Shown: piece after piece, positions 1 to 64,000 of the stretch
How positions within the stretch are numbered: the first letter of the stretch is position 1
Layout: every line of letters begins with the position of its first letter
Source of the DNA: an uncultured Candidatus Saccharibacteria bacterium
GTDB taxonomy: Bacteria > Patescibacteriota > JABMPQ01 > JAQVVF01
Length of the DNA: 64,000 nt
Assembly: GCA_964574655.1 (NCBI GenBank)
Contig: CAZNOH010000001.1
Coordinates: 471,020 to 535,019, forward strand
Reading direction: 5' to 3'
Position numbers and translations under genes: made by a program
The notes under the pieces: generated by a model
What the model was told of the DNA's origin: nothing
Databases searched by the model: none
The model's input: the letters and a program-made list of their open reading frames with translations, nothing else

Positions 1-925
1 TTAGTTTTAAGGCGGATTTTGAATCTGAAAGCAAATTATAGCTAGTCAGAATTGGTTTTTGGGAATCAGAGACTAATAATTCTTTATTTCCATCAGAGTC
101 GATATCGCCGAAGTTTGGAACAATACTGCTTGGATATTTTGTGGCTTTTAGTTCTTTTATGGAATTCTTTTTGAAGCCAAAACGAAAAATTTTGCATTGT
201 GTTCCTGATGATGCTTGACATGCAGCAATCTCATCATACCCATCATTGTTCATATCGCCTGCTGATATATTTACTCCGCCTCGAAAATTCTGGTCAAAAA
301 TTAAAAATTGGCCAATTTTTTCTTGCTTGCTATTATAGATTTCGATATATGGAGCTTGGCCTTCGTTTGTTGCGACAATAATTTCGTCCTGACCGTCTGA
401 ATCAATATCGCCCGTAGTAATATTAATTCCTTTGTTGAAGTTTGCAGGAAAGGCAAGAATATCAGGCGCTATTTTTTCTCCTTTTTTATTAAAAAATCTA
501 ATCACTGGTTTTGTATTTTTCCCTGATGCAGTAATGATTTCATCTTTGCCGTCGTTGTTAAGATCGCCTGTTGCAACATCAATGCTTGTTTTGACATTTT
601 TATTATAAGCAAAAAAAGAACTTATTTTTTTGCCATTTTTAGAATATATGCGGATTTCAGGTTGCCAATTGCTTTTTGGTCCAACAATAATTTCATCTTT
701 TCCATCGCCTGTAACATCGCCGACTGCTAAATTTATTCCGCCTGAAAAATTCTTGCCATAAGGCCAGATTTTTTTTGTTTCTTTTTTTGTATTATAATTA
801 TATATTTTAACTGGTTTAAGATCGTCTGTTTTTGGAGCTGTAACAACTAAAGAAGCGGCACATGTTGTTCCGGCCAAACCTAAAAGCGCTATATTAAATA
901 TTAAAAATTTAACAAATTTCTTCAT
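1..925 (-). CDS. FG-GAP/VCBS-type repeat secreted protein; ORF runs off the window start (3' end missing)
   Basis: ATG at 925 (minus strand) followed by a signal-peptide-like MKKFVKFLIFNIALLGLAGTTCAAS. Repeated GDxxGDGKDEIIV / GDLNNDGKDEII / GDIDSDGQDEIIV units typical of FG-GAP beta-propeller repeats. The frame stays open to position 1. Absent from the ORF track only because it lacks an in-window stop. Confidence 0.7.
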   Translation of the reverse strand, partial: MKKFVKFLIFNIALLGLAGTTCAASLVVTAPKTDDLKPVKIYNYNTKKETKKIWPYGKNFSGGINLAVGDVTGDGKDEIIVGPKSNWQPEIRIYSKNGKKISSFFAYNKNVKTSIDVATGDLNNDGKDEIITASGKNTKPVIRFFNKKGEKIAPDILAFPANFNKGINITTGDIDSDGQDEIIVATNEGQAPYIEIYNSKQEKIGQFLIFDQNFRGGVNISAGDMNNDGYDEIAACQASSGTQCKIFRFGFKKNSIKELKATKYPSSIVPNFGDIDSDGNKELLVSDSQKPILTSYNLLSDSKSALKL

Positions 926-1054
926 AATTTGTTTTGTTATTGATGAAGTAATATTAGCTTAAGTTTTTGTTTTTGACAAGGATGACCTGTCATCCTGAGT
1001 GGCAACGAAGGATCCAGCTGTTGTATGATTAATCATGGGATTCTTCACTGCGGT

Positions 1055-1807
1055 TCAGAATGACTCAGCAGAAAAGTTATGAGAAATTAGATTAGCAAAA
1101 TCAGTTGGTTTTGGATTGTTTAAAGATATCTTTTTATTCAATGACCAAAATCCATGCCTGGAATGATCACCAAATTTACCGATTTTTTGCATTCCATGGT
1201 CTGAGATTATTAAAATAGTTGCTTCTTGATGTTCAGTTTGAACTTTTCTAGCAATATCGTTTAATTCCTGATAAATTATTTTCATTTTTAGATCCAAACC
1301 AAAGCTTAGATGACCAATAATGTCAGCTAAATTGAAATAGCCGAAAACTAGATCTTTGTTAGTTTTTAATTCTTTAAGGAATTGCTCTTTGACAAATTTG
1401 TGATGATCAAATGCGCACTTATCAAATTCCTTAATGCCATTTTTTTTTTCAAAAAAACCTTTTAGTAATTTTCTTTCTAAATCATGCTGTTTTTTTATGT
1501 ATGAAAAGCCTGGTACGTCAATTGTGTAGTGATTTTTAAATCTTTTTAAAAAAGTATTTTTTGGTTTGATTGATGATTGCCACATTTCTGCGCCTTTAGC
1601 CAGAATGTCTTTTTCTAGATTTTTGCCAGCCATAAAAGATGACCAGATCACAATTGTTCTTGGTTCGCTGAATTCTGATAGATCTGTTTTGCCGTATGAT
1701 ATTTGTTTTAGATTTGTGAAATTATTTTTTTCTACAAAATCATATTCTAAACCATCGTAACCTAAAATGATTAACATAACTATTATTTTTAAATAACCAA
1801 GAAACAA
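1055..1807 (-). CDS. alkaline-phosphatase-superfamily metalloenzyme (phosphodiesterase/phosphomutase-like)
   Basis: 250-aa ORF. The C-terminal ILIISDHGM metal-ligand motif and N-terminal LGYDGLEYDF are characteristic of the alkaline phosphatase / type I phosphodiesterase core. Start may be the internal MLIILGYDG. Confidence 0.5.
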   Translation of the reverse strand: MFLGYLKIIVMLIILGYDGLEYDFVEKNNFTNLKQISYGKTDLSEFSEPRTIVIWSSFMAGKNLEKDILAKGAEMWQSSIKPKNTFLKRFKNHYTIDVPGFSYIKKQHDLERKLLKGFFEKKNGIKEFDKCAFDHHKFVKEQFLKELKTNKDLVFGYFNLADIIGHLSFGLDLKMKIIYQELNDIARKVQTEHQEATILIISDHGMQKIGKFGDHSRHGFWSLNKKISLNNPKPTDFANLISHNFSAESF

Positions 1808-1918
1808 GAAACAAACAAATTAGAATATTCAATAACCAATAATCAAACCTTTCGTCGACGAGTTTGGTTGTTGCTTCTTATATCTTGTTTGTATCTTGCT
1901 TTTTGTATCTTAGATGAA

Positions 1919-3157
1919 TTATTGAATGTCAGGAATAATACCACCAGCCACTGTATCATATTGATCAGCTAAAACAAATCTACCTGTTTCTTGAATTTTA
2001 GAAAAAACATCAATAGCAATCGGCTTTTCTAACTTAATTGTAACTTCTCCGACTTCAGTATTGTTGATTACTGGCGCATTTTCCTCCAATGTTTCTAAAG
2101 TTGATGAATTAACGCGTTTGTTTATGCAAGCAATTGTTCCCAATGCTTCTTGAGTGACTGATCTGAAAATTATTTTTTGGCCTTTCTTGTAGCCTTGTTT
2201 TGACATCCAAAAGACATTGGCTTTAAATTCTGAGGTTGTTTTTGCAGGATCTTCTTTTTTGCAAATTATCTCCCCTCTTTCAACAAAAGGATCATCTTTG
2301 ATTGTGATGCCAGTACTTTCTCCTGCAGAGGCTTCTTTCTTGTTTGGATTATTAAATTCCTCTACTGAAGTTATCACTGATTCATTGTTTGACGGCAACA
2401 TCAAAATTTTATCGCCAGTTTTCAAGGTTCCTGATTCTACTCTACCAGCTAAAACACGTTTGTCGCCAATTTTATAAACATCTTGCACTGGAAAACGAAG
2501 CGCTTGATTTGCTTTGTCGCTCAAAGGACTAAAAGTGTCCAAGGCTTGCAAGATGGTATGGCCGTTGTACCATTTCATATTCGTTGATGGTTTGGCTATG
2601 TTCTCGCCTTTGTTTGCAGATACTGGTATGATATACGTTGGTTTTAAATTTATTGAAGATAAGAATTTTTTTAATTCTTGAACGACTTCGTTAAATCTAT
2701 CAAGCTTGTAGTCTACTAAATCCATTTTGTTGACAGCAATAACGACTTGCTGAATGCCAAGCATGCTTAGAACATAAGCATGACGTTTTGTTTGCTCTTG
2801 AACGCCTTCGTTAGCATCAACAATTAAAATCGTTGCTTCAGCTTGTGAAGCGCCAGTAATCATGTTTTTTAAAAATTCTTTGTGACCTGGAGCGTCGATT
2901 ATTACATATTCTCTTTTTTCTGTTTTGAAAAAGATTTGGGTAGTGTCAATTGTGATTCCTTGCTCTCTTTCTTCTTGAAAATGGTCAGTAATAAAACCAA
3001 ATTCCATCTCTCGCCCAAGAGACTCACAGACTTGTTTTATTTCAGCAACTTTGTCTTCTGGTACACAGCCTGTATCATAAAGTAAGCGACCTATTAAAGT
3101 TGATTTGCCGTGATCGACGTGACCAGTTATTACTAATTTTAAGTATTGTTTTTCCAT
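1919..3157 (-). CDS. cysN: sulfate adenylyltransferase subunit 1 (GTPase CysN)
   Basis: [16 protein letters not shown]-loop, DAPGH, NKMD G-motifs, and an EF-Tu-like domain II/III tail. 412 aa, with no fused APS-kinase domain. Confidence 0.88.
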
Positions 3158-3197
3158 AGGTTTAATGTGGTTATTTGTTTAAAAACGTAAATTATAA

Positions 3198-3292
3198 TAC
3201 GAATCCGAGTACGAATAATGCGAATGTTGCGAATTACGAATACGACGATTTGCAATTCGTATCATTTGCATTATTCGTATTTCATTCGTATT
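3198..3292. repeat. array of about 5 direct TACGAAT/GCGAAT heptamers followed by about 3 inverted ATTCGTA copies (long imperfect dyad) in the cysD-cysN spacer
   Basis: Read directly: tacgaat..tacgaataatgcgaatgttgcgaattacgaatacgac..attcgtatc..attcgtattt..attcgtatt. The reverse complement of the region is nearly the region itself. Confidence 0.7.
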
Positions 3293-3297
3293 GTATT

Positions 3298-4101
3298 TTA
3301 CATATATCCCAACGCTCTTAGCTTATTCATAACATAAACACTTTCTTTATCTTGTGCTCTTCCTGATCGTTCTGAAATTTTGGTTGTTTCTAATTCTTGA
3401 ACAACTTCATGAACATTTGAAGCGCAAGAAGTTACCGGACTGCAACATGTTTCACAGCCAATTGATCTGAATCTTTTGCCATTTTTAGCAAAATATAAAT
3501 CAACGATTGGAATATTTTCTCTTTCGACGTAAGCCCAAATATCTTTTTCGGTCCAGTCAAGCAAGGGATGTACTCTGATGTGTTGTTCTGCAGCTTGTTT
3601 TTGTTTATATTGATCCCATAATTCAGCTGGCTGGTCTTTGTAATTCCACTGGAATTGTTGATTGCGTGGAGAAAAAACTCTTTCTTTTGCTCTAATTCCA
3701 TGCTCATCTCTTCTGATGCCTAAAAGCAAGGCTTTGAATTTGTATTTGGCGATTGCTTGTTTTAGAGCTTCAGTTTTTAATTGACCACAGCAATCTAGCT
3801 TGTCTTTTGTTTTTGGATTCATTCCGGCTTTTAAAGCAATTTCGTTTCTGGCAATAAGTAATTTTAGATTCCATTTTTTTGCATATTCATCGCGGAATTG
3901 ATAAATTTCTTTAAATTTAAAGCTTGTATCAATGTGCATTACAGGAAAAGGCAAATGACCATAGAATGCTTTTTGACAAAGCCATAATAATGTTGTTGAG
4001 TCTTTACCGATTGACCAAAGTTGAGCAATGTCATGGTATTGCTTGTAGGCCTCTCTGATGATAAAAATGCTTTTTGATTCAAGATAGTCTAAATGTGTCA
4101 T
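3298..4101 (-). CDS. cysD: sulfate adenylyltransferase subunit 2 (CysD, PAPS-reductase-like ATP pyrophosphatase fold)
   Basis: SIGKDSTTLLWL PP-loop motif, CysD-like length (267 aa), immediately upstream of cysN on the same strand. Confidence 0.88.
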   Translation of the reverse strand: MTHLDYLESKSIFIIREAYKQYHDIAQLWSIGKDSTTLLWLCQKAFYGHLPFPVMHIDTSFKFKEIYQFRDEYAKKWNLKLLIARNEIALKAGMNPKTKDKLDCCGQLKTEALKQAIAKYKFKALLLGIRRDEHGIRAKERVFSPRNQQFQWNYKDQPAELWDQYKQKQAAEQHIRVHPLLDWTEKDIWAYVERENIPIVDLYFAKNGKRFRSIGCETCCSPVTSCASNVHEVVQELETTKISERSGRAQDKESVYVMNKLRALGYM

Positions 4102-4224
4102 GAGTTTGTAAGGTTAAAAAGTTATAAAGTTTTTAAACTATTATATTAATAGTGATATATGGTGATAGCTAATTTAAGTATAATAGATAATTATAAAAAC
4201 TCAAATAATGTTGTTAATAACTTA

Positions 4225-4434
4225 TTATTTTATATAGCCCATTTCTCGTAATCTTTTCATTACTCTTTTTGTATCAGCTTCAAAATTACCTTCTCCACCT
4301 TTGACATATTCGCGAAGTAAATAAGCAGCAAAACTTGAAACAGATGGAAAACCTTTGTCATTGATATATTGCTCTGTTGCATCGTAGACTGTTTTTGGAA
4401 TAGAAATGGTTTTGAATTTTTTGTTTATTGCCAT
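4225..4434 (-). CDS. small ribbon-helix-helix-like protein; possible regulator upstream of cysDN
   Basis: 69 aa. N-terminal beta-strand-like TISIPKTVYDATEQYI followed by helical segments (RHH/CopG-like pattern). Sits at the head of the minus-strand cysD-cysN transcription unit. Confidence 0.35.
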   Translation of the reverse strand: MAINKKFKTISIPKTVYDATEQYINDKGFPSVSSFAAYLLREYVKGGEGNFEADTKRVMKRLREMGYIK

Positions 4435-4517
4435 ATGCTTGAAAGTGTTTTAAAATATATTTGATGATGTATTCGTATTGATATAAATGTTTTTTTGTTG
4501 TAAAATAAGATAAATAA

Positions 4518-4970
4518 TTGCTTATGAAAATAAAAACTTTGTTATATTCTATTTTAGTGTTTTTAGCGGTTTTGTCAATTGTTGCATTGATAATGTCTTT
4601 TTGGCTAGGAGTTGCAAGTTCTTTTCGGTTAGTATTCGGTATTCTCTATATTCTGTTTATTCCCGGACTTATTTGGAGTTATGTGTTTTTCTCAAGCGCT
4701 GATTCAACGCTGATTTCTAACGCTGATAATACGCTGATAAAAAATACTGATAATAAAAAAGTAGAAGGTATTGATTCGATTGAAAGAATAATATTGTCAG
4801 TTGCTTTGTCGTTAGCTTTAGTGCCATTGGTTATTTTCTTTATAAATAAGATTGGCGTAAAAATTAATTTGATAAGTGTTGTGCTTGAGGTACTCGGAAT
4901 TATTTTAATTGGCATGACGATTTTAGTTGTTAAATATTTTTTGGATAGGAAAGTAGTAAGTAGAAAGTAG
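4518..4970 (+). CDS. small polytopic membrane protein (hypothetical)
   Basis: 150 aa, 4 predicted hydrophobic helices, and an internal SADSTLISNADNTLIKNTDN mini-repeat encoded by tandem ACGCTGAT units. Confidence 0.5.
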   Translation: MLMKIKTLLYSILVFLAVLSIVALIMSFWLGVASSFRLVFGILYILFIPGLIWSYVFFSSADSTLISNADNTLIKNTDNKKVEGIDSIERIILSVALSLALVPLVIFFINKIGVKINLISVVLEVLGIILIGMTILVVKYFLDRKVVSRK

Positions 4971-5008
4971 AAAGTCTACTTACTGCTTGCTACGTTCTGC
5001 ATTCTACT

Positions 5009-6112
5009 ATGCCACATTATGATATTTTGGTTGTTGGCGCTGGTTTTGCGGGCGCTGTAATTGCTGAAAGATTGGCATCCCAATTAGACAAAAAGGTTTT
5101 AATCATTGATAAAAGAAATCATATTGGAGGCAATTGTTATGATTGCTATGATAAATCAGGTGTTTTGATTCATAAGTATGGGGCTCATTTATTTCATACT
5201 GACAAGAAAGAAGTTTTTGATTATCTATCAAAATTTGCAAAATGGCATAAATATGAGCATAGAGTTAAGGCTAATATCAAGGGTGAAATTTATGACATGC
5301 CTATTAACTTGAATACCATTAATAAGTTCTTTAAAAAAGATTTTACCCAAGTTCAATGCCAAAAATATTTAAATAAAATTAAAGTTAATATTAAAAATCC
5401 AAAGAATGCAGAAGAGCAAGTTGTTTCACAAGTAGGCTGGGATATTTATAATAAATTTTTTAAGAATTATACAATCAAGCAATGGGAACGACATCCAAGA
5501 AAGCTTGACGCTTTAATAACTGCAAGAGTGCCTATTAGATTAAATACTGATGATAGATATTTCGATGACCCATATCAATTCATGCCGAAACTAGGTTTTA
5601 CTGATCTTTTTGAAAAAATATTAAGTCATAAAAATATAGAAATTAAGTTAAAAACTGATTTTAAGGAAATAAAGGATGGCATTGATTGCAAATTTATAAT
5701 ATACACTGGATGCATTGATGATTTCTTTGATAAAAAGTTTGGCGGACTTCCCTATCGATCATTAAAGTTTAGATTTAAGAATTATAATCAACCCTTTTTT
5801 CAAGAGCATACTGTAATAAATTTTCCAAATGAACATAAATATACAAAAGCTGTTGAGATTAAACATGCAACTAAGCAAAGAATAAATAAGACAACTGTTG
5901 GTTATGAATACCCTGCATCAGCTGGTGAACAATATTATCCTGTTTTTGAGCCTAAGAATGAAAAATTATATAATAAATATTCAAGATTAGCTGCAAAATT
6001 AAAAAATGTTTATTTTATTGGAAGATTGGCTGAGTATAAATATTATGATATGGATGATGTCGTCTTTAGAGCCTTGACTCTTTATAAAGAGATTGAAGGT
6101 AAGAAAAAATAG
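5009..6112 (+). CDS. glf: UDP-galactopyranose mutase (copy 1)
   Basis: N-terminal FAD-binding VVGAGFAGAV. Signature NHIGGNCYD and KYGAHLFHT motifs, and YFIGRLAEYKYYDMD at the C-terminus. Confidence 0.9.
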   Translation: MPHYDILVVGAGFAGAVIAERLASQLDKKVLIIDKRNHIGGNCYDCYDKSGVLIHKYGAHLFHTDKKEVFDYLSKFAKWHKYEHRVKANIKGEIYDMPINLNTINKFFKKDFTQVQCQKYLNKIKVNIKNPKNAEEQVVSQVGWDIYNKFFKNYTIKQWERHPRKLDALITARVPIRLNTDDRYFDDPYQFMPKLGFTDLFEKILSHKNIEIKLKTDFKEIKDGIDCKFIIYTGCIDDFFDKKFGGLPYRSLKFRFKNYNQPFFQEHTVINFPNEHKYTKAVEIKHATKQRINKTTVGYEYPASAGEQYYPVFEPKNEKLYNKYSRLAAKLKNVYFIGRLAEYKYYDMDDVVFRALTLYKEIEGKKK

Positions 6113-6161
6113 AGTTATTGTTTTATTGTCAAATTGCTAAATTGTTAAGAATTAATAACGT

Positions 6162-6197
6162 TAAGCAATTTAACAATTTAACAATTTAACAATTTAA
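6162..6197. repeat. tandem octamer (CAATTTAA)x4 flanked by an inverted ttgctaaattgttaag / cttaacgttaagcaa pair immediately upstream of the gmd start
   Basis: Read directly: gcaatttaacaatttaacaatttaacaatttaagctATG. Confidence 0.7.
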
Positions 6198-7274
<1,077 letters not shown>

Positions 7275-7282
7275 TTTAGAAA

Positions 7283-7642
7283 TTGAAAATTTTAATATTA
7301 AATATTAAAATGAAAATTGTTTATTTTAAAGGTTATGAATCTAGCTGGTTTAAATATTCTTTTGATGAGCAAATGGGCAATATTGGTAGCGAGGTTTCTC
7401 GTATGAGCTCTGCTTTTAAAATAAAAGATAAGAAAAGAGCGTCGGATTGTTACAAATATGCTTCAGAGTTAATTTATTTAACCTCGATTGATCCGAGACG
7501 GAAAAATAAAACAAAAGAAATCAAGAGAGTTCGTGAAGATTTATTGGTTGCTTTTAATGATTATGATAAAAATAAGTGTTTGCTTGATAATCTAAACAAA
7601 TATCTTTATAACTTTGCTTATCGTTGTCGTGCTAATAGATAA
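7283..7642 (+). CDS. hypothetical protein wedged between gmd and the reductase gene
   Basis: 119-aa ORF with 8-9 nt gaps to both neighbours. No recognisable motif. The true start may be the internal MKIVYFKG. Confidence 0.4.
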   Translation: MKILILNIKMKIVYFKGYESSWFKYSFDEQMGNIGSEVSRMSSAFKIKDKKRASDCYKYASELIYLTSIDPRRKNKTKEIKRVREDLLVAFNDYDKNKCLLDNLNKYLYNFAYRCRANR

Positions 7643-7651
7643 ATTTATATA

Positions 7652-8569
7652 ATGAAAAAAGCTTTAATAACAGGCATATCAGGATTTGTCGGACCATACT
7701 TAGCAAAAGAATTAAAAAAACATAAATATGATGTTTTTGGACTTGATCGAACTGGCGGCTTAATTACTGATAAGATAAAGATTGAAAAATGCGACTTGTT
7801 AGACAAAGAAAATGTTTTTGAAGTTATAAATGAAATTAAACCTGATTTTGTTTTTCATCTTGCTGGTTTTAGTTCTGTTAAAGATAGCTGGGACAAGCCT
7901 GAATTGTGTAAAAAAATTAATGTTGAAGGGACGAGAAATTTGCTTGATGCAATCATGAAAGCTAAACTTAACCCAAAAATATTAATAATTACTTCTGCTG
8001 AAGTTTATGGCAAACCTAAAAAATTGCCTCTTAAAGAAACATTTACGCTATCTCCAGAAAGTCCTTATGCAAAATCAAGAGTTGAACAAGAAAAATTATT
8101 ATTAAATTATAAAAATTTAGATTGGATTGTTTCACGAAGTTTTAATCATACTGGACCAGGACAACAGCCTATTTTTGTTATTCCTGAATTTGCTAAACAA
8201 TTAGCAGAAATTAAGCTAAAAAAGTCTAAGCCTAAAATTTTTGTTGGAAATTTAAAAGCAAAACGTGATTTTAGCGATGTTAGAGATGTTGTAGCTGCCT
8301 ATCGAATTTTACTTGAAAAAGGGAAAAGTCATGAGATTTATAATGTTTGTTCTGGCAAATCTTATGTTGTTAAAAGTTTGCTTTCTAGAATGATTAAAAT
8401 GTCTGGAAAAAAAGTTAATGTTGTTGTTGATAAAGACAAGTTTAGACCAGTTGATATTATGGATTTAAAAGGAGATAATAAAAAGTTTAAAAAACTAGGT
8501 TTTAAATTTAAATATAGTATTAATAAAACTTTGAAAGATAGTTTGAATTGGTGGATTGACAAGCGTTGA
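7652..8569 (+). CDS. NAD-dependent epimerase/dehydratase family reductase, GDP-4-keto-6-deoxy-D-mannose reductase (Rmd)-like or GDP-fucose synthase-like
   Basis: ITGISGFVGPYL Rossmann motif, YAKSR (YxxxK), SFNHTGPGQ. Position directly after gmd. Confidence 0.6.
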   Translation: MKKALITGISGFVGPYLAKELKKHKYDVFGLDRTGGLITDKIKIEKCDLLDKENVFEVINEIKPDFVFHLAGFSSVKDSWDKPELCKKINVEGTRNLLDAIMKAKLNPKILIITSAEVYGKPKKLPLKETFTLSPESPYAKSRVEQEKLLLNYKNLDWIVSRSFNHTGPGQQPIFVIPEFAKQLAEIKLKKSKPKIFVGNLKAKRDFSDVRDVVAAYRILLEKGKSHEIYNVCSGKSYVVKSLLSRMIKMSGKKVNVVVDKDKFRPVDIMDLKGDNKKFKKLGFKFKYSINKTLKDSLNWWIDKR

Positions 8570-8623
8570 TTTGACGCTGATCACTAAAACTGATTTAATG
8601 CTAATTTTTGTTAACATAAAATT

Positions 8624-10069
8624 ATGTCGTTAGCAAGGACAATGTTTAAAAATACTTTTTGGCTAGGTGTTTCTTCGGCTATCCAAATGTTTTTCGGTTT
8701 TTTTGTAAGTATTTTTTTAGCTCGATATTTGGGAAATATTGATTATGGCAAGTATGTTTTTGTGTTTTCTTTTACTGGATTGTTTGGTATTTTGGTTGAA
8801 TTTGGATTTTCAAATTTTTTAATAAATGAAATCGCTCGTGATAAAAGTAAGCTAAAGGATTATTTAGAGAATGTTTTAGCGCTTAAAATAATTATAAGCA
8901 TTTTATTTTTATTCTTGGTTTTTTTATTGCTTTATTTTACTAATAAACCACTTGAAGTCAAAATTTTTATTTATATTTCATCAATCGCTATTATTTTTAA
9001 TTCCTTTACAACTGTTTTTTATTCTGTTTTTCGTGCATATGAACAAATGAAAAATGAAGCAATTATTATTGTTGCATTAGCAATTATAAACTTTGTGCTA
9101 GTTTTCTTTGCAATTTTTAAAGAATTTCCTTTGCTTGTTTTTTTTGAAATAAACTTACTTGTCTCAATACTTGGTTTTTTGCTTGCTTTACTTTTTGTGC
9201 GTCGAAAATTTGTTCTATTCAGTCTTCGTAGAAATATTGCTTTATGGAAAAGAATACTGAAAAACATTATTCCTTTTGTATTGAGTGGTATTTTTATGAG
9301 CATTTATTTTTATACTGATCAGGTAATGCTTTCTTTTTTGAAAGGTGATCAAGCTACTGGATGGTATGGTGCTGTTTATAAAATATTTTCTGTTTTTTTT
9401 GGTTTAAGTGCAGTTTATTTTGGTGTTTTTTATCCAGTTGTTTCAAGACTTTATACTGAAAGCAGAGAGAAACTAGAACTTTTACTGAAGACTACTTTGA
9501 AAATTTCTTTTATAATTTTTCTGCCAATATCATTAATTATTTTTTTGTTAGCTAAGCCAATTATGTTGCTTTTATATGGCAATGATTTTTTGGGTGGTGT
9601 GCTAGCGTTACAGATTATAATATGGATAATTCTGTTGTTTTTCATAAGTCCAGTATATAGCAATACATTATTAGCTTGTTCTCAAAGAAAAGTTTTTACA
9701 ATTGGTACGCTTCTAGGAACTATTACGAATGTTGTTTTGAATTTTTTATTAATTCCAGCTTATAGCTTGAATGGCGCTGCAGCTGCAACTCTGATTTCCC
9801 AGTTAGTTGTTTTTATTTACATGTTTTATATGCTCTCAAAAAAAATCATATACATCAATTTTTTATGCTATATAGCAAAACCTTTGATTGCATCTATTTT
9901 TATGGGTGTTTTTGTATATCTACTTTGTATGAAGAATGTTAATTTGTTTGTGATATTGTTTATAGGTATCATCGTATACTCGGCTATTTTTATATTATTA
10001 AAAGGAATAAAAAAAGAAGATTTATTGTTTATTTATAAGTTATTAAAAGAAAAAAATGTTAAATCATAA
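8624..10069 (+). CDS. Wzx-like oligosaccharide flippase (MOP/polysaccharide biosynthesis protein family)
   Basis: 481 aa, about 12-14 TM helices, typical Wzx N-terminal NTFWLGVSSAIQMFFGFFVSIFLARYLG. Confidence 0.8.
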   Translation: MSLARTMFKNTFWLGVSSAIQMFFGFFVSIFLARYLGNIDYGKYVFVFSFTGLFGILVEFGFSNFLINEIARDKSKLKDYLENVLALKIIISILFLFLVFLLLYFTNKPLEVKIFIYISSIAIIFNSFTTVFYSVFRAYEQMKNEAIIIVALAIINFVLVFFAIFKEFPLLVFFEINLLVSILGFLLALLFVRRKFVLFSLRRNIALWKRILKNIIPFVLSGIFMSIYFYTDQVMLSFLKGDQATGWYGAVYKIFSVFFGLSAVYFGVFYPVVSRLYTESREKLELLLKTTLKISFIIFLPISLIIFLLAKPIMLLLYGNDFLGGVLALQIIIWIILLFFISPVYSNTLLACSQRKVFTIGTLLGTITNVVLNFLLIPAYSLNGAAAATLISQLVVFIYMFYMLSKKIIYINFLCYIAKPLIASIFMGVFVYLLCMKNVNLFVILFIGIIVYSAIFILLKGIKKEDLLFIYKLLKEKNVKS

Positions 10070-10982
10070 TAATATTACTCTTGGGGACTATTTGTTAGCT
10101 CATTCATCGAGTCTTAAAACAAAATTTTGCACATATTTTTTTAATTTTCGTAGTATTTTTGATGGCCGAAAATCTTTGATTTCGAAAAGAATTAAGCTAA
10201 ATGAATTGCTGTATGAGATAGAAACTATAAAATATTACCAGAGGTTACATTCTGGAAATAATAACTATAAGAACTTATCGATAGATGTTGATTCTATCGA
10301 ATTTTGTTATAATAATGAGCGTTTAAAATTTTTTTACGATTGCAAGCGTCAATTGAATAATACTTTAAGTATGACTGGAGAAAATTTTCTTGATGAACAG
10401 TTTAAAAATTTTCACGTTAGAGGCAAAAATGTTATAGATATTGGAGCAAATATTGGTGATACGGCAATATATTTTGCTTTAAATGGCGCAAAACGAGTTT
10501 TTGCTTACGAACCTTACCCTTATTCATATTTAATTGCTAAAAAGAATATTGAGAAAAACAAGTTAATGGAAAAAATAACACTTAGAAATATAGGTTGTGG
10601 AAAATCTGGTCATGTAAATATTGATGAGGGGTTTAAAAATGTTGCTGGCTGTAATATCAAAAAATTTAATGCTGGAAAAAAAATTCCAATTCATAATCTT
10701 TCTGAAATTATAAAAGAGTGCCATTTGAATAATTGCGTAATGAAAATTGATTGCGAAGGACATGAATATGATTTAATTATTAATTCTGATTCAAAAGATC
10801 TAAGATTGTTTAGTAATATTGCTATGGAGTATCATTATGGTTATATAGATTTAGAAAATAAACTAAAAAGCGCTGGTTTTAATGTAAAGAAAACGGCTCC
10901 GAGATATTTCCTAAATAATGAAGTTGCTAATAAAAAAATGTATGTTGGAATGCTTTATGCAACTAGACTTAATGTTTTATGA
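10056..10982 (+). CDS. FkbM-family SAM-dependent methyltransferase
   Basis: VIDIGANIGDTAIYFALNGAKRVFAYEP motif typical of FkbM-type sugar O-methyltransferases. Overlaps the flippase by 14 nt. Confidence 0.78.
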   Translation: MLNHNNITLGDYLLAHSSSLKTKFCTYFFNFRSIFDGRKSLISKRIKLNELLYEIETIKYYQRLHSGNNNYKNLSIDVDSIEFCYNNERLKFFYDCKRQLNNTLSMTGENFLDEQFKNFHVRGKNVIDIGANIGDTAIYFALNGAKRVFAYEPYPYSYLIAKKNIEKNKLMEKITLRNIGCGKSGHVNIDEGFKNVAGCNIKKFNAGKKIPIHNLSEIIKECHLNNCVMKIDCEGHEYDLIINSDSKDLRLFSNIAMEYHYGYIDLENKLKSAGFNVKKTAPRYFLNNEVANKKMYVGMLYATRLNVL

Positions 10983-12049
10983 AGATAAATTTTATTATTC
11001 CTTTTACAGGTGTTACTGGTGGCATTAAAGTAATTTTTGAATATGCAAATCGTTTGGTTTCTTGTGGTCATAAAGTTAATGTTATATTTCCTATCATTCC
11101 ATATAGATTAACTCAGGGAAAAAAGAACTTACGTTATTGGTATTATTATTGTATGGCATTAACAATAAATTTATTGGGCAGAACTTATCCTAAATGGTTT
11201 AGTAAAAAAATTAACTTTAATTTAAAATCATCTCCTTGGATTTGCAATTATTTTATTGATGATGCTGATATCACAGTTGCAACAGCATGGCCAACTGCGC
11301 AAGATGTTGCAAAATTGAATAGTTCAAAAGGGAAGAAGTTTTACCTTATACAGCATTATGAAATTGATTCGGGCAATAAGGATGAAGTTGATAAGTCTTA
11401 TTTATTGCCACTTAATCAAATTACGACATGTAAAAGAAATGCAGAAATATTGTTTAAAATTTTCGGCAAGAAAATTGATAACATTATTCCATATGGCGTT
11501 GATTTAGCTGATTTTTATATTGATCACAAAAAAGATAATGAGAAAAAGAGATTACTGCTTTATTATGATACTTACGAAAGAAAAGGTGGCGTTGATGGCT
11601 TGGCTGCTTTAGAATTATTGAAAAAAGAATATGATAATTTCGATATCGTTATTTTTGGCAGAGAAAAACCTGATTGTTCTTTTGACTTTGATTTTGTTCA
11701 ACAACCAATAACCCAAGAAAAACTAAGACAACTTTATTGTTCTGTCGATATTTTTGTGTATCCAAGTCGTTATGAAGGCTTTGGATTGCCACCAATGGAA
11801 GCAATGGCATGTGGTTGCGCTGTAGTTGCTACTGATGTAGGGGCAGTTACTGAATATTCTATTGCTGGCAAAACTGCATTAATTGTTCCGCCTTGCAATC
11901 CGCAAGCTCTATCACAATCAATTTTGAGGTTATTAGCAGATGAATCTTTGTTGAATCAAATTTCCTATAAAGGAAACGAACATATTAATAATTTTAAGTG
12001 GCAGAATTCAGTTGACAAATTAGTAAATGTTTTTAAATCTACAATATAA
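10979..12049 (+). CDS. glycosyltransferase family 4 (GT-B)
   Basis: C-terminal EGFGLPPMEAMACGCAVVATDVGA motif. ATGA overlap with the upstream gene. Confidence 0.8.
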   Translation: MKINFIIPFTGVTGGIKVIFEYANRLVSCGHKVNVIFPIIPYRLTQGKKNLRYWYYYCMALTINLLGRTYPKWFSKKINFNLKSSPWICNYFIDDADITVATAWPTAQDVAKLNSSKGKKFYLIQHYEIDSGNKDEVDKSYLLPLNQITTCKRNAEILFKIFGKKIDNIIPYGVDLADFYIDHKKDNEKKRLLLYYDTYERKGGVDGLAALELLKKEYDNFDIVIFGREKPDCSFDFDFVQQPITQEKLRQLYCSVDIFVYPSRYEGFGLPPMEAMACGCAVVATDVGAVTEYSIAGKTALIVPPCNPQALSQSILRLLADESLLNQISYKGNEHINNFKWQNSVDKLVNVFKSTI

Positions 12050-12051
12050 GA

Positions 12052-13149
12052 ATGAAACATGATAATTTAAAAATTTATTTTTTTCCTGATGGTCAAGAAG
12101 CTTACGATCCTTCAAGCAGATATCGCTGTTTTAATATTTATCGAGAATTTGTTAAAAATAATGTTGATTGTGTTTTAGTCGAATCGCCTTTTGGTTTTAG
12201 TTTCGATTTTTATAGTTTTTTCAGAAAATTGTTTACAATTTTTAGAATTACTCTGAAACGACATTTTTGTTTGGTCAAGACAGTGTTAAATCTTGATAAG
12301 AAAAAGAATAATTATCTTTTTCTTCAGCGTGGTTTGAATGTTGGCACTGTTAGTTTAGTTTTATTTTCGAGATTTTTTTATAAATTTAAAGTTATCTTTG
12401 ATTTAGATGATGCAATTTTTTATCTCGATTTTTTAAAAGGCAGAGTAGACAAAATGTTAAAATTTTGTGACATTGTAGTTGTTGGTAGTCATTATTTGCA
12501 AGAATATGCAATAAAATTGAATAAAAATGTTTATCTAATTCCTACATCTTTAGATCTGGCTGGCAGATATTCTAAACAAAAACTTTTTGATGATTTTGAT
12601 GATAAACTTGTTAAAATTGGCTGGATTGGCAGTTATTATAATTTAAAATATCTTAATGTTTTAGTTGAATCATTAAATAATTTAGCTAAAAAGTATTCTT
12701 TAGAAATTATTATAATCGGTCCTAAGCAAAAACCAAAATTAGAATTTTCTAATTTAATTAAGATAAACTATATTATTTGGAATGATAAAACTGAAATTGA
12801 TGATTTATTGAAGATCGATATTGGCGTAATGCCATTATTTGATTCTAATGTTGAACGTGGCAAATGCGCATTTAAAGCAATACAATACATGGCTTTAGGA
12901 ATCCCAACCGTAGCAAGTTCTGTTGGAGAGAATAATTATCTAATTCAAGATGGACAAAATGGTTTTTTGGCATCAAATTCAAAGGAATGGGAAGAAAAAA
13001 TTGAAAAATTGATTTTAGATGCGAACTTAAGAAATAAGTTCTCTATTGAAGCAAAAAAAAGAATAATTGATAATTATTCTTTAGATAAAAATGCTTTGAA
13101 ATTATTGGAAATAATTGAAAATAATTTATCTTTTAAAAGGGTTTCTTAA
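12052..13149 (+). CDS. glycosyltransferase group 1 (GT4-like)
   Basis: AIQYMALGIPTVASSVGENNYLIQDGQNGFL C-terminal GT-B motif. Confidence 0.75.
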   Translation: MKHDNLKIYFFPDGQEAYDPSSRYRCFNIYREFVKNNVDCVLVESPFGFSFDFYSFFRKLFTIFRITLKRHFCLVKTVLNLDKKKNNYLFLQRGLNVGTVSLVLFSRFFYKFKVIFDLDDAIFYLDFLKGRVDKMLKFCDIVVVGSHYLQEYAIKLNKNVYLIPTSLDLAGRYSKQKLFDDFDDKLVKIGWIGSYYNLKYLNVLVESLNNLAKKYSLEIIIIGPKQKPKLEFSNLIKINYIIWNDKTEIDDLLKIDIGVMPLFDSNVERGKCAFKAIQYMALGIPTVASSVGENNYLIQDGQNGFLASNSKEWEEKIEKLILDANLRNKFSIEAKKRIIDNYSLDKNALKLLEIIENNLSFKRVS

Positions 13150-14127
13150 AGCTTTTGGACTTGTTCTCAATTGATATGGCAACAGTCTATGCGGACTGTT
13201 TTTTAATAGTTCTTGATCAGAAATTTTCCGATTTTTGAATAATGATTGCTGTTTTTTGTAGTTTTTAAAAGCCTTAATCATTCCATATAAACCAGCTGGT
13301 GCGGAAAAATCTAAGACTAGCAAATCTAGAGGAAGAATCAACAATTTGTAAAATAGATATTTTGTAATTGATTTTGGCAATGTTTTTTTATCTAGATTCT
13401 TTAATAAAGTTTTTAGATAGTCCTTTTCAAAGATATATCTACGTCTATATAGTTCTTTGAAAGATATTTTTTTAGAATCTTTGGCAATTTTATAATGGTA
13501 GACTATAGATTTTGGTACATAGAAATTTTTATAACCACAGAGTCTAATTCGCCAGGATAAATCAACATCATCACAAAAGAACTTGTATTTTTCATCAAAT
13601 TGTCCAGCTTCATAAAATGCTTTTTTTGAAACTAGCCAAGAAGTAATACCAAAATGTACTTCTCGTGATTCATTATTATCATCTAAACAATTTGCAAATT
13701 GCGGAGAAAAAAAACCGTTTCTGTCTATTATTCCGCCTCTCACAAATGAAGATTTGGTGCCTGTATCAATAATCTGACTAGTGCAAAGTCCTGCATTTTG
13801 CTGTGAAGTAATTGTCGAGACTAATTCTAGAAGCCAATTTTTATCAACTTTTGTATCGTTATCCAAAAAAAGAAAATATTCACCTTGAGCATATTTTGCA
13901 CCCTTGTTAAGAGCTTTTGAATAACCGAGATTGGAATCGCAAACAACAAGCTTAACTTTTGAAAAATTTTTTGTTATAAATTCTACACTGTCATCTGTAG
14001 AATTATTATCTATTAAAATTACCTCAAAGTTCTGATAAACATTTTTGTATATCGATGGCAAGCATTTTTCTAAAAATTTTTCGCCATTAAAATTCGGAAT
14101 TAAAATTGATACTTTAGGATATTGCAT
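13126..14127 (-). CDS. glycosyltransferase family 2
   Basis: VSILIPNFNGEKFLEKCLPSIYKNVYQNFEVILIDNNSTDDS. The DxD region follows. Confidence 0.8.
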   Translation of the reverse strand: MQYPKVSILIPNFNGEKFLEKCLPSIYKNVYQNFEVILIDNNSTDDSVEFITKNFSKVKLVVCDSNLGYSKALNKGAKYAQGEYFLFLDNDTKVDKNWLLELVSTITSQQNAGLCTSQIIDTGTKSSFVRGGIIDRNGFFSPQFANCLDDNNESREVHFGITSWLVSKKAFYEAGQFDEKYKFFCDDVDLSWRIRLCGYKNFYVPKSIVYHYKIAKDSKKISFKELYRRRYIFEKDYLKTLLKNLDKKTLPKSITKYLFYKLLILPLDLLVLDFSAPAGLYGMIKAFKNYKKQQSLFKNRKISDQELLKNSPHRLLPYQLRTSPKALRNPFKR

Positions 14128-15319
14128 TTTTGTAAATGTTTTCTAAGGCTAAAAGATGTTTTTCAATTGTATAATTATTGATCAAATCTTGATATGCATT
14201 ATTCGTCAGTTTTTGTCTTAATTCTTTATCTTTTATCAACAATTCAATCTTTTCTTTCAAATCATTACTATTGCCTACTTTGAAATATAAACCATTTTGA
14301 TTGTTTTTTATTAACTCCTTCATTCCTCCTATTTCGCTAACTATCAAGGCTGTTTTATTCTTAAATCCTTCATAAATTGTAACTGGTGAATTTTCATACC
14401 AAATTGATGGCACAATAGCTATATCTGCTTTTTGCCATAATTCTTGTTTTTCTTTTCCAGAAATGAAACCATAAAATTTAATTTTCTTATCGTAGCTGAA
14501 ATTGTGTTGCAATTTTTTAAATAGAGGACCATCTCCTGCAATATGCAAAATGACATTTTTATTTTTTAGCTTTGTAAATGCTTCAAGTAAAATATTAATG
14601 CCCTTATGTGTCACTAACTGTCCGAAATAGACAATATTAATATAATTATCCTGAATTTTTTCAGCTAAGTCTAGATTAATGCCAAGTGGCAAGCAAATAT
14701 TTTTTGATTTTTTGAAAAAACCAAGCTGGGTGTGTTTATCGAGAGTGAATTGTGAAGGCGCTAGCACAATTTTTGCAGATTGCGAAAATTTTCTTTTAGA
14801 TTTATAAAAAAAAATTTCGAGCGAATTAAATTTTGAAATTATTTTGTTGTTTCTAAAAAGCATTGCCCATGGACTTAAGAATTGATAGTCGTGTAAAGTA
14901 TGTACTTGTGGAATATTTTGACTTTTTATCGCTGAAAAAATTGATGTAGAAAATCCTGTAACATTATGAGTATGGACTAAATCTGGTTTTTCTTTTTTCA
15001 GAATTTCTTTTATCTGTAAATATGAATGAATATTCCACAAATCAAAAAAATGCCATAAAGGCTTTAAATAAATAGGCTTTTTGTCGGCATCTTTGGAATG
15101 ATAAATATTCAGTGGATAAAAACGGTATATTTTGAGTTTATTATTTATAATTTCTGATTTAGCTTTGAGATCGCTAATGTTTTTAAATGGTTTTGTGGTA
15201 ATCAGAATGACCTGATTGTCAGTTTGCTTTGTTATATATTCAACAATTTTTTCAACATAAATTTCAGCGCCACCTAGCACATATGGTTCATAAAGATTGG
15301 AAATGATAGCAATTTTCAT
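14114..15319 (-). CDS. glycosyltransferase family 4
   Basis: N-terminal MKIAIISNLYEPYVLGGAEIYV and C-terminal GT-B domain. Confidence 0.8.
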   Translation of the reverse strand: MKIAIISNLYEPYVLGGAEIYVEKIVEYITKQTDNQVILITTKPFKNISDLKAKSEIINNKLKIYRFYPLNIYHSKDADKKPIYLKPLWHFFDLWNIHSYLQIKEILKKEKPDLVHTHNVTGFSTSIFSAIKSQNIPQVHTLHDYQFLSPWAMLFRNNKIISKFNSLEIFFYKSKRKFSQSAKIVLAPSQFTLDKHTQLGFFKKSKNICLPLGINLDLAEKIQDNYINIVYFGQLVTHKGINILLEAFTKLKNKNVILHIAGDGPLFKKLQHNFSYDKKIKFYGFISGKEKQELWQKADIAIVPSIWYENSPVTIYEGFKNKTALIVSEIGGMKELIKNNQNGLYFKVGNSNDLKEKIELLIKDKELRQKLTNNAYQDLINNYTIEKHLLALENIYKNAIS

Positions 15320-15321
15320 TA

Positions 15322-16857
15322 TTAGAGCTTATATTGGTCAATTTGGTAGATCTTTATTATTATAGAGTCTTTTTTGTATGTGTCAACCTTTGTTAAGAAA
15401 TCCGCACTATCTAGGTAGTGGTCGAACTTAAAGTCGCACTGAATTGGTATCCAACCTAAAGGTTGGTTGCGATAATAAATGAAATCGATATTGTTTTCTT
15501 TATAAAATTTTTTAGAACTATCAGCATTTGGATGATATAGAACACTATCATTGCATTCGGTACCAATAAAATTATCTTGAGATTGATAGAATAAAAATAC
15601 GAATGGGCCTGGAATATCGCTAAGACCTTTTAAAGTTGGACTTAATAAAATGTTTTTTTGTCCGGGAAATTTATCGTTTAGGTTCATGATAGCTTTATAA
15701 TCCAAATATTTCATGTCAGGAACATAATCTAAATTATTAGCAATGGTTTTAGGAATATAAATAAAAACTGATATTAATATAAAAAGGCTTAGAATAATTT
15801 TTCTATACCTATTTTGGGTTAAAATAAAGGAGAAAAATGAACAATAAATAACTAAAACTAAAGTTAAATCGCGAGAAAATCTTTCAGTTTCAATTCCGTA
15901 CTTCGTTCTTGAGCCAAAGAGCAAGAATAAAAATGCAACTATTAATATAATTGCGGCTATTCTTTTTTCTGGATTTTTATAATATAAATATATTGCTGGA
16001 ATTGAAAATAAGAAAATCAGCCATAAAAATTTGTTTGTATGGCCTATAAATTGGTCAAAAGATTTTGGACCGATTATCGGCACGCCGATTATTGACTGAT
16101 TTTTGTCTAAAGAAATATTTTGATTGCTAATATTTTTGTAAAAAATAGGAGCAAAGTATGAAGTAATAATCTGATATGGATTAATCAAAGCTAATATTGT
16201 AAAAATTAGTATCAGAATTAATGCTTTTTTCTTGATTTCTTTACCTTTGATAAATATTAAAATTCCTATCAAAGAAATAATTATGATAACTGTCGGATAT
16301 AAAAATCCAACGGTATGTAGAATTCCATTGTTAAAATAAAAGATTATGCAAACTAAAAGACAAGAAATTTTATTTTCTTTGAGATATTTATACAGATACA
16401 AAAATATTAAAGGCATAAAGAAAAAAACTGCCAAAACATTCACGACTGTAGCATCTCGCAAATACCATGCAGGATGATAAGAAATTAAGGCCATTAGAAA
16501 TACGGCCAAAAGTGCTGATTTTTCATTAATAAATTTTCGAACTAAGAGGTATAGACTAAGTAAAACAAGACAAGAAATGAACGGGACAATAATGATGAAT
16601 AGTTGGACAATACTTATGCCAGTAACAAAGTGCAACGCGCTAAGAACAATATGAAATGACGTTGGATAATTAATCCCATTGTTATTTCCTTGATCGATAA
16701 TCTGTTGAGTCATCCAAAGATGGCTAGTTGCATCACCACCGCGAGGGTAAATTATTTCGTTGCTAATAATTAAGGGTAAATATTGGATTAGAGCAACGAA
16801 AAAGATGATACAAATTAGGACTATTAAATTTAAATTTTGTTTTATAAATGATTTCAT
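15322..16857 (-). CDS. polytopic membrane protein, putative GT-C-type glycosyltransferase or glycan polymerase
   Basis: 511 aa, more than 10 TM helices, and an acidic first-loop motif IYPRGGDATSHLWMTQQ like GT-C enzymes. ATGA-coupled to the flanking glycosyltransferases. Confidence 0.55.
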   Translation of the reverse strand: MKSFIKQNLNLIVLICIIFFVALIQYLPLIISNEIIYPRGGDATSHLWMTQQIIDQGNNNGINYPTSFHIVLSALHFVTGISIVQLFIIIVPFISCLVLLSLYLLVRKFINEKSALLAVFLMALISYHPAWYLRDATVVNVLAVFFFMPLIFLYLYKYLKENKISCLLVCIIFYFNNGILHTVGFLYPTVIIIISLIGILIFIKGKEIKKKALILILIFTILALINPYQIITSYFAPIFYKNISNQNISLDKNQSIIGVPIIGPKSFDQFIGHTNKFLWLIFLFSIPAIYLYYKNPEKRIAAIILIVAFLFLLFGSRTKYGIETERFSRDLTLVLVIYCSFFSFILTQNRYRKIILSLFILISVFIYIPKTIANNLDYVPDMKYLDYKAIMNLNDKFPGQKNILLSPTLKGLSDIPGPFVFLFYQSQDNFIGTECNDSVLYHPNADSSKKFYKENNIDFIYYRNQPLGWIPIQCDFKFDHYLDSADFLTKVDTYKKDSIIIKIYQIDQYKL

Positions 16858-17963
16858 AATTGACGATATAGAGCTACTACTTTTTGTGTAATCTTTTTTA
16901 TACTAAATTGTTGTGCTGTTTTTATTGTATTAGTTATTAATTCTTCTTTATATTTTTTATTGCTTAAAATCTTTATAATACTTTCAGCTAAGAGTTGTGA
17001 ATTTCTTGGCTCGATAACAATACCTGAATTATTATCTTTAATTTCTTTTGCCATACCAGCAATTTTAGTGGTAATTACTGGCGTGCCACATGCCAAGGCT
17101 TCAACCAAAACAATGCCGAAACCTTCTTGTTCTTTATCAATTGATGGCAAAATAAATATTTCTGATTTATTGTAATATTCCACAAGCTTGTTATCTGGAA
17201 TAAATCCAAGAAATTCAACATTCTTTTCAATGCTTAATTGTTTTACTTTGTTTTTATAATAATCCAAAAGCTTGCCTCTACCACCAATATTTAGTTTTAT
17301 ATCTGGAATTTTGTTTTTGACAATTTTTATTGCATCTAGTAAATAATCTAAACCTTTATATTTGTGATATTCATCAAGAATACTGAGAAAAAATAAAGAA
17401 TTCTTTTGTTTAGGAATATTTATTTTCTTAAATCTATTAGTATCTATGCCAACAGGAATGTAAACAACTTTAGAGGCATATCTTTTTAGATGTGGCGATG
17501 TTTTGAGGTAATCTGGACCAATAATGATGATTCTATCTGCTAGGCTTAAAGTAATTCTTAAAAAAGTTGCATTATATATTTTGGAAATAGTATTACCTAT
17601 CCCCTGCCCAATTATATCATTACAATAAGAAACAACTACTTTTTTTCTTCGTAATTTACCAATAACCGCTGACCAGTCGGCGCTCCACGGAGTTGGTAGA
17701 TAAGTATGGACTAAATCATATTTTTCTTTTAGTAATCTGAATGGCAATGATAAGGTAATATTTGTGTTAGCAATTTTTAAAAATGATCTTAGTCTTTTTA
17801 TTTTTATGCCTTTATATTCTTTAATGTCTGATTTCGGCTCATCAGCACAAATAACTTCAACTTTGTTGCCTTGTCTTGCTAATTCTTGAGAAAGATCAAG
17901 AGCGTATTTCTCAACTCCACCTGTTGCTGGATAAAATCTAATTGGAGTTTGAAGCATTTTCAT
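16854..17963 (-). CDS. glycosyltransferase family 4
   Basis: EGFGIVLVEALACGTPVITTKIAGM motif. Confidence 0.8.
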   Translation of the reverse strand: MKMLQTPIRFYPATGGVEKYALDLSQELARQGNKVEVICADEPKSDIKEYKGIKIKRLRSFLKIANTNITLSLPFRLLKEKYDLVHTYLPTPWSADWSAVIGKLRRKKVVVSYCNDIIGQGIGNTISKIYNATFLRITLSLADRIIIIGPDYLKTSPHLKRYASKVVYIPVGIDTNRFKKINIPKQKNSLFFLSILDEYHKYKGLDYLLDAIKIVKNKIPDIKLNIGGRGKLLDYYKNKVKQLSIEKNVEFLGFIPDNKLVEYYNKSEIFILPSIDKEQEGFGIVLVEALACGTPVITTKIAGMAKEIKDNNSGIVIEPRNSQLLAESIIKILSNKKYKEELITNTIKTAQQFSIKKITQKVVALYRQL

Positions 17964-18014
17964 AAATAATACTAGATTAATAAGTAGCGTAACTAAATTT
18001 ACGCTACCAATAAT

Positions 18015-18548
18015 TTAATATACTGTTATAAAGAAACCTTGACCTTGTAAGGTATGAATATATGCAGAGTTACCTGTTATTGATTTAATATATGTATTTC
18101 CGGAATACATAGTAATGCCATAAGGTGTTATTTGAATATACTTATTCGAAACATCAGATCCAAAATTTATTGTAAATTCTCCTGTTGAATAATTTATCGC
18201 GGTTATTTGTTGACTAGATAGCTTATTAAATGATTTGATTACTCTTCCATCGCTAGCTATTTCTGCGCTTGCTTTTATGAGTCCATCTGATTCATATACT
18301 TGTGTACCTTTTAAAATGCCATTAATTTTGAGATCATCATTAATCACAACTGGCTTATTTTTGACTGGATTTCTAATACTGCCCTTTAAGTTAAGTTTTC
18401 CATTATTGCTATCTGTTCCAACGGTTAGAACTTTTTGAATTAGACCATCACTAATAGTCCAAATTGATGCTGCACTTGCGAAAGCGGTTGATAATAGCAA
18501 CACGCCTCCTAAAACAAGCGACAGAATCAAAACTTTTTTGTTCTTCAT
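18015..18548 (-). CDS. secreted or signal-anchored surface protein, paralog of 56946..57704
   Basis: N-terminal MKNKKVLILSLVLGGVLLLSTAFASAAS signal, then SIWTISDGLIQKVLTVGTDSNNGKLNLKGSIRNPVKNKPV matching the N-terminus of the 56946 gene residue for residue. Shared C-terminal GFFITVY. Confidence 0.7.
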   Translation of the reverse strand: MKNKKVLILSLVLGGVLLLSTAFASAASIWTISDGLIQKVLTVGTDSNNGKLNLKGSIRNPVKNKPVVINDDLKINGILKGTQVYESDGLIKASAEIASDGRVIKSFNKLSSQQITAINYSTGEFTINFGSDVSNKYIQITPYGITMYSGNTYIKSITGNSAYIHTLQGQGFFITVY

Positions 18549-18559
18549 TTTGTTTTATA

Positions 18560-19687
18560 TTATTTATTATAAATATTTTGATAATATTTTTCTAAATCTA
18601 AAATTATATTTTGCCAATCATATTTTTTGGCTTCAGTTATGGCTTGCTTTTTAAATTTTGGATAACTATTTTTATCTCGCAAAAATTTAATTATTTTAGC
18701 TGCTAGATCAAATTCATCAAAATTAGCAATAAAACCATTGTAATTATCTTTGATTAAATCTTTGGCAGCATTTTCTTGATGATTTATTGCAATAACTGGC
18801 ACTCCGCATGCATTGGCTTCACAAAGAGTAATTCCAAAACCTTCGCGCGTGGAAGGAAGAACGAATAGCTTAGCTGATTTTAAATAGCTGAATAAGTCTT
18901 GTTTGTTCTCTAAGAAATTCTTAAAACTGATATTTTTATTAAGTTGATATCTGTTAACCAGTTCTTGCAGCTTGTCTTTTTCTGGACCCTCACCGATTAC
19001 TAGACAGCGAATATTGATAATTTCTTTTTGAACTAGTTTAATTGCCTTGATTAAAAGATCAATATTTTTTTCTTTAATAAATCTGCCTGCAAAAATAATA
19101 TCGTATTTTTCTATTTGACTATTTATTTTAGTAATATCGTCATATTCGATGCCTACTGGCAAAACCTTGATGTTTGGTTTATTTATTCTTTGCTTTGTCA
19201 ACTCTGAAATAGAAATTATGTTTGGCGATAATTTAAGTACTAATTTTTCTATTATACGGCCAATAAAGCCAAGAGATCCTAGATATTTGTTCCAAGATTC
19301 TCCCCAAAATTCAAACCAAGTAACAACTAATGGCACTTTTTTAAATTTTGAATATAGCCAAACAGGAAAAACTGAAAAATATGGGAATGCGGCGCAATCT
19401 ATTACATCAAATTTTTCTTTGAATAACGGTCTAATTAATTTAAATGCAAAATAAATTGGCTGGATAAAATTTCTTCTGCCTTCTTTTGAATAAAGTTTTA
19501 AAGCTTTGCAAACACCATGAAGATAAACACCATTTTGTTTAATAATATTATTCCCCTGCCAAAACTTCATGCCGAATAAGTGAACTTCGTGTTTATTCTT
19601 TAATCTTTGAGCAATTTCAAAATAACGTTTTTCTCCCCCGCCTTTTACATATGGATATATGCAGTCGTAAATTAAAGCTATTTTCAT
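18560..19687 (-). CDS. glycosyltransferase family 4
   Basis: EGFGITLCEANACGVPVIAINHQ motif. Confidence 0.8.
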   Translation of the reverse strand: MKIALIYDCIYPYVKGGGEKRYFEIAQRLKNKHEVHLFGMKFWQGNNIIKQNGVYLHGVCKALKLYSKEGRRNFIQPIYFAFKLIRPLFKEKFDVIDCAAFPYFSVFPVWLYSKFKKVPLVVTWFEFWGESWNKYLGSLGFIGRIIEKLVLKLSPNIISISELTKQRINKPNIKVLPVGIEYDDITKINSQIEKYDIIFAGRFIKEKNIDLLIKAIKLVQKEIINIRCLVIGEGPEKDKLQELVNRYQLNKNISFKNFLENKQDLFSYLKSAKLFVLPSTREGFGITLCEANACGVPVIAINHQENAAKDLIKDNYNGFIANFDEFDLAAKIIKFLRDKNSYPKFKKQAITEAKKYDWQNIILDLEKYYQNIYNK

Positions 19688-19768
19688 ATCGTAAATTTAC
19701 ATGAATTAACCACAAATTTCGCTAGCCTTTGTGCTATTTGTAATAAATTTGTGTAAATTCGAGACAGA

Positions 19769-20941
19769 TTAGTCTTCATTTTTCGTATGAATATTTAGAA
19801 TACTTAAGAAGAAAGCGGAGAAAATAGTTTGGATGCCGATGACGATTAATGTTAACGAGGCTAGTGTTTTCCTGATCTCAAATAAATTGCCATATTGCGC
19901 TTCTTTCCATTTCCAAAAAACAAATCCTGCCAATATTGTACCAGCTATAATAAAAAGTAATCCAAAATATAATGTTTTTTCTAAAGAAAAATATTTGTTA
20001 AAATAGCGAACAGTTTTACCCTCTTTTTCTAATCCCTTATTATATGCATAAAGTTTACCGAATATACCGAAAGAAAAAACTTGATAGCCTAGTATTGCTA
20101 AAAATGAGCCCAAAAACATTGGATGCAGATCTAAAGTTGCCGTTCCTATCTGGATTGGGCCAAACATCATTCTGATTGAAAATAATAAGCCACTAACAAA
20201 TAGGACTAAACCTGGAATAAGAAATAAATAGTTTGGGCTATATAATAGCATAAAGCGTAGATGACGCCATCCATCAGAGAAAGTATTGAGTTTTGATTCC
20301 CCTTTTCTCACGCCATAGTAAATAGGAATTTCAGAAATTTTTAGATTTTCTTTTCCAGCTTTGATAATCATTTCAGAAGCATATTCCATGCCAGTAGTTT
20401 GCAGATTAAGCTTGTTGTAGGCGTCACGTGAAAATGCTCTCATACCACAATGGGCGTCTCTGACGCCAACTTTGAACATTGTTCTCAAAATTCCGGAAAG
20501 TATTGGATTGCCAACATAGCGATGCAAAAATGGCATGGCTTCTTTTTGCATTGGATAAGCAAAGCGATTGCCAATCACAAAATCTTGCCCTTCCTGAATT
20601 GGCCTGACAAAAGAATCAATTTTAGTAAAATCATATGTATCGTCAGAATCGCCGATAATGATGATCTTGCCTTTTGCTTCAGCAATTCCTTTGTGGTAGG
20701 CATTGCCATATCCTTTGCTTGGTTGAAAAACAACTTTGGCGCCTAATTTTTTAGCAATATTTATTGAATTGTCAGTTGAACCATTGTCAGCAACGATGAT
20801 TTCGGCATTAAGATTTAATTTTTTTATGGCTTGTTTGGCTTTTGCAATACAAGAACCGATTGTCTTTTCTTCATTCAAACAAGGCATAACAATAGATAAT
20901 TGAGGATATTTTTTTTGTTGAACAGGGGGGTATACAGCCAT
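19769..20941 (-). CDS. GT2 polyprenol-phosphate glycosyltransferase (DPM1/GtrB/ArnC-like) with C-terminal TM helices
   Basis: LSIVMPCLNEEKTIGSCI ... ADNGSTDNS ... IIIGDSDDT GT2 core followed by about 4 C-terminal hydrophobic helices. Confidence 0.75.
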   Translation of the reverse strand: MAVYPPVQQKKYPQLSIVMPCLNEEKTIGSCIAKAKQAIKKLNLNAEIIVADNGSTDNSINIAKKLGAKVVFQPSKGYGNAYHKGIAEAKGKIIIIGDSDDTYDFTKIDSFVRPIQEGQDFVIGNRFAYPMQKEAMPFLHRYVGNPILSGILRTMFKVGVRDAHCGMRAFSRDAYNKLNLQTTGMEYASEMIIKAGKENLKISEIPIYYGVRKGESKLNTFSDGWRHLRFMLLYSPNYLFLIPGLVLFVSGLLFSIRMMFGPIQIGTATLDLHPMFLGSFLAILGYQVFSFGIFGKLYAYNKGLEKEGKTVRYFNKYFSLEKTLYFGLLFIIAGTILAGFVFWKWKEAQYGNLFEIRKTLASLTLIVIGIQTIFSAFFLSILNIHTKNED

Positions 20942-20954
20942 TGTGGATAGTTAT

Positions 20955-23900
20955 TTATTTAACATTTAATTTAAAGTTATCAAAGGATAAATCGATATTA
21001 TCATCATTACCATCTTCAAGAGATATCTCGATGCTTTGTATATAAACATTATTGGAATCTCTTTGTTGAAAGATTAGATTATTATTTTGCCAAAATTCTA
21101 CTTTGTCTTTGTCTTTATTTATTTTTAGTTCATTCCATTGATTTAGATTAAATTTAGATGGATATCTGCTTTGATTATTTTGAGAATCTCTAAATACGAT
21201 CATTGATTTCGGATTAGTAATAGTAATTTTGTTTACAATATTATTATTGCTGTCGATCAGGCTTATGTTTAACTTTGGTCCATTTTGCCATTTAGATGTT
21301 TTGGTCATTATCGTAAAATCTACTTCATTGAAACAACCGTAAATGTCCTTGGAAATTTTTCCTTGTTGTGATAAAAATTTTAAGGATTGTTTTCCGTAAA
21401 AAGAATCTTCTTGATTGAATAATAATTCCCATGGACGATTAATTAATTTGTCTCTAGAATAATTTTCATCCTCAAAGCTATCAAAGAATTCTTTACTAAA
21501 ATTATATTTTTCAAAAATTTGTCTAAAATTGTCTGAACAATAATCTCGATTTTCAAAATCAGTTTTATTAATTGGCAAATCATTACGTTCAACTTTAAAA
21601 TTTGAGAGTCGGATACCATTATTATTATTGATAATAATTTCATTATTATTATCATCGTAAATTTTAAGGAGTATCTCGTTTTCTTGTGGTTTTAAATTGG
21701 GTAAATCAATAGTAATATTTTGTTCTTGGCCAACTTTCATAATTGGAATGTCAATCTCTTTAAGCTCTGCTTCATCTAACCAATCTTCATTTAAAAACAA
21801 TTTAATTGTCCTTGATCTATTGTCAAAATTCTCGACTTTAAAAGATAAAATAGCATTGACATTGCTTTCTTCTTGATTGTTAATTGTTATTCTTGCATTA
21901 TTATAAGCAACATTAAAGAAACGATCAGTTTGTTTTTCCCATTCATTTATCCCCCAATTTCCTGTGAAGCCTAATAGTAGCTGTTTACTAACTTCTTTAG
22001 GCTTAATTTGTAGAACAACAATTTGATTATCATTAAAAGGAACATTTTCTACGTCAAAATTATTAATAATGAATTTAGTTAGATTAGAAAAATCCTTTAC
22101 ATTTAGCCAATCTTTGTTAATTGCTAAGTACCTTATATTATATCTATTTAATGTATCTTGTCCAGATGAATAATAATAATCTTTATCAAATATATTAAGC
22201 GTTTGCCTTAAATCAAGATTATTAAAAAATAATTTATCCAAAACTGGAATGTTAGTTATTTGAGCATTTTCTTCATCTATCAAGTCTTTTATAAAAATAA
22301 ATTGGGAATTATCTTTTAGACTGTCAATTTCAGCTGGCAACATCAGAATTTTAGAATCTGAGTCTAAACTGTTGTAAAAATTAGGAAGAAAATTATCATC
22401 GTAGATTTTTTTATATTTTATGGCATAAAATAAAACTGATTCTGTTTTATTGCCCTCAGCAATATTAATATTCTGTCCTTCAAAATCTTTGACCTTAAAT
22501 GAGATGGTTGATTGACCAGGTCGAATATTTTTTAAATCGATAAGATATGCTTTAGGCTGATTGACAATAGTTAAATCAGTGATTTTTGTATTATTTAAGT
22601 AAATCTCAAGTTTTCTTGGTTCGTTATTTGCTTTTGCATTAAGATAAAGCTCAATATTTTTATTATCATTAGATGGATTATCTAAAACTAAAGTTGAATT
22701 ATTAAGCATCCAATGCTCTTGCAAAATCTGTTTCCTTTTTTCATTGATTAAGATACTTTGATCAAAATCATCCTGTCCCCAATTCTGTCCTTGATAAATC
22801 GTAACTTGATCGTTTTTTTGTCCGGTAATTTCATATACCAGTTCATCCCCTATTGTTTGCCAATTGCCTTGAGTATTTTCTTTGAGAAACTTGATCGTTT
22901 TCTGAAAACTAAATAAATTTTTAAAATTTTTCTCTTCCCAATTATTTTCACTGACTTGAAATTTTTGCGGTATTGTTTTTTGAATAAATTGGCTGTCAAA
23001 AACAATATATTTTATTTTTTCATTAGCTAAATAATCAGTAAAAGTTTTTGTGTAATCTGGTTGAATAAAATTGGCATAATTTATTTCTCTGCCTTGTGGC
23101 AAATTATCAATAAACGCAGAAACCGGAGTTTTTTTGTTAGATTGATTTAAATTATCAAAGAATAATTTTTGATTAGAAATAATTTTTGATTTATTTTCAT
23201 AATTTTGGTAAAGAAAATTTCCTGGTTCCTGCAATGGGACATTCAGGTAGGCTATGTTTTCATCTGATTTAAGATTGGCGTAAAATGAAGACGTTGTTGG
23301 TCCTGGTTGCCAGATTAACCATGAGCTGAACAGAATTAAAAGAAAGAATGCGCCCAAAATTAAAGTTTTTATTTTTGGGGAATAATTAATTTTTTCTAGA
23401 AAGAATTTGAAGCCAAAGGAAATGAAAATTATGAAGAATAATAAACTGAAGATTAAGAAACTTTTTGGGTCGATTGTCTGATTGAAATATGGAAAGAAAC
23501 GATATAGAAAAAGATAAGGTAAGCTAATTTTTGGCGAAATTATGTTTTGTTGGAAGATTAAATATGGACCAAAAGAAAAGATGATAAATATTATTGATAA
23601 AATAAACGAAAAAATGATATATTTGTTTTTTTGATATGACCTAAATGCAAAGACAATAAAAATTAATAACAGAAATATAAAAATAACGCTTAGGCAAATT
23701 ACTGGCGAAAACTTGAACAAAGCTGATTGGGTAAAGTCTAGAAGCTTAGAAAGGTCTAGAGAATTGCTGATAAATAGTTGACCGTCTAAGTCAAAAGACT
23801 GAATTTGCCTTAACGGCCAATAACATTTTAGGCTAAAAACGATGATTAACAGCAAAATAAAGCTTATTAATTTGGTCAATTCTTTAGATTGATGGATGAA

Positions 23901-24500
23901 ATCTTTAAATTTTGGATAAAGAACAAAAATTATTACTATAAATGATAATAATAAAGCCGCAATGCTAAAGAATAAATTGTAACTGCAGATAAATAAGTAG
24001 AATAAACATGCCAGCAGGCCGAATTTAATACTTGATTTTTCTAAAGACTTTAGCAAGAAATAAATAAAAAATAAAACTAAAATTAACGGATAACAAACAA
24101 TTGACGCCAAGCCGAATAAAATTCCGCCGAAAATTGCGCTAAGCTTACTTTCTTGATGCATCAGATAGTCAATCAGCAAATAACCGCCAAAAGCGCCAAA
24201 TGGAAAAAAGAGAATTAAAAATAAATTGAAGCCCAATGGTTCGGAAAAGATTAGATGAAATAAATAACCAATTGCTGAGGGACTTAAAATATCGTAAACA
24301 GCAGTAATTATAGTTTGGCTGTTTAAATTTTGAAATACTTTAATGACTTCAAAGTATTTGGCGTTGAAAGAAAAAACATCTAGATTTAGCGCTAAATTTT
24401 GGTTAATTAAAAATATGGCCGGCAAAATGATAATTATGCCTAAGCTAAAATATAGAATAAAAATTGATAATTTTAGATGTTTTTTAACAAAATTAATCAT
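20955..24500 (-). CDS. giant integral membrane protein (about 1180 aa): N-terminal polytopic GT-C-like domain plus an about 800-aa extracytoplasmic N/Q/K/D-rich domain
   Basis: The ORF-track start at 24560 adds an unlikely MAFWANLYFICANIKIKKKP. The internal MINFVKKHLKLS at 24500 is the more plausible start. About 12 TM segments in the first 420 aa, then a long soluble region. Confidence 0.6.
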   Translation of the reverse strand: MINFVKKHLKLSIFILYFSLGIIIILPAIFLINQNLALNLDVFSFNAKYFEVIKVFQNLNSQTIITAVYDILSPSAIGYLFHLIFSEPLGFNLFLILFFPFGAFGGYLLIDYLMHQESKLSAIFGGILFGLASIVCYPLILVLFFIYFLLKSLEKSSIKFGLLACLFYLFICSYNLFFSIAALLLSFIVIIFVLYPKFKDFIHQSKELTKLISFILLLIIVFSLKCYWPLRQIQSFDLDGQLFISNSLDLSKLLDFTQSALFKFSPVICLSVIFIFLLLIFIVFAFRSYQKNKYIIFSFILSIIFIIFSFGPYLIFQQNIISPKISLPYLFLYRFFPYFNQTIDPKSFLIFSLLFFIIFISFGFKFFLEKINYSPKIKTLILGAFFLLILFSSWLIWQPGPTTSSFYANLKSDENIAYLNVPLQEPGNFLYQNYENKSKIISNQKLFFDNLNQSNKKTPVSAFIDNLPQGREINYANFIQPDYTKTFTDYLANEKIKYIVFDSQFIQKTIPQKFQVSENNWEEKNFKNLFSFQKTIKFLKENTQGNWQTIGDELVYEITGQKNDQVTIYQGQNWGQDDFDQSILINEKRKQILQEHWMLNNSTLVLDNPSNDNKNIELYLNAKANNEPRKLEIYLNNTKITDLTIVNQPKAYLIDLKNIRPGQSTISFKVKDFEGQNINIAEGNKTESVLFYAIKYKKIYDDNFLPNFYNSLDSDSKILMLPAEIDSLKDNSQFIFIKDLIDEENAQITNIPVLDKLFFNNLDLRQTLNIFDKDYYYSSGQDTLNRYNIRYLAINKDWLNVKDFSNLTKFIINNFDVENVPFNDNQIVVLQIKPKEVSKQLLLGFTGNWGINEWEKQTDRFFNVAYNNARITINNQEESNVNAILSFKVENFDNRSRTIKLFLNEDWLDEAELKEIDIPIMKVGQEQNITIDLPNLKPQENEILLKIYDDNNNEIIINNNNGIRLSNFKVERNDLPINKTDFENRDYCSDNFRQIFEKYNFSKEFFDSFEDENYSRDKLINRPWELLFNQEDSFYGKQSLKFLSQQGKISKDIYGCFNEVDFTIMTKTSKWQNGPKLNISLIDSNNNIVNKITITNPKSMIVFRDSQNNQSRYPSKFNLNQWNELKINKDKDKVEFWQNNNLIFQQRDSNNVYIQSIEISLEDGNDDNIDLSFDNFKLNVK

Positions 24501-25104
24501 AGGTTTCTTTTTTATTTTTATGTTGGCGCAGATAAAGTATAAATTGGCCCAAAACGCCAATAACTAGAAAAAGATAAGCTAAATTTGCTGATCGTTCAGC
24601 AATCGGTTCGTATTTAAAGAATAAGAAAAATGGACAAAGAATCAAAAAAAACAGAGCAAGAATTATAAAAGCGCGTGGTTCTTTAAATTTGAGAAGTATA
24701 TTTTTAATTGCCAAACCAATTGGGCCATGATTTAAAGCAAATGTCATTATGCTTAAAAATAAAACTGCGTAAGTCAAGCGATATGGAAAAAGTTGAAATT
24801 CTTGGATGTCTGGTTGAGCAATAACTGTTTCCATCAAACCGATAAGATCAATGCTTAGAAAAAAAACGACTAGGCTAAGAATAATTTGCTCATTTTTCAA
24901 ACCGTTATAACTAGTTACGCGATTAAGAATATAAAGAAACAGAATAGATGATAACAAAAATAAATAGTTAATATTTTGCCAAATCAAGAAATGTGGAGAT
25001 ATTACTTGAGCAATAAAAGTAATCATAAAAATGACTAAAAAAATCCAGGAAAATGAGTGTATTGTTTTGTATTTGATGTTTAATGACGTGCTACTAAATT
25101 TCAT
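24493..25104 (-). CDS. polytopic membrane protein (hypothetical)
   Basis: 203 aa, 5-6 hydrophobic helices, between two GT-C-like genes. Confidence 0.45.
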   Translation of the reverse strand: MKFSSTSLNIKYKTIHSFSWIFLVIFMITFIAQVISPHFLIWQNINYLFLLSSILFLYILNRVTSYNGLKNEQIILSLVVFFLSIDLIGLMETVIAQPDIQEFQLFPYRLTYAVLFLSIMTFALNHGPIGLAIKNILLKFKEPRAFIILALFFLILCPFFLFFKYEPIAERSANLAYLFLVIGVLGQFILYLRQHKNKKETYD

Positions 25105-25165
25105 TTGACAAAAGGATAAGTTAATTTTATTGTAGCAAAAAATAGATTATTTAAAAGACTAATTT

Positions 25166-26902
25166 TTACTTTATTTTATAAATATAAGTTTGACCAAAAC
25201 GCTGAATTAATTCCAAGTTTGGATTAATGTTCTTTGGATTAATACTTCTGCTCAATATTTTTTCTGGCGGAATCTCTGTTCCCCTCCAAAATGGTTTATT
25301 ATACTGGTCTTTATGCACAAAGACGTAATTGGCGCCAAGTTTTTTCAAAGTAGTTACGCTATTTGGATTTGTAATATCGTAAATTTGTAATCGAATCTGT
25401 TCCTTGCCTGTTGTATCTGGTTCTGGCTGGCCGTTAATCATTGGCTGATGATGATATCTTTGCCAAAATAAATATGTTGGAGTTGGGCTATAATTTGTAT
25501 TAACGTAAGGATATTCAGCGATAACAGTATTTCTGGGTTGATTTTTAAGCCAGATATATTCTGCAGGAGGCTGACTAACATCAGTTGTTTTGAATGATGG
25601 CAATAAATCAAGAATAATTATAATAAAAATTATAGTAAAAGCATGAATTATTAGGCGCTTAATTGGAATATATTTTAATAATTTGGATGTTTTAAAATAT
25701 TCAAATAAATATTTTAGACCAACACCAGCCAAAACTGCTATTGAGAGACTGACTAAAACAAATAGTCTAGAATAAACTCTGAATTGAGGTAGAATCTTAT
25801 AGATCCAGTGCGATGGAGATATGGGTGGAGAAAATGAGAAAATAGTTGCTGTGATAGCGGTAACAATGAATAAGATCATTATAAAATCTAACTGTTGATT
25901 TTCAGTTTTTTCTTTACGCCATTTATAAATTGCATAAATTGCTAATAAGATTGCTGGAATACTCAAATATGCTAGATATTCGAAATCTGGAATCCCTTGG
26001 CCATGATAAAATATTTTGTTATAAAAATCACCAAATAAATAATTATCTTGCGAAGGGACAAGAAGATATTTTATACTTTGTTGGCCCCATCGAGCTAAAT
26101 CTTCAACTGGACGTGAAAAACTTAACATTCCGCTATTGGCTTCTTTTTTTTGACTTAAAATTATAGGGGTTAGATAACTGCCGATTAGGATAAAAACTGT
26201 TAAGCAAAAAACTGCAGCAAGTTTTAGTTTTTGTTTTGTAATATGGCTTTTGATGACAAATAATCTAACTGATAAAAAGATTATTAAAAAGATACTTAAG
26301 AATAAACCGTAATAATAATCAGTAAAGAAATTTAAGGCAAAAAATATTCCCGAAAAGACAGCATAGCGATATTTTTTTGTCTCGACTAACTTCAATATGG
26401 ACAATGCAAAAAAAGGAAACCATTCAATATTTGCTAAGGTTGTATGACCAGTTACTCGAATAAAATGATATGGTGAAAACGAAAAAATTAATGCCGAAAT
26501 AACACTCGCCCATCGATTTTTTGTTATGTAAAGAACCAGCAAATACATACCGATTGCTGACAAAGGAAAGCTAATCCAATTTATTATGTTGTAAACTGCT
26601 ATTTCATTTACAAAAATATTCAAGAACGATATGATGTGGTTCCAAATGTAGTAAACATTATTTTGCGCATTGCGTCCGTCTGGAAAATTAATTAAAGAAA
26701 AATTGTTTTGATCGAGATTATTTGTAGTACTATACTCTTGCCACCAAATAGAATAGATTCCTCCAAAATCATCCCCTCCTCCAGCTCCTGAAATTGTCGA
26801 GCTTGGGTGCAAAATTGCGGGATAGAACAAAACACTGATTGCAATAAAAAACAAAAAAATCCAGATTTCAGGTGTTTTCAAAATTTTAAATATTCTTGTC
26901 AT
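25166..26902 (-). CDS. polytopic membrane protein, putative GT-C-type (YfhO/ArnT-like) glycosyltransferase
   Basis: 578 aa, more than 10 TM segments, and a conserved acidic loop ISGAGGGDDFGGIYSIWWQE after TM1. Confidence 0.55.
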   Translation of the reverse strand: MTRIFKILKTPEIWIFLFFIAISVLFYPAILHPSSTISGAGGGDDFGGIYSIWWQEYSTTNNLDQNNFSLINFPDGRNAQNNVYYIWNHIISFLNIFVNEIAVYNIINWISFPLSAIGMYLLVLYITKNRWASVISALIFSFSPYHFIRVTGHTTLANIEWFPFFALSILKLVETKKYRYAVFSGIFFALNFFTDYYYGLFLSIFLIIFLSVRLFVIKSHITKQKLKLAAVFCLTVFILIGSYLTPIILSQKKEANSGMLSFSRPVEDLARWGQQSIKYLLVPSQDNYLFGDFYNKIFYHGQGIPDFEYLAYLSIPAILLAIYAIYKWRKEKTENQQLDFIMILFIVTAITATIFSFSPPISPSHWIYKILPQFRVYSRLFVLVSLSIAVLAGVGLKYLFEYFKTSKLLKYIPIKRLIIHAFTIIFIIIILDLLPSFKTTDVSQPPAEYIWLKNQPRNTVIAEYPYVNTNYSPTPTYLFWQRYHHQPMINGQPEPDTTGKEQIRLQIYDITNPNSVTTLKKLGANYVFVHKDQYNKPFWRGTEIPPEKILSRSINPKNINPNLELIQRFGQTYIYKIK

Positions 26903-29261
26903 TGATTTTTTTTGGTTTTCTAAATAAGAATATCGTTAAGACTATTAATGTATACAGTATAATAGCAATTGTTGATATTATCATTCCTATATAAAAAATT
27001 CTCTGCGGAACAAACTCGATCATTATCTCGTAATTTTCTTTTCCTTTGCTATCATTTGGTTCTATTAACCATGAATTTGCAAAATTGTTGACAACATAAT
27101 GTTTGTCATCAGCTATTGGTTTGTTTCGCCATGTGCTAAAAATAGATTGTTTTTTTTGAGAATCAACAAGATATATCTTCCAATTTTTATTGTAGCTATC
27201 TAAAAAATTTAGCAGATAGGAATTTTTTGCACCAGTAACTTGAACTTTATATTTTGTTGGAGATATTTGATTAAAAACTATTTGTGGAGCACTTAATGAA
27301 GGGTTATTTTCAAATTTTAGATCATTACCATCTTTTGATAAAATGATTGATGGCTTCTCTTGCTTTGGCTTTTTTAGATTATTTTTTAAATAGTATAAAT
27401 ATTCATTCAATCCGCCCTCGACATAAATAGGGTTTGTTGAAGCGTAAATTTGAGGCAGTAAATAATCATCGTTTATTTTATAAAAATCAATTTCTTCAAA
27501 TGATTTATCAAATGATATCTCGTTTTGATTTGATAATACTTTTTTAATATCTTTTGAATCTAACTGATATGGAGTATTGAAATAATAATTTAAATCATTA
27601 TGAACAAGAATGTATTTTACGTTGGTTAATCCTAAAGCCTTAATCCCTACATCAGCTGTGCTATCCATCTGAAACAAATTAAATAGCTTTTGGATATAGA
27701 TACCATCCTTACCAACTAAAACCGATGGCGTCAAAATTGGTCTTTGAAAAATTTGTACTGCTGGATCCTCACTGCCCCCATACCCAAATCGCCAGTCATA
27801 TGAAGCACCTTCTTGATGCGGAAGTGAAATGATTTTAAATTCTTCTGGCTGATCTTTTAACCAAGTTTGTGCTTCATAATAATTATCAGGTATTTTTACA
27901 TGAGCAGAAGGGGTTTTGCTGTAGTTGTCAGGAATAAGATCGCCAGTCCAGTATGGCCACATGTAAACACCGAACATCAAAATTAATACAGATGGTACAA
28001 AAATTTGTGCAATTTTTGGGCTTCTCTTTTTAATAAAATCATATCCATATCCAATGCTCGATCCGATAATCATTGAATAACCAATAGCTACGATTGTGCC
28101 AAATTTTTCATATTGATTTCTAAAAGCCGAAAAAAAAGAAACACTGCTAAATATCCATTCACTTAAGCCTTTCAATGGCTCATGAGCTCCTTTCATTAAA
28201 AATAAACCAATCAAAAATAGAATTGCAAAAAAATACATAATCTTTTTTTTCTTTCTCAGAAAAAAGATTGATGCCAGCAAAGGAGCTATAAAACCTAATA
28301 ATATAAAAATTGAAGATCCATAAATATTCGCCCATGCAAAATATGGCTCGCCTGCTGTATTATTAGAATAAAATGACCATGGACCGAATAAGCGATATAA
28401 ATTCAGTATGCTTGTGTTTAAACTACTCCCTTGAAAAACCGATAATGTTCCTCCCGTAGCTGATGCACTTTCCATTTCCGAGCTTAGATTAAGAATTATT
28501 GGTAATATCCACCAGGTATTAAATACAATGAAAAGTACTAGAATGATAACTGAAGAAAAAAAAGCTGATTTTATTTTTTTCTTTTCATTTTTATTTATAG
28601 CTATGTAATAAATAAAATATAAAAATAGAATTAGAAATAAAACTAGCGCATATGCCGGATTTGCAACGGCAATGGGAAATATAACAGTCGCAATTATCAA
28701 AAATAATGTTAAGTATTTAAGCTGGAATCTATCTAGCATCTTTATATAGGTACAAAGCATTAATGGTGCTATTGTATAAAAAAATGCTAGTCCAATAAAT
28801 ACTCTCCAGAATGAAAAAAGCGCAAAGAAATTAAACATGTAAAAGAAGGTTGTAGATAAACTAATAATATTCTTTCTTTTGTCTTCTGCGAAAGTACTTG
28901 AGGCTAGATAATACATTGAGAGACCAGAACCAGCAAAAATTCCATAAAAAATAATTTTTTCTGCAATAATCTCAGATGAGAATATTGCTTGAAATACTGC
29001 AAGAAAGAGTGTCAAAAAAGATGCTGCGAGAATTCTCATATTTACTATTCCTGTAGCATAAAGATGATCCCATGATGACAAAGATCTAATGGCGTTTTCT
29101 GTTGTCATTTGAGGAAGAAAAAAATCACCATTGCTTATGAATAAATCTTTTTCAAACCATGTCAAAGACAATAAACCAATCGTTAAAATAAATAGAATAT
29201 TAACGATTTTAGAATGTTTCTGATAGAAATTGCTAATTGTTTTTTTTATTTTTGCGAACAT
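26886..29261 (-). CDS. large polytopic membrane protein with extracytoplasmic C-terminal domain and terminal TM anchor, putative GT-C glycosyltransferase
   Basis: 791 aa. N-terminal about 450 aa multi-TM, then a soluble region and a final hydrophobic helix (MIISTIAIILYTLIVLTIFLF). Confidence 0.55.
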   Translation of the reverse strand: MFAKIKKTISNFYQKHSKIVNILFILTIGLLSLTWFEKDLFISNGDFFLPQMTTENAIRSLSSWDHLYATGIVNMRILAASFLTLFLAVFQAIFSSEIIAEKIIFYGIFAGSGLSMYYLASSTFAEDKRKNIISLSTTFFYMFNFFALFSFWRVFIGLAFFYTIAPLMLCTYIKMLDRFQLKYLTLFLIIATVIFPIAVANPAYALVLFLILFLYFIYYIAINKNEKKKIKSAFFSSVIILVLFIVFNTWWILPIILNLSSEMESASATGGTLSVFQGSSLNTSILNLYRLFGPWSFYSNNTAGEPYFAWANIYGSSIFILLGFIAPLLASIFFLRKKKKIMYFFAILFLIGLFLMKGAHEPLKGLSEWIFSSVSFFSAFRNQYEKFGTIVAIGYSMIIGSSIGYGYDFIKKRSPKIAQIFVPSVLILMFGVYMWPYWTGDLIPDNYSKTPSAHVKIPDNYYEAQTWLKDQPEEFKIISLPHQEGASYDWRFGYGGSEDPAVQIFQRPILTPSVLVGKDGIYIQKLFNLFQMDSTADVGIKALGLTNVKYILVHNDLNYYFNTPYQLDSKDIKKVLSNQNEISFDKSFEEIDFYKINDDYLLPQIYASTNPIYVEGGLNEYLYYLKNNLKKPKQEKPSIILSKDGNDLKFENNPSLSAPQIVFNQISPTKYKVQVTGAKNSYLLNFLDSYNKNWKIYLVDSQKKQSIFSTWRNKPIADDKHYVVNNFANSWLIEPNDSKGKENYEIMIEFVPQRIFYIGMIISTIAIILYTLIVLTIFLFRKPKKINDKNI

Positions 29262-29262
29262 A

Positions 29263-30174
29263 TTAACATTTATGCTGTATAACTAAAGATAGGCCTGCAT
29301 AAGTACCCTTAATATAGCTATATATGCCATCAAGTCTTTTATTGCGCAGAGATAATTGACTGTAATAGATAAAATAAACTGGCAAAAATAATAGAAATAT
29401 TCCAAAATATTTAGAATGTCTTTTCATAAAAATAATTCTATTGCGGGCAATATGGAATGTTTGTCCAACTAGCTTATCAGCCTTGCTGAGTTCTTTATGA
29501 TAAACAATTGATTTCGGAGCATACATAACTTTATAGCCATTTTTTTTGGCGCGAAAACAAAAATCAGTATCTTCATAATTATGAAAATAAATACTATCAA
29601 AGCTCTTTAAAATATTTAGTAAAGTCCTTTTAACTAGAATAATTGCTGTTGGCGCGACTTGGATTTCTCTATTTTTTTCATATTGTCCAACATCTTCTCC
29701 GTTATCAAAATGGATCTGACCAGTAACTAAATTAATTGATGTTCCAGCTGACCAAATCACTTTTGGATCGCTAAAGACAAGAACTTTGCTTGTGACAATA
29801 CCGATTTCTTGATCTAATTCACTCACTTTGACTAATTCTGATAGAGCGTTTTTTTTCAAAAAAATATCGTGGTCGGAAAATAAAACATAGCTGCTATTTG
29901 GGTCGCAATATTTTATACCATAATTCCTGCCACCGGCTCCTCCCAAATTTTCTTTAGGTTTGACAAGCTTTATTTTATTATTATGCTGATATAGTTTATT
30001 TAATTTTTGCCAAAATTCTGGAAGAGGAGAATTATCAACAATAATTATTTCAAAATTTGGATAATCTTGATTTATAACAGAATCAACGACATTATAAATG
30101 TCTTGGTTATTGTAATTTGGAATGATTATTGATACTTTTGACGTTCCAGCTCTATCTATCATATTTTTAAACAA
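29263..30174 (-). CDS. glycosyltransferase family 2
   Basis: VSIIIPNYNNQDIYNVVDSVINQDYPNFEIIIVDNSP motif. Confidence 0.8.
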   Translation of the reverse strand: MFKNMIDRAGTSKVSIIIPNYNNQDIYNVVDSVINQDYPNFEIIIVDNSPLPEFWQKLNKLYQHNNKIKLVKPKENLGGAGGRNYGIKYCDPNSSYVLFSDHDIFLKKNALSELVKVSELDQEIGIVTSKVLVFSDPKVIWSAGTSINLVTGQIHFDNGEDVGQYEKNREIQVAPTAIILVKRTLLNILKSFDSIYFHNYEDTDFCFRAKKNGYKVMYAPKSIVYHKELSKADKLVGQTFHIARNRIIFMKRHSKYFGIFLLFLPVYFIYYSQLSLRNKRLDGIYSYIKGTYAGLSLVIQHKC

Positions 30175-30321
30175 AATTGACTATAATTCCTAAATATAGT
30201 TTGTGTATATATTTTACAATAAAAATAATAAGAATACTAGAACCAAATTCGAGCTAATTTGATTGAATTATAATAATAAATATTCTATGCTGTATTAATG
30301 ATAAATTAGCTTATTATTTGA

Positions 30322-31410
30322 ATGAAATATGACTATTTAATAGTTGGCTGTGGTTTTGCAGGAGCCACATTAGCAAGAAAATTAGCTGAAGAAAAAAATA
30401 AGAAAGTCTTAATTATTGATCGTAGAAACCATATAGGTGGCAATAGTTTTGATTATGTTGATAAAACTGGCGTCTTGATCCATAAATATGGACCGCATTA
30501 TATCCACACTGATTATAGAGATGTCTGGAATTTTTTAAGCCGTTTTACGGCCTGGAGAAAATACAGATATGTTTCCAAATCGATGATAGATAACGAATTA
30601 TATGATTTCCCTATTAATTTAAATACAATAAATAAGCTTTATGACAAAAATTTATCGCCTTCAGAAGCAAATAAATTTTTAGAAAAACAAAGGATTATAA
30701 TTAAAAAGCCAAAAAATTCAGAAGAACAAGTAATTTCTCAAGCGGGTTGGAAAATTTATAATAGTTTATTCAAAAATTATATTAAGAAACAATGGGGTGT
30801 TGATGCGAAGGAACTAGAACCATTGGTGGCAGCTAGGATTCCTATTCGTTGCACTCGAAAAATTTACTATTTTGATAATCTTTTTGAAGGAATTCCAAAA
30901 GATGGCTATGCACAATTATTTAAAAATTTATTAAATCATAAAAATATTGATATTAAGTTAAAAACTGATTTTTTTACAAACAAAAAATCTTTCGAGTATG
31001 AAAGATTGGTATATACAGGCTGTATTGATGAATTCTTTAATTATAAATATGGCAGATTACCATATCGCTCTCTTTATTTTAGACAAGAGCATTACAATAA
31101 AGAATTTTATCAACCATATCCTCAGATTAATTATCCTAATGAAAAAAAGTTTACAAGAATAATTGAGATCAAGCATATAACAGGGCAAAAAATAAAACGC
31201 ACAACAATTGTAAAAGAATTTCCTAAAAGCTATGGAGATCCATATTATCCAATTCCTGCCAAAAAAAATGAGCTGCTATATTCAAAATATAAAGCCGAAG
31301 CAAAGAAGCTGAAAAATACTTACTTTGTTGGAAGACTGGCTCAATATAAATATTTTAATATGGATCTAGTCGTCAGAGAAAGCTTAGATCTTTATAAAAA
31401 ATTGATTTAA
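30322..31410 (+). CDS. glf: UDP-galactopyranose mutase (copy 2, divergent paralog)
   Basis: IVGCGFAGATLA, NHIGGNSFDY, KYGPHYIHTD, YFVGRLAQYKYFNMD. The same signatures as copy 1 but clearly diverged. Confidence 0.88.
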   Translation: MKYDYLIVGCGFAGATLARKLAEEKNKKVLIIDRRNHIGGNSFDYVDKTGVLIHKYGPHYIHTDYRDVWNFLSRFTAWRKYRYVSKSMIDNELYDFPINLNTINKLYDKNLSPSEANKFLEKQRIIIKKPKNSEEQVISQAGWKIYNSLFKNYIKKQWGVDAKELEPLVAARIPIRCTRKIYYFDNLFEGIPKDGYAQLFKNLLNHKNIDIKLKTDFFTNKKSFEYERLVYTGCIDEFFNYKYGRLPYRSLYFRQEHYNKEFYQPYPQINYPNEKKFTRIIEIKHITGQKIKRTTIVKEFPKSYGDPYYPIPAKKNELLYSKYKAEAKKLKNTYFVGRLAQYKYFNMDLVVRESLDLYKKLI

Positions 31411-31411
31411 C

Positions 31412-31443
31412 AAAAAAACTGCAATATTTTTGCAGTTTTTTTG
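31412..31443. terminator. bidirectional Rho-independent terminator between convergent glf and the reductase gene
   Basis: aaaaactgca-atattt-tgcagttttt hairpin flanked by A-run and T-run. Confidence 0.7.
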
Positions 31444-31450
31444 TTAGGAA

Positions 31451-32353
31451 TTATATTTTATCTTTCCATTCTTTATTAATGTATTCTTTTAAGCAGACCT
31501 TCCAATCTCTCATCTTGTTCAATCCTCTTATCGTTAGTTTTCGATCTATTAATCTTTCGGAATCTGGCCTAGGCGCAAAATATTCTTTATTCTTTTCATT
31601 GAATTCTTTTGTCGTGACTTTTTTAATTACAATTTTTTTCTCTAAACCAAGATCTTTTACTAATTCTTTAGCGACATCATATCTGCTAGCGTTGCCTCCG
31701 CAAACCATATTGTAAATACCATAAAAATTGGTTTTAATCATAACTAGAGCATTATTAGCAAAATCATAAGTGTATGTTGGCGTGCCGTAGAGATCATCAA
31801 TAACATGCAATGTTTTTTTGCCGTCAATAATTTGATTGATAATTTTAGCGATAAATTTCTTGTCTTTTTTTCCTCCCCCCATCATCCAGCCTGCTCGGAA
31901 AACGAAATATTTCGATAAGTTTTTTTCAACGAAGAGTTCACCCATATATTTTGATCTTCCATAATGGCTTAGTGGATTTGGGACATCATAATCATCATAA
32001 ATATCTTTTGCACCGTCAAATATTCCTGCTGTTGATATATATATAAGTGGGACATCCAATTCTTTAGCAAGAATAGCCATGTTCTCTGTTCCTAGCGTAT
32101 TTGTTATGTATGATTCATTAATTTTATTTTCGCAATATTCTAGATCAGTTAAAGCTGCTAAATGAAAAATATAATCTGGTTTAAACTGCTTTACAACTTT
32201 TTTTGCTTCTTTATAGTCTCTTGCGTCTAGATGTGATAACCATTTCTCATTTAAATCTATATCTGTCGCTTTGACCTTAAATTCTTTTTTAAAGACTTCA
32301 TAGAATGCTTTTCCCAACATCCCTCCACATCCCGTAATCAAAATTCGTTTCAT
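31451..32353 (-). CDS. RmlD-like NAD(P)-dependent sugar 4-reductase (dTDP-4-dehydrorhamnose reductase family)
   Basis: ILITGCGGMLG Rossmann motif, YGRSKYMGE catalytic YxxxK. About 300 aa, as for RmlD. Confidence 0.55.
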   Translation of the reverse strand: MKRILITGCGGMLGKAFYEVFKKEFKVKATDIDLNEKWLSHLDARDYKEAKKVVKQFKPDYIFHLAALTDLEYCENKINESYITNTLGTENMAILAKELDVPLIYISTAGIFDGAKDIYDDYDVPNPLSHYGRSKYMGELFVEKNLSKYFVFRAGWMMGGGKKDKKFIAKIINQIIDGKKTLHVIDDLYGTPTYTYDFANNALVMIKTNFYGIYNMVCGGNASRYDVAKELVKDLGLEKKIVIKKVTTKEFNEKNKEYFAPRPDSERLIDRKLTIRGLNKMRDWKVCLKEYINKEWKDKI

Positions 32354-32451
32354 AGATTTGTAGATATTAATTTATTATTTTTTTGTTGAAATATTAGTTT
32401 ATCAAAAATATGTTTTATATTCAATAGCATAATTGCAAGCATGAATTAATT

Positions 32452-33681
32452 TCATTCTTGAAATCTTTCTTCGACAGATTTGAATATTAGATCAGATCTT
32501 TTATTCCAAGACCATTCTTGTGCTAATTTAATTGCTTCTTGACTGAAGTGCGCGTACATTTTTTTGTTTTCTAGCAATTGGAGAATGTTTTTTGCAAATT
32601 CGAATTGATTATAACATTTGGTTTTTATAACACCCTTTGGGTAATAAGTTTTCAAAGCCAAAAGGTCAAAACTGATGCCTGGCAATCCCCATGCTAGTGC
32701 TTCGCACATAGCCATTCCTCCGCTATCATATACTGCGGGATGAACAACTATTTTGCTTTGCTGAAAAATTTCGTATTTTTCATTTCCGTCTTTGAATCCA
32801 TAAAATGTAATATTATTGAGAAGCTTAAGATTTTTTGCCTTAGCTTTTGCCGACTCTAGCAATGGTCCGTTTCCTATCATTGCCAGTTTTGCTGTTGGCA
32901 TTGTTTGACAAACTACTTGCCAGATATTAATTAATTCCAATACTCCTTTTTGTGGATGGAATCTTCCGATAAAACAAGCATCGTGTAATCTTTTTTCGAT
33001 TGGTATAATCATTTTTGAACGAAAGTGCTCGTTAGCTGTCTTGGTATCAACTCCTCCTTTTACTACCACAATGTCATTTTTTGTCCTTTTCTTGGTTATA
33101 AACTTGCTGACATCTGGCTCGCTTGTAACAAAAACAAAATCAGCATATTTTTTAATTAACCAATAAATAGGTGTCTGCGTTAAATAAAATAGAATTCCAA
33201 TAATTGAACTTAAGCCTTTATATGGAGAATCTTTCTGCCATGGTTTTGGAGCGGAAAGAAAAAAACCTGCAATCCATTTAGAATTTTTATTTTTGAGCTT
33301 CATTAAGAACGCAGGGACAGAATCCGGCCAATAATCGGATGACGAATAAAATATTTCGTTATCTTTGCCGTGATATTTTATTGCCGAAATTATGCCTTTA
33401 ATCAGACCCCACAAGTATAAGAAAAATATTGTAAAACTACTAAATTTTTCTTTCTTAGCAAATGGAATATCCCATGTAGAAAAGCTAGCGCCCACTAGGC
33501 CATTTTTTGTACATAAAATTTGCCCAACATCTGTGGTTTGAATTCTTATATCGGCCATATAGCAACTTAACCATTGCTTTGCAAGTTCTATAAAGATTCT
33601 ATTACCCCCACTCATGCCTGGTTCGACAATAGAATTCGCGATTATATTAAATTTCAGTTTAGACATAACATTGAACAGCAA
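32452..33681 (-). CDS. glycosyltransferase group 1 (GT-B)
   Basis: C-terminal GGMAMCEALAWGLPGISFD motif. Confidence 0.7.
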   Translation of the reverse strand: MLFNVMSKLKFNIIANSIVEPGMSGGNRIFIELAKQWLSCYMADIRIQTTDVGQILCTKNGLVGASFSTWDIPFAKKEKFSSFTIFFLYLWGLIKGIISAIKYHGKDNEIFYSSSDYWPDSVPAFLMKLKNKNSKWIAGFFLSAPKPWQKDSPYKGLSSIIGILFYLTQTPIYWLIKKYADFVFVTSEPDVSKFITKKRTKNDIVVVKGGVDTKTANEHFRSKMIIPIEKRLHDACFIGRFHPQKGVLELINIWQVVCQTMPTAKLAMIGNGPLLESAKAKAKNLKLLNNITFYGFKDGNEKYEIFQQSKIVVHPAVYDSGGMAMCEALAWGLPGISFDLLALKTYYPKGVIKTKCYNQFEFAKNILQLLENKKMYAHFSQEAIKLAQEWSWNKRSDLIFKSVEERFQE

Positions 33682-33696
33682 ATGGACTTAACAAAT

Positions 33697-34854
33697 TTAT
33701 TTTAGATAACTTTGTTTTATCACGTTAATATTATTTTCACTAAAACGATTAATTGAATATTTTTTACAATTATTTGATAGCTCTGCCAGCTTCGCTTGAT
33801 TTTTGTAATAATATTCAATTTTTTTGGCGAATTCTTCGGCTGATGGAGGAGAAATTAATTCTCCTACTGATGGGTTAATAATTTCTGGCAGGCATCCTAT
33901 CGAGCTCGCTAGAACTGGCGTACCGCAGAGCATTGCCTCTAAATTAACTCTGGCAAAACCTTCATTATATTGAGAAGGAACAGCAAGAATATCAGCTGCA
34001 TTGTAATATAAGTTCAACGTTAAATAATCAACTGGTCCAACATAAATAATATTATCATTTATGTTTTTAGAATTAATTGTTTCTAGAAAATCTGCACGCG
34101 TACCGGTTGTGATAAATGCAAAATATACGTTTTTGTTTATTTTCTTTGCAGCCTCTATTAATATGTGAGCTCCTTTTTTTTTTAGCAATCGTCCAACAAA
34201 TAATATAACAAATTTATTTTTCCAGCCGACTTTATTTTTACACATGTATTTGTCCATCGGTTTAAATTTGTTGCTATCAGCCCAATAAGTGAAAAGTTCT
34301 ATTTTTTTAGGATCTACCCCATATGGTTGCAATTCCTTACGAGCTCCTTCTGATACTACTAATATTTTGTCGTATGATTTTAAAATCCAACTGAATATTT
34401 TTCCAAGTAACGGTTTTTTATCTAAACTATATACTGTGTGCACACTCATTACATATCTTTTTTTAAAAAATAATTTTAAAACTTTTCCAATCAGTCCAGC
34501 AATATATCCTTGCGAATGTATAATATCAACTTGCTTATTGTTTTTTAATAAATAAAAAAAAGTGTAGAAGAAAAGTCCTGGAAAAAGATAAAGCCATTCT
34601 AAGATCGGATAACGTTCTAATTTTGGAAACCAATTATATCCAAACCAATCTAATCTACGAATTTCAAGGTTGTCTTTTTTCTCAAAACTTACCCCCCTTT
34701 TTTTTGTTGTTAATGGCTGATAAGTAATAACTTTTACGTTGTATCCATCATGACATAATTTATTACATAAATCGTCAAAATGTGTTTCTACTCCACCAAT
34801 ATTAGGCGAAAAAAATGGTGTTAGAATTAAAATATTTTGTTTTTTTATGCTCAT
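33697..34854 (-). CDS. glycosyltransferase family 4
   Basis: EGFARVNLEAMLCGTPVLASSIG motif. Confidence 0.8.
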   Translation of the reverse strand: MSIKKQNILILTPFFSPNIGGVETHFDDLCNKLCHDGYNVKVITYQPLTTKKRGVSFEKKDNLEIRRLDWFGYNWFPKLERYPILEWLYLFPGLFFYTFFYLLKNNKQVDIIHSQGYIAGLIGKVLKLFFKKRYVMSVHTVYSLDKKPLLGKIFSWILKSYDKILVVSEGARKELQPYGVDPKKIELFTYWADSNKFKPMDKYMCKNKVGWKNKFVILFVGRLLKKKGAHILIEAAKKINKNVYFAFITTGTRADFLETINSKNINDNIIYVGPVDYLTLNLYYNAADILAVPSQYNEGFARVNLEAMLCGTPVLASSIGCLPEIINPSVGELISPPSAEEFAKKIEYYYKNQAKLAELSNNCKKYSINRFSENNINVIKQSYLK

Positions 34855-35663
34855 TTGGTTATAAATTTAATACCGACAAGAAATCTTAATGAGTACATTC
34901 CAGCTGTTAGGATTGGAGATTTAGCTATTCTTTTCCATTTTCCTTTTTCAATGAATACTCCAAAAAAACGGTAATAAAATCCAAGCTGTTTTTTTATATC
35001 AGGATCTTGTTTTGGCCATTTGTTAACATATTTATCAAAACTAACAATGTAGTATCCTTTTTTTTGAATGTACTTTTTTAAATTAAAATTTATTTCATTG
35101 TGATATAGCGGATTTGTTGAAATATCTACGTTGCCTAAATTTCTAATTTTTTTATCAAAATCCCAGTCCTCGGGCCCAGATATTGATTCATCAAACCCTC
35201 CACTTTTTAAAAAGTATTTTTTATTAACAAACCTGACTGCATCAATTACTGTACCATCATAAAAACTTCTTTCAAAGCGCCGAACCTTATTCCAAAATTT
35301 ATCGCCCATAATTACTTCTGGAATATACAATGCAATAACATTTGAATATTTTACTTTTTGAACACAATCTTCCAATAGTCCTGGCGATAAAATCATATCC
35401 GCATCTAGATATAGAATCCACTCACCTCTTGAATTTAAAACACCAAAATTTCTTTGTGCTGATCTTTCTGAACCTTTTATAAAAATCAGCTTAGTATATC
35501 TATGTGCTATCTTTGTTGTTCGGTCGCTCGAATTATTATCAACAACAATAATTTCTATTTTGTCTTTTGGATAGGTTTGTTTTCTAATTGATTCGAGACA
35601 ATTTTTAATGTTGCTTTCTTCGTTTTTAGTTGTAATAATAATTGAAACTAGTTTTTGATTCAT
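34851..35663 (-). CDS. glycosyltransferase family 2
   Basis: VSIIITTKNEESNIKNCLESIRKQTYPKDKIEIIVVDNNSSD motif. Confidence 0.8.
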   Translation of the reverse strand: MNQKLVSIIITTKNEESNIKNCLESIRKQTYPKDKIEIIVVDNNSSDRTTKIAHRYTKLIFIKGSERSAQRNFGVLNSRGEWILYLDADMILSPGLLEDCVQKVKYSNVIALYIPEVIMGDKFWNKVRRFERSFYDGTVIDAVRFVNKKYFLKSGGFDESISGPEDWDFDKKIRNLGNVDISTNPLYHNEINFNLKKYIQKKGYYIVSFDKYVNKWPKQDPDIKKQLGFYYRFFGVFIEKGKWKRIAKSPILTAGMYSLRFLVGIKFITK

Positions 35664-37870
35664 AAATTATTGCCAAATAAAATTTTTCTGAATGATATTT
35701 TTTCAATATTAATATTTTCCGGATAAAGCCACCATGCAAATCCCATATTTTTTTCTAATTCCACTGTTACTTTCTTTATTTTTCTGGGTTCTGGAAACAA
35801 AGCCTTTATTTCTTGAGTTTTGTTGATATTCACTAAATCGTATTTTAAATAAATTGGATTTTTTTTGTTATCGGTTTCAATATGAATGTTCCAACGATAT
35901 TTTACGAAATATTTCTTAAAGATGCTATCATCTAATTTTAGCTTCAAAATAACATCAGAAACATTTGAGATTGGTTTTTCGAGAGTCATGGTCCAACTCG
36001 CACGCGAACCTTTTATAGAGTAGCTATTCCCATCATTTTTTTCTAATAACTTTAGGGCAATATTATTTTGATTAAAATCAGTTATCTCGGAAATTATTTC
36101 TCTATTCTGGATATTTGCTGGTTGAGCTTTAGGCGCCATAATGATCGCCCTATCGTTGTAATAAACGGGTGTATAATTCTCTAAAATAAATTTTTCTATT
36201 TTATTTCCGTCGCCGGTAAAAATAGGACTATTCTTCTCATTACTGGAAAAATAACCAGCATCAAGTTTGTCCGTCGTAGTGGATGCAATGCAACAAAACA
36301 TTTTATCTTTTATGCTAATGTTGATAACGATAAATTTAGGTGGATTATTCTTAATCTGAACAAGCGCTTGATTGATAAATTTTTCACCGTAATTATCTAT
36401 ATAAAAGTAGATTGGATTATCAAAAATAATTGGTGATTTTCGGCGTGCTACTTGATTAATTATTCCCCATGGATATTCGTATACAAAATCTTTAGCATCT
36501 GAGTTTTTAATAATATAATCAATAGTTTCTTCGAACTTATCTTTGACATTTTTATCAAGATAATACGCGAGTGATGGAGAATATGATTTGGTTGTTTTTG
36601 AGAACTGCGGTAAAATTCTGTAGGGATTATAATCAAAAATTTTGGCAATATATCCTGTATTTTCAGAAATGATAAACCACAAAACAATTATAAAAATACC
36701 GAGATAGCCAAAAAACTTAAACGATTTATTTTTGCTTCTTTGCAATAAGAAATAGAAGTCATATATTGTAATTGTCAGCAATAAAAAGAATGGCACTAAA
36801 CCGTACGTAAATATTGATATTTCTGGATTTTGAAGAGTGCGAAAATAGACTAAAAGGCCAAAGATTATTAAAAATATTTTTATTAAGTTTTTTTGGCTAA
36901 TTTTTCGGGATTTAATTGAAATAGTAATTGATGTAGCAAAATAAATAATAAAAAATATAAATATAATATATAAATTCAATCTGGAAATAAATTCTAATGG
37001 AATATTGAATATCTCTAAGTTGTAATTATCATGAAAACGTAATTCCGAGAAACGAGCGAAGCTTGCGCCAGATCCTGGCCCAGCATAATAAAAGAGACTG
37101 GCTGTATTCAAAAAGTATTTCCAAAATTCCATGAAGGTGCCTTGCAAAAAAAGAAGCAATGAATATGGGATAAAGATAACCATTTCACCTAATAAAAACT
37201 TGGTAACATAAATGGTGCCTAGTTTTTTATTATCCGACCAGATATTAAAAAACAAAATTATTAATATGGCGGCATTTAAGGCAATTGCGTATTCCATTGA
37301 AGTCAGCATGGCAATTCCGCCTATTATTCCGCTGACAAAAAGCCAAAGCGATTTTTTCTGATAAAAATAAAATATGAAAAAAGCGAGACTTAATTCTGCA
37401 GAAAGGTGCCTTATCGATGTCAGCTGATCGTTAACTCCGAATAAAAGCAAGAAAAATAAAAATAGCAGAACTAGGCTATCTTTTCTTAATATTAATTTTC
37501 CAATAAAATAGCTGACTATTATGCCAATTACTGGAAGAAAAATGTAGTTACTTATTATGATGGCTAGAAAATTATGTCCAAAGATCAAATAACCGATTGA
37601 CTGCAAAAAAAGAAAAAATATTCCATAGTTAAAAAAATAGTCTTTATACATTACATCAAAAGAAAGAAAATGTTCGACTGAATTCCAAAATTGGTTAAGG
37701 TCAACAGAGTTTATGACAGTAGATGCATTATTCAGAATTCTAAAAAAATCTGTGAGTATGATAAACGCATAAGCAATAAAAATTAATGCATATAAAAATA
37801 TATAAATTGTTTTTTTATATTTATTGAAAAAAATGTGATGCGGTGTTTTTAATGTCTCTTTAATATCCAT
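35660..37870 (-). CDS. large polytopic membrane protein with about 330-aa C-terminal soluble domain, putative GT-C-type glycosyltransferase
   Basis: 736 aa. N-terminal about 400 aa multi-TM, and a C-terminal hydrophilic domain. Confidence 0.55.
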   Translation of the reverse strand: MDIKETLKTPHHIFFNKYKKTIYIFLYALIFIAYAFIILTDFFRILNNASTVINSVDLNQFWNSVEHFLSFDVMYKDYFFNYGIFFLFLQSIGYLIFGHNFLAIIISNYIFLPVIGIIVSYFIGKLILRKDSLVLLFLFFLLLFGVNDQLTSIRHLSAELSLAFFIFYFYQKKSLWLFVSGIIGGIAMLTSMEYAIALNAAILIILFFNIWSDNKKLGTIYVTKFLLGEMVIFIPYSLLLFLQGTFMEFWKYFLNTASLFYYAGPGSGASFARFSELRFHDNYNLEIFNIPLEFISRLNLYIIFIFFIIYFATSITISIKSRKISQKNLIKIFLIIFGLLVYFRTLQNPEISIFTYGLVPFFLLLTITIYDFYFLLQRSKNKSFKFFGYLGIFIIVLWFIISENTGYIAKIFDYNPYRILPQFSKTTKSYSPSLAYYLDKNVKDKFEETIDYIIKNSDAKDFVYEYPWGIINQVARRKSPIIFDNPIYFYIDNYGEKFINQALVQIKNNPPKFIVINISIKDKMFCCIASTTTDKLDAGYFSSNEKNSPIFTGDGNKIEKFILENYTPVYYNDRAIIMAPKAQPANIQNREIISEITDFNQNNIALKLLEKNDGNSYSIKGSRASWTMTLEKPISNVSDVILKLKLDDSIFKKYFVKYRWNIHIETDNKKNPIYLKYDLVNINKTQEIKALFPEPRKIKKVTVELEKNMGFAWWLYPENINIEKISFRKILFGNNL

Positions 37871-37897
37871 ATTTTTAATGTGACTAATTCTACTTAA

Positions 37898-39070
37898 CTA
37901 TTCCAGCATGCTTTCATTCAAATATTGTGGCCATAGGAAATTATTTTTTAAATATTTTCCTATTTGCATGTCATAATTATTAAAAGGAAAGCCTTGAATT
38001 TTTTTTACTAAATCATTAATGTTTTCTTCTTCAAAAAAAGTGGCATATTCTTTCAGAACCTCCCTATTTACTAGCGTATTTGCTGCCAATATTCTTTTGC
38101 CAGCGAGTAAATAATCAATAAATTTATACCTATCAAAATATGTGTAAGTCATACAGCGAACTGATGGCACTACAAAAATATCGCATCCACCCAGCATTAG
38201 TTTATGAAGATCATCAAAGTATTTAAAATTACCGTAACTCTTGCAATGCTGTTCCAAATTATATTTTTCGATAATTATTTTTTCTTCTTTGGTTAAAGGA
38301 GAGCCAATAATTATAAAGAAATATTTTTTGCCCATGGCAATTAATTTTGCCAGTGCCAGAAAAATTTGGTAGCGTCCTTGAATATCAACCTTTTTATTAT
38401 GTATTTTTCTAATCCATGTCCCGCCTGTTGCGCAAATTATTTTAGTATCTCCGTTGATGTTTAGTTTTTTTCTTAATACAGATTTAGAAAATAAATTTTT
38501 ATCTTTAGAAAAAATTTCTATTTCTTTTTCTTCAACGCAATTTTTAATTACAATAGCGTCTTCTCTAATATTTTTTTTGATATATTCACACCAGGTTTTG
38601 TTGATAACAATTATTTTCGTTGCTGATTTAAGCACAAACTTTTCCCAATAATACCCTAAAGAAGGCTGGTCATCAAAATATAATAAATCAGCATGGTCAA
38701 TTATTATTTTTTTTCTAAAAAATAATAAAGCTGCAGTAATGGGAAGCAACAATAAATGCGCATTTGTGATTACTATATACTTTGGTTTTTTTTGTAGAAT
38801 AAGAATAAATATCCGAAGAAAATAGAGTTGCAGCAAAAGGACACTTACTAGCAAATTCAGAAATCTATTTCTAAAAAAGTTAAAAGCTTTAAATTCGCAA
38901 TCATATGCGGTTTTTTTAAAATTATCATTTTTATTATCGGAACGAAAAAGCGTACGCATATTAGAGCAGTCACAATAATGCAGATTAGAATTTTTATTAA
39001 GGAAATTAATAAACGCTTTTGTTCGACGATTATTAAAATAGGATATATAGAAGATACTGCTTTTTATCAT
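37898..39070 (-). CDS. membrane-associated GT-B-like glycosyltransferase (hypothetical)
   Basis: N-terminal TM segments followed by a Rossmann-like IICATGGTW...IIIGSPLT...FVVPSVR pattern resembling GT1/GT4 folds. Confidence 0.45.
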   Translation of the reverse strand: MIKSSIFYISYFNNRRTKAFINFLNKNSNLHYCDCSNMRTLFRSDNKNDNFKKTAYDCEFKAFNFFRNRFLNLLVSVLLLQLYFLRIFILILQKKPKYIVITNAHLLLLPITAALLFFRKKIIIDHADLLYFDDQPSLGYYWEKFVLKSATKIIVINKTWCEYIKKNIREDAIVIKNCVEEKEIEIFSKDKNLFSKSVLRKKLNINGDTKIICATGGTWIRKIHNKKVDIQGRYQIFLALAKLIAMGKKYFFIIIGSPLTKEEKIIIEKYNLEQHCKSYGNFKYFDDLHKLMLGGCDIFVVPSVRCMTYTYFDRYKFIDYLLAGKRILAANTLVNREVLKEYATFFEEENINDLVKKIQGFPFNNYDMQIGKYLKNNFLWPQYLNESMLE

Positions 39071-39072
39071 TA

Positions 39073-40005
39073 TTAAAAATTAATTTTCTGCTTAACGATA
39101 TAAAGTGGCCTACCGTTAATTTCACTAATGAGCTTTGAAAAATAAAGTGAAAAGATTCCCCAGATAATAAAATTGATGTTGATCATTATAAAGATTGCAG
39201 CAATTACATAAACCCATTTATTGACAAATATTCCTTCTAAAATAAATTTGTAGATTAAGTAGACTATTATAACAATTGATGATGCTAATCCTAGAATACC
39301 GATATAAAACGGAAGTTTTAATGGCAAATCAGAGAAAGATATAATTGCATCTTCTGCTAGTTTTAATGATGATCGGAATGAATATGTTGGTTTGCCCGCA
39401 AAACGATTATCTCTGTCATATTCCAAACCAATTTGCTTGAAACCGACCCAAGCGCGAATACCGCGAATGTATTTGCTTCTTTCTTTAAATGAGATAATTT
39501 CTTTCTTAATCTTCTTGTCAATTAGAGAAAAATCACCTGAATCTTTTGGAATTGGAACCTGTGAAATCTTGTTTAAAATTCGGTAGAATATTTTTGCTAA
39601 AATTTTTTTTAGCATTTTATCTTTTCTGGTTCTTCTGATCGCGTAGACGACATCATAACCCTGTTCCCATTTTTTTATCATTTCTGGAATGAATTCAGGA
39701 GGATCTTGAAGATCGCTATCCATAACAATAATCGCATCGCCATTAGCATGCTCTATTCCGGCGCTAATAGCTATTTGCTGTCCAAAATTTCTTGAAAAAT
39801 CAATCAGCTTGAATCTGCTGTCAGCTCTCGCTTTTCTAACTAAGATTTCATAAGAATTATCGATACTGCCATCATTGACAAAGATAAATTCAATTTTGTA
39901 CGCCAAAAGATTATTGGCTAATTTATCGAGCCTGTTTAAGAGCTCCTCTAGAATGCTGGCTTCATTAAATACTGGCAACACAATTGAGATATTTTTGTCT
40001 GACAT
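39073..40005 (-). CDS. GT2 polyprenol-phosphate glycosyltransferase (GtrB/ArnC-like)
   Basis: ISIVLPVFNEASILEEL ... VNDGSIDNS ... IIVMDSDLQDPPEFIPEMIKKWEQGYDVVYAIR plus two C-terminal TM helices. The classic GtrB/ArnC architecture. Confidence 0.8.
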   Translation of the reverse strand: MSDKNISIVLPVFNEASILEELLNRLDKLANNLLAYKIEFIFVNDGSIDNSYEILVRKARADSRFKLIDFSRNFGQQIAISAGIEHANGDAIIVMDSDLQDPPEFIPEMIKKWEQGYDVVYAIRRTRKDKMLKKILAKIFYRILNKISQVPIPKDSGDFSLIDKKIKKEIISFKERSKYIRGIRAWVGFKQIGLEYDRDNRFAGKPTYSFRSSLKLAEDAIISFSDLPLKLPFYIGILGLASSIVIIVYLIYKFILEGIFVNKWVYVIAAIFIMININFIIWGIFSLYFSKLISEINGRPLYIVKQKINF

Positions 40006-40017
40006 TATATAAAAATA

Positions 40018-40926
40018 TTATTTTTTTTGAGCTGCAATTATGAGCTCGTCTTTTTCTTTAACAAAATATTGGGCTAGATAGTAGAAAGGAGATAGCAACA
40101 GTTGTTCCATAAAAATCCCTGACCTGAAGAACTGTCTAATAATCTTGATCTTTTTTGATTCTTGATTGTTCCTATAGAAAATCTTTATTTTTTCTTGTTG
40201 ATTTTTTCCTAATTTTGAATACAAGAAATAGCCTAGCGAAAAGATTGGGTAATGAATCGAACTCAATGCTTTTGTTGAAGATTTCATTATCGTAAAATTA
40301 TTTTGTTCCAACCAAATTTTTGCAGACTGACTTGTAAAAAAACTGATATGCTGTGGAAAACAGATTACTGGACTATTTTTCTTTAGCTGTTTAATAAAAA
40401 AAGCGTTCCCATTAGGCGTGAACAGAATTAGAGCACCGTTTTTTTTAAGCTTTTGCTTGATATTCGAAATAAAAGTGCTAAATTCTTTTGGTTCGATATG
40501 CTCTAGAACGTGAAAAGAACAAATCACATCAAACTGCTCGTTCGCTAGACTACTAAGATCGTTAACTGGAATAACATTATTTACTCTTTTTGAAAAATCT
40601 AAAGCAAACTTCGATTTTTCATAACTATAGACAGTGCATTCTTTTTTTTCTTGCAGGAGATTGCCAAAAAAACTTAAACCGCCACCAATTTCGAGAATTT
40701 TAGATCTTGCCTTAATAAATTTTTCTGATTTGCGGTAATAATCTCTGGCTGCTATTCTGCTTTTTAGAATTAGATTCTGATCTGTATAACCATCAACGTA
40801 GTCTATTTTTTGGTCTTCTGGAATTCTTTTCAGAAAAAAACATTTAGGACATTGGTAATACTCATATGCTTCGTCATACTTAAAAAATGGGCTCAACTCA
40901 TTTCTACAAATATCACAATTTGGCAT
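40018..40926 (-). CDS. class I SAM-dependent methyltransferase with N-terminal CxxC...CxxC zinc ribbon (tandem paralog A)
   Basis: CDICRNEL...CPKCFF zinc ribbon. ILEIGGGLSFFG motif I and DVICSFHVLEHI motif. Confidence 0.75.
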   Translation of the reverse strand: MPNCDICRNELSPFFKYDEAYEYYQCPKCFFLKRIPEDQKIDYVDGYTDQNLILKSRIAARDYYRKSEKFIKARSKILEIGGGLSFFGNLLQEKKECTVYSYEKSKFALDFSKRVNNVIPVNDLSSLANEQFDVICSFHVLEHIEPKEFSTFISNIKQKLKKNGALILFTPNGNAFFIKQLKKNSPVICFPQHISFFTSQSAKIWLEQNNFTIMKSSTKALSSIHYPIFSLGYFLYSKLGKNQQEKIKIFYRNNQESKKIKIIRQFFRSGIFMEQLLLSPFYYLAQYFVKEKDELIIAAQKK

Positions 40927-40929
40927 ATC

Positions 40930-41871
40930 TTATATTATCCCTTTGATATTATTTTTTGCAACAACTAGCAATTCATCTTTTTGGCTAGTAAATAGATCAA
41001 CCAAGTAATGTAGCGGAAGCAAGCATATTCTTTCTGCAAACGTAATTTTTTTAATTATATTTATACAAGTGTTTTCTTTTTTGCTGATTGGTTTTTTTCT
41101 TGCCATTTCAATTAAATTATTTTTTTTACTCCTTAATAGATAAGTCGCTAAAAAACTTGGAGAGATCAAAGGATAATGTATATAAGACAATATTCTTGTT
41201 TCCGAATCAATTATTTCAAAAGTATGGTTTTCTAGCAAGATTTTTGCTGATCTCTGCGAAAAAAATGATATATGATCAGGAAAACAAATGCATGGATATA
41301 ATTTTTTAAACAGGTTCATCTTCGATGAATGGCCATTAGGAGTTAATATGATTATCAAGCCATCTTTTTTTAACTTTTGTTTTATAGTTGCAATGAATTT
41401 ATTAAATTCATTTGGTTCGATATGTTCTATGACATGGAATGCACAGATGACGTCAAACATTCCATTATATTTTTTCTGATCAATATCAGTTATTGGAACG
41501 ACATTGTTTATTTTTTTTGAATAATCTAAAGCATACTTTGATAATTCGTAATTATAAACATCACATTTTTTTTCGTCGCTTAAGATCTTTCCAAAAAAAC
41601 CTAAACTTCCGCCTATTTCAAGCACTTTTTGTTCAGACGAGAAATAATTTTTGAGCTTACGATAATAATTTTTTGCTAATATTTTGCTTCTATTAATCGC
41701 ATTGCTATTCATATATTCATTTACATAATCTATTTTAGCGTCCTCTGGACTTCTTTTTACGAAGTTGCAATTTGGGCATTTGTGATATGAATAGTCCTTA
41801 TCGTAAATAAAAAAAAGCTTCATGTTTCCATTGCAGATATTACATTTGTGGATAGTTTGGAACATAAACAA
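40930..41871 (-). CDS. class I SAM-dependent methyltransferase with N-terminal zinc ribbon (tandem paralog B)
   Basis: CNICNGNM...CPNCNF, VLEIGGSLGFFG, DVICAFHVIEHI. About 45% identical to the adjacent gene by eye. Confidence 0.75.
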   Translation of the reverse strand: MFMFQTIHKCNICNGNMKLFFIYDKDYSYHKCPNCNFVKRSPEDAKIDYVNEYMNSNAINRSKILAKNYYRKLKNYFSSEQKVLEIGGSLGFFGKILSDEKKCDVYNYELSKYALDYSKKINNVVPITDIDQKKYNGMFDVICAFHVIEHIEPNEFNKFIATIKQKLKKDGLIIILTPNGHSSKMNLFKKLYPCICFPDHISFFSQRSAKILLENHTFEIIDSETRILSYIHYPLISPSFLATYLLRSKKNNLIEMARKKPISKKENTCINIIKKITFAERICLLPLHYLVDLFTSQKDELLVVAKNNIKGII

Positions 41872-41876
41872 TATTT

Positions 41877-43337
41877 TTATTTCTTAAAATCTGTTAGATG
41901 CCCGATCACTTTTATTCCAGCCTTCCATAAAAATTTTAAGTCGTCAAGATTTCTAGTTTGACTAATTTTTTTAAAGATAAATTTTGGAGACATAAAAGCT
42001 TTGTACAATCCTGATGTTAGTTCTTTGACATCAGAAGTTGTTAAAACACTTTTCATAACTTGTTCTCGCTGATCGAAGCGATCATAATCAGTAAAATTTA
42101 GTAAATTATTTTCTAGACAATATTTATATAATGGCGTACCTGGATAAGGTATTAGTACTGTTGCCTGAAGAGTGTCAACGTAACCTTTTTTAAATAAATC
42201 TTTTGCAAGACAAACAGTTCTTTGTGCATCTTCTTTTGTCTCCCAAGGATAGCCAATCATGGCAGTAATATGTGGCTCCAAGCCTGCTTGCTTGCAAATT
42301 CTTAAACCATATTCAATTTCTTCTACTTTTAGATTTTTATTAATTCTATCTAATGTTTTTTGATTTGCCGATTCTAGGCCAAACAAAACAAAACGAAAAC
42401 CTGCTTGCTTCATCAACTGCCAAATCTTTGGATCTTTAATGCCACTAATCCTCATATTGCAGCTCATGGTAACTTTTTTGTTGTAACCTTTTTCGATCAT
42501 GCCATTGCAAAATTCTTCTAGCCAATTTCCGATTGGTAATGATCCTGAATCTTCCATAATTTCTTTAACACCTAATTTTATAAGTTCACCAACCTCATCA
42601 AGAGCTAATTTTGCTGAGCGCGTGCGGAAATGCTGGCCTGGAAAAAGTGTTGTCCAAGAACAAAACGTACATCTCCCCCACCAACAATCACGGCCTGACA
42701 TCATGTACGTGCCTGGAGTATGCTTAAAATTACCATTTTTAAAGGCATATAATTGCCATTCAACAAGCTTACGATCAATCATTGGTAAGCTGTTTAAATT
42801 ATGCCTAGATAAATCAACTGGACCAGAATTTTTAATTATTCCATTTTCTCTATACCAAATTCCGCCTTCTAAATTTTCTCCCTTGCTTAGATGATTAGCT
42901 AGGTTTAATAATAGAAAATCAAAATCTCCACCAGTTAGAACATAATCAACTTTTGAATTCTTAAAAGACTCTTCTGGCATTGCAGTAACATGATCACCCA
43001 TCAGAACAATTTTTAAATTTTTATCTTTAATTTGTTCTTTCAGCTCATTTATTATTTTCCAGTGCTTTTTTATAACAGGTGTTTTTGATTCTATAACTAG
43101 AATATCAGGTTTTGTATTAATTATATCGCTAAGCCATTTTTGATAAGTCTGTTCTTTGGCAATTCCATCATGCCAAAAAACCTGATGGCCATTTTTCGAT
43201 AATAAAGTCGCAGCATAAGCGGGAATAACTGGAAAAATATAGGTTGGAGAATTAAACCATTGAAATTGACGGTTCTGAGATAACAACGGCGTGCCTTTTT
43301 CTGATTGAATGGGCGGATATGAGATTGAAATCTTCAT
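41877..43337 (-). CDS. B12-binding-domain radical SAM enzyme (class B radical SAM methyltransferase-like)
   Basis: N-terminal Rossmann-like B12-binding region, then the cluster CWWGRCTFCS (CxxxCxxC-type motif) and GDF-type glycine-rich region. 486 aa. Confidence 0.7.
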   Translation of the reverse strand: MKISISYPPIQSEKGTPLLSQNRQFQWFNSPTYIFPVIPAYAATLLSKNGHQVFWHDGIAKEQTYQKWLSDIINTKPDILVIESKTPVIKKHWKIINELKEQIKDKNLKIVLMGDHVTAMPEESFKNSKVDYVLTGGDFDFLLLNLANHLSKGENLEGGIWYRENGIIKNSGPVDLSRHNLNSLPMIDRKLVEWQLYAFKNGNFKHTPGTYMMSGRDCWWGRCTFCSWTTLFPGQHFRTRSAKLALDEVGELIKLGVKEIMEDSGSLPIGNWLEEFCNGMIEKGYNKKVTMSCNMRISGIKDPKIWQLMKQAGFRFVLFGLESANQKTLDRINKNLKVEEIEYGLRICKQAGLEPHITAMIGYPWETKEDAQRTVCLAKDLFKKGYVDTLQATVLIPYPGTPLYKYCLENNLLNFTDYDRFDQREQVMKSVLTTSDVKELTSGLYKAFMSPKFIFKKISQTRNLDDLKFLWKAGIKVIGHLTDFKK

Positions 43338-43361
43338 GAAATTAAAATTTATTTTATATTC

Positions 43362-44108
43362 CTATTTTTTTTGAGCGATAATAACAACGAATGATCCGGA
43401 AGATAGAGATTTAGAAAATCTTTTTTGAAATTTATATACTATATTTTTGAGGCTGTAGATTGAAGAAATCTTATTTTTTGAAACAATGGGAAGAAAATCT
43501 GAATTAATTGAAATAATATTGTATGAATTTAATACTTTTTTATAATCACAAATTTCGTGGCTAGTCTCATTTGGTGTTACTAAATTACGCTTAATTAAAA
43601 AATCATTACCAACTATTTTTTCAAGCATTTTTCTGTTCATTTGAGAAAATTTGTTGATAATATTTGAACCGTTTGGTTCCATAATGATAATAGTCCCCTT
43701 TTCTTTAAGCCAAAAATCTAAATTACTTGTAACTTTTTCAAGGTCAGGAAAATGATGGAGAACAAAAGGACAAAGTATAAAATCAAATTGTTCTTTGTTG
43801 AATTGATCTTTATTATCCAAATCTCCTGATATTGCATGATAATTTTTTGTTTTATCATTCGCTAATTTAACCATGTTGGGCGCAATTTCTAATCCAGTTA
43901 CTTGGAGTTCTGGAAATTTATTTAAAAGATATTTTCCAAACACTCCAGTGCCACATCCTGCCTCAAGCATTTTTCCTCTTAAGTTTACTCTGTTTTTCGA
44001 TACAAAATTATACAAATATTCATAATATTTTTTGTCGGTTAACTCATAGGAATTTTTGTTAACAACATTAAAGAATTCAATTTCGTAATCTTTATTTTGG
44101 TGTTGCAT
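43362..44108 (-). CDS. class I SAM-dependent methyltransferase
   Basis: MLEAGCGTGVFGKYL motif I, ILCPFVLHHF, IIIMEPNG. Confidence 0.75.
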   Translation of the reverse strand: MQHQNKDYEIEFFNVVNKNSYELTDKKYYEYLYNFVSKNRVNLRGKMLEAGCGTGVFGKYLLNKFPELQVTGLEIAPNMVKLANDKTKNYHAISGDLDNKDQFNKEQFDFILCPFVLHHFPDLEKVTSNLDFWLKEKGTIIIMEPNGSNIINKFSQMNRKMLEKIVGNDFLIKRNLVTPNETSHEICDYKKVLNSYNIISINSDFLPIVSKNKISSIYSLKNIVYKFQKRFSKSLSSGSFVVIIAQKK

Positions 44109-44146
44109 GTATGATGAAATATTTTATTAAAATCGTCAAAAAAACG

Positions 44147-45124
44147 TTACCGATACTTACTTTTTAATTCTTTTGTAAAAATAAATCCTTGCAGAAATCT
44201 GATTCCGTACCAGATATGTGTAAGGAAAATGTAATAAAAAGTATTAAATATTATTAAGATATTTTTTTCGTATTTATAAATATCCAAAAATGTTTTTATG
44301 TAGGAAAGAATATAGATTCCCCAGCCCAGCAAATATAAATTAAAAATAATTTTTGAAAAAATACTAGCGATTGCACCTATAATTATAAAAGCTACAAATA
44401 AACTTGGAACAAAGTATTTTAATTTTAAAGAAGTCTCTGGATATTTCTTGGCGAAAAAACCACGGTGAATTCCATAATTTCCGACTTGCTTTAAGTGAGC
44501 TTGCAATCCTTGACGGCGATGATGGTAAACAATCAATTCTGGATCGTAAATTATTTTACCTTGATTCTCTTTTAACAAATCAATGCATAACTTTGTATCT
44601 TCTCCTGGCCAATATTCTGAATTAAAGCCTTTTGCTAGCTGAAAATTGTTTTTTCTAATTGACAAATTGACGCTCGGCCAATCATTAATAAATCTTTTTT
44701 TGCCAACTGGCACATAACGCTCTGGAAATCCGCCAGAGAAACTGCTTAAAAAAACTGATCCGGAAACTTTTTGCCAAAAATTATCATCATCAGGAGTTAC
44801 AGCTGGACCGCCGACTGCAATTATATTTTTATCTTTAAAATCTCGGTCAAGAATTTCTAATAAATCACTCTTTGGATAAGCATCATCGTCTACAAATATT
44901 AGTATCTCGCCTTGCGCATCTTTGATTGCCAAATTTCTTTTCATTGCCGGTCCGCCAGGACCACTGGCGATTTGCTTTGTCTTTGGCCAGCTCTCTGAAT
45001 TTTTCTCGTTCGGATAAATAACTATCTCAAAATCATCTCTTTCAATTTCCAGAATTTTAGAAACAGTTTCTCTAATATAATCGTTAATTTCTTTAACTGG
45101 GATAATAAAACTATATTTGATCAT
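44147..45124 (-). CDS. glycosyltransferase family 2 with C-terminal TM helices
   Basis: FIIPVKEINDYIRETV ... IFVDDDAYP. Three hydrophobic helices at the C-terminus. Confidence 0.7.
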   Translation of the reverse strand: MIKYSFIIPVKEINDYIRETVSKILEIERDDFEIVIYPNEKNSESWPKTKQIASGPGGPAMKRNLAIKDAQGEILIFVDDDAYPKSDLLEILDRDFKDKNIIAVGGPAVTPDDDNFWQKVSGSVFLSSFSGGFPERYVPVGKKRFINDWPSVNLSIRKNNFQLAKGFNSEYWPGEDTKLCIDLLKENQGKIIYDPELIVYHHRRQGLQAHLKQVGNYGIHRGFFAKKYPETSLKLKYFVPSLFVAFIIIGAIASIFSKIIFNLYLLGWGIYILSYIKTFLDIYKYEKNILIIFNTFYYIFLTHIWYGIRFLQGFIFTKELKSKYR

Positions 45125-45134
45125 AGCTCGAATG

Positions 45135-46064
45135 TTAGAGCTTTTTTTGATTGATAATATAAAGCGGTCGATTTATAACTTGAAAATTGATATTGGCAAT
45201 ATACAAAGCAATAAGTCCTAAACAACTCAAGACAATGCCAATCAAAAATAAATTTATGATTGCTAAGATAGCTGGACCTGAGAAATTCTGCATTTTTAAC
45301 ACATAATTGGAAATAAACATGTAGACTCCCATGAGCCCTGAACCGATTGTGATAAATATCCCAAGATAACCCGCAATTTTTAATGGAAATAGACTCAAAG
45401 ATACAAATGATGAGAAGGCTAGTCGAACTAGCTTTACAAAGCTATATCCAGGTCGACCTTCTCTTCTATCTTCTGCGTCAAAATAGACATATTTTTTTTC
45501 AAATCCCAGCCAATCGATTAATCCGCGCGTAATTCTGTTTTTTTCTCTAAGCTTATTGAATTCATCAATGACCTGTCGATCTAAAAGTCGATAATCTGTT
45601 GATCCTTGAACCATTGTTGTTTCTGAAATATTATTTAATATTTTGTAGAATAGCCAAGAACCAATTTTTTTAGAAATTTTGTCACTTTTGCTTTTGTTTC
45701 TGACACCGATAACGACCTTGCTGCCTTTTTGCCAATATTTAATGAATTTTGGAATTAAGTATAAGGGATGTTGCAAATCTGCATCTATTGTGATTGCTGC
45801 ATCGCCATGGCAAAAATTAAGACCAGCTGTTGTTGCAATTTCTTTTCCAAAGTTTTTTGTAAAATCTAGATATTTGATTTTACTATTTTGGTTTGATAGA
45901 TTTTTCAGAACGTTTCGGCTATTATCTTTGCTCCCATCATTGACAAAGATTATTTCGTAAGTTAGATTTGGGATTTTATTCAAAACTGAATTAACCTCTC
46001 GATAAAAATATTCTAAATTTTTTGATTCATTATACGCCGGAACTATTATTGATACCATTGACAT
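45135..46064 (-). CDS. GT2 polyprenol-phosphate glycosyltransferase (GtrB/ArnC-like)
   Basis: VSIIVPAYNESKNLEYF ... VNDGSKDNS ... ITIDADLQHP, plus two C-terminal TM helices. The ORF-track start at 46112 (MSAEAERSEAKADPKA) would overlap the upstream flippase. The internal MSMVSIIVP start is preferred. Confidence 0.75.
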   Translation of the reverse strand: MSMVSIIVPAYNESKNLEYFYREVNSVLNKIPNLTYEIIFVNDGSKDNSRNVLKNLSNQNSKIKYLDFTKNFGKEIATTAGLNFCHGDAAITIDADLQHPLYLIPKFIKYWQKGSKVVIGVRNKSKSDKISKKIGSWLFYKILNNISETTMVQGSTDYRLLDRQVIDEFNKLREKNRITRGLIDWLGFEKKYVYFDAEDRREGRPGYSFVKLVRLAFSSFVSLSLFPLKIAGYLGIFITIGSGLMGVYMFISNYVLKMQNFSGPAILAIINLFLIGIVLSCLGLIALYIANINFQVINRPLYIINQKKL

Positions 46065-46086
46065 AGCTTTTGGATCCGCCTTCGCC

Positions 46087-47370
46087 TCACTTCGTTCGGC
46101 TTCGGCGGACAAAGGGAAAATATACTAAAACCAAACAGAAAGCTGCCGAACAGCTTATCAGGATTAAACATATCATAATAACTTGGAAAAGTGAAGCGTG
46201 AAAAAAGCAAATTAAAATAATTTGTAATAATGATGCACTTATCAAGAATGGCAAAAAAATGAATTTCTTAATTGAAATTAAATAAGTAATAATAAGATTT
46301 AGGATTGAATACGCAGTCATAACTATGCTCATAACTCCTAGCAAATTACTGCCTTGTAAGTATTTTTCTCCAAAAAGCATCTTGATAATCTGATCTGGAA
46401 AGAAAAAATATAAGATATTTAAAATTATGCTTGTTACGATAACTAGCAAAAGCGCGACGAAAAATAGATGTTGATGTTTTTCTTGTCGCTCAAATTTTTC
46501 TGTCGCCATTGGCAAAAGGACTGAAGCAATGATGCCTGTTCCAAAAAAGATGATTCGGGTAAGCATTGCTAATGAGCTGTAAAGACCAGCCTGCAAATCA
46601 GTAAAATAGTGTTTGACTAAAATTAAGTCAATATTATATAAAAGTGTTAAGCAAAGAGAAGTAACAAAAAAATAGCTGATGCTTTGTATTTGTTTAGAAC
46701 TAATTTTTATTGGCTGAAGATCTTTCTGATTTATTTTACGAGAATTGAGATCTTTTATTAAAAAGTAAACAATAATTGCGCAGATAACTGAAGGAAAAAC
46801 AAACCCAGCTACAGCTCCGGAAACTGAAAATCCAAGCAAAACTAATCCAACACCTAATATGATTTTGAGTATAGTACCAATGACGTTAACAATGGAAAGT
46901 GCTTTGAATCTTTGCAAACCTTGTAAAATTGATATATAAAAACTGCCTACATAGGCAAGCACAAGGCATGAGGCCATGATTATTATTGGAATCTGCGAAA
47001 CTTTTAAATATCCAGCTATTGGACCAGAGAAGATTGTCAATGCTAAAAATATAATAATTCCAAAAAAGAAAAATTTCTTTTCAAAATAGGATTTAAACTG
47101 TGCGAGTTTTTTAAAGAGCTTCTTGGATTTTAATTCTGCAACTTTTCTAGTCCCTGCAATAATAATTGCACCGCCAATCATAGTAACAATTAAAAAAATA
47201 CTTTCTAGAGAAACTAATTGGCCATATTCGTCAACCGTAAGCACACGGCCTATTATTAAATTGAATAAGTAGTTTAAAACACTTGCTATTATTGTGCCAG
47301 CAAAAAGAACAGCTGTATTTTTAAAAAATAGACTGCTTAATAATTTTTGTTTGATTTTATATAACAACAT
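46087..47370 (-). CDS. Wzx-like flippase (MOP superfamily), second copy
   Basis: 427 aa, about 12 TM helices, NTAVLFAGTIIASVLNYLFNLIIGRVL N-terminus typical of Wzx/polysaccharide biosynthesis proteins. Confidence 0.75.
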   Translation of the reverse strand: MLLYKIKQKLLSSLFFKNTAVLFAGTIIASVLNYLFNLIIGRVLTVDEYGQLVSLESIFLIVTMIGGAIIIAGTRKVAELKSKKLFKKLAQFKSYFEKKFFFFGIIIFLALTIFSGPIAGYLKVSQIPIIIMASCLVLAYVGSFYISILQGLQRFKALSIVNVIGTILKIILGVGLVLLGFSVSGAVAGFVFPSVICAIIVYFLIKDLNSRKINQKDLQPIKISSKQIQSISYFFVTSLCLTLLYNIDLILVKHYFTDLQAGLYSSLAMLTRIIFFGTGIIASVLLPMATEKFERQEKHQHLFFVALLLVIVTSIILNILYFFFPDQIIKMLFGEKYLQGSNLLGVMSIVMTAYSILNLIITYLISIKKFIFLPFLISASLLQIILICFFHASLFQVIMICLILISCSAAFCLVLVYFPFVRRSRTK

Positions 47371-47380
47371 GATGCAAATA

Positions 47381-47560
47381 TGCTAATTTATGCCAATCTA
47401 CTAATTGCTAATGAGAATAGTCACAATCTGAAAATTATTAATATAATTGATAATATTATTTTTATAGTATACAATATAAAATAAGTTATTGCGAATTAGC
47501 TAAGTATATTATTTCGATTGGCAATTAGCATTATTGGCATAAGATTTGTAGATTAGCATC
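47381..47560. promoter_or_regulatory. divergent promoter region with at least 5 copies of an AATTAGC(A/T)/GCTAATT motif in both orientations
   Basis: tgctaattta, ctaattgctaatg, gcgaattagctaag, gcaattagcatta, gattagcatc. Lies between the minus-strand flippase start and the plus-strand UDP-xylose synthase start. Confidence 0.45.
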
Positions 47561-47574
47561 ATAATAAAATATTT

Positions 47575-48513
47575 ATGAAACGCATTTTAATAACAGGAGG
47601 AGCAGGATTTATTGGTTCGCATTTATGCGAATATTTATTGAAAAAAAATCACGAAGTAATTTGTGTTGATAATTTTTTTACTGGCCAAAAAAACAATGTC
47701 AAACATTTATTAAAAAATCCTTATTTTGAAATTATCAGACATGATGTAACTTGGCCTTTGTATGTTGAGGTTGATCAGATTTATCATCTTGCTTCACCTG
47801 CTGCACCAATTCATTATCAAAAAGATCCGATTCAAACGACAAAAACTAATGTATTAGGCGCAATTCAAATGCTTGGCTTGGCTAAAAGATTGAAAATTAA
47901 AATCTTGCTGTCTTCAACTTCAGAAGTTTATGGCGATCCAAAAGTTCACCCGCAGAAAGAAAGCTATTGGGGTAATGTCAATTGTTTAGGTCCTAGAGCG
48001 TGCTACGATGAAGCAAAAAGATGCGCAGAGACATTATTTATGGATTATTGGCGGCAAAATAAGGTAAAGATAAAAATTGTGAGGATTTTTAATACTTACG
48101 GTCCCAGGTTAGCTATGAATGATGGCCGAGTGGTTTCTAATTTTCTTATCCAGGCTTTGCAAAATGAACCAATTACTATTTATGGCAAAGGCACGCAGAC
48201 TCGATCTTTTTGTTATGTTGATGATTTAGTCAGAGGACTTTATAAAATGATGGAAACTGATGACAAAATTACTGGGCCAATAAACTTAGGAAATCCTGGA
48301 GAATTTACAATGTTGGAACTTGCAAAGCTTGTAATTAAAATGACGAAATCTAAAAGCAAAATTATTTATGAGCCATTGCCAATTAATGATCCAAAACAAA
48401 GAAAGCCGGATATTGCATTGGCTAAAAAAGTTTTGAATTGGTCTCCAACAATCAATCTTGTTTCTGGACTCAAGAAAACAATCCCATATTTTAAAACTAA
48501 GATAAAGAATTGA
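47575..48513 (+). CDS. UDP-glucuronate decarboxylase (UDP-xylose synthase)
   Basis: [19 protein letters not shown]...[21 protein letters not shown] (YxxxK). The UXS/ArnA-decarboxylase pattern. 312 aa. Confidence 0.85.
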
Positions 48514-48562
48514 TTTATTGTTCTTTTAAAAACTAAATCACAACCAGACAAGGAGGACAGAG

Positions 48563-50761
48563 ATGCAATCACAAATTGCTTTTTTGTTGCTTATTTTGTT
48601 GTTAGGATGTTCGAATAGCGATACCTCTTCATTTTCTGAAAAAGCAAAAGAATTATGCAGAGAAGAACATTGTGTAGCTGAAATTGCTGAATTTGAAAAT
48701 GATTTTTTACTTTCCCCTGCTAACATTGATTTGAAAGCTGAAGATTCTGATGGCAATATTGCTTCAACAAATACTTTGCTGGTTAAATTCAAGAGCAATA
48801 CTAGTGTCTCTGAAATTAAGAAAGCTCTTGATGAAATTGATGGCAAGGTCTCAGCATTTATTCCGGAAGTAAATATCTTTGAATTGAGATTTGACTGTGA
48901 TTCTATTGATCAGATTGAAAGAAATATTCAAACATTGCTTTCAAGCGGAATTGTTGAATTGGCGGAAATGAATTATGTAGCTCAACTGGAAGATTTGGAT
49001 ATTGGAAGCAATAATGATGATGGTTTGTGGGGATTTAAAAAAATCAGACTTGCAGAAGCTTACAATTTTATTGAACAAAATAGTATTGTTTTGCAACCGA
49101 TTAAGATCGCTGTTATTGATAGTGGTGTTAGATTAACGCATAGCGACTTAAAAGGGGTCTCTGTTGAAGAGTACGATTTGTTTGATAATGACAATGATGT
49201 TACTACTTTGGATGGACACGGTACAGCAGTTGCAGGCATAATTTTTGCTCAAAATCATAATGGCGATTTGAATGGCATTGCTTTTAACGCGACTTTGATG
49301 GCATACAAAATCACAAATAATTCTGGTAGCAATGAATATTTTGATCGAGATTCAATTGTTGCAATAATACACGCAGTACAACACAATGCTTCTGTCATTA
49401 ATATTAGTTCAAGAACTTCATCAGATAGTGAAACAGTTGAAGCACTCTATAGTGCAATTAGATTTGCATATGAAAATGGAGTGACTATTGTTGCTTCTGC
49501 GGGAAATGGTGAAGACGAATTGCTGTGTCGTGTTAATCAAAATCTTGATATCTGCTTTATTGGCGATGATGCAACCAACCATTATCCTTCAGCATTCTCT
49601 GAAGTTATCTCGGTTGGTGCTACCTATATTGATGAATTTGGACTTGAAAATAGAGCTCCTTGGTCTAATTACTCCCAAGATGATGATATAAATATTTTAG
49701 CTCTCTCTGCTCCGGCAAATAATATTACTGTCTTAACCTTAACAGATTTTGATCATAATAAAGGCACTTCTTTTGCTTCACCAATGGTTGCTGGTCTTGC
49801 TGGTTTATTAATATCTATTAGGCCAGAATTACGTCCTGATGAAGTTAGAAAAATTATGTATGAATCTGCTGTTGAAATTCTAGTTACCTATCCAGATGGC
49901 GTTTTTCATAACTGGAGAAGAATTAATGTATTGGAAGCTGTGAAGAAAGCAACTCATGAAATGGATCTGCCAAATCATGGAATTGGAAAAGATTGCTTTG
50001 AACTTAGTGATTGTAATTTTGGTTTGTATTGTGTCTCTGGAATTTGTACGGAATTTTGTTTTGAAGAGAAAAGTCGCGGCTTGGATTCAGGATTCAGTTG
50101 CGATAATTGCAATATGTTCAATGAATGTCCAAACGGAACTGCCTGTATTAAAATAAGAGATCCTCATGGTCCTTCGATCGGCAGAATACCGCTGAAATTG
50201 TGTTTTATATCATGCAAGAACGACAATGATTGCTACGATGGGCATATTTGTTGGCTAAATATCAATAGTTCAGGTGGTTTTTGTGTGCCAAAGCATTATG
50301 AAGATCTTTATAATGATGGAAGTACAGAAGGTGGAATTTGTGGCGATATCTTTGATGGTTATCTCCCAATAGGCTGTAAAGAAGGTGTTTGTAGTTTGCA
50401 TCTTGATATGATAAAGATCGGCTATTGCCGACGAGATTGTACTCCAAATGTTTCTGGTCATTCTTCATGTTATGAAAATGAATTCTGTGAATCAAATAAA
50501 TATTTTGATTATAATGGGATAAGAAAATGCGGTTTTTGCCAAGCAAGAAATTCTTTTCTACAAGTCAACGAAAATTGCATTTCTTCTACTGATTGTCCTC
50601 TCGGTACTACGTGCGTAACTTTATCTGATAGAAATGATTTTCGCTGTAAGATTCCTTGCGATTTTAATAACCCAAGCTGTCCTGAAGGATATTGGTGCAG
50701 CGAATATCTTTCAGACAGTAATGTCTGCCATGAATTAGGACTGGGTGCTTGTTCATTGTAA
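48563..50761 (+). CDS. subtilisin-like serine protease (peptidase S8) lipoprotein with about 270-aa Cys-rich C-terminal domain
   Basis: Signal/lipobox LLLGCSN. Catalytic triad contexts IAVIDSGV (Asp), DGHGTAVAG (His), GTSFASPMVAGLAG (Ser). About 30 Cys in the last 270 aa. SD CAAGGAGGACAGAGATG. Confidence 0.85.
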   Translation: MQSQIAFLLLILLLGCSNSDTSSFSEKAKELCREEHCVAEIAEFENDFLLSPANIDLKAEDSDGNIASTNTLLVKFKSNTSVSEIKKALDEIDGKVSAFIPEVNIFELRFDCDSIDQIERNIQTLLSSGIVELAEMNYVAQLEDLDIGSNNDDGLWGFKKIRLAEAYNFIEQNSIVLQPIKIAVIDSGVRLTHSDLKGVSVEEYDLFDNDNDVTTLDGHGTAVAGIIFAQNHNGDLNGIAFNATLMAYKITNNSGSNEYFDRDSIVAIIHAVQHNASVINISSRTSSDSETVEALYSAIRFAYENGVTIVASAGNGEDELLCRVNQNLDICFIGDDATNHYPSAFSEVISVGATYIDEFGLENRAPWSNYSQDDDINILALSAPANNITVLTLTDFDHNKGTSFASPMVAGLAGLLISIRPELRPDEVRKIMYESAVEILVTYPDGVFHNWRRINVLEAVKKATHEMDLPNHGIGKDCFELSDCNFGLYCVSGICTEFCFEEKSRGLDSGFSCDNCNMFNECPNGTACIKIRDPHGPSIGRIPLKLCFISCKNDNDCYDGHICWLNINSSGGFCVPKHYEDLYNDGSTEGGICGDIFDGYLPIGCKEGVCSLHLDMIKIGYCRRDCTPNVSGHSSCYENEFCESNKYFDYNGIRKCGFCQARNSFLQVNENCISSTDCPLGTTCVTLSDRNDFRCKIPCDFNNPSCPEGYWCSEYLSDSNVCHELGLGACSL

Positions 50762-50787
50762 CCGAGAATTTTCTCGGTTTTTTATTT
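50762..50787 (+). terminator. Rho-independent terminator
   Basis: ccgagaa-tttt-ctcgg followed by tttttt, directly after the protease stop. Confidence 0.7.
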
Positions 50788-50814
50788 GACAAAAGATATA
50801 TTTTGAAGTATACT
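50786..50814 (+). promoter_or_regulatory. sigma70-type promoter (-35 TTGACA, 17-nt spacer, -10 TATACT)
   Basis: ttgacaaaagatatattttgaagtatact read directly. Followed by the conserved leader TTGTTCTTTTAAAA and SD GAGGAGGAAGAGATG. Confidence 0.6.
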
Positions 50815-50898
50815 ATATTATTGTTCTTTTAAAATTTTTACTTGTCAACCAGCATCAAAGGTTGGCATCAGAAGTGAAAAACAGGAGAGGAGGAAGAG

Positions 50899-51735
50899 AT
50901 GAAACGGACAAAATTGCTTGCTTTGTCAGCTTTGATTTTTTTGGGACTTGCATCTTGTTCAAAACAAGAAATTGCTGTGGAACAAGTTCGCAAAGATGTT
51001 GAAATTTATTATCAACAACTTTTTGCAAAGTCATTCAGATATGTCTGCACACCGAATGTTTTTTCTGTTGATATTTTAGAAAGATGGACAAAAGATGACA
51101 AAACTGAATTGAAAGTCCGTACTGGTTTGAAATTGCAATGTAGATTAACATTGAATTCTGAAGTTAATGGCGATTTTATGACTTCGCGAATTGAAAGTTC
51201 TTCAAATTTGAAAGTTGGATCCAATTTCTTCCAAGATTGTTTCAAAATGCAATATGAGAAATTCAGCGAAGGATTCAAACTGCAAGGAGAGTTTAATCAG
51301 GATGAAAATTGTCCGTCGTCTGAAGTTTTTGATGCCTATAAAAGGTTGGCTCTAGAAAATCTGCTGAAAGAAACTGCTTTGGCGGCGTGCACTTGCAAAC
51401 AGCCAAATTCTAATTGTACGCATGAAGAAAATATTTGTCGAATTTATGAAGAAAGAGATATCAATGGCGATGGAATTGCGGAAATGGTTTTATCTGATGC
51501 GATAAATCCGAGAAATGGAATTGATTTCGGTTCCACTTGGGCAATTATTAATGGAAGTCCTAAAATGATTTTGCCGGCTACTATTTCTTTGAAAGATTTG
51601 CCAGTATCAGATGGCTTTCCAAGTATTAAAACTTCTGACGAAATAGGTTGCTGCTTAGAAATCATTACCACATATCAATTTGATGTTAGACGAGGAGAAT
51701 ATGTCAAGGTTGGCACTTTTGAACGGAAGATATAA
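50899..51735 (+). CDS. lipoprotein (hypothetical), tandem paralog 1
   Basis: Lipobox LGLASC. Shares LLKETALAACTCK, ERDINGDG and other blocks with the next gene. Confidence 0.7.
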   Translation: MKRTKLLALSALIFLGLASCSKQEIAVEQVRKDVEIYYQQLFAKSFRYVCTPNVFSVDILERWTKDDKTELKVRTGLKLQCRLTLNSEVNGDFMTSRIESSSNLKVGSNFFQDCFKMQYEKFSEGFKLQGEFNQDENCPSSEVFDAYKRLALENLLKETALAACTCKQPNSNCTHEENICRIYEERDINGDGIAEMVLSDAINPRNGIDFGSTWAIINGSPKMILPATISLKDLPVSDGFPSIKTSDEIGCCLEIITTYQFDVRRGEYVKVGTFERKI

Positions 51736-51739
51736 AAAT

Positions 51740-51768
51740 TTACCGAAAGTTATCTTTCGGTTTTTTTA
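51740..51768 (+). terminator. Rho-independent terminator (copy 1 of a duplicated element)
   Basis: accgaaag-ttat-ctttcggt followed by ttttttt. An identical hairpin recurs at 52961. Confidence 0.75.
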
Positions 51769-51769
51769 T

Positions 51770-51798
51770 TTGACAAAAAATATAATTTAGAGTATACT
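51770..51798 (+). promoter_or_regulatory. sigma70-type promoter (-35 TTGACA, 17-nt spacer, -10 TATACT)
   Basis: ttgacaaaaaatataatttagagtatact. The conserved TTGTTCTTTTACA leader is 7 nt downstream. SD GAGGAGGAAGGAAGATG. Confidence 0.6.
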
Positions 51799-51863
51799 AT
51801 AATATTGTTCTTTTACATTTTTACTCCCAAATATATAGGCCAGACAACAGAGGAGGAAGGAAG

Positions 51864-52697
51864 ATGACAACGAGACTGATGTTTTTGTGTGTACTTTTCG
51901 CTACTCTCTTTCTTGCGTCATGCAAAAAAGAAGTCAAGGAAGGACAAGTTCGACAAGATGTTGATCAGTTTTATATTTCTATGACCAGACAACATTCTAG
52001 TGGAAATTTGAATTGCAGTTTTTCCATTTCTGATGTCAGCGAGATTGAAAAACTTAGCCGTGATGAAAAAGTTGAGTTAAAAGTAAGACTTGTTGTAACA
52101 AAAAATTGCGTTCGCAAAGAAAACCTTAGTATTTCCCAAACCATTGCCGGCACATTTGATGATAATATGGCCAATCGCGAACCAGGAATTTTTGTATATC
52201 AGGAATGTTTGTCATTGTCTTATGAAATTTTTGATAACGGCTTTAAACTGCGAAATACTTCTATCGATGATAGCTGTCCAGAATCAGCAGACTTCAAAGC
52301 TAGTCAAAAAACTAGGCTTGATACTTTACTGAAAGAAACTGCTTTGGCGGCGTGCACATGCAAGCATGAAAAATGCGAGCCTGGGATGATGGAAGATGCC
52401 TGTGGCATAAAAGCTGAAAGAGATTTAAATGGCGATGGCTTAGTTGAAATTTTGGTGGGCGATACCTGTGGCGGAAATGCTTATATTTGTGGCTTCAGAT
52501 TATGGTCATTGCTCAATGGATTGCCAACTATTATTTTTGAGGATACGAATCTTACAGACCTGCAGGAAATTAAAGCAAATTCAAATGGTAAATTTCCTGT
52601 AATTGAATCAACAGATATTTCATATGATGAAAAATTTTTCTATTTGTATGGTTTCTCTGAAAAGTCAAAATTATACCAACTCATAAAAAAAGGATAG
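51864..52697 (+). CDS. lipoprotein (hypothetical), tandem paralog 2
   Basis: Lipobox LFLASC. LLKETALAACTCK identical to paralog 1. ERDLNGDGLVEILVGD. Confidence 0.7.
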   Translation: MTTRLMFLCVLFATLFLASCKKEVKEGQVRQDVDQFYISMTRQHSSGNLNCSFSISDVSEIEKLSRDEKVELKVRLVVTKNCVRKENLSISQTIAGTFDDNMANREPGIFVYQECLSLSYEIFDNGFKLRNTSIDDSCPESADFKASQKTRLDTLLKETALAACTCKHEKCEPGMMEDACGIKAERDLNGDGLVEILVGDTCGGNAYICGFRLWSLLNGLPTIIFEDTNLTDLQEIKANSNGKFPVIESTDISYDEKFFYLYGFSEKSKLYQLIKKG

Positions 52698-52702
52698 AAA
52701 AA

Positions 52703-52954
52703 ATAAGGACAATTCAATTCAATGGCTTACCTGTCGGGGTAGACATTTATGTTGATGGCAAATTTGCTGGCGTGGCAAAACCTTGTTCTTCTGAGCCTAA
52801 CAATGGCTGTCTGAATGCAGATGTTAAGCAGACTAAAGCAAGAATTGTGATTAAAAAAGCTGGATATAAAACTTCAATTACGGATTGGGATTGGAATATG
52901 CTAGGCAGAATTAATGAAGGAGGTTGGTTTAGCTATTTATTAGAAAAAGAGTAA
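52703..52954 (+). pseudogene. PEGA-like domain coding fragment with no in-frame ATG (the ORF track calls a GTG at 52772). Possible remnant or frameshifted C-terminal extension of the upstream lipoprotein
   Basis: Open frame from 52661. IRTIQFNGLPVGVDIYVDGKFAGVAKP...ARIVIKKAGYKTSITDWDW is a recognisable PEGA/carboxypeptidase-regulatory-like beta-sandwich motif. The only start candidates are GTG 52772 (mid-domain) or non-canonical codons. Confidence 0.3.
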
Positions 52955-52958
52955 AAAT

Positions 52959-52986
52959 TTACCGAAAGTTATCTTTCGGTTTTTAT
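52959..52986 (+). terminator. Rho-independent terminator (copy 2 of the duplicated element)
   Basis: aaatttaccgaaagttatctttcggttttt, identical to 51735-51765. Confidence 0.75.
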
Positions 52987-53038
52987 TTTGCAAAAAATAT
53001 GCTATACTTTAATTTCTAATAAGTAATTTTTAAAAAGC

Positions 53039-53704
53039 ATGAAGAAAATTTTATGCGTTGTAATGGCAATGTGTTTCCTTGTTTCATTGTCATTTGCATT
53101 AAACGCATCAGCAAAAAATGTTAAAAAGAACAAGCCATTAAATGTGACAGTTGATTCATCTGTGCAGGTTCCGGAAAATTTGAAAGTGCTGGATAGAAGA
53201 TCGACAACTAGCCATGTCATTTGGGACGAGGTAGAAGAAGCAGATAAATATGAATTGAGAATTGCTGATAATAATGAGATTGTTTTGGGTTATCTTAGGT
53301 CAAATATTAATTATAAAACTGTTTCTAGTAAATGGTTGGTTTCTAACAAAACTTATAAAATTGCTGTCAGGACAATAAATGGAGCTTTGGCTAGCGAATG
53401 GAGCTCGTATGTTTCTTTCAGGACTAAACCAGCAAAAGTGAAAAATGTTTTAGTCACGAGCATAACTGAAAATTCAGCTGTTGTTTCTTGGAATGCTTGC
53501 AGAGGTTCAAATTTAAAATATCTTGTAAAATTAACTGATGGAAGCAACGAATTAATATCAACTAATTATGTAGCTGGCAGAACTCTAACATTGTCAGGAT
53601 TATCATCAAATACTGCCTACAAAGTTAAAGTACAAGCTCAAAACATCACTAAAAATTCTGATAAAGGCGCTTTGTCTGAAGAAGTTTTATTTGAAACGCT
53701 TTAA
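53039..53704 (+). CDS. secreted protein with two fibronectin type III-like domains
   Basis: Signal peptide MKKILCVVMAMCFLVSLSFALNASA. Two about 90-aa units with the FN3 pattern (PxNLKVLDRRSTTSHVIWDEV...YELRI...Y.I.VRT.N and PAKVKNVLVTSITENSAVVSWNA...YLVKL...AYKVKVQAQN). Confidence 0.7.
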   Translation: MKKILCVVMAMCFLVSLSFALNASAKNVKKNKPLNVTVDSSVQVPENLKVLDRRSTTSHVIWDEVEEADKYELRIADNNEIVLGYLRSNINYKTVSSKWLVSNKTYKIAVRTINGALASEWSSYVSFRTKPAKVKNVLVTSITENSAVVSWNACRGSNLKYLVKLTDGSNELISTNYVAGRTLTLSGLSSNTAYKVKVQAQNITKNSDKGALSEEVLFETL

Positions 53705-53721
53705 ATTAATAATAATTTAAA

Positions 53722-53753
53722 TAAAAAAGCCGAAGAATTTTCTTCGGTTTTTG
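53722..53753. terminator. bidirectional Rho-independent terminator between convergent genes
   Basis: aaaaaagccgaaga-attt-tcttcggttttt. Confidence 0.7.
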
Positions 53754-53772
53754 ATTGAGCAAAAATAGAACA

Positions 53773-54768
53773 TTATTTTTTTTCTAATGCAATTGAAACC
53801 TTTACTGCTGTGCTAAGTGTTTGATCTTCCGGATAAATTGCGATAACCTTAGTTGGGTCAAACAGATAAGCAAGATTGGAGCACTTGGTACATTTTTCTT
53901 GACCGGTTGTCCAATAAAATCCGATATTAATTTTTCTTGCATTCGGTTGCTGGCTCAAAGATGTCAAATAGCTTGCTGTTGCAAGCGCTGTTTTGAATTC
54001 AATAATTCTAATAAGAAATGAACCGTATTCATATTCATAGGCCTTCTTGAATCCCTTGATCTGCTTAGAATAATCGCTACTAGTTCTGGCTTCTTTTAGA
54101 ACGTTGCCTAAAATATTTCCAGGAATTAACAGCTTTTCAGATGACTTAATCTTGGAAATTGATGGCCTTTTTTCTACATCATCTTCTTCAACTTGAATTA
54201 GCGAATCGTCCTCAGATTGACTTGACCTCGGCTTTGATTTTGCTGTTGGCTTTTCATCTGATTCTGAATCGTCAGGATTAATACATTGATTTCGACGATT
54301 AACGAAACAAATAGCTGTGCCGGTTGCCTTGGTGTGCATTCGTTGTGCATTAACATCAACTTTTCCGCCTCGTGCATAGTATTCTACTGATGTTGAGTAA
54401 CGGACATTGATTATTGCACCTAGAATTGAACCATATTGATCATAAGCACGATCGAGCATAAGCCTTGTTGCTTGCTGGTAGTCTGGTTTCAAATCATCAG
54501 GTGGCGCTTCAAGAATATAGCTTTTTTTGTGTACTTTTGTGTCGCCATACTTTTTAAAATTTCTTTCATAGCTTTTTAATTCTGGTGTTGATCTTTTGGA
54601 AAAGTAGGAAGGAACACCTGTTGCTTCTACTTTTCCTAAAACCTTATATTGCCGGCCAGGATTGCCAGATGTATAGGCTTTGATTCTTTCAGGTGACCAA
54701 ATCAGCATTCGACCGCATGACGACAAAAAAATTGACAACAGAATAATAACGATGGCTTGTTGCCTCAT
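53773..54768 (-). CDS. lipoprotein (hypothetical) with acidic/Ser-rich central linker
   Basis: Lipobox IFLSSCG. SD CAAGGAGGCAGGGAAATG on the minus strand. Confidence 0.65.
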   Translation of the reverse strand: MRQQAIVIILLSIFLSSCGRMLIWSPERIKAYTSGNPGRQYKVLGKVEATGVPSYFSKRSTPELKSYERNFKKYGDTKVHKKSYILEAPPDDLKPDYQQATRLMLDRAYDQYGSILGAIINVRYSTSVEYYARGGKVDVNAQRMHTKATGTAICFVNRRNQCINPDDSESDEKPTAKSKPRSSQSEDDSLIQVEEDDVEKRPSISKIKSSEKLLIPGNILGNVLKEARTSSDYSKQIKGFKKAYEYEYGSFLIRIIEFKTALATASYLTSLSQQPNARKINIGFYWTTGQEKCTKCSNLAYLFDPTKVIAIYPEDQTLSTAVKVSIALEKK

Positions 54769-54853
54769 TTCCCTGCCTCCTTGTTCCCTTTCTTTGTGTA
54801 AGGTGCGAGTAATAATATAATACTTTAAAAATTGATGATTGTCAAGTTAAATT

Positions 54854-54882
54854 TGACAAAAATTATTTATTATCTTATATTA
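54854..54882 (+). promoter_or_regulatory. candidate sigma70-type promoter in divergent intergenic region (-35 TTGACA, -10 TATATT)
   Basis: atttgacaaaaattatttattatcttatatta. The TGTTCTTTTAAAA leader motif is at 54906. SD GAGGAGGAAGGAATG. Confidence 0.45.
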
Positions 54883-54949
54883 TATAGTTGCATTATGTTT
54901 GTAATGTTCTTTTAAAATTTAATTTCCCGCGAGAAAAGAGGAGGAAGGA

Positions 54950-56335
54950 ATGAAAGACAATGCCAGAAAGTTTTCTTTGGCAATTTTTGTGGCGATTTTG
55001 GTTTGTTTTTTGATGCCTTTTTTGGATTTGTCGTGCGGAGAACAAAAAATTGTCAACTTAACTGGATTGGAACTTATTACTGGAAAAACAATTGCAGATT
55101 CAAGTATTTACGGCGTGGAAAATAATCATACTCATCCGCATCTGTTGGTTATTTTAGCTTCTTTATGCTCAATTGCAGGTTTTGTTTTTGTTTATGTGAA
55201 GGGCAAATCAAGGCTTATTTCTTCGGCATTAAGCTTGCTGGGATTTGTTTTTTTACTGAAGTTTAAAATTCTGATGGATGGCAATATTGCTGAAAAAGGC
55301 GATGGCATGATTTTTGCTGACTGGCGATATGGTTTTTGGTTGGCATGCGTTCTATTTATCTTGGCATCTGTTATTTGCTTGGTTGCTTATTATCGGGAAA
55401 AAAGTAAGACAGTTGTTTCTGGCACGATGATTAGTTGTTTTGCTGTTTTTTTTGTTGCTTTGATAGGATATAACTGCAATTCGAATAAAACACCATCTTT
55501 TAGAGAATTAGCGAAATCTGACGCTTCTTGGGATTTACATCCTATTTGGCATCCACAGAAAAACATTGTTATTTTTGAACGCTGGGATGAGAATATTGGC
55601 TGGAATACTTACCAATTGAACATGAATGATTTTGCTATTGCCAGATTTAAGCCTGCAAGCAACTTTGATGATTATAATAGCATTGATTGGTTTTCTGATG
55701 GCAATAGTTTTGTCTTTTGGACTGGCGGAAATGTGAATGCGCCTCCTAAAATTTGGCGTTATGATTCGAATAATCAGGTTTCTGAATTAGCTGACAATGC
55801 TGCTCATCCGTGCTGGATTAATAATTATAAAAGCATTATTTATATGGACACGCAACGCGGTGATTCGATTTGGCTGATGGATGGCAATGGCAATAATAAA
55901 CGCCTTCTAATTAAACCAGGTTCCGCTCCTGATTGCATGGCAGACGGCGAATGGTTTGTTTATAATTCAAGACCGTCAAGAGATGATTTTAGAGGAAATA
56001 TTTATGCTTTTAACATTGCCAGCCAACAGATGATTTCTATCACAAATAGTGATAATGCCAAAAGTGCCAGTTTTTCTTTTGATGGTAAAAAAGTAGTCTA
56101 TGTTAGAATTGTTCTTCCAGAAAAATATGATAGAGATAAAGAAGTAATAATTGAGAGCAGTAAATACCAAATAGTTGTTGTTGATTTTCCAAGCCTAGAA
56201 AATGAAAGAGTCATTTTTGAGAGTTTGGGTATTGTTGAGTGCACTCCAACGATATCTCCTAATAGTAAGCACTTGGCATGGTGCCATAGCGAAGGGGGGC
56301 GTAAATTTAGTCACATACGATTTCTTGAACTTTGA
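54950..56335 (+). CDS. membrane-anchored TolB-like beta-propeller protein
   Basis: Four N-terminal TM helices (about 180 aa), then a WD40/PD40-like repeat pattern (SIDWFSDGNSFVFW, SIIYMDTQRGDSIWLMDGNG, NIYAFNIASQQ, FSFDGKKVVYV). Confidence 0.6.
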   Translation: MKDNARKFSLAIFVAILVCFLMPFLDLSCGEQKIVNLTGLELITGKTIADSSIYGVENNHTHPHLLVILASLCSIAGFVFVYVKGKSRLISSALSLLGFVFLLKFKILMDGNIAEKGDGMIFADWRYGFWLACVLFILASVICLVAYYREKSKTVVSGTMISCFAVFFVALIGYNCNSNKTPSFRELAKSDASWDLHPIWHPQKNIVIFERWDENIGWNTYQLNMNDFAIARFKPASNFDDYNSIDWFSDGNSFVFWTGGNVNAPPKIWRYDSNNQVSELADNAAHPCWINNYKSIIYMDTQRGDSIWLMDGNGNNKRLLIKPGSAPDCMADGEWFVYNSRPSRDDFRGNIYAFNIASQQMISITNSDNAKSASFSFDGKKVVYVRIVLPEKYDRDKEVIIESSKYQIVVVDFPSLENERVIFESLGIVECTPTISPNSKHLAWCHSEGGRKFSHIRFLEL

Positions 56336-56363
56336 ACAGCTTATTTATAAGCTGTTTTTTTAT
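56336..56363 (+). terminator. Rho-independent terminator
   Basis: acagcttat-ttat-aagctgt followed by tttttt. Confidence 0.7.
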
Positions 56364-56374
56364 TAACAATTTAT

Positions 56375-56403
56375 TTGTTGCTTTATTAAAAATGTGCTAT
56401 AAT
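56375..56403 (+). promoter_or_regulatory. promoter: -35 TTGTTG, 17-nt spacer, extended -10 TGcTATAAT
   Basis: ttgttgctttattaaaaatgtgctataat read directly. Confidence 0.5.
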
Positions 56404-56428
56404 TTTATTGTTAAATTTGATTTGAGAT

Positions 56429-56920
56429 ATGAAAACAAAAAAAGAAATTACAATTAATGATTTGGCCAAGTTACTTGAAAAGCTTGGCGAAAAAGTTGAA
56501 AAGTTATCTGTGAAAATGGATACAGGTTTTAAGAAAAATGACGTGCGATTTTTTAGTTTAGAGAGAAAGATGGAGACTGGTTTTAAAAACCAAGAAAAAA
56601 AGTTAGAAGAAAAATTCGACAAAAAAATTTCAGAGCTTGCGTTGATGGTTGCAAAAGGTTTTAAAGAAACTGCATCTAAAGAAGAAGCTGCTACAAAAAT
56701 AGATATAGAAAATTTAAATTTAAAGATTGATAATGTTGAAGAATCTTTGATAAATAAAATTGATTCTGCAAAAGGTGATGTAATTCTGATTATTAGAAAA
56801 TTAGATGAAAAGATAATTGTTTTAGTTGATTTTCTTAAGGGTCATCAAATTTTAAACGATGTTGAATACGAAAAGCTATGCAAAATAAAGGCTTTTCAAA
56901 CTATTGAGCTTAAGTCTTAA
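56429..56920 (+). CDS. K/E-rich coiled-coil protein (hypothetical)
   Basis: 163 aa, heptad-like LEKLGEKVEKLSVKMD..., with no TM or signal peptide. Confidence 0.5.
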   Translation: MKTKKEITINDLAKLLEKLGEKVEKLSVKMDTGFKKNDVRFFSLERKMETGFKNQEKKLEEKFDKKISELALMVAKGFKETASKEEAATKIDIENLNLKIDNVEESLINKIDSAKGDVILIIRKLDEKIIVLVDFLKGHQILNDVEYEKLCKIKAFQTIELKS

Positions 56921-56945
56921 TTTTAAAAATAAATAACACAACAAA

Positions 56946-57704
56946 ATGAGACAAAAAAGATTTTTGGTGTTGTCGCTTGTTTTAGGAAGCGCGTTGTTGA
57001 TAACAACAGCTTTTGCAAGTGCAACATCCGTATGGACAACTGATTCTATGCTAGTAAAGAAAGTAGCAACAGTTGGAACAAATAGCAATAAAGGACAATT
57101 GCTAGTAAAAGGTTTTATCAGAAATCCTGTCAAAGGCAAAAAAGTTTATGTAAAAGATCATTTGAAAGTTCAAGGCAATGTTCAAGTTGGCGGAATTTTG
57201 CAAGGAAACAATATTGTAAGTGCTGACAATCTTGGAACTGGTGTTGTAACTGAAACAAAATTGGGAACTGGCGCGGTAACTGCTGATAAATTAGGAACAG
57301 GCGCTGTAACAACTGATAAATTAGGAACAGGCGCGGTATCTTCTGCAAAAATTGCTGATGACGCTGTAAATGCTGATAAATTAGATTTTTCGATTGATGG
57401 CGTGGTAAAGGCGGCGGCGTATGGAACACAAGCAACTTGCAATAGTACTGCTTTGGCAAGATCTTTTAATAAGTTGGCTTCTAGTAGCGCAACTTGTTCA
57501 CGTACAAGTACTGGTATTTATACTGTAAATTTTAACACGACTATAAGTAGTAGATTTTTTCAGGTTACGCCGTTACACACTTCAGATATTTATCCGGTCA
57601 TTAACTCTTTACCTTCTAGCACAATAGAAATTTATTTTTATGATGCTGCTGGGGCTACTGCCGACTTAACTGATCCAACTGGATTTTATATAACTGTTTA
57701 TTAA
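56946..57704 (+). CDS. secreted surface protein, paralog of 18015..18548, with an inserted KLGTGAVTxD repeat array
   Basis: MRQKRFLVLSLVLGSALLITTAFASATSVWTTDSMLVKKVATVGTNSNKGQLLVKGFIRNPVKGKKV aligns to the 18015 gene. Four tandem (K/N)LGTG(A/V)VT(A/T/E)(D/T) units. Shared C-terminal GFYITVY. Confidence 0.7.
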   Translation: MRQKRFLVLSLVLGSALLITTAFASATSVWTTDSMLVKKVATVGTNSNKGQLLVKGFIRNPVKGKKVYVKDHLKVQGNVQVGGILQGNNIVSADNLGTGVVTETKLGTGAVTADKLGTGAVTTDKLGTGAVSSAKIADDAVNADKLDFSIDGVVKAAAYGTQATCNSTALARSFNKLASSSATCSRTSTGIYTVNFNTTISSRFFQVTPLHTSDIYPVINSLPSSTIEIYFYDAAGATADLTDPTGFYITVY

Positions 57705-57728
57705 AAAGTTAAGTGTTTATTATAGTTC

Positions 57729-57763
57729 TAACTTCCTTGCTAAAATGCAGGGAAGTTTTTTTA
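57729..57763 (+). terminator. Rho-independent terminator
   Basis: aacttccttgc-taaaat-gcagggaagtt followed by ttttttt. Confidence 0.65.
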
Positions 57764-57796
57764 TTGATGGACTTTTTGTAATTTGATTTCTTGTAT

Positions 57797-57821
57797 AAAA
57801 AAACCACAGATAAATCTGTGG
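57797..57821 (-). terminator. Rho-independent terminator for the minus-strand MopE/LamG gene
   Basis: Minus-strand reading ccacagat-tt-atctgtgg followed by ttttttt, ending 16 nt from the stop codon. Confidence 0.7.
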
Positions 57822-57836
57822 TAATAGAAAGTACAA

Positions 57837-60686
57837 CTAGCGTCTCATGATTTCAAAGTAGTGCTGGATTTCAGCGTCGGAAAGTGCCTTGTTGAAGAAG
57901 GAAAATTCGTCGATGGTCATATCGCTTTTTTGACCACCAACGTTCTGTGCACCTAAAAGCATTGCATTTCCAATAATATTTACATACGGGCCATTCCAAA
58001 TGGGCACGCCATCATTATAGACTGTGAAATTTCCGTTTTGATATTTTGCGGCAAACGCGTACAGTTGATTAGCGTTAACGTTTACCATTTGTGCAAATCG
58101 TTCCTGTGACAAATAAAATGTCCACTTAAATCCGTCATCTGTCGAAAGTATCCCGAGTCCAGGCATTCTGTTACGTGAGAAAATCATGTCTCCTGTTTCA
58201 TACGTTCGTACTTTAACAGACACGAAGTATGTGAACTCATTCGCAATGCTGTCCATACTCACACTATCAGCCACCTCGGCGTAGTCGTCAACTCCGTCGA
58301 ACGATGCAGCCTGGCCACAAACTGCATCCGCAGTGAAAGTGGCGCCGTGGTTGACAGCATTGTTGGCATTTGGCGAACCATCATTGAAGTGGTTGTCAAA
58401 CGACAGGTACATGACCAACGACCGGCAGTCTTCATCAACAGCGCCATCGCAGTCATTGTCAACCTGATCGCAGATTTCCACTCCGCAGTTGGTAACCGTA
58501 CATTCACAGCCATCAGTAGGATTAGCATTCACATCGAAGCGGAAGCGGTTGCACTGCAACACGCACTGTCCTGCTACACAACGCGAGCTAGAAGTCCCCT
58601 GATTTCCGCAAACGCGATTGCATTGGCCACAGTTCAATGGATCAACCAAGAGGTCGAAGCCATTGTCTGCAGTACCATCACAATCGTTGTCCAGGCCATC
58701 ACAGATTTCAGCAACTGATGTGATCTGATTCTGGCATTCTCCCCACTCACGGCTCTCCCAGCAGATCTGCGTTCCGATCTGGCATTCGCCGACATCGGTA
58801 CCGCAGTTGCGAGAAACACCTGGTGAGCAACAGCCAATCAGATTTTCGTCAGTTTCAGAATTGCAATTGTTATCCAGACCATCGCAGATTTCATCAGACG
58901 GTCCAGTTGCACCTTCGCACCAGCCCCAAGAGCGGTTGGCCTGGCAAGTGGAAGTTCCCTTCTCACATTCGCCAGTGTCAATTCCGCAATAGGAAAGATC
59001 ACGAGGTTCGCAACAACCTTCCAAATCTTCATCAGTCGAATCGTCGCAATCGTTGTCCAAGCCATCGCAGATTTCATCTGTCGACGGATTGGCAATTGCG
59101 TTGCAACTACTGGTCTGGTCATTAACACATGCAATCACGCCTTCGGCATAACATTCGCCAACGCCGTTAGAGCAAAAATTGCGAGTGTTAAAACCTTCAT
59201 CAGTGTTGTGATCGCAATTGTTATCAAGGCTATCGCAGATTTCGTTGCTCGACTGAACCTCGCCTTCACAGGCAAGCCAGACGCCAGCGAAACAAGACTG
59301 CACGCCCTTCTGACACTCACCGACATCATTGCCACATTCCTGCGTCAATGCTTCGTCGGTTGCGCCATCGCAATCATTGTCCTTGTTGTCGCAAAGCTCG
59401 TCGTGAGACAGGCCAGCAACAGCATTGCAGAACGTTGACTGCTGATCAATGCCACATACCAACTGACCAAGCGACAAGCACGCGCCTACGCCGATCTGGC
59501 ACTCTGCGCCAAGATTGACATAAGCTTCATCAGTGTTGCCGTCGCAGTTGTTATCTTTGGCATCGCATAGTTCAGCCGTGGGCTTCACTTCGTCAGTGCA
59601 TTCACTCCACACACCATCTTGCGAGCAAGTCTTGCGACCCTTTTGGCATTCGCCAACATTGGAGCCACATACGACCTGATCATTTGCATTGCAACATCCA
59701 ACCAAATCCTCATCAGTTGCGCCATCGCAGTCATTGTCCTGCTGGTCGCAAGCTTCTTCGGTTGGCTGAATGGTCTGTGCATTGCAAGTTGCTGAAAGCT
59801 TGTCATCACTGCAAACATAAACACCGCGCGAAATACAGAGACCTTGACCGATCTGGCAGGCACTTTCAAGGTTTACGAAATCCTCGTCAGTGTTACCGTC
59901 ACAGTCATTGTCCAACAAGTCGCAAAGATCTGCAGATGGGTCAACAGCATTTTCACACTGGCCCCAACTACCGTCTTCTTGACAAGTCATTTGACCCTTC
60001 TGGCATTCCCCGACATCATTGCCACATTCCTGAACATCGTTTTGATCGCAACAGCCAACCAATTCTTCATCGATTGTGCCATCGCAATCGTTATCCAGTT
60101 CATCACACTCTTCAGGAATTGCCTGACCAGCGACTGCATTGCAAGTCGTAGTGTTGCCGTCAGCGCTACAAACGTAGACGCCTTCTGCAAAACATTCGCC
60201 CTTGCCAACATTGCAGACCTGATTTAGGTTGTCGAAACCTTCATCAGTCTGATTGTCGCAGTCGTTGTCCTTGCCATCGCAGATTTCAGTGGACGGAATA
60301 CAAGGAATGTCAGCACCTGTATCAGGAGTCGTGTCTGGCTCACTGTCAGGCGAAACATCTTTGCCACCACCTGAGTCTACATCTGGAGTTCCAACTTCAG
60401 CATCAGCTTCGGGGCCAACTTCAGCGTCTGCTTCAGCATCAGGCCCTGCATCAAAGCAATTGGTGCATACGGCCTTGCAAACTGTGTCCTTGTCGGCGTG
60501 AAGCATTTCATCGTTGAGTTCGTTGCTTTCAACACAGATCTTTTTCTCATTCAAGCAAACACAAGTGAACTTTTCAGTACAAAGCGCATTTTCATCACAG
60601 AGATTCTTTTTGTCCATGTCGTCAAAACTCTGCAAACATCCAGAAATTGCCAACGCAAAAAACATAGCCAGCGTTCTCGTTGTCAT
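57837..60686 (-). CDS. lipoprotein with about 12 MopE-like 'CDGxDNDCDGxTDE' Cys-rich repeats and a C-terminal LamG/concanavalin-A-like domain
   Basis: Lipobox ALAISGC. Alternating repeat types (…DNDCDGxTDEgF.NL…C..G.G.C…G..VC and …DNDCDGxxDE.L.GCC…CG..VGECQKG..TC). C-terminal FDGVDDYAEV…KWTFY…NGNFTVYNDG matches the Laminin_G_3 pattern. GC about 50-53% against about 28% for the glycan locus. SD GAGGAGGAAGGAAAATG. Confidence 0.85.
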   Translation of the reverse strand: MTTRTLAMFFALAISGCLQSFDDMDKKNLCDENALCTEKFTCVCLNEKKICVESNELNDEMLHADKDTVCKAVCTNCFDAGPDAEADAEVGPEADAEVGTPDVDSGGGKDVSPDSEPDTTPDTGADIPCIPSTEICDGKDNDCDNQTDEGFDNLNQVCNVGKGECFAEGVYVCSADGNTTTCNAVAGQAIPEECDELDNDCDGTIDEELVGCCDQNDVQECGNDVGECQKGQMTCQEDGSWGQCENAVDPSADLCDLLDNDCDGNTDEDFVNLESACQIGQGLCISRGVYVCSDDKLSATCNAQTIQPTEEACDQQDNDCDGATDEDLVGCCNANDQVVCGSNVGECQKGRKTCSQDGVWSECTDEVKPTAELCDAKDNNCDGNTDEAYVNLGAECQIGVGACLSLGQLVCGIDQQSTFCNAVAGLSHDELCDNKDNDCDGATDEALTQECGNDVGECQKGVQSCFAGVWLACEGEVQSSNEICDSLDNNCDHNTDEGFNTRNFCSNGVGECYAEGVIACVNDQTSSCNAIANPSTDEICDGLDNDCDDSTDEDLEGCCEPRDLSYCGIDTGECEKGTSTCQANRSWGWCEGATGPSDEICDGLDNNCNSETDENLIGCCSPGVSRNCGTDVGECQIGTQICWESREWGECQNQITSVAEICDGLDNDCDGTADNGFDLLVDPLNCGQCNRVCGNQGTSSSRCVAGQCVLQCNRFRFDVNANPTDGCECTVTNCGVEICDQVDNDCDGAVDEDCRSLVMYLSFDNHFNDGSPNANNAVNHGATFTADAVCGQAASFDGVDDYAEVADSVSMDSIANEFTYFVSVKVRTYETGDMIFSRNRMPGLGILSTDDGFKWTFYLSQERFAQMVNVNANQLYAFAAKYQNGNFTVYNDGVPIWNGPYVNIIGNAMLLGAQNVGGQKSDMTIDEFSFFNKALSDAEIQHYFEIMRR

Positions 60687-60795
60687 TTTCCTTCCTCCTC
60701 TTGATGTAAGGTTCGGTCTGTTCAGCCGAATCCTTGGGTTTTCAGTTCAAATTATAGTAGCATATACATAAAATTTTGGCAAGAGAAAATTGTTT

Positions 60796-60824
60796 ATTAT
60801 GGCTTTTTTGACTATTTTTGTCAA
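60796..60824 (-). promoter_or_regulatory. candidate promoter (minus strand -35 TTGACA, 17-nt spacer, -10 CATAAT)
   Basis: Minus-strand reading ttgacaaaaatagtcaaaaaagccataat. Confidence 0.45.
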
Positions 60825-60833
60825 TTTTTTGCA

Positions 60834-60856
60834 TAAAAAAAAGACTCTAAGAGTCT
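60834..60856 (-). terminator. Rho-independent terminator for the minus-strand C-type lectin gene
   Basis: Minus-strand agactc-tta-gagtct followed by tttttttt. Confidence 0.65.
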
Positions 60857-60862
60857 AAATGA

Positions 60863-62146
60863 TTAAAAAAGTTCGTTCCATTCACAGAAAAAAGGACGAG
60901 TCAAGCCGCAGAAAGCATCATTCCAACCGCCATTTGGTGGCAAGTCAATGCGAATTTCTACGCAATCTTCACCGCTTGCGCCAATAGCTTGAGAGTTATT
61001 TGGTTCTCCAGAAGCCCATTCAAGGACATCTGAAATTTCGCCAGATTCCCAGACCCAGGTATTTTCTTGCGCAATATCGTTTAAACCGATCCAGGCGGAA
61101 AAATAGCCTAATTGCAAGGTGTAAAAATATCCGTCTTCAAGCAAATCATTTATTGTAGCAAGATGACTGTTAAATCTTCGGCAATATTGAACTGCTTCAA
61201 TCCAAACAAGCTCTTGGTTGCAATAAGCATAAGTATGATTTTGATATTCCATAATTTGGCAATTCATATCTAAGCATTGGCCTTCTAGACAGATGCCTTG
61301 AGGCTGGCAGGGATTATTTTCATCTGTCTCCCCATCGCAATCATTATCTAGTCCATCGCAAATTTCATCAGTTTTCAGCCATAATTTTTCTTCTGCATCA
61401 CAATTTGAAAGCAAATCACCATCGCAAGCAATCTGGCCTAGAGCTCTACAAACTCCATTTCCAATTTCACAATATTCGCCAATTAGAAAACCGTCATCAA
61501 TTTCTTCATCGCAGTCATTATCTAAGCCATCACAAATATCATGTTCTGGATTCTTGCTATTACATTCTGACCATGTGCCAAAGGCTAAACATGTTTGTCT
61601 GCCAAGTCTGCATTCACCAATATTGCTGTTTCCGCAAATTCTCGTCTCGGTTACTATGCAACAATCTTCAAGATTTTCATCAGTCTCGCCATCACAATCG
61701 TTGTCTAGGCTATCACAGACTTCATCTGTTTTTAGCCAAGACCTTTCTTCAGCATTACAAAACGAATATTCATGAGTCTCACAGAAAAAATGGCCAGTTC
61801 CCGTACAAACTCCTTTTCCATTTTCACAATGTTCGCCTACTTTGAAATTTTCATCAATCTCGCCATCACAATCGTTGTCTTGATTATCACAAATTTCTTT
61901 GACACATTCTATGTTGTTTTCTGTATCTGGTTCATCAGTTTTTTCATCGTTATCGTCCTGATTTCTTGAATCTTCTCGGATTAATACCTCTGGTTGAATT
62001 AATTTTTCACAAATTCCAGAAATACAATAATAGCCATCAACGCAGTCAAAAATTTCAGAGCATTGATTTTTTGCTTCTAATCCTGTTGAATCAAAACTGC
62101 ATCCGCATGCCAAAATCGCTAGACAAAGACATGTTGCTCGTTGCAT
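60863..62146 (-). CDS. lipoprotein with 4 MopE-like Cys-rich repeats and a C-terminal canonical C-type lectin carbohydrate-recognition domain
   Basis: Signal peptide MQRATCLCLAILACGCS. Repeats CDNQDNDCDGEIDE, CDSLDNDCDGETDE, CDGLDNDCDEEIDD, CDGLDNDCDGETDE. CTLD hallmarks YCRRFNSHLATI, WIGLND, WVWESGE, WASGEPNN, EDCVEI, GGWNDAFC, FFCE. Confidence 0.85.
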   Translation of the reverse strand: MQRATCLCLAILACGCSFDSTGLEAKNQCSEIFDCVDGYYCISGICEKLIQPEVLIREDSRNQDDNDEKTDEPDTENNIECVKEICDNQDNDCDGEIDENFKVGEHCENGKGVCTGTGHFFCETHEYSFCNAEERSWLKTDEVCDSLDNDCDGETDENLEDCCIVTETRICGNSNIGECRLGRQTCLAFGTWSECNSKNPEHDICDGLDNDCDEEIDDGFLIGEYCEIGNGVCRALGQIACDGDLLSNCDAEEKLWLKTDEICDGLDNDCDGETDENNPCQPQGICLEGQCLDMNCQIMEYQNHTYAYCNQELVWIEAVQYCRRFNSHLATINDLLEDGYFYTLQLGYFSAWIGLNDIAQENTWVWESGEISDVLEWASGEPNNSQAIGASGEDCVEIRIDLPPNGGWNDAFCGLTRPFFCEWNELF

Positions 62147-62193
62147 TTGTGTCTCCTTGTTTTGAGTGTGCAGGCATTCATTTACCGCTTTAT

Positions 62194-62222
62194 ATTATAT
62201 AACAAATTGCTAGAAATTGCAA
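62194..62222 (-). promoter_or_regulatory. candidate promoter (minus strand -35 TTGCAA, 17-nt spacer, -10 TATAAT)
   Basis: Minus-strand reading ttgcaatttctagcaatttgttatataat. SD AAGGAGACACAAATG follows. Confidence 0.45.
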
Positions 62223-62227
62223 GAGAA

Positions 62228-62253
62228 TAAAAAAAACGCCATAAATAGCGTTT
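62228..62253 (-). terminator. weak Rho-independent terminator overlapping the stop of the 62252 gene
   Basis: Minus-strand aaacgc-tatttatg-gcgttt followed by tttttt. The stem is only 6 bp. Confidence 0.4.
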
Positions 62254-63346
62254 AGAAATAAAGGTTCAATGATACGCCGCTTGGATTCGGAATAATAATC
62301 GCCTGTGGCGATTTGGGATTCTTGTGAATGATTTCGAAATGATCAAGCAAGAAAAGCGTTGCGCCAGTTGCCAAAGCGCCTCCGCCATAAATAAACATGG
62401 TGTTGGCCATGGCAGCTGAAGATTGTGATTCATCTCTGAAAGAAACAGCCTGACGCTGAATATTGGTTCCCTCATAATTGGCTCTGGAAGTATTGGCAGA
62501 AACGCCGAAATACCCACCAGTTCCAACCATTCCAGCTCCAAGACTCATCAATGCAATACCGCTCCATGCATGCCAGTCAAGGCCTTTTTTGATCTTGGGC
62601 TCTGCTGTCTTAACAACTTCAGCAACAGGCTTCAGCTCTTCTGGCCTTACCTCTTCCCCCACTTCTTCCTCGACTGGTGCAGGAGGCGGTGGGATAACTT
62701 CCAATTCTTGTGGCTGAAGACCGAGAAAGGCTTCATCAGCACGCAGACTGGGCATTCGTTCTGCCCAAATCATCGGCGTTTTCCGCAAAATTGCGACTGT
62801 TGCATCTGCAATTTCGGGCACTGTCTTGTCATAAACCTCTTCTGACGCACAAGACTTGCATACCCAAGTCATTTCAATCCTATTGTTGATGGCATCAAAA
62901 AGCGTCAGATCTATGGAAAGCCTTGCCTTGGGCTTGGTCGTTTTCGCACCCTTGACCTTCTTCTTGCCCTTAGCCTTCTGTACTGCTAGCTTACCTTTTT
63001 CCTTGACGATCGTGCCATATAGCATTCTTCCCATTTGCTTGGTAACACAAACGTTTCGGACACATCCTTCAGTGGCAAAACACTGACGGATTTCCTCATT
63101 GTTCTTGATACCAAAGATTTCTTGTCCAGCAAAATTCAATCCAAGGTTTGCCCCTGCAAATTTTGCGATCAAAAGTTCGATAACGGAATCTGAGAGATTC
63201 GGCTCCTGACTTTTGTTGCCCGGAATGACAACAATCGCAAAATCAGGATGTTCAATCTTTTTTTCTCCATCGATAGGTTCTTGAGCGTACGCAATTCTAG
63301 AAAACAAAGTAATCAAAATCAACATTGTAATGTGCGCGGTTCTCAT
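62252..63346 (-). CDS. secreted protein with Lys-rich and Pro/Glu-rich linkers and a Gly-rich hydrophobic C-terminal region ending LNLYF (hypothetical)
   Basis: SD GGAGGGAAGG sits directly before the second Met (MRTAHITMLILITLFSRIAYAQ), so the start is placed at 63346 rather than 63358. GC about 47%. Confidence 0.6.
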   Translation of the reverse strand: MRTAHITMLILITLFSRIAYAQEPIDGEKKIEHPDFAIVVIPGNKSQEPNLSDSVIELLIAKFAGANLGLNFAGQEIFGIKNNEEIRQCFATEGCVRNVCVTKQMGRMLYGTIVKEKGKLAVQKAKGKKKVKGAKTTKPKARLSIDLTLFDAINNRIEMTWVCKSCASEEVYDKTVPEIADATVAILRKTPMIWAERMPSLRADEAFLGLQPQELEVIPPPPAPVEEEVGEEVRPEELKPVAEVVKTAEPKIKKGLDWHAWSGIALMSLGAGMVGTGGYFGVSANTSRANYEGTNIQRQAVSFRDESQSSAAMANTMFIYGGGALATGATLFLLDHFEIIHKNPKSPQAIIIPNPSGVSLNLYF

Positions 63347-63502
63347 CCTTCCCTCCATTGTCCGCCAAAGCTAAGCTACGGCGGGCTGTCTTCTGTGTCG
63401 GAGCACTGTTTTGGCTTCATATTAGTGTAACAAAAGATTATCCACTTGTCAAGTTTCACTATTTGATATTTTTCCTGTATAATATAATATGTATTTTAAT
63501 AT

Positions 63503-64000
63503 ATGAAAATAAATTTAAATTCTTACGCAAAAATCGCGCAGATTGTTTCAGCTGGAATTATAATTATTCTATTGTTTTATGCTGTTTTTTCCTATTTTGG
63601 ACCATTGGGCTCAACAAAGCTTTCAATAGTTTTTAATAAGAATAAACTGCCTATTTATATTACGGATATGACTGGTCTCGAAACTCCTGAAAAAAATTTA
63701 AAGACCGGCCAAACATACAGAAGAGTTTCTGGTTTTGTAGCTCAACTGAAAATCAAGGTTTTTAAAACCTTTAAAAGCTTAAATGTTAAATTAAAATACG
63801 AAAATCAAAATACTAATTTTGTCTTAGCAGCTATTGCTCTAAAAAGTCCTTTTAAATATAGAGATGCTTATAAAAATGCAACTAAAGTTTTGGAGAATAA
63901 ACTTTTTGATAATTTAGATTGGTACAAAATAGCTGATAAAAATCAAAGCAAAATTCTATTTCAAAAAGGTGATGATATCTGTGAAAAAAAAGTTAAGGAA
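63503..64000 (+). CDS. membrane protein, N-terminal part (ORF open to the window end)
   Basis: ATG 63503. MKINLNSYAKIAQIVSAGIIIILLFYAVFSYF TM helix. 166 codons without a stop, running off the window. The track ORF at 63358..63636 is a different, shorter frame. Confidence 0.55.
   Translation, partial: MKINLNSYAKIAQIVSAGIIIILLFYAVFSYFGPLGSTKLSIVFNKNKLPIYITDMTGLETPEKNLKTGQTYRRVSGFVAQLKIKVFKTFKSLNVKLKYENQNTNFVLAAIALKSPFKYRDAYKNATKVLENKLFDNLDWYKIADKNQSKILFQKGDDICEKKVKE

What the first reader, a model, noticed from the sequence alone, without database searches (positions are those of the whole stretch)
3190..3297. Heptamer-repeat dyad filling the 140-nt cysD-cysN spacer
cysD and cysN are normally overlapping or translationally coupled. 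Here they are 140 nt apart. The spacer is an imperfect palindrome of about 5 direct (T/G)(A/G)CGAAT units followed by about 3 inverted ATTCGTA units, so its reverse complement nearly reproduces it. It could form a long branched hairpin in the mRNA (attenuator, processing site or riboswitch-like element). It could equally be an array of operator sites for a regulator, for example the RHH-like ORF at 4225.
Basis: seen in the sequence. Interest (0 to 1): 0.55.

Follow-up and report, generated by a model that had tools for sequence, protein, structure and literature searches.

The report
Heptamer-built hairpin between cysD and cysN
A 115-base DNA palindrome made of ten copies of a 7-base unit sits between two sulfate-activation genes of a tiny uncultivated bacterium, and it looks like one of a widespread, barely described class of hairpin-forming repeat elements, not a dedicated switch for these genes.

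Summary
Window 3187-3301 is one unbranched foldback: five TACGAAT-type units, a 6-nt apex (ACGACG), then five inverted units with mirrored spacing. It is the most stable 120-nt segment of the 64-kb window.

It is not a conserved cysDN regulator.
- Rfam has no match.
- The three closest genomes (Patescibacteria; CysD 82-92%) carry different hairpins at this junction.
- More distant relatives mostly have spacers of 18 nt or less.
- Three neighbouring operon spacers hold similar hairpins built from other 7-8-nt units. All three are absent from the two sister genomes L002 and L003.
- One of these hairpin families sits at a different junction in the sister genome L191.

The same heptamer builds multi-copy hairpins in viral contigs. 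It also builds the inverted arrays around PF05635 ("23S rRNA intervening-sequence protein") genes. All 12 such cassettes sampled had 7-8-nt-unit inverted arms, and one lies at this same cysD-cysN junction in an Omnitrophota genome.

Best reading (confidence 0.55): an ORF-less, IVS-like or MITE-like heptamer foldback element. Inferred effects are a 45-50-bp RNA duplex in the mRNA, RNase III cleavage or partial termination, and loss of cysD-cysN coupling. The operator-array idea is not supported.

The parts
3187..3301 (.). The heptamer foldback: a 115-nt imperfect palindrome forming one hairpin on either strand
   Evidence: + strand 50 bp, -56.1 kcal/mol, z -11.7. mRNA strand 45 bp, -40.6 kcal/mol, z -6.8. 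Most stable 120-nt segment of the window. Inverted repeats I1 and I2.
3198..3241 (+). Left arm with five direct units: TACGAAT (3198, 3210, 3235) and TGCGAAT (3219, 3228)
3242..3249 (+). Apex ACGACGAT (the loop is ACGACG). This 8-mer occurs only once in the window.
   Evidence: The same 8-mer occurs once in L002, at the apex of its hairpin at the same junction but on the opposite strand relative to the genes.
3248..3290 (+). Right arm with five inverted units: ATTTGCA (3248, 3264) and ATTCGTA (3255, 3273, 3284)
   Evidence: The ATTTGCA units give G:U pairs on the + strand and A.C mismatches on the mRNA strand.
3181..3185 (-). UUUUU run directly 3' of the stem on the mRNA strand, a terminator-like arrangement
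   Evidence: Read from the sequence. The consensus terminator scan did not call it.
3158..3180 (-). Unpaired A/U-rich leader between the hairpin and the cysN start codon, with no Shine-Dalgarno-like motif
3298..4101 (-). cysD (short type, 267 aa). Its stop codon lies in the base of the stem.
   Evidence: NCBIfam NF003587, E = 9e-104.
1919..3157 (-). cysN
   Evidence: NCBIfam TIGR02034, above its cutoff.
1798..1905 (.). Second foldback ('family A'; CAAGAAA/CAAGATA units; apex TCGTCGACGA) in the spacer between cysN and the next gene
   Evidence: It is 78% identical to the hairpin in the cysD-cysN spacer of L167/L191. It is absent in L002 and L003, where this spacer is 20 nt.
4948..4998 (.). Third foldback (GAAAGTA/GTAAGTA units) at the DUF1616-glf junction
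   Evidence: An orthologous copy in L191 is 83% identical. It is absent in L002 and L003.
6117..6193 (.). Fourth foldback (8-nt AATTGTTA/TTAACAAT units) in the glf-gmd spacer
   Evidence: L002, L003 and L191 have 4-5-nt junctions here.

Best explanation
The spacer is occupied by an ORF-less foldback repeat element whose two arms are inverted arrays of a 7-nt unit (TACGAAT / ATTCGTA). It belongs to a class of heptamer-array hairpins with three properties. They colonise intra-operon spacers in this Patescibacteria lineage and turn over quickly. They occur as multi-copy hairpins with the same heptamer in viral contigs. In a gene-carrying form, they bracket PF05635 four-helix-bundle ('23S rRNA intervening-sequence protein') genes in many phyla. 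The element is not a cys-specific sensor or operator.

Shown:
- the structure;
- its lineage-specific presence;
- relocation and turnover of sister hairpins;
- the shared heptamer and architecture with viral hairpins and PF05635 cassettes.

Inferred:
- Origin by insertion or templated spread, plus replication slippage and arm-to-arm template switching.
- Once transcribed within the cysDN mRNA, it forms a 45-50-bp duplex running from the cysD stop codon to a U5 run. This duplex is cut by RNase III, as IVS stems are, and/or terminates some of the transcripts.
- cysD and cysN are therefore no longer translationally coupled, and cysN is translated from its own unpaired A/U-rich leader.
For: Structure and significance.

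Not conserved as sequence. L002 (CysD 92%) has a GTCAAAA-unit hairpin, L167/L191 (92%) a CAAGATA-unit hairpin and L003 (82%) a plain 14-bp hairpin. Most relatives at 60-72% identity have spacers of 18 nt or less.

A class, not a one-off. Three more 7-8-nt-unit foldbacks lie within 5 kb. All three are missing in L002 and L003.

Mobility or relocation. Family A sits in the cysN-to-next-gene spacer in the window but in the cysD-cysN spacer in L191, at 78% identity.

Same heptamer elsewhere.
- At least 120 viral loci match the array pattern, and 27 of them carry strict period-7 arrays.
- (TTACGAA)x4 occurs in 23 viral loci, against 11 and 0 for two controls of the same composition.
- Hairpins with the window's arm order (TTACGAA array, loop, TTCGTAA array): 8 copies in 5 viral contigs, sharing a conserved right arm; three of them lie within 3 kb in L198.

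PF05635 link.
- 12 of 12 independent PF05635 cassettes are flanked by inverted arrays of 7-8-nt units. Eleven of them were found without reference to repeats.
- Five of the 12 use AATTCG[TC]/[AG]CGAATT.
- One (L007) lies at the cysD-cysN junction with GTTCGTN units.
- L010 has an ORF-less TTCGTAG/TACGGAA hairpin at that junction.

Published support. The Coxiella IVS carries tandem heptamers (GACAGAT) of variable copy number in its stem region and is cut by RNase III within the stem (PMC4990558).
Against: - Only one TACGAAT-type copy occurs in the 64 kb available. No target-site duplication is visible, and no transposase or PF05635 gene lies in the window or in the sister loci. Mobility of this particular element is therefore not shown.
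- The PF05635 cassettes have the opposite arm order (AATTCGT array first). The window element therefore cannot be a simple ORF deletion of such a cassette.
- The window's units are separated by 0-5-nt spacers, not strictly tandem. TRF did not call a period-7 array.
- All four close relatives keep some hairpin at this one junction, which could mean selection for a stem there.
- L003 keeps ATTTGCA/ATTCGTA remnants, and L010 and L007 use TTCGTA-like units. This fits long persistence at this site as well as repeated invasion.
- RNase III cleavage, termination and the presence of rnc in this genome are untested. No rnc signature was found in the window.
Confidence: 0.55

Rival explanations
1. A selected intercistronic RNA stem-loop. 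This clade needs a hairpin between cysD and cysN to act as a 3' stabiliser of cysD mRNA, a processing site or a leaky terminator that sets the CysD:CysN ratio. Only the structure is under selection. The sequence churns by slippage, which gives the 7-nt periodicity.
For: - All four close genomes (window, L191, L002, L003) have a hairpin at this junction, whereas the other junctions have one in only 1-2 of the 4.
- The window and L002 share the apex ACGACGAT, unique in each sequence, despite unrelated arms. A hairpin was therefore ancestral here.
- The stem begins at the cysD stop codon and ends in U5 on the sense strand only.
- L010 and L007 also carry stems at this junction.
Against: - The mRNA strand folds 15 kcal/mol worse than the antisense strand. 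Of the six G:U pairs of the + strand fold, four correspond to positions left unpaired (A.C) in the mRNA-strand fold, which keeps 2 G:U and has 5 fewer pairs.
- Across eight hairpins there is no consistent bias toward the sense strand.
- Most relatives at 60-72% CysD identity manage with spacers of 18 nt or less.
- The same architecture fills functionally unrelated spacers and phage ORFs.
- The window's family A copy is decaying, at 76% complementarity.
- Canonical short GC-rich terminators exist elsewhere in the window, for example about 50761-50785.
Confidence: 0.2
2. A purely local by-product with no mobility and no function. A short array arose by replication slippage and was turned into a palindrome by a template-switch (fold-back) event. 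The resemblance of its unit to phage and cyanobacterial heptamers is coincidental.
For: - Heptamers are reported as the commonest long simple-sequence repeats in prokaryotes and are attributed to slippage (Mrazek 2007, as summarised in PMC4679880).
- The mirrored unit spacing in the two arms fits a single inverted duplication.
- There is one copy per 64 kb.
- In L002 the array extends beyond the paired region.
Against: - The same unit and the same arm order occur as multi-copy AT-rich hairpins in viral contigs of 55-59% GC, where local slippage cannot create them.
- Family A is found at two different junctions.
- TTCGTA-type units recur at this junction in three other lineages.
- Four foldbacks cluster within 5 kb, while the remaining 58 kb of the window has none.
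Confidence: 0.1
3. A DNA-level array of protein-binding sites (an operator or roadblock) for the 69-aa RHH-like protein encoded at 4225-4434, or for another regulator. This would resemble MetJ or Fur boxes, which are built of short direct and inverted units.
For: - Ten evenly oriented short sites is an operator-like design.
- The RHH-like ORF is conserved upstream of cysD in L002 (91%) and L003 (76%), and more weakly in four other loci.
- One CAATACGAAT (4468-4477) lies about 40 nt upstream of that ORF's start codon.
Against: - The orthologous promoter site in L002 is CAATATAAAT and does not match L002's hairpin unit, so there is no co-variation.
- L191 has heptamer hairpins but no RHH ORF.
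- The array lies inside the operon, not at a promoter.
- Neighbouring spacers carry arrays of four other units.
- Pfam and NCBIfam give the ORF no family, so 'RHH-like' rests on sequence pattern only.
Confidence: 0.07
4. An assembly artefact: a chimeric fold-back join.
For: Palindromes can be created by mis-assembly. The 11 bases at the apex (3240-3250) are present only in the window assembly.
Against: - Both arms are reproduced exactly in two independent Logan contigs from two runs.
- Homologous or analogous hairpins occur at the same junctions in independent MAGs and metagenome contigs: L191, L192, L193 and L194.
Confidence: 0.02

Closest known systems
23S rRNA intervening sequences (IVS) and their PF05635 'S23p / four-helix-bundle' ORFs (Coxiella, Leptospira, Salmonella; PMC4990558)
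   Same: - A long stem formed by terminal inverted repeats inserted into a transcribed region.
- Heptamer repeats in the arms: GACAGAT in Coxiella, with strain-variable copy number.
- ORF-less versions of about 100 nt exist (Salmonella; from my own knowledge).
- In 12 of 12 PF05635 cassettes sampled here the arms are inverted arrays of 7-8-nt units. In five of them the unit is the window's heptamer or a one-base variant of it.
   Different: - The window element lies in an mRNA spacer, not in an rRNA helix.
- It has no ORF; the loop is 6 nt.
- Its arm order is opposite to that of the cassettes.
- RNase III cleavage has not been tested here.
- No PF05635 gene was found in the window or the sister loci.
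Transcribed MITE-type hairpin repeats such as Neisseria Correia elements (NEMIS), ERIC/IRU, and Rickettsia palindromic elements (from my own knowledge)
   Same: - Small (about 100-150 bp) palindromic elements in intergenic spacers, including spacers within operons.
- They fold in the mRNA. Correia hairpins are RNase III substrates.
- RPEs can sit in frame inside ORFs, as the TTACGAA hairpins do in L198.
   Different: - Those families have unique-sequence inverted repeats, target-site duplications and tens to hundreds of near-identical copies.
- Here the arms are arrays of a 7-nt unit.
- No target-site duplication is visible, and copy number in the source genome is unknown.
REP/BIME hairpins in E. 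coli operon spacers (from my own knowledge)
   Same: Intercistronic stem-loops that stabilise upstream mRNA and lower downstream expression. This is the likely kind of side-effect on cysD and cysN.
   Different: REPs are 20-40 nt, GC-rich, recognised by RAYT transposases and very numerous. None of these features holds here.
Heptamer tandem repeats of bacteria: cyanobacterial STRR (from my own knowledge), TAACTGA repeats of Beggiatoaceae, Cyanobacteria and Bacteroidetes (PMC4679880), and long simple-sequence repeats (Mrazek 2007, cited there)
   Same: - A 7-nt unit.
- Intergenic position, often just upstream of a start codon and inside operons.
- Patchy cross-phylum distribution that suggests horizontal spread.
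- Function unknown.
   Different: - Those are direct head-to-tail arrays, thought to be single-stranded protein-binding sites. TAACTGA had one inverted case among 170 sets.
- Here a direct and an inverted array pair into a duplex, and the units are spaced by 0-5 nt.
Hairpin-forming selfish repeats of compact organelle genomes (sponge mitochondrial RHE, PMC2800124; Volvox palindromic repeats, PMC2670323) and Drosophila foldback elements (from my own knowledge)
   Same: - Hairpin elements invade the few non-coding spacers of compact genomes.
- Foldback elements have inverted arms built of short tandem sub-repeats, sometimes enclosing a gene.
   Different: The hosts are eukaryotic or organellar, the sequences are unrelated, and there is no evidence of a shared mechanism.

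Membership tests
Any Rfam family (riboswitch, leader, attenuator, sRNA) | A covariance-model score at or above the family's gathering threshold | tested here: not met
   There were 0 hits at gathering thresholds in the whole window. With permissive E-values, 3100-3400 hit only generic miRNA-precursor hairpin models at 15-28 bits against gathering scores of 72-211.
Intrinsic (Rho-independent) terminator | A short G+C-rich stem (about 5-14 bp) with a 3-8-nt loop | tested here: not met
   The stem has 45-50 pairs, two thirds of them A-U. The consensus scan did not call it. A canonical terminator is present elsewhere in the window, at about 50761-50785.
Intrinsic (Rho-independent) terminator | A run of U immediately 3' of the stem on the transcribed strand | tested here: met
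   UUUUU (window 3181-3185, - strand) directly follows the stem. There is no U run on the other strand.
MITE | Terminal inverted repeats | tested here: met
   The whole element is an inverted repeat: arms 84-89% complementary over 32+18 nt.
MITE | Target-site duplication flanking the element | tested here: inconclusive
   No direct repeat is evident at the borders of the TACGAAT element, or of family A at its two sites. The flanks are AT-rich and no empty site is alignable.
MITE | Multiple related copies in the same genome | tested here: inconclusive
   The 64 kb holds one TACGAAT-type copy. The other 590 kb of the source contig could not be fetched. In viral contigs the same design is multi-copy.
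rRNA IVS / PF05635 cassette | A long stem formed by inverted arms containing heptamer repeats | tested here: met
   Compare the 12 cassettes and the Coxiella IVS (PMC4990558).
rRNA IVS / PF05635 cassette | A PF05635 ORF between the arms | tested here: not met
   The loop is 6 nt. An HMM built from more than 150 PF05635 proteins found no hit in the window or in the sister loci.
rRNA IVS / PF05635 cassette | Insertion in an rRNA helix or rRNA operon | tested here: not met
   It lies between cysD and cysN, and the window contains no rRNA. PF05635 cassettes themselves are often outside rRNA (L007, L208, L227-L229, L234, L235).
rRNA IVS / PF05635 cassette | Excision by RNase III within the stem | not testable with these tools
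   This needs RNA end-mapping or an in-vitro cleavage assay. No RNase III signature motif occurs within the window.
Integron attC site | An R''/R' core (GTTRRRY) at the borders, with the flanking genes behaving as mobile cassettes | tested here: not met
   There is no GTTRRRY at either border (sequence). Gene order is identical in L002 and L003, which lack three of the four hairpins.
Strict tandem heptamer array (STRR/LSSR type) | At least 3 head-to-tail copies with period 7 | tested here: not met
   Start-to-start spacing of units is 12, 9, 9 and 7 nt. TRF reports no period-7 array in 3190-3245.
Operator array for the neighbouring RHH-like protein | The site motif co-varies with, or co-occurs with, the regulator across genomes | tested here: not met
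   L002 has the ORF (91%) but a different hairpin unit and no matching promoter motif. L191 has hairpins but no ORF.

The most novel reading that the evidence does not exclude
Heptamer-array foldbacks form one cross-phylum class of mobile elements. Its gene-carrying form is the PF05635 four-helix-bundle ('IVS protein', Avd-like) cassette. In this reading the protein recognises, maintains or spreads the 7-nt-unit arms. ORF-less hairpins like this one, in Patescibacteria operons, phage genomes and rRNA helices, would be its non-autonomous derivatives. This would give the 30-year-old IVS puzzle a concrete, testable mobile-element model. It would also explain part of the excess of heptamer repeats in prokaryotes.
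Probability: 0.2. Interest if true: 0.8.

Novelty: new variant of a known kind. Interest (0 to 1): 0.55.

Why it matters
For this locus, the finding removes a tempting but wrong annotation. The spacer is not a sulfur riboswitch or a cys operator. It does predict that cysD and cysN are uncoupled and probably processed apart.

More broadly, it shows three things:
- The ultra-compact genomes of Patescibacteria tolerate hairpin repeats that turn over quickly inside operons. These repeats also break short-read assemblies.
- The same 7-nt unit and the same design recur in viral contigs.
- Inverted arms built of 7-8-nt units surround every PF05635 gene sampled, in seven or more phyla.

I found this last regularity in print only for the Coxiella IVS. 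It links three poorly understood observations: rRNA intervening sequences, 'four helix bundle' genes of unknown function, and the excess of heptamer repeats in bacteria. A genome-wide survey and simple RNase III and binding assays could test the link.

Tried and rejected
- Rfam at gathering and at permissive thresholds gave nothing except generic hairpin models.
- Looking for other TACGAAT arrays in the window found none.
- My first automatic detector for a direct array plus inverted units was too noisy at period 6 and missed the spaced units. Shuffled sequence gave 3-6 hits. I therefore judged hairpins from folds and alignments.
- The G:U asymmetry was tested as evidence for a functional RNA strand. 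It favours the antisense strand here and is inconsistent across eight hairpins, so I rejected it as evidence.
- Terminator reading: U5 is present here, but the other foldbacks have no consistent U run, and the consensus scan found no terminator at any of the foldbacks.
- Operator reading: I checked co-variation between the hairpin unit and the RHH-ORF promoter in L002 and L191. It was negative.
- attC reading: rejected because there is no core site and gene order is conserved without the hairpins.
- A PF05635 gene near the CPR hairpins: none by tblastn or by HMM. The extra 119-aa ORF at 7283-7642 is not PF05635, even at E = 10.
- Retrieving the 654-kb source contig failed. Only short Logan contigs carry the exact proteins.
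- Literature: no held paper contains the heptamer-array strings, and only six mention PF05635 or its synonyms. Elhai 2008 on small dispersed repeats could not be read.
- RNase III signature motif in the window: none.
Full report
1. WHAT IS THERE

The window is about 30% G+C. On the minus strand, 3298-4101 encodes a short-type CysD (267 aa) and 1919-3157 encodes CysN, both with strong NCBIfam matches. They lie 140 nt apart (3158-3297).

Read on the + strand, the spacer holds:
- five direct units: TACGAAT at 3198, 3210 and 3235, and TGCGAAT at 3219 and 3228;
- the apex ACGACG (3242-3247);
- five inverted units: ATTTGCA at 3248 and 3264, and ATTCGTA at 3255, 3273 and 3284.

Start-to-start spacing of units is mirrored in the two arms (12/9/9/7 and 7/9/9/11). 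Six of the window's 13 exact TACGAAT sites fall in this stretch; 7.6 are expected for the whole window.

The region folds into one unbranched hairpin.
- + strand: 50 pairs spanning 3187-3301, -56.1 kcal/mol, z = -11.7.
- mRNA-sense strand: 45 pairs, -40.6 kcal/mol, z = -6.8.
- With DNA parameters the same hairpin is predicted.
- In a 120-nt sliding fold of the whole window it is the single most stable segment.

Two independent short-read contigs from two sequencing runs (L001, L195) reproduce the two arms base for base, and both end at the apex. The palindrome is therefore real, and it breaks assemblies.

On the mRNA strand the stem starts at the last codon and stop codon of cysD (AUGUAA). It is followed directly by UUUUU and then by about 23 nt of unpaired A/U-rich leader before the cysN AUG.

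2. IT IS NOT A CONSERVED cysDN REGULATORY ELEMENT

Rfam finds nothing at gathering thresholds in the whole window. At permissive thresholds it finds only generic miRNA-type hairpin models, far below their cutoffs.

Protein-guided searches of reference genomes and metagenomes returned 43 loci with both genes. The closest is a Patescibacteria MAG, so the window comes from a CPR bacterium. CysN is 100% identical to a protein on an NCBI contig of 654 kb.

| Locus | CysD identity | cysD-cysN spacer | Content |
|---|---|---|---|
| Window | - | 140 nt | TACGAAT-unit hairpin |
| L002 | 92% | 100 nt | Hairpin of GTCAAAA/TTTTGAC units |
| L167 = L191 | 92% | 140 nt | Hairpin of CAAGATA units |
| L003 | 82% | about 96 nt | Plain 14-bp hairpin |

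Sources.

Of the 21 relatives with at least 60% CysD identity, 12 have spacers of -5 to +18 nt. The long spacer is a clade-specific state, and its sequence is not conserved.

3. IT IS ONE OF A CLASS OF SHORT-UNIT FOLDBACKS THAT TURN OVER AND RELOCATE

Within 5 kb the window has three more hairpins of the same design but with other units:
- 1798-1905, CAAGAAA/CAAGATA units, between cysN and the next gene;
- 4948-4998, GAAAGTA units, between DUF1616 and glf;
- 6117-6193, 8-nt AATTGTTA units, between glf and gmd.

The region is collinear with L002 and L003. There the equivalent junctions are overlapping, 4-5 nt or 20 nt, so these hairpins are lineage-specific gains.

The hairpin at 1798-1905 is 78% identical over its whole length to the hairpin that fills the cysD-cysN spacer of L191. 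One element family therefore occupies different junctions in sister genomes. In L191 the spacer after cysN holds yet another hairpin with 7-nt units (TAGAATC). A further hairpin lies at 14123-14210. The DUF1616-glf hairpin is orthologous between the window and L191, at 83% identity.

The other 58 kb of the window has compact spacers and no such hairpin.

The 8-mer ACGACGAT occurs exactly once in the window, at the apex. It also occurs exactly once in the 12.8 kb of L002, at the apex of its hairpin at the same junction, but on the opposite strand relative to the genes. Family A apices also contain CGACGA. A hairpin at this junction is therefore ancestral to these genomes. Its arms were replaced while the apex was kept and flipped.

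L003 retains ATTTGCA and ATTCGTA remnant units 3' of its own hairpin.

4. THE SAME HEPTAMER AND THE SAME DESIGN OCCUR FAR OUTSIDE THIS LINEAGE

At the cysD-cysN junction of a Planctomycetes-labelled MAG (L010; CysD 67%) the 64-nt spacer is a hairpin of TTCGTAT/CTCGTAG/TTCGTAG and TACGGAA/TACGAGA units. In an Omnitrophota genome (L007; 70%) the 477-nt spacer is a PF05635 gene (E = 5e-30) bracketed by GTTCGTN x4 and NNCGAAC x5 arrays.

Twenty-seven loci carry strict period-7 (TTACGAA)n arrays, which cannot be coding repeats in the usual sense. Their contigs range from 29% to 66% G+C, and the arrays often lie immediately upstream of a start codon.

Exact four-copy arrays occur as follows:
- TTACGAA: 23 loci;
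- TTAGCAA (control of the same composition): 11 loci;
- TATCGAA (control of the same composition): 0 loci.

Heptamer arrays in general are real features, and this unit is among the common ones.

Hairpins with the window's arm order (TTACGAA array, loop, TTCGTAA array) occur eight times in five viral contigs of 55-59% G+C. Their right arm is conserved (…TTCGTAATTCGTAATTCAAAATTCGTAATT…). Three lie within 3 kb in L198, some of them inside ORFs where they are translated as ITNYELR/IRNS repeats. Hairpins with the opposite arm order fill four spacers of a cyanobacterial-type contig that is rich in the HIP1 motif GCGATCGC (L049/L241).

5. THE PF05635 CONNECTION

L208 is 100% identical to a Nostoc linckia protein. 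It carries a PF05635 gene exactly bracketed by (AATTCGT)4 and (ACGAATT)4.

I then sampled PF05635 genes by protein homology only, without reference to repeats:
- L224, G[GT]ANAAT units;
- L225, Nostoc punctiforme plasmid, AATTCGC/GCGAATT x4;
- L226-L228, AATTCGT/ACGAATT;
- L229, Oscillatoria, AATTTGT/AATTCGT and ACGAATT;
- L230-L232, Ca. Scalindua, GGTGCTT/AAGCACC;
- L233, Acetothermia, lying between tRNA-Ile and tRNA-Ala;
- L234, Verrucomicrobia, GTTCTTG/CAAGAAC, close to the window's family A unit;
- L235, Coatesbacteria, GGCAGTT x12 and CTGCCAA.

All 12 independent cassettes have inverted arms built of 7-8-nt units.

One paper reports the same for the Coxiella burnetii IVS. It describes tandem GACAGAT heptamers of strain-variable number in the 5' stem region upstream of the S23p (PF05635) ORF. 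It also describes a 28-bp terminal stem and RNase III cleavage within that stem in vitro, with ends mapped by RACE (PMC4990558). No held paper contains the AATTCGT/ACGAATT array strings, and PF05635 or its synonyms appear in only six papers.

Caveats:
- The AATTCGT-type cassettes put the AATTCGT array first, which is the opposite of the window element.
- A profile built from more than 150 PF05635 proteins finds no such gene in the window or in L002, L003, L191, L192, L010, L049 or L198.
- Membership of the window element in one family with these cassettes is therefore an inference from shared unit and design, not demonstrated homology.

6. HOW IT MOST LIKELY WORKS

Shown: the element is a near-perfect palindrome of heptamer units in a transcribed operon spacer. 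It belongs to a set of such hairpins that are gained, replaced and relocated among sister genomes. The same unit and design exist as multi-copy elements elsewhere.

Inferred:
(a) Origin. Insertion or templated spread of a foldback element is followed by unit gain and loss through slippage and by arm-to-arm correction through template switching. This would explain the mirrored spacing, the complete replacement of arms around a retained apex, and the loop flip.
(b) Consequence. The cysDN transcript carries a 45-50-bp duplex, well above the roughly 20 bp that RNase III needs (established knowledge, supported by the IVS experiments in PMC4990558). The transcript is probably cut between the two cistrons. 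The stem plus U5 may also terminate a fraction of transcripts. Either way, translational coupling is lost and cysN must initiate on its own unpaired leader.

I found no evidence that the element senses sulfur status.

The mRNA strand folds 15 kcal/mol worse than the antisense strand. Across eight hairpins there is no consistent bias toward the sense strand. This fits a DNA-level palindrome accumulating transitions better than a stem tuned as sense RNA.

7. RIVALS

| Rival | Confidence | Main points |
|---|---|---|
| Selected intercistronic stem | 0.20 | For: a hairpin persists at this junction in 4 of 4 close genomes, and the apex is retained. Against: strand asymmetry, dispensability in most relatives, and the same design in unrelated spacers and phage ORFs. 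It can coexist with the main reading through exaptation. |
| Purely local slippage plus fold-back product | 0.10 | Against: AT-rich copies in GC-rich viral contigs, family A at two junctions, and recurrence of TTCGTA-type units at this junction in four lineages. |
| Operator array for the RHH-like ORF | 0.07 | For: one promoter-proximal CAATACGAAT. Against: fails the co-variation and co-occurrence tests. |
| Assembly artefact | 0.02 | Contradicted by independent contigs and homologous hairpins in other assemblies. |

8. COMPARISON WITH WHAT IS KNOWN, AND NOVELTY

In how it works, the element is closest to ORF-less rRNA intervening sequences and to transcribed MITE-type hairpins such as Correia elements. 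REP-like effects on operon mRNA are the likely phenotype. In its unit structure it is closest to bacterial heptamer repeats (STRR, TAACTGA, long simple-sequence repeats) and to foldback elements.

It fails the defining features of riboswitches and Rfam families, canonical terminators (stem type), attC sites, REPs, strict tandem arrays and PF05635 cassettes (no ORF). MITE membership is inconclusive, because target-site duplication and copy number could not be settled.

I rate it a new variant of a known kind: an IVS-like or MITE-like hairpin whose arms are heptamer arrays, located in an mRNA spacer of a Patescibacteria genome.

The hairpin on its own is of modest interest. What raises the score is the regularity it led to: every PF05635 gene sampled is embedded in inverted heptamer arrays, and the same heptamer occurs in CPR, viral and cyanobacterial sequences.

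Interest: 0.55.

Noticed in passing
window 7283-7642 (+): A 119-aa ORF with no Pfam or NCBIfam match is inserted between gmd and the downstream epimerase gene. In L002 the same junction is 20 nt. It is not PF05635, even at E = 10.
   Followed up: partly
window 4688-4738; L191 18031-18067, 18590-18714, 20851-20927: Direct repeats of ACGCTGAT/ATCAGCGT with an 11-nt period. In the window they lie inside the DUF1616 ORF. In the sister genome they lie in promoter-like spacers. They look like a separate protein-binding array spaced at one helical turn.
   Followed up: no
window 4225-4434 (-): A 69-aa ORF that is RHH-like by sequence pattern only and has no family hit. It is conserved immediately upstream of short-type cysD in L002 (91%) and L003 (76%), and weakly in L162, L159, L009 and L160. 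It is absent in L191.
   Followed up: partly
window 57837-60686 (-) and 60863-62146 (-): A segment of about 49% G+C in a 30% G+C genome. It encodes a 949-aa protein with four MopE-type metal-binding motifs plus a LamG domain, next to a protein with C-type lectin and MopE domains. The composition suggests foreign origin.
   Followed up: partly
L227 and L228, 620-1100: A PF05635 cassette with (AATTCGT)n/(ACGAATT)n arms sits between two ORFs that both match RecD2-type helicase domains. The element appears to have split the gene.
   Followed up: no
L233 260-960: In an Acetothermia genome the PF05635 gene and its inverted arms lie between tRNA-Ile and tRNA-Ala, that is, in the rRNA operon spacer and not inside the 23S gene.
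   Followed up: no
L198 3640-6420: A viral contig of 55% G+C carries at least three AT-rich TTACGAA/TTCGTAA hairpins plus solo arrays within 3 kb. Several lie inside ORFs and are translated as ITNYELR and IRNS peptide repeats, with TAA changed to TCA in places.
   Followed up: partly
L001 end, L195 start (window 3239-3251); P0003/P0004 contigs: Short-read assemblies break exactly at the hairpin apex. CysN homologues sit on 1.3-kb contigs, which are gene-sized pieces between hairpins. Such elements fragment CPR metagenome assemblies.
   Followed up: partly
L002-L015: Short-type CysD (267 aa) is 61-72% identical across Patescibacteria, Omnitrophota, DPANN or Methanosarcinales-labelled archaea, Dependentiae and Planctomycetes-labelled MAGs. 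This suggests a horizontally moving cysDN cassette inside polysaccharide gene clusters.
   Followed up: no
L234 260-400: Upstream of a Verrucomicrobia PF05635 gene there is a complete ORF-less hairpin, (GTTCTTG)4-loop-(GAACAAA)3. It is followed by a run of GAACTNG units that reaches the start codon. The unit is one base away from the window's family A unit CAAGAAA.
   Followed up: no

What the first reader, a model, noticed from the sequence alone, without database searches (positions are those of the whole stretch)
18015..18548. Paralogous surface-protein family: one copy embedded in the glycan locus, the other expanded with tail-fibre-like KLGTGAVTxD repeats (56946-57704)
The two proteins share an essentially collinear N-terminus (signal peptide LSLVLG..LL.TAFASA then S.WT.D....KV.TVGT.SN.G.L..KG.IRNPVK.K.V) and the C-terminal motif GF(F/Y)ITVY. 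The second copy has four tandem 10-11-aa repeats (KLGTGAVTADKLGTGAVTTDKLGTGAVSSAKIADDAVNADKLD). I recall, without certainty, that these resemble the 'IADGAVT..KIADGAV' repeats of phage tail-fibre and bacterial surface-fibre proteins. The first copy sits between glycosyltransferase genes on the same strand, so it is a prime candidate substrate (S-layer, fibre or adhesin subunit) for the locus.
Basis: seen in the sequence. Interest (0 to 1): 0.7.

Follow-up and report, generated by a model that had tools for sequence, protein, structure and literature searches.

The report
Phage-fibre-like surface protein paralogs
A tiny-genome Patescibacteria bacterium encodes two related secreted proteins built like miniature phage tail fibres (anchor, stalk, knob); the stalk-less copy sits inside a sugar-polymer operon, but nothing shows it is that operon's substrate.

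Summary
Window 18015-18548 (-) and 56946-57704 (+) encode true paralogs (BLASTP E=1e-35). The similarity is independently significant in the mature N-terminal stem (2e-18) and in the C-terminal module (2e-13). Both C-terminal modules model confidently as the same 8-stranded beta-sandwich knob, with the same structural neighbours: WSSV VP37 and phage tailspike/tail-fibre tips, more weakly TNF/BclA knobs.

Copy 2 carries five exact 10-residue repeats. These match phage tail-fibre families by sequence (PHROG 8.8e-11, 36 phage records, PDB 9EG4).

The proteins belong to an unannotated, mostly Patescibacteria family: signal peptide/anchor, conserved stem, variable stalk, fast-evolving knob.

Copy 2 is the widespread form. 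It has a conserved coiled-coil partner gene and lies in a surface-lipoprotein island. Copy 1 is a stalk-less derivative seen in only two sibling genomes. In both it sits between the same two GT4 genes and is followed by a conserved hairpin. An orthologous GT4-GT4 pair elsewhere lacks it, and other family members lie outside glycan operons.

The "tail-fibre-like paralogs" part is therefore supported. "Substrate of the locus" remains an untested guess, and the "expansion" polarity is probably reversed. Interest is moderate; I class it as a new variant of a known kind.

The parts
18015..18548 (-). Copy 1: 177-aa secreted stalk-less fibre-knob protein (P0001). Residues 1-26 are the signal peptide/anchor (18471-18548), 27-88 the conserved stem (18285-18470), 89-177 the C-terminal knob (18018-18284).
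17983..18008 (-). Stable hairpin immediately after the copy-1 stop codon, inside the operon, followed by the conserved sequence UYAUUAAUCUAGUAUU. Probably a partial terminator or mRNA-stabilising element.
   Evidence: dG -15.5 kcal/mol, z=-4.0. The same element in the sibling genome has dG -19.2, z=-5.7, with compensatory stem changes GCGU/ACGC vs GCACU/AGUGC. Not repeated elsewhere in the window; no Rfam family.
13126..30174 (-). Twelve-gene same-strand glycan operon that contains copy 1, in order: GT2, GT-C (AftD-like), 8-TM protein, 4-TM protein, 1201-aa polytopic protein, GT2, GT4, COPY 1, GT4, 511-aa polytopic EpsG/DUF6541-like protein, GT4, GT2.
   Evidence: Pfam; hydropathy; the same gene order in the sibling genome locus L001
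18560..19687 (-). Upstream flanking GT4 glycosyltransferase; its stop codon is 11 nt before the copy-1 start codon.
   Evidence: Pfam Glycos_transf_1 1.3e-41; orthologs in L011-L015 have no family member adjacent
16854..17963 (-). Downstream flanking GT4 glycosyltransferase.
   Evidence: Pfam Glycos_transf_1 1.8e-44; in L013 its ortholog directly abuts the upstream GT4 ortholog
56946..57704 (+). Copy 2: 252-aa secreted fibre-knob protein (P0003). Residues 1-26 are the signal peptide/anchor (56946-57023), 27-94 the stem (57024-57227), 95-144 the five 10-aa stalk repeats (57228-57377), about 150-252 the knob (57393-57701).
57228..57377 (+). Stalk: five tandem 10-residue K-L-G-T-G-A-V-T-x-D repeats, related by sequence to phage tail-fibre/virion-fibre stalk repeats. 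Copy number varies among orthologs.
   Evidence: TRF 30-nt period; phrog_892 8.8e-11; PDB 9eg4_H 2.9e-5; 36 phage records; ortholog alignment shows 3-5 units
57730..57764 (+). Canonical intrinsic terminator (7-bp GC-containing stem plus T-run) after copy 2.
   Evidence: Read directly from the sequence
56429..56920 (+). 163-aa K/E-rich coiled-coil-like ORF without a signal peptide, 25 nt upstream of copy 2. It is a conserved partner gene.
   Evidence: 56-63% identical orthologs directly upstream of the copy-2 orthologs in L004, L006 and L010; no Pfam hit
57837..60686 (-). Convergent neighbour of copy 2: 949-aa lipoprotein with Cys-rich MopE-type repeats and a LamG domain. Recurrent neighbour of the family.
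   Evidence: Pfam; the same neighbour in L004, L005, L006, L008 and L036

Best explanation
Both genes encode members of an unannotated, mainly Patescibacteria family of small Sec-exported envelope fibres laid out like a phage tail fibre. The layout has four parts: (1) an N-terminal hydrophobic signal peptide or signal-anchor, unusually well conserved; (2) a conserved ~60-residue beta-rich stem, the attachment end; (3) a variable number of 10-residue K-L-G-T-G-A-V-T-x-D stalk repeats homologous to those of phage tail and virion fibres; and (4) a C-terminal 8-stranded beta-sandwich knob that ends exactly at the C-terminus and is the fastest-evolving, presumably distal ligand-binding part.

By analogy with its homologs and structural neighbours, the protein probably forms homotrimers projecting from the cell surface (inferred, not shown).

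Copy 2 (five repeats) is the ancestral, widespread form. It is expressed from a two-gene unit with a coiled-coil partner and its own terminator, within a surface-lipoprotein island at the edge of the glycan island.

Copy 1 is a lineage-specific duplicate that has lost the stalk, so its knob would sit close to the membrane. It is co-transcribed with GT2/GT4/GT-C/polymerase-like genes, and a conserved hairpin after its stop codon probably raises or segments its expression.

My preferred reading of the link to the operon is that the membrane-proximal knob binds or organises the glycan made by the operon, in a lectin-like anchor or ruler role, rather than being its dedicated substrate. That last step is inference only.
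Confidence: 0.6

Rival explanations
1. One reading: copy 1 is the protein substrate (glycoprotein fibre, adhesin or S-layer subunit) of the surrounding glycosylation locus, in the way bclA3 sits next to sgtA in C. difficile or S-layer genes sit next to slg clusters.
Against: No STT3/PMT/Wzy_C-type transferase was recognised. The roughly 43-kb island, with two Wzx flippases, GT-C enzymes and polymerase-like proteins, is far larger than needed for one 15-kDa protein. The orthologous GT4 pair in L013 works without the gene. Copy 1 lacks the Thr-rich stalk, which is the site glycosylated in BclA-type fibres. Other family members are not in GT operons.
Confidence: 0.2
2. There is no functional link. 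Copy 1 is a duplicated surface-fibre gene that landed in, and is tolerated within, a highly expressed envelope operon; its role (adhesion or host contact) is independent of the glycan.
For: The embedding is restricted to two sibling genomes, and the GT pair exists without it in L013. Copy 1 has its own promoter-like site (18594-18566) and its own downstream hairpin, which suggests a semi-autonomous expression unit. Glycan genes of this locus appear to move horizontally: the GT4 ortholog in L015 is on an archaeal-looking contig.
Against: The position, and the hairpin with its compensatory changes, have been retained while the protein diverged to 46% identity and the flanking GT4s to 43-62%. That argues for selection on the arrangement. 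The promoter-like match is not above the shuffle expectation in this AT-rich DNA.
Confidence: 0.15
3. The genes are remnants of a prophage or tailocin: genuine tail-fibre genes rather than cellular surface proteins.
For: PHROG tail-fibre hits, BFVD tail-fibre fold hits and tblastn hits to phage tail-fibre genes.
Against: All sequence-level phage similarity is confined to the stalk repeats; the knob has no phage sequence match. The phage-type hits lack both a signal peptide and the knob, whereas both window proteins carry Sec-type signal peptides. No phage structural genes flank either copy here or in nine related loci. Both positions are syntenic between genomes.
Confidence: 0.03

Closest known systems
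Phage tail fibres and virion fibres with decapeptide '(K/N)-(I/L)-x-x-G-A-V-T-x-x' stalk repeats (PHROG 892, 21412, 28766; tail fiber of cyanophage S-TIM5; host-specificity protein J of Vibrio phage SHOU24; PDB 9EG4 chain H of Legionella phage LME-1)
   Same: Copy 2's stalk repeats are homologous at sequence level. The overall order of conserved N-terminal attachment end, repetitive stalk and variable C-terminal tip is the same. The knob fold matches predicted phage fibre/spike tips and the C-terminal domains of solved tailspikes 5js4, 7eea and 4ru4.
   Different: The window proteins have a Sec signal peptide instead of a virion-attachment domain. They sit in stable cellular loci without phage genes. 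The knob is not detectable in phages by sequence. They are much shorter (177-252 aa). Copy 1 has no stalk at all.
BclA/BclA3 exosporium fibres of Bacillus and Clostridioides (collagen-like stalk plus C-terminal TNF/C1q-like trimeric knob; glycosylated; the GT gene sgtA lies adjacent to bclA3)
   Different: No collagen G-X-Y repeats and no sequence similarity. The fold match is weaker than to VP37 or tailspike tips. Export is Sec-dependent onto a vegetative cell rather than assembly onto a spore. Glycosylation has not been shown.
WSSV envelope protein VP37 (PDB 7DDA)
   Different: 8-10% sequence identity; a eukaryotic virus; no stalk repeats; homology cannot be claimed.
H-type and related small beta-sandwich lectins and CBMs (Helix pomatia agglutinin 2CCV, discoidin 2W94, CBM32)

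Membership tests
Phage tail-fibre proteins | Sequence-level similarity of the fibrous stalk to annotated tail fibres | tested here: met
   Copy 2 only: phrog_892 8.8e-11 and six more PHROGs; 36 phage records, all matched through residues ~62-170. Copy 1: no PHROG hit below E=0.4.
Phage tail-fibre proteins | Encoded within a phage/prophage structural module and lacking a secretion signal | tested here: not met
   Both proteins have Sec-type signal peptides (sequence). The phage-type hits lack them. Neighbours are GTs, lipoproteins or housekeeping genes in the window and nine related loci.
Phage tail-fibre proteins | Homotrimeric assembly | not testable with these tools
   Only monomer AF2 was available; stalk pLDDT <50.
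BclA-like collagen-stalk glycoprotein fibres | Collagen-like G-X-Y repeat stalk | tested here: not met
   The stalk is a 10-residue KLGTGAVTxD repeat with no G-X-Y periodicity.
BclA-like collagen-stalk glycoprotein fibres | C-terminal TNF/C1q-like jelly-roll knob | tested here: inconclusive
BclA-like collagen-stalk glycoprotein fibres | Protein is glycosylated by adjacent glycosyltransferase(s) | not testable with these tools
   Adjacency to GT4 genes is met for copy 1, but glycosylation itself needs mass spectrometry.
S-layer proteins | Large self-assembling lattice protein with a cell-wall anchoring module (SLH, CWB2 or similar) | tested here: not met
   Mature sizes are about 15 and 23 kDa; no Pfam or NCBIfam domain was found.
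Unnamed 'fibre-knob' family defined here (profiles A1/A2 and the C-terminal HMM) | N-terminal signal peptide plus a C-terminal ~100-aa module ending in F-x-[ILVM]-x-[VI]-[YF]-COOH | tested here: met
   Both window proteins score 4e-26 to 5e-29 against the C-terminal HMM. There are 71 representatives at E<=1e-3 in 1.84 billion proteins. Terminal motif tabulated.
Lipoproteins / LPXTG sortase substrates / type IV pilins (alternative anchoring classes) | Lipobox Cys; C-terminal LPXTG plus TM segment; or class III signal peptide | tested here: not met
   From the sequences: copy 1 has no Cys; the signal peptides end in F-A-S-A; the proteins end in ...ITVY; there is no G/FTLIE-type prepilin motif.

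The most novel reading that the evidence does not exclude
Patescibacteria, which are small-genome and often episymbiotic, may have domesticated a phage receptor-binding fibre (stalk repeats plus tip-like knob) as a Sec-exported cell-surface adhesin family. In one lineage a stalk-less duplicate may then have been recruited as an integral extracytoplasmic component of a cell-wall glycan assembly line, acting as a lectin-like anchor or ruler that couples a protein knob to the polymer made by the flanking GT4, GT-C and polymerase-like enzymes. That would be a new accessory class for polysaccharide biogenesis and a candidate host-attachment organelle.
Probability: 0.15. Interest if true: 0.65.

Novelty: new variant of a known kind. 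Interest (0 to 1): 0.4.

Why it matters
How ultra-small Patescibacteria build their envelope and attach to hosts or surfaces is largely unknown, and most of their surface proteins are unannotated. This family has no Pfam or NCBIfam model, yet it has a clear modular logic: conserved anchor end, length-variable phage-type stalk, fast-evolving knob. That makes it a concrete candidate for a surface fibre or adhesin.

The natural pair of a long copy and a stalk-less copy inside a glycan operon offers a built-in experiment on how fibre length and glycan synthesis are coupled. It is also another example of phage fibre modules shared between viruses and cells.

The result is not surprising in kind, because fibre-with-knob surface proteins and structural genes near GTs are both well known. 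The functional link to the glycan is unproven.

Tried and rejected
- Similarity limited to the signal peptide: rejected. The stem and the knob are each significant on their own.
- Prophage remnant: rejected on context and on the presence of signal peptides.
- Lipoprotein, LPXTG substrate or type IV pilin: rejected from the sequence.
- Third paralog in the window: none found.
- The search for homologous proteins with copy 1 found only itself and one ortholog. With a knob-only profile it gave one weak hit and was unproductive.
- Genome-contig scan with the family alignment: only 2 loci.
- The AFDB50 fold library was unavailable, so no annotated AFDB relatives could be sought.
- PDB sequence searches of the 511-aa and 1201-aa polytopic neighbours, looking for an oligosaccharyltransferase relationship: nothing.
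- Pfam across the island found no STT3, PMT or Wzy_C.
- Rfam and tRNA scans were empty.
- The conserved post-hairpin motif is not repeated elsewhere in the window.
- Promoter-like matches near copy 1 are not above background in this AT-rich DNA.
- The NJ tree did not settle whether the duplication is recent.
- Cluster look-ups gave only 'hypothetical protein' names.

Full report
**Observation**

The window has about 30% G+C. Its closest relatives in public data are MAGs labelled 'Patescibacteria group bacterium'. The two window proteins are on record from a 654-kb contig.

- Copy 1: 18015..18548 on the - strand, 177 aa.
- Copy 2: 56946..57704 on the + strand, 252 aa.

BLASTP aligns them end to end (E=1e-35, 32% identity) with a single 83-column gap where copy 2 has its repeats. 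Split by region, the mature N-terminal stem alone gives 55% identity and E=2e-18. The C-terminal ~100 residues alone give E=2e-13. An HMM scan of every window ORF finds exactly these two members.

**Anatomy**

Neither protein hits Pfam or NCBIfam. The only NCBIfam signal is a sub-threshold match of the N-termini to the mycoplasmal signal-anchor model TIGR02184.

AF2 models are confident only for the C-terminal modules. Copy 1 residues 89-177 have block pLDDT 76-91, with a dip to 59 around residues 141-150. Copy 2 residues 150-252 have pLDDT 84-93. Each module has eight strands in the same order.

- Phage AP22 fibre gp53 and R-pyocin fibre tips.
- Helix pomatia agglutinin and discoidin.
- More weakly, TNF-family ligands, BclA and PRD1 P5.

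The second refutation criterion (unrelated folds) is therefore also not met.

Against predicted viral structures, copy 2 gives 31 hits at E<=1e-3. Most named hits are tail fibres or tailspikes, and many align only the knob (100-115 columns, about 3 A).

**The stalk**

Copy 2 residues 95-144 are five exact 10-residue units (NLGTGVVTET, KLGTGAVTAD, KLGTGAVTTD, KLGTGAVSSA, KIADDAVNAD). TRF sees a 30-nt period at 57258-57353.

- phrog_892 'tail fiber' at 8.8e-11, plus further fibre and virion PHROGs.
- tblastn hits in 36 phage records, all through residues ~62-170, under genes annotated tail fiber, host specificity protein J or tail protein.
- A profile hit to PDB 9eg4 chain H. 9EG4 is the capsid model of Legionella phage LME-1, which is built from the major capsid protein and an outward-projecting decoration protein with a trimeric base (PMC12407071). 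Assigning chain H to the decoration protein is my inference.

The roughly 85 database proteins that match only the repeats have no signal peptide and no knob. The knob alone has no sequence match in 50,697 phage records. So the stalk is shared with phages by sequence, and the knob only by fold.

**The family**

An exhaustive profile search of 1.84 billion representatives finds 71 proteins at E<=1e-3. Nearly all have an N-terminal signal peptide, a variable middle (often with the same decapeptide repeats) and the knob placed exactly at the C-terminus, ending F-x-[ILVM]-x-[VI]-[YF].

Copy-2-type orthologs form 11 clusters at 49-72% identity. Copy-1-type proteins form only two clusters: the window protein and P0002 of a sibling MAG.

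Within the close family, conservation falls from the N-terminus to the C-terminus: signal peptide 0.66, stem 0.69, repeats 0.62, knob 0.41. For P0001 vs P0002 the signal peptide is 0.85 and the knob 0.37. That is the pattern of a conserved attachment end and a fast-evolving distal tip, as in phage fibres.

Repeat number varies among orthologs, from 3 to 5 units. Because the repeat-bearing form is widespread and the short form is rare, copy 1 is most simply a stalk-less derivative, not the baseline from which copy 2 'expanded'. P0002 still keeps a ~20-residue degenerate remnant of the stalk. The midpoint-rooted NJ tree puts the copy-1 clade outside the copy-2 types, so the age of the duplication is unresolved.

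**Context of copy 1**

Copy 1 is the eighth of twelve same-strand genes (13126-30174). In order they are: GT2, an AftD-like GT-C, two polytopic proteins, a 1201-aa polytopic protein, GT2, GT4, copy 1, GT4, a 511-aa polytopic EpsG/DUF6541-like protein, GT4, GT2.

This operon lies inside a ~43-kb glycan island (about 5-48.5 kb) with:
- two UDP-galactopyranose mutases;
- GDP-mannose dehydratase, epimerases and RmlD;
- two Wzx-type flippases;
- methyltransferases and a B12/radical-SAM enzyme.

No STT3, PMT or Wzy_C-type transferase was recognised.

The sibling genome has the same order around P0002.

Immediately after the copy-1 stop codon lies a stable hairpin (-15.5 kcal/mol, z=-4.0). It is conserved in the sibling genome (-19.2 kcal/mol, z=-5.7) with compensatory stem changes, and is followed by a nearly identical 16-nt tract. 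This suggests a retained expression element such as a partial terminator or stabiliser, as is common after abundant structural genes inside operons. That reading is an inference.

**Is the embedding general?**

No. The evidence:
- Orthologs of the upstream GT4 fetched from metagenomes (42-46% identity) have no family member nearby.
- In L013 the orthologs of both flanking GT4s directly abut, at 140-1264 and 1237-2373.
- Copy-2-type genes in five loci sit in a different conserved setting. They follow a coiled-coil ORF (56-63% identical orthologs in three relatives) and lie convergent to a Cys-rich MopE/LamG lipoprotein, among other lipoproteins, an S8 peptidase and an fn3 protein.
- Distant members sit among housekeeping genes (L035), next to another MopE/LamG protein (L036), among T9SS-type secreted proteins (L037) or before a GT2 (L038).
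- None of these contexts is phage-like.

**Mechanism**

Shown:
- Two paralogous, Sec-signal-bearing proteins with a shared stem and knob.
- A phage-type stalk in one of them.
- Conserved but different genomic settings for the two.
- A conserved hairpin after the embedded copy.

Inferred:
- Trimeric fibres anchored by the conserved N-terminal end, either through a retained signal-anchor or through the stem, with the variable knob distal.
- Copy 2 displays the knob on a short stalk, while copy 1 holds it close to the membrane, where the operon's extracytoplasmic GT-C and polymerase-like enzymes act.

For the copy-1/glycan link I rank three readings:
1. A lectin-like glycan-binding or organising role.
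2. Precedent exists: sgtA lies immediately upstream of bclA3 (PMC7157674).
3. No functional link.

None of the three is tested. The substrate model is weakened by four points. No protein oligosaccharyltransferase was recognised. The island has the scale and type of a polysaccharide locus. The GT pair exists without the gene in L013. Copy 1 also lacks the Thr-rich stalk.

**Comparison and novelty**

The proteins work like phage tail fibres and like BclA-type fibre-with-knob surface proteins. They fail membership of both families:
- Phage tail fibres: the window proteins have a signal peptide, a cellular context and no phage sequence match for the knob.
- BclA: there is no collagen repeat and only a weak fold match.

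The family has no curated model and its public records are 'hypothetical protein'. I class it as a new variant of a known kind.

Interest is moderate (0.4). It is a plausible Patescibacteria surface fibre or adhesin with an informative long/short paralog pair.

Noticed in passing
window 57837-60686 (-) and 60863-62146 (-): Two lipoproteins with Cys-rich MopE-type repeats, fused to a LamG domain (949 aa) or a C-type lectin domain (427 aa). The region reaches 49.5% G+C in a ~30% G+C genome. The 949-aa gene is a conserved convergent neighbour of copy-2 orthologs (about 50-65% identity in relatives), and a similar protein lies near a distant family member (L036).
   Followed up: partly
window 17983-18008 (-); L001 about 10577-10604: Hairpin directly after the copy-1 stop codon, conserved between two genomes with compensatory stem changes and a conserved 16-nt 3' tract. 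No Rfam family matches it and it is not repeated elsewhere in the window.
   Followed up: yes
proteins P0099-P0164: About 20 distant family members carry a conserved '[ILV]-Q-P-A' motif (e.g. DLQPAG, ILQPAE, VLQPAS) a few residues after the signal peptide. The window proteins have S-[IV]-W-T there instead. This may be a conserved processing or attachment motif of the wider family.
   Followed up: no
window 18471-18548 (-) and 56946-57023 (+): The signal peptides are unusually conserved (85% identity between P0001 and P0002, against 37% in the knob; invariant T-A-F-A-S). They weakly match the mycoplasmal signal-anchor model TIGR02184 (E=0.008). This raises the possibility that they are retained as membrane anchors or recognised by a dedicated system.
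   Followed up: partly
window 5009-6112 (+) and 30322-31410 (+): Two UDP-galactopyranose mutase (Glf) paralogs and two Wzx-type flippases (8624-10069, 46087-47370) within one ~43-kb island. This suggests two separate galactofuranose-containing glycan pathways.
   Followed up: no
window 1919-3157 (-) and 3298-4101 (-): An EF-Tu-like GTPase and a PAPS-reductase-family protein lie side by side, resembling the CysN/CysD sulfate adenylyltransferase pair, right next to the glycan island. This could indicate sulfated glycans.
   Followed up: no
window 40018-44108 (-): Three SAM methyltransferases plus a B12-binding radical-SAM enzyme sit in the middle of the glycan island. This suggests unusual sugar methylation or C-methylation.
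   Followed up: no
L015 3123-4984: A 44%-identical ortholog of the GT4 flanking copy 1 lies on a contig that also encodes an L15e-type (archaeal/eukaryotic) ribosomal protein. This suggests cross-domain transfer of these glycan genes.
   Followed up: no
window 56429-56920 (+): A K/E-rich coiled-coil-like 163-aa ORF without a signal peptide, 25 nt upstream of copy 2. It is conserved as the upstream partner in three relatives (there about 205 aa) and has a weak hit to phrog_6701 (E=1e-4). Its function is unknown.
   Followed up: partly
window 50899-51735 (+) and 51864-52697 (+): Tandem paralogous lipoproteins (both match the same orthologs in relatives at 32-51% identity) with no Pfam domain. 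They are part of the conserved surface-protein island that also holds an S8 peptidase and an fn3 protein.
   Followed up: no

What the first reader, a model, noticed from the sequence alone, without database searches (positions are those of the whole stretch)
40018..44108. Sugar-methylation cassette: tandem duplicated Zn-ribbon methyltransferases, a B12-binding radical SAM enzyme and a further methyltransferase
Four consecutive minus-strand genes inside the glycan locus. Two are paralogous MTs (302 and 313 aa), each with an N-terminal CxxC…CxxC zinc ribbon preceding a Rossmann SAM fold. This domain arrangement recalls nucleotide-sugar C-methyltransferases of the TylCIII/TcaB9 type. The third is a 486-aa cobalamin-binding radical SAM protein with a CxxxCxxC-type cluster motif (CWWGRCTFCS). 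That class methylates unactivated carbons, and known examples such as GenK/Fom3 act on sugars or sugar-like substrates. The fourth is a 248-aa class I MT. An FkbM MT lies at 10056. Together they predict a heavily C- and/or O-methylated sugar in the product, which is unusual chemistry.
Basis: partly seen in the sequence, partly recalled or inferred. Interest (0 to 1): 0.65.

Follow-up and report, generated by a model that had tools for sequence, protein, structure and literature searches.

The report
Sugar methyltransferases beside GT-coupled radical SAM
Four real genes sit in a cell-surface-sugar locus of a tiny Patescibacteria-type bacterium: three are methyl-adding enzymes inserted recently, and the fourth, a radical enzyme, belongs to a widespread unstudied gene pair (membrane sugar-transferase plus radical SAM enzyme) shared by many anaerobic bacteria and archaea, whose chemistry is unknown.

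Summary
The four minus-strand ORFs exist as described. There are two 47%-identical Zn-ribbon methyltransferases (MTs), a 486-aa B12-domain radical SAM (rSAM) protein and a 248-aa class I MT, all inside a ~43-kb glycan locus. One correction: the rSAM cluster motif is Cx4Cx2C, not CxxxCxxC.

They are not one conserved cassette. In 80 related loci the rSAM's partner is the membrane-anchored GT2 at 44147-45124. It lies upstream on the same strand in 63 loci, with a median gap of 4 bp where directly adjacent. A PgfS/ArnC-like polyprenyl-phosphate GT2 and a flippase often accompany it. Archaeal loci add AglB and AglH.

The pair occurs in Patescibacteria, Desulfovibrio relatives, Methanocaldococcus, Bathyarchaeia and DPANN at 50-79% identity. 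The locus of a relative whose rSAM is 91% identical lacks all three MTs at these positions, so they are lineage-specific insertions.

The Zn-ribbon MTs' closest characterised relatives are the NDP-sugar C3-methyltransferases TcaB9, KijD1 and MtmC. Both TcaB9 catalytic histidines are conserved, but the C-terminal sugar-nucleotide domain is absent.

The rSAM's closest fold is AprD4, a sugar diol-dehydratase, so methylase function is unproven (about 40%).

The interesting object is the uncharacterised GT2-rSAM module.

The parts
40018..40926 (-). Zn-ribbon class I methyltransferase, paralog A (302 aa). Probable sugar methyltransferase; accessory gene.
   Evidence: ORF. Methyltransf_23 at 59 bits. 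47% identical to paralog B. No transmembrane segment. Singleton cluster in the 15-billion-protein collection.
40930..41871 (-). Zn-ribbon class I methyltransferase, paralog B (313 aa from the TTG; an ATG lies at codon 3).
   Evidence: Only 6 homologs at E <= 1e-5 among 5.8 billion clusters. AF2 model pLDDT 75 with a Zn ribbon, a Rossmann fold and a low-confidence helical tail. Top PDB folds are KijD1, TcaB9 and MtmC. A profile search also finds them, with H150 and H200 aligned to TcaB9 H181 and H225. No Methyltransf_13/14 match.
41877..43337 (-). Class B-type (B12-domain) radical SAM enzyme of an uncharacterised, GT2-coupled clade. It has a Cx4Cx2C motif (C218/C223/C226), an invariant N-terminal QNRQFQ loop, and conserved C277 and C293.
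43362..44108 (-). 248-aa class I SAM methyltransferase, inserted between the normally overlapping GT2 and rSAM genes.
   Evidence: blastn synteny with L086 breaks exactly around this gene. There are 10 homologs besides itself, at 30-47% identity. The three contexts examined (39-46% identity) are other glycan loci, and none lies between a GT2tm and an rSAM of this family.
44147..45124 (-). Membrane-anchored GT2 ('GT2tm', 325 aa), the conserved operon partner of the rSAM.
   Evidence: Glycos_transf_2. MftF-, EpsD- and AglG-like, all below cut-off. Hydrophobic C-terminal region. A homolog lies upstream on the same strand in 63 of 80 loci and within 300 bp in 57. Where directly adjacent the median gap is 4 bp, and 14 loci have 4-bp overlaps. 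85% identical in L086.
45135..46112 (-). PgfS/ArnC/GtrB-like polyprenyl-phosphate glycosyltransferase (325 aa, 2 C-terminal TM helices). Part of the conserved module.
   Evidence: PgfS model 221 bits and ArnC model 128 bits, both below cut-off. TM helices. A related GT2 cluster occurs in 58 of 79 loci, mostly at -2 or -3. A BLAST homolog lies within 6 kb upstream in 41 of 80 loci.
46087..47370 (-). Wzx-type flippase (427 aa, about 11 TM helices). Part of the conserved module in Patescibacteria.
   Evidence: Polysacc_synt. TM count. Present in 34-36 loci. Syntenic with L086.
47575..48513 (+). SDR-family nucleotide-sugar dehydratase, decarboxylase or epimerase, divergent from the operon and syntenic with relatives.
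   Evidence: Epimerase/GDP_Man_Dehyd. Resembles dTDP-Glc dehydratase, UDP-xylose synthase and ArnA, all below cut-off. Syntenic with L086 at 84% nucleotide identity.
39073..40005 (-). Second PgfS/ArnC-like polyprenyl-phosphate glycosyltransferase (310 aa, 2 TM helices), directly downstream of the Zn-ribbon MTs.
   Evidence: PgfS model 243 bits and ArnC model 164 bits, both below cut-off. TM helices. 35% identical to the other PgfS-like gene's ortholog in L086.
35660..37870 (-). 736-aa protein with about 11 N-terminal TM helices and a ~330-aa soluble C-terminal part. The architecture is GT-C-like; this assignment is inferred.
   Evidence: No Pfam or NCBIfam hit. TM profile.
10056..10982 (+). 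FkbM-family methyltransferase elsewhere in the same glycan locus.
   Evidence: Methyltransf_21 at 35.6 bits, above the cut-off of 22.7.

Best explanation
The region is one operon of a Patescibacteria surface-glycan locus in which two things of different ages are interleaved.

(1) An ancient, widely shared module. It comprises an SDR nucleotide-sugar enzyme (47575-48513), a Wzx flippase (46087-47370), a PgfS/ArnC-like polyprenyl-phosphate glycosyltransferase (45135-46112), a membrane-anchored GT2 (44147-45124) and the class B-type radical SAM enzyme (41877-43337).

Inferred mechanism: the PgfS-like enzyme loads a sugar onto undecaprenyl or dolichyl phosphate, and the membrane GT2 adds or installs the target sugar. 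The soluble rSAM is normally translationally coupled to that GT2. It would abstract a hydrogen atom from the lipid-linked sugar at the cytoplasmic face and modify it. The product would then be flipped and used by GT-C enzymes (AglB in archaea).

The chemistry is not determined. My single most likely guess is cobalamin-dependent C-methylation of an unactivated sugar carbon, as in MoeK5, GenK or GenD1 (about 40%). The alternatives are AprD4-like dehydration or deoxygenation (about 25%), HpnJ/Cds/OxsB-like ring contraction to a carbocycle (about 15%), and epimerisation or something else (about 20%).

(2) Three lineage-specific class I SAM methyltransferases, dropped into and just after this module. 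These are the 248-aa MT between the GT2 and the rSAM, and the duplicated Zn-ribbon MTs after the rSAM. They most likely methylate sugars of the same glycan. The Zn-ribbon pair is a truncated two-domain relative of TcaB9-type sugar C3-methyltransferases and keeps the His/His catalytic pair. Whether it methylates O or C is open; I favour O-methylation at about 60:20.

What is shown: gene order, conservation, domain and fold assignments, and the insertion history. What is inferred: the lipid-linked substrate, the order of steps and every chemical outcome.
For: - ORFs and domains.
- The rSAM family is large and highly conserved. There are 6230 hits at E <= 1e-10 among the 8000 scored candidates, and the 120 listed are 68-91% identical, the named ones all Patescibacteria-group. 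It is 50-60% identical in Methanocaldococcus indicus, Methanoperedens, Bathyarchaeia, DPANN, Fundidesulfovibrio, Spirochaetota and Planctomycetia.
- A GT2tm homolog lies upstream on the same strand in 63 of 80 loci, within 300 bp in 57. Three further cases are hidden by ORF-start artefacts. Where directly adjacent the median gap is 4 bp, with fourteen 4-bp overlaps.
- A PgfS/Dpm1-like GT2 cluster occurs in 58 of 79 loci and Wzx in 34.
- Archaeal loci carry AglB/STT3, an AglH-like GT4, and a flippase-like gene directly after the rSAM. UDP-glucose dehydrogenase occurs in 11 loci, including Methanocaldococcus.
- In the locus whose rSAM is 91% identical, GT2tm and the rSAM overlap by 4 bp. Synteny with the window breaks exactly at the 248-aa MT and again after the rSAM.
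- BLAST at E <= 1e-8 matched the window's MTs in only 3 of 80 loci. phmmer finds generic class I MT-domain matches in 10-18 loci, all 186-265 aa, none seen to carry a Zn ribbon.
- All four cassette proteins are soluble, while both PgfS-like GT2s and the GT2tm are membrane-anchored.
- Zn-ribbon MT similarity to TcaB9, KijD1 and MtmC by fold and by profile, with conserved histidines. Glycan context of distant homologs.
- rSAM fold: AprD4 > OxsB > TsrM > CysS > TokK.
- Residues in the two loops that contact cobalamin in known Cbl domains (after strand 1, QNRQFQ; after strand 3, E83-x-K85-T-P87-V88...H92-W93) are at least 97% conserved in 76 sequences. This is weak support for a real cofactor site.
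Against: - No biochemical datum exists for any member. The literature searches found no characterised homolog.
- The lipid-linked nature of the rSAM substrate is inferred only from neighbours. A nucleotide-sugar, protein-bound or polymer substrate is not excluded.
- Cobalamin binding cannot be read from sequence. AprD4, the best structural match, does not use cobalamin to my knowledge; one review groups it as 'unrelated' to the B12-dependent enzymes.
- Patescibacteria and DPANN usually cannot make B12 (general knowledge).
- The HpnJ and BchE hits are generic for class B enzymes, so they do not discriminate.
- About 14 of 80 loci lack the GT2tm upstream. At least two DPANN loci have a shorter Dpm1-like GT2 there instead.
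- The MTs could act on something other than sugars.
- Class I MTs of other kinds recur near the rSAM in at least 19 loci, so methylation may be more than incidental to the module.
Confidence: 0.62

Rival explanations
1. The four genes form a dedicated sugar-methylation cassette. The rSAM is a cobalamin-dependent C-methylase (GenK/Fom3-like). The Zn-ribbon MTs are TcaB9/TylCIII-type C-methyltransferases acting on NDP-4-keto sugars. The product is a heavily C- and O-methylated sugar.
For: - The rSAM has class B architecture, and most characterised class B enzymes are methylases (reviews read).
- The Zn-ribbon MTs' nearest characterised relatives are sugar C3-methyltransferases, with both catalytic histidines conserved.
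- The locus makes 4-keto-6-deoxy intermediates, with Gmd at 6201-7274 and an RmlD-like gene at 31451-32353.
- A fifth MT, FkbM type, lies at 10056.
Against: - The genes are not co-inherited. The MTs are absent at these positions from the locus whose rSAM is 91% identical, and the Zn-ribbon form was seen in none of 80 other loci.
- The rSAM's constant partner is a GT2, not an MT.
- Methyltransf_13 and Methyltransf_14 do not match and the C-terminal domain is missing.
- Tyr222 of TcaB9 is not conserved, and Glu224 is D in paralog B and Q in paralog A.
- The rSAM's best fold match is a non-methylase.
Confidence: 0.2
2. The rSAM is an AprD4-like radical dehydratase. It removes a hydroxyl from a vicinal diol of the lipid-linked sugar without using cobalamin. 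A neighbouring SDR reduces the resulting keto-deoxy sugar, giving a deoxy sugar made at the lipid-carrier stage.
For: - AprD4 is the best structural match over the whole length: E = 2.6e-21, TM 0.72/0.77.
- It is the second-best PDB sequence match.
- AprD4 acts on a sugar (the PDB title names its substrate paromamine).
- SDR genes occur within six genes of the rSAM in 35 of 79 loci, and one is syntenic in the module.
Against: - The AprD4 NCBIfam model scores only 39 bits against a cut-off of 500.
- AprD4's high TM score partly reflects its similar size.
- The cobalamin-contact loops of the N-terminal domain are near-invariant, which is unexpected if the domain were vestigial.
- SDRs are common in any glycan locus.
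Confidence: 0.15
3. The GT2-rSAM pair is analogous to HpnI/HpnJ and to calditol synthase. The GT2 puts a hexose on a lipid acceptor, and the rSAM contracts the pyranose ring to a five-membered carbocycle (cyclitol). The result is an acid- and glycosidase-resistant head group or glycan unit.
For: - HpnJ is the best NCBIfam model, aligned over the full length (158 bits).
- OxsB, a ring-contracting enzyme, is the second structural match.
- The GT2-then-rSAM logic parallels hopanoid HpnI/HpnJ and the glucose-to-calditol conversion by Cds (review PMC13459092).
Against: - 158 bits against a cut-off of 577.6.
- The HpnJ model is the generic top hit for many unrelated class B proteins.
- There are no hopanoid or GDGT genes in the window or in the loci.
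- The context is polyprenyl-phosphate and N-glycosylation (AglB, Wzx), not membrane-lipid head groups.
Confidence: 0.1
4. The three class I MTs are not sugar methyltransferases. They methylate protein, RNA, lipid or a small molecule and sit in the glycan operon only by insertion.
For: - Pfam and NCBIfam hits are generic (CFA synthase, UbiG, BioC), all far below cut-off.
- The Zn ribbon matches no specific family.
- N-terminal Zn fingers also occur in rRNA methyltransferases such as RlmA (my own knowledge, not tested here).
Against: - The closest characterised PDB relatives are sugar C3-MTs.
- All six examined contexts of distant homologs are glycan, NDP-sugar or nonulosonic-acid loci.
- The genes are tightly packed inside a co-directional glycan operon.
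Confidence: 0.1

Closest known systems
TcaB9 / KijD1 / MtmC / TylCIII NDP-hexose C3-methyltransferases
   Same: Both have an N-terminal four-Cys Zn ribbon followed by a Methyltransf_23-type Rossmann domain. These enzymes are the best functionally characterised PDB matches by fold and by profile. TcaB9 His181 and His225 align with invariant H150 and H200.
   Different: Pfam Methyltransf_13 and Methyltransf_14 do not match. The window proteins are about 100 aa shorter and lack the C-terminal domain, having instead a low-confidence helical tail. Tyr222 becomes Phe, and Glu224 becomes Asp in paralog B and Gln in paralog A. Sequence identity is about 15%. The family is very rare, with 6 hits.
Sugar-acting class B radical SAM methylases (GenK, GenD1, Fms7, MoeK5)
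   Same: Both have a B12-type Rossmann domain plus a radical SAM barrel, and both have a carbohydrate context. By my own knowledge, MoeK5 C-methylates a uronic-acid unit of a lipid-phosphoglycerate-linked saccharide, which is a close conceptual precedent. UGDH genes accompany the module in 11 loci.
   Different: No sequences of these enzymes were available for direct comparison. The window enzyme's clade has Cx4Cx2C rather than Cx3Cx2C. Solved methylases (TsrM, CysS, TokK, QCMT) match less well than AprD4 by fold. The operon partner is a GT2, not an antibiotic pathway.
AprD4 radical SAM 1,2-diol dehydratase (apramycin)
   Same: It is the best structural match over the whole chain (TM 0.72/0.77), has a similar length and acts on a sugar.
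   Different: Identity is 16%. The NCBIfam AprD4 model scores 39 bits against a cut-off of 500. AprD4 works on a soluble aminoglycoside, whereas here the context is polyprenyl-phosphate glycan assembly.
HpnI (GT2) / HpnJ (class B rSAM) of hopanoid cyclitol-ether synthesis; calditol synthase Cds
   Same: The logic is the same: a GT2 is followed by a B12-domain rSAM acting on a lipid-anchored sugar. HpnJ is the top NCBIfam model.
   Different: The score is far below cut-off and non-specific. There is no hopanoid or tetraether context. The GT2tm does not hit the HpnI model.
GtrB / PgfS / ArnC polyprenyl-phosphate glycosyltransferases with a flippase and GT-C (Gtr, Pgf and Arn systems); Haloferax AglJ/AglG
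   Same: The flanking GT2s (39073-40005 and 45135-46112) have the GT2 domain plus two C-terminal TM helices. PgfS and ArnC are their best models. A Wzx flippase and GT-C-like proteins are in the locus. The Arn pathway also modifies the sugar while it is on undecaprenyl phosphate (ArnD; my own knowledge).
   Different: All scores are below the equivalog cut-offs. None of those systems contains a radical SAM enzyme.

Membership tests
TcaB9/TylCIII-type NDP-sugar C-methyltransferases | N-terminal zinc-binding domain recognised by Pfam Methyltransf_13 (PF08421) | tested here: not met
   There is no PF08421 hit for either full protein or for the isolated N-termini at E <= 10.
TcaB9/TylCIII-type NDP-sugar C-methyltransferases | Four-Cys Zn ribbon directly preceding the SAM-binding Rossmann domain (architecture) | tested here: met
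   CxxC-x18-CxxC is present in both paralogs. It forms a confident three-stranded ribbon in the AF2 model. Foldseek alignments to TcaB9 and KijD1 span about 330 columns. The MtmC profile alignment starts at query residue 29.
TcaB9/TylCIII-type NDP-sugar C-methyltransferases | C-terminal domain (Pfam Methyltransf_14, PF08484) that forms the NDP-sugar site | tested here: not met
   There is no PF08484 hit. The proteins are 302-313 aa against 416-426-residue PDB chains. Residues about 230-300 form a low-confidence helical tail.
TcaB9/TylCIII-type NDP-sugar C-methyltransferases | Catalytic residues His181, Tyr222, Glu224 and His225 (TcaB9 numbering) | tested here: inconclusive
   H181 aligns with H150 and H225 with H200, both invariant in the 7-sequence family alignment. 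E224 aligns with D199 in paralog B and Q in paralog A. Y222 aligns with F197. A His base would serve O-methylation equally well.
TcaB9/TylCIII-type NDP-sugar C-methyltransferases | C-methylation of an NDP-4-keto-hexose | not testable with these tools
   This needs an enzyme assay.
Class B (cobalamin-dependent) radical SAM enzymes | Radical SAM core with a three-Cys [4Fe-4S] motif | tested here: met
   PF04055 scores 56 bits against a cut-off of 29.5. C218, C223 and C226 are invariant in 76 of 76 sequences, but with Cx4Cx2C spacing.
Class B (cobalamin-dependent) radical SAM enzymes | N-terminal B12-binding Rossmann domain | tested here: met
   PF02310 scores 25 bits for this protein, below the cut-off of 32.1. 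Most close homologs carry a precomputed PF02310 annotation, and two intein-bearing homologs scored here pass at 34 and 40 bits. The AF2 model has the Rossmann domain and aligns along its length with OxsB, TsrM, CysS and TokK.
Class B (cobalamin-dependent) radical SAM enzymes | Actual cobalamin binding and methyl transfer (SAH plus 5'-dA formation) | not testable with these tools
   AprD4 shows the fold alone is insufficient. Conserved contact loops give only weak support.
HpnJ (NCBIfam TIGR03471) | Score at or above the equivalog cut-off of 577.6 bits, plus hopanoid gene context | tested here: not met
   The score is 158 bits. The same model is the generic top hit for unrelated class B proteins. 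There are no hpn or shc genes in the window or the loci.
AprD4 family diol dehydratase (NCBIfam NF033070) | Score at or above the cut-off of 500 bits | tested here: not met
   The score is 39 bits, although AprD4 is the best fold match.
GT2-coupled Cx4Cx2C radical SAM clade (defined here) | RDCWWG[KR]CxFC motif, N-terminal QNRQFQ loop, and a membrane GT2 immediately upstream on the same strand | tested here: met
   The window has the GT2tm upstream, but separated from the rSAM by the inserted 248-aa MT.
PgfS/GtrB/ArnC polyprenyl-phosphate glycosyltransferases (the flanking GT2s) | GT2 catalytic domain plus two C-terminal TM helices, and an equivalog score | tested here: inconclusive
   The architecture is met. 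The PgfS model scores 243 and 221 bits against a cut-off of 500, and ArnC scores 164 and 128 against 529. They belong to the family, but the sugar specificity is unknown.

The most novel reading that the evidence does not exclude
The translationally coupled pair of a membrane GT2 and a Cx4Cx2C B12-domain radical SAM enzyme may be a previously unrecognised, cross-domain pathway. It is found in Patescibacteria, DPANN, methanogens, Bathyarchaeia, sulfate reducers and spirochaetes. It would perform a radical, non-methylating transformation (deoxygenation, ring contraction to a carbasugar, or C-C branching) on a sugar while the sugar is attached to its polyprenyl-phosphate carrier. That would create an unknown monosaccharide in N-glycans and surface glycans of these largely uncultured anaerobes.
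Probability: 0.3. Interest if true: 0.8.

Novelty: new variant of a known kind. Interest (0 to 1): 0.58.

Why it matters
Surface glycans of Patescibacteria and DPANN mediate attachment to their hosts, and their chemistry is essentially unknown. This work identifies a very large rSAM family: 6230 hits at E <= 1e-10 among the 8000 candidates scored, and 531 representatives of 50%-identity clusters at E <= 1e-30. The family is strongly conserved and is genetically coupled to a membrane glycosyltransferase in N-glycosylation and glycan loci across both prokaryotic domains. No function has been assigned to it.

Cultured carriers exist (Methanocaldococcus indicus, Fundidesulfovibrio agrisoli), so the question is directly testable. 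Whichever reaction it performs (C-methylation, deoxygenation or carbocycle formation) would be radical chemistry on a carrier-lipid-linked sugar. I found no report of this in prokaryotic glycan assembly.

The Zn-ribbon MTs are a rare two-domain offshoot of the TcaB9 fold. They could show how that scaffold works without its nucleotide-sugar domain.

Tried and rejected
- **HpnJ lead.** The 158-bit HpnJ hit looked specific. However, ten more distant representatives all have HpnJ as their generic top model with equal or higher scores, alongside BchE and P-methylases. I rejected it as evidence of function.
- **GT2-rSAM fusions.** The 890-970-aa representatives turned out to be intein-containing rSAMs, not fusions. 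The 'long' rSAM ORFs in four loci are start-codon artefacts.
- **Literature.** Six searches found no characterised homolog or described GT2-rSAM pair. They covered HpnJ and ring contraction; B12 rSAM with glycosyltransferase and Patescibacteria; rSAM with AglB; Cbl-rSAM with undecaprenyl; rSAM with dolichol phosphate; and calditol synthase. The calditol paper PMC6305003 is not held.
- **Sequence rules for cobalamin binding.** The review read gives none that can be applied here.
- **Rfam.** There are no RNA families in the window.
- **MT family test.** I tested whether the window's MTs belong to the class I MT cluster that recurs near the rSAM in 19 loci. Only a generic MT-domain similarity of 70-79 bits was found, and none of those proteins was seen to carry a Zn ribbon.
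- **The B12-rSAM near a 248-aa-MT homolog (L091).** It belongs to a different family, with 24% identity and a canonical Cx3Cx2C motif.
- **Exact-cluster look-up.** It gave no informative names.

Full report

Yes.
- 40018-40926 (302 aa)
- 40930-41871 (313 aa)
- 41877-43337 (486 aa)
- 43362-44108 (248 aa)

They are separated by 3, 5 and 24 nt. They lie inside a long co-directional gene string that runs from the Wzx gene at 47370 down to at least 31451. The window has about 30% GC, so ORFs of this length cannot be chance. All products exist in public collections, from an NCBI Patescibacteria-type assembly with a 654-kb contig.

The two MTs are paralogs with 47% identity, E = 6e-101. Each has an N-terminal CxxC...CxxC before a Methyltransf_23/11/12 Rossmann domain. 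The 248-aa protein is a generic class I MT.

The 486-aa protein has Radical_SAM at 56 bits and a sub-threshold B12-binding hit (25 bits against a cut-off of 32.1). Most close homologs carry a precomputed PF02310 annotation. Two intein-bearing homologs scored here pass the cut-off at 34 and 40 bits.

One correction is needed. CWWGRCTFC is C218-x4-C223-x2-C226, not Cx3Cx2C.

The FkbM MT at 10056 and the glycan nature of about 4.5-47.4 kb are confirmed. That region carries two Glf genes, Gmd, SDRs, two Wzx genes, many GT1, GT2 and GT4 genes, and a GT-C AftD-like protein.

**2.

A homolog search scored 8000 candidates and found 6230 at E <= 1e-10. The best 120 are 68-91% identical, and those that carry a source name are from Patescibacteria-group bacteria. 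A scan of one genome per species found 155 relatives. The 80 kept range from 79% to 49% identity. They include Falkow-, Moran-, Magasanik-, Saccharibacteria, WWE3, Fundidesulfovibrio agrisoli, Thermodesulfobacteriota, Spirochaetota, Planctomycetia, Actinomycetes, Methanocaldococcus indicus (58%), Methanoperedens, Bathyarchaeia, Micrarchaeia and many DPANN archaea.

I called ORFs in all 80 loci and compared them with the window's proteins:
- A homolog of the membrane-anchored GT2 at 44147-45124 ('GT2tm') lies upstream on the same strand in 63 of 80 loci, and within 300 bp in 57.
- Three more cases are masked by an over-extended rSAM ORF, and two loci are cut by the contig end.
- Where the GT2tm is the immediate neighbour (54 loci), the median gap is 4 bp and fourteen loci have the 4-bp ATGA-type overlap. 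This is the signature of translational coupling.
- In at least two DPANN loci without a GT2tm (L076, L079), the -1 gene is a 260-aa Dpm1-like GT2.
- A PgfS/Dpm1-like GT2 cluster is present in 58 of 79 loci, mostly at -2 or -3.
- A Wzx flippase is present in 34 loci, an SDR nucleotide-sugar enzyme in 35, and UDP-glucose dehydrogenase in 11.
- Archaeal loci carry AglB/STT3 (8 loci), an AglH-like GT4-family enzyme (10 loci), and an MprF-type flippase-like protein directly after the rSAM.
- In Methanocaldococcus indicus the order is GT2tm, rSAM, a small YdjM-like membrane protein, GT2, MT, GT2, then a 974-aa membrane protein.

The constant context is therefore polyprenyl-phosphate-based glycan or N-glycan assembly. 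The constant partner is a GT2, not a methyltransferase.

**3. The methyltransferases are recent insertions**

BLAST at E <= 1e-8 matched the window's MTs in only 3 of the 80 loci. phmmer finds generic class I MT-domain matches to the Zn-ribbon MTs in 10-12 loci. All of these are 186-265 aa, and none was seen to carry a Zn ribbon.

In the genome whose rSAM is 91% identical (L086), the order is epimerase, Wzx, PgfS-like, GT2tm, rSAM, with GT2tm and the rSAM overlapping by 4 bp. blastn shows L086 6766-10000 matching window 47374-44151, and L086 10001-11448 matching window 43337-41884. The 248-aa MT gene (window about 44150-43338) is therefore an insertion exactly at the junction.

Synteny ends after the rSAM. 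The window instead carries the two Zn-ribbon MTs, a second PgfS-like GT2, a 390-aa GT and a 736-aa protein with 11 TM helices that is GT-C-like.

Both MT families are rare. The Zn-ribbon MT has 6 proteins at E <= 1e-5. The 248-aa MT has 11 at E <= 1e-8, out of 5.8 billion clusters.

**4. What the Zn-ribbon MTs are**

Pfam finds only generic MT domains. Methyltransf_13 and Methyltransf_14 are absent even at E <= 10, including for the isolated N-termini.

- An AF2 model (pLDDT 75, with a confident ribbon and Rossmann core) has KijD1, TcaB9 and MtmC as its top Foldseek PDB hits. E is about 1e-13 and TM about 0.5, only narrowly ahead of generic MTs.
- Independently, a 7-sequence family profile ranks KijD1 (55 bits), TcaB9 (53.5) and MtmC (47) just behind two uncharacterised structural-genomics MTs.
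- In the residue alignment, 'FHVIEHI' pairs with TcaB9 'ANTLCHI' and 'FPDHISFFS' pairs with 'IYD(E/Q)HFFLFS'. The 4E2Y E224Q entry fixes the numbering. This gives H181 to H150 and H225 to H200, both invariant in the family. It also gives E224 to D in paralog B and Q in paralog A, and Y222 to F.

The proteins are about 100 aa shorter than TcaB9-type enzymes. They have no counterpart of the C-terminal domain, which from my memory of the TcaB9 papers forms the dTDP-sugar site. A low-confidence helical tail takes its place.

All three examined contexts of distant homologs are glycan loci: GT2 with Wzx; GT1 with GT9; and a NeuB/CMP-transferase nonulosonic-acid cluster. The same holds for three homologs of the 248-aa MT.

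I conclude that they are sugar MTs and a truncated offshoot of the TcaB9 scaffold. Membership of the family fails on two of its three domains. The C-versus-O question is open. A His base serves both reactions, and O-methyl sugars are far commoner in surface glycans (general knowledge).

**5. What the rSAM does**

Shown:
- It has class B architecture.
- The model is confident (pLDDT 85.7, pTM 0.88).
- The best fold match is AprD4, a radical SAM sugar 1,2-diol dehydratase (TM 0.72/0.77). OxsB (ring contraction) comes next, and only then the methylases TsrM, CysS and TokK.
- By sequence it is remote from everything solved: QCMT/MgmA at 39 bits and AprD4 at 35 bits.
- The HpnJ model is the top NCBIfam hit (158 against a cut-off of 577.6), but it is equally the top hit of unrelated class B proteins.
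- The clade at roughly 35% identity or more is marked by an extended first Cys spacing (Cx4, sometimes Cx7 or Cx9). Relatives at 32% identity or less have Cx3Cx2C.
- 85 positions are at least 97% conserved in 76 bacterial and archaeal sequences. They include the loop after strand 1 (L19, Q21-N-R-Q-F-Q26), the loop after strand 3 (E83, K85, P87, V88, H92, W93), G114-D-H116, and C277 and C293.
- According to the review read, those two loops are where MetH, OxsB and TsrM contact the lower face of cobalamin. Their invariance is weak evidence that the domain binds a cofactor.

Inferred:
- The soluble rSAM is recruited by the membrane GT2.
- It acts on the polyprenyl-phosphate-linked sugar before flipping.
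- Precedents for editing a sugar on its lipid carrier are ArnD and DprE1/E2 (my own knowledge). Conceptual precedents are HpnI/HpnJ and Cds. MoeK5 is a precedent for a class B methylase on a lipid-linked uronic acid (my own knowledge; it is listed as a methylase in the review).

I cannot decide the chemistry. My estimates are C-methylation about 40%, AprD4-like dehydration about 25%, ring contraction about 15%, and other about 20%.

**6. Comparison with the known, and novelty**

The MTs are new members of known kinds, and the Zn-ribbon pair is a rare truncated variant. The rSAM is a class B-type enzyme of an uncharacterised clade with a non-canonical motif. It has a fixed GT2 partner and a cross-domain distribution in glycan and N-glycosylation loci.

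Six literature searches and three recent reviews list no such enzyme. I therefore rate the whole as a new variant of a known kind.

**7. Verdict**

- Interest is 0.58. The MTs themselves are ordinary. The GT2-coupled rSAM module is a large, conserved and testable unknown in the surface-glycan biology of Patescibacteria, DPANN and methanogens.

Noticed in passing
Homologs P0121, P0123, P0124, P0127, P0128 (insertion at about residues 226-280 in window rSAM numbering, window 41877-43337): Several members of the rSAM family are 665-972 aa because of a ~400-aa insertion next to the Fe-S cluster motif. In P0121, P0123 and P0128 this insertion is an intein (Intein_splicing, Hint and a LAGLIDADG homing endonuclease). 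Inteins typically target highly conserved sites.
   Followed up: partly
window 1055-4101 (minus strand): A CysN-like GTPase (1919-3157), a CysD-like PAPS_reduct-domain protein (3298-4101) and a type I phosphodiesterase-like protein (1055-1807) sit at the left edge of the glycan locus. This suggests sulfate activation and possibly a sulfated glycan. A related Phosphodiest protein also accompanies the rSAMs in DPANN loci (L079:14988-15857).
   Followed up: no
window 41824-41871: The public gene call for Zn-ribbon MT B (P0271, 297 aa, 100% identical) starts 16 codons downstream of the TTG; an ATG is also available at codon 3. That call removes the first CxxC of the Zn ribbon. Conservation with paralog A argues for the longer form.
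   Followed up: partly
L055:11474-11893, L001:11537-12052 and about 12 other loci; absent from the window: A small (135-175 aa) YdjM-like membrane protein lies directly downstream of the rSAM in about 14 loci from Patescibacteria, Methanocaldococcus and Micrarchaeia. It may be a third component of the module.
   Followed up: partly
L067, L073, L076, L079, L001:15448-16866, L086:19928-21337: Many loci, especially DPANN, carry one or two further class B-like rSAM paralogs (22-30% identity) within 10 kb. In L086 one follows three MTs (Methyltransf_11, FkbM, Methyltransf_23). Another B12-rSAM family, with a canonical motif, sits two genes from a homolog of the 248-aa MT in L091.
   Followed up: partly
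window 35660-37870, 26886-29261, 25166-26902, 20955-24560, 15322-16857: There are five large polytopic membrane proteins with 8-11 predicted TM helices. Only one has a Pfam hit (GT-C_AftD, 26886-29261). The 736-aa protein downstream of the second PgfS-like GT2 has a GT-C-like layout. Two UDP-galactopyranose mutase genes (5009-6112 and 30322-31410) point to galactofuranose.
   Followed up: no
window 57837-60686, 60863-62146, 53039-53704: The sharp GC rise (0.41-0.50 against about 0.30) coincides with a 949-aa protein carrying MopE-motif repeats and a Laminin_G_3 domain. Its neighbours carry a MopE plus C-type lectin domain and an fn3 domain. These are candidate surface (glyco)proteins. L086 has a similar MopE/Laminin_G_3 protein nearby.
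   Followed up: no
window 47575-48513 and L001:7975-8913: The SDR that travels with the module resembles dTDP-glucose 4,6-dehydratase and UDP-xylose synthase or the ArnA decarboxylase domain, all below cut-off. UGDH occurs in 11 loci. Together these hint that the carrier-linked sugar could derive from UDP-glucuronate, with logic like the Arn pathway.
   Followed up: partly
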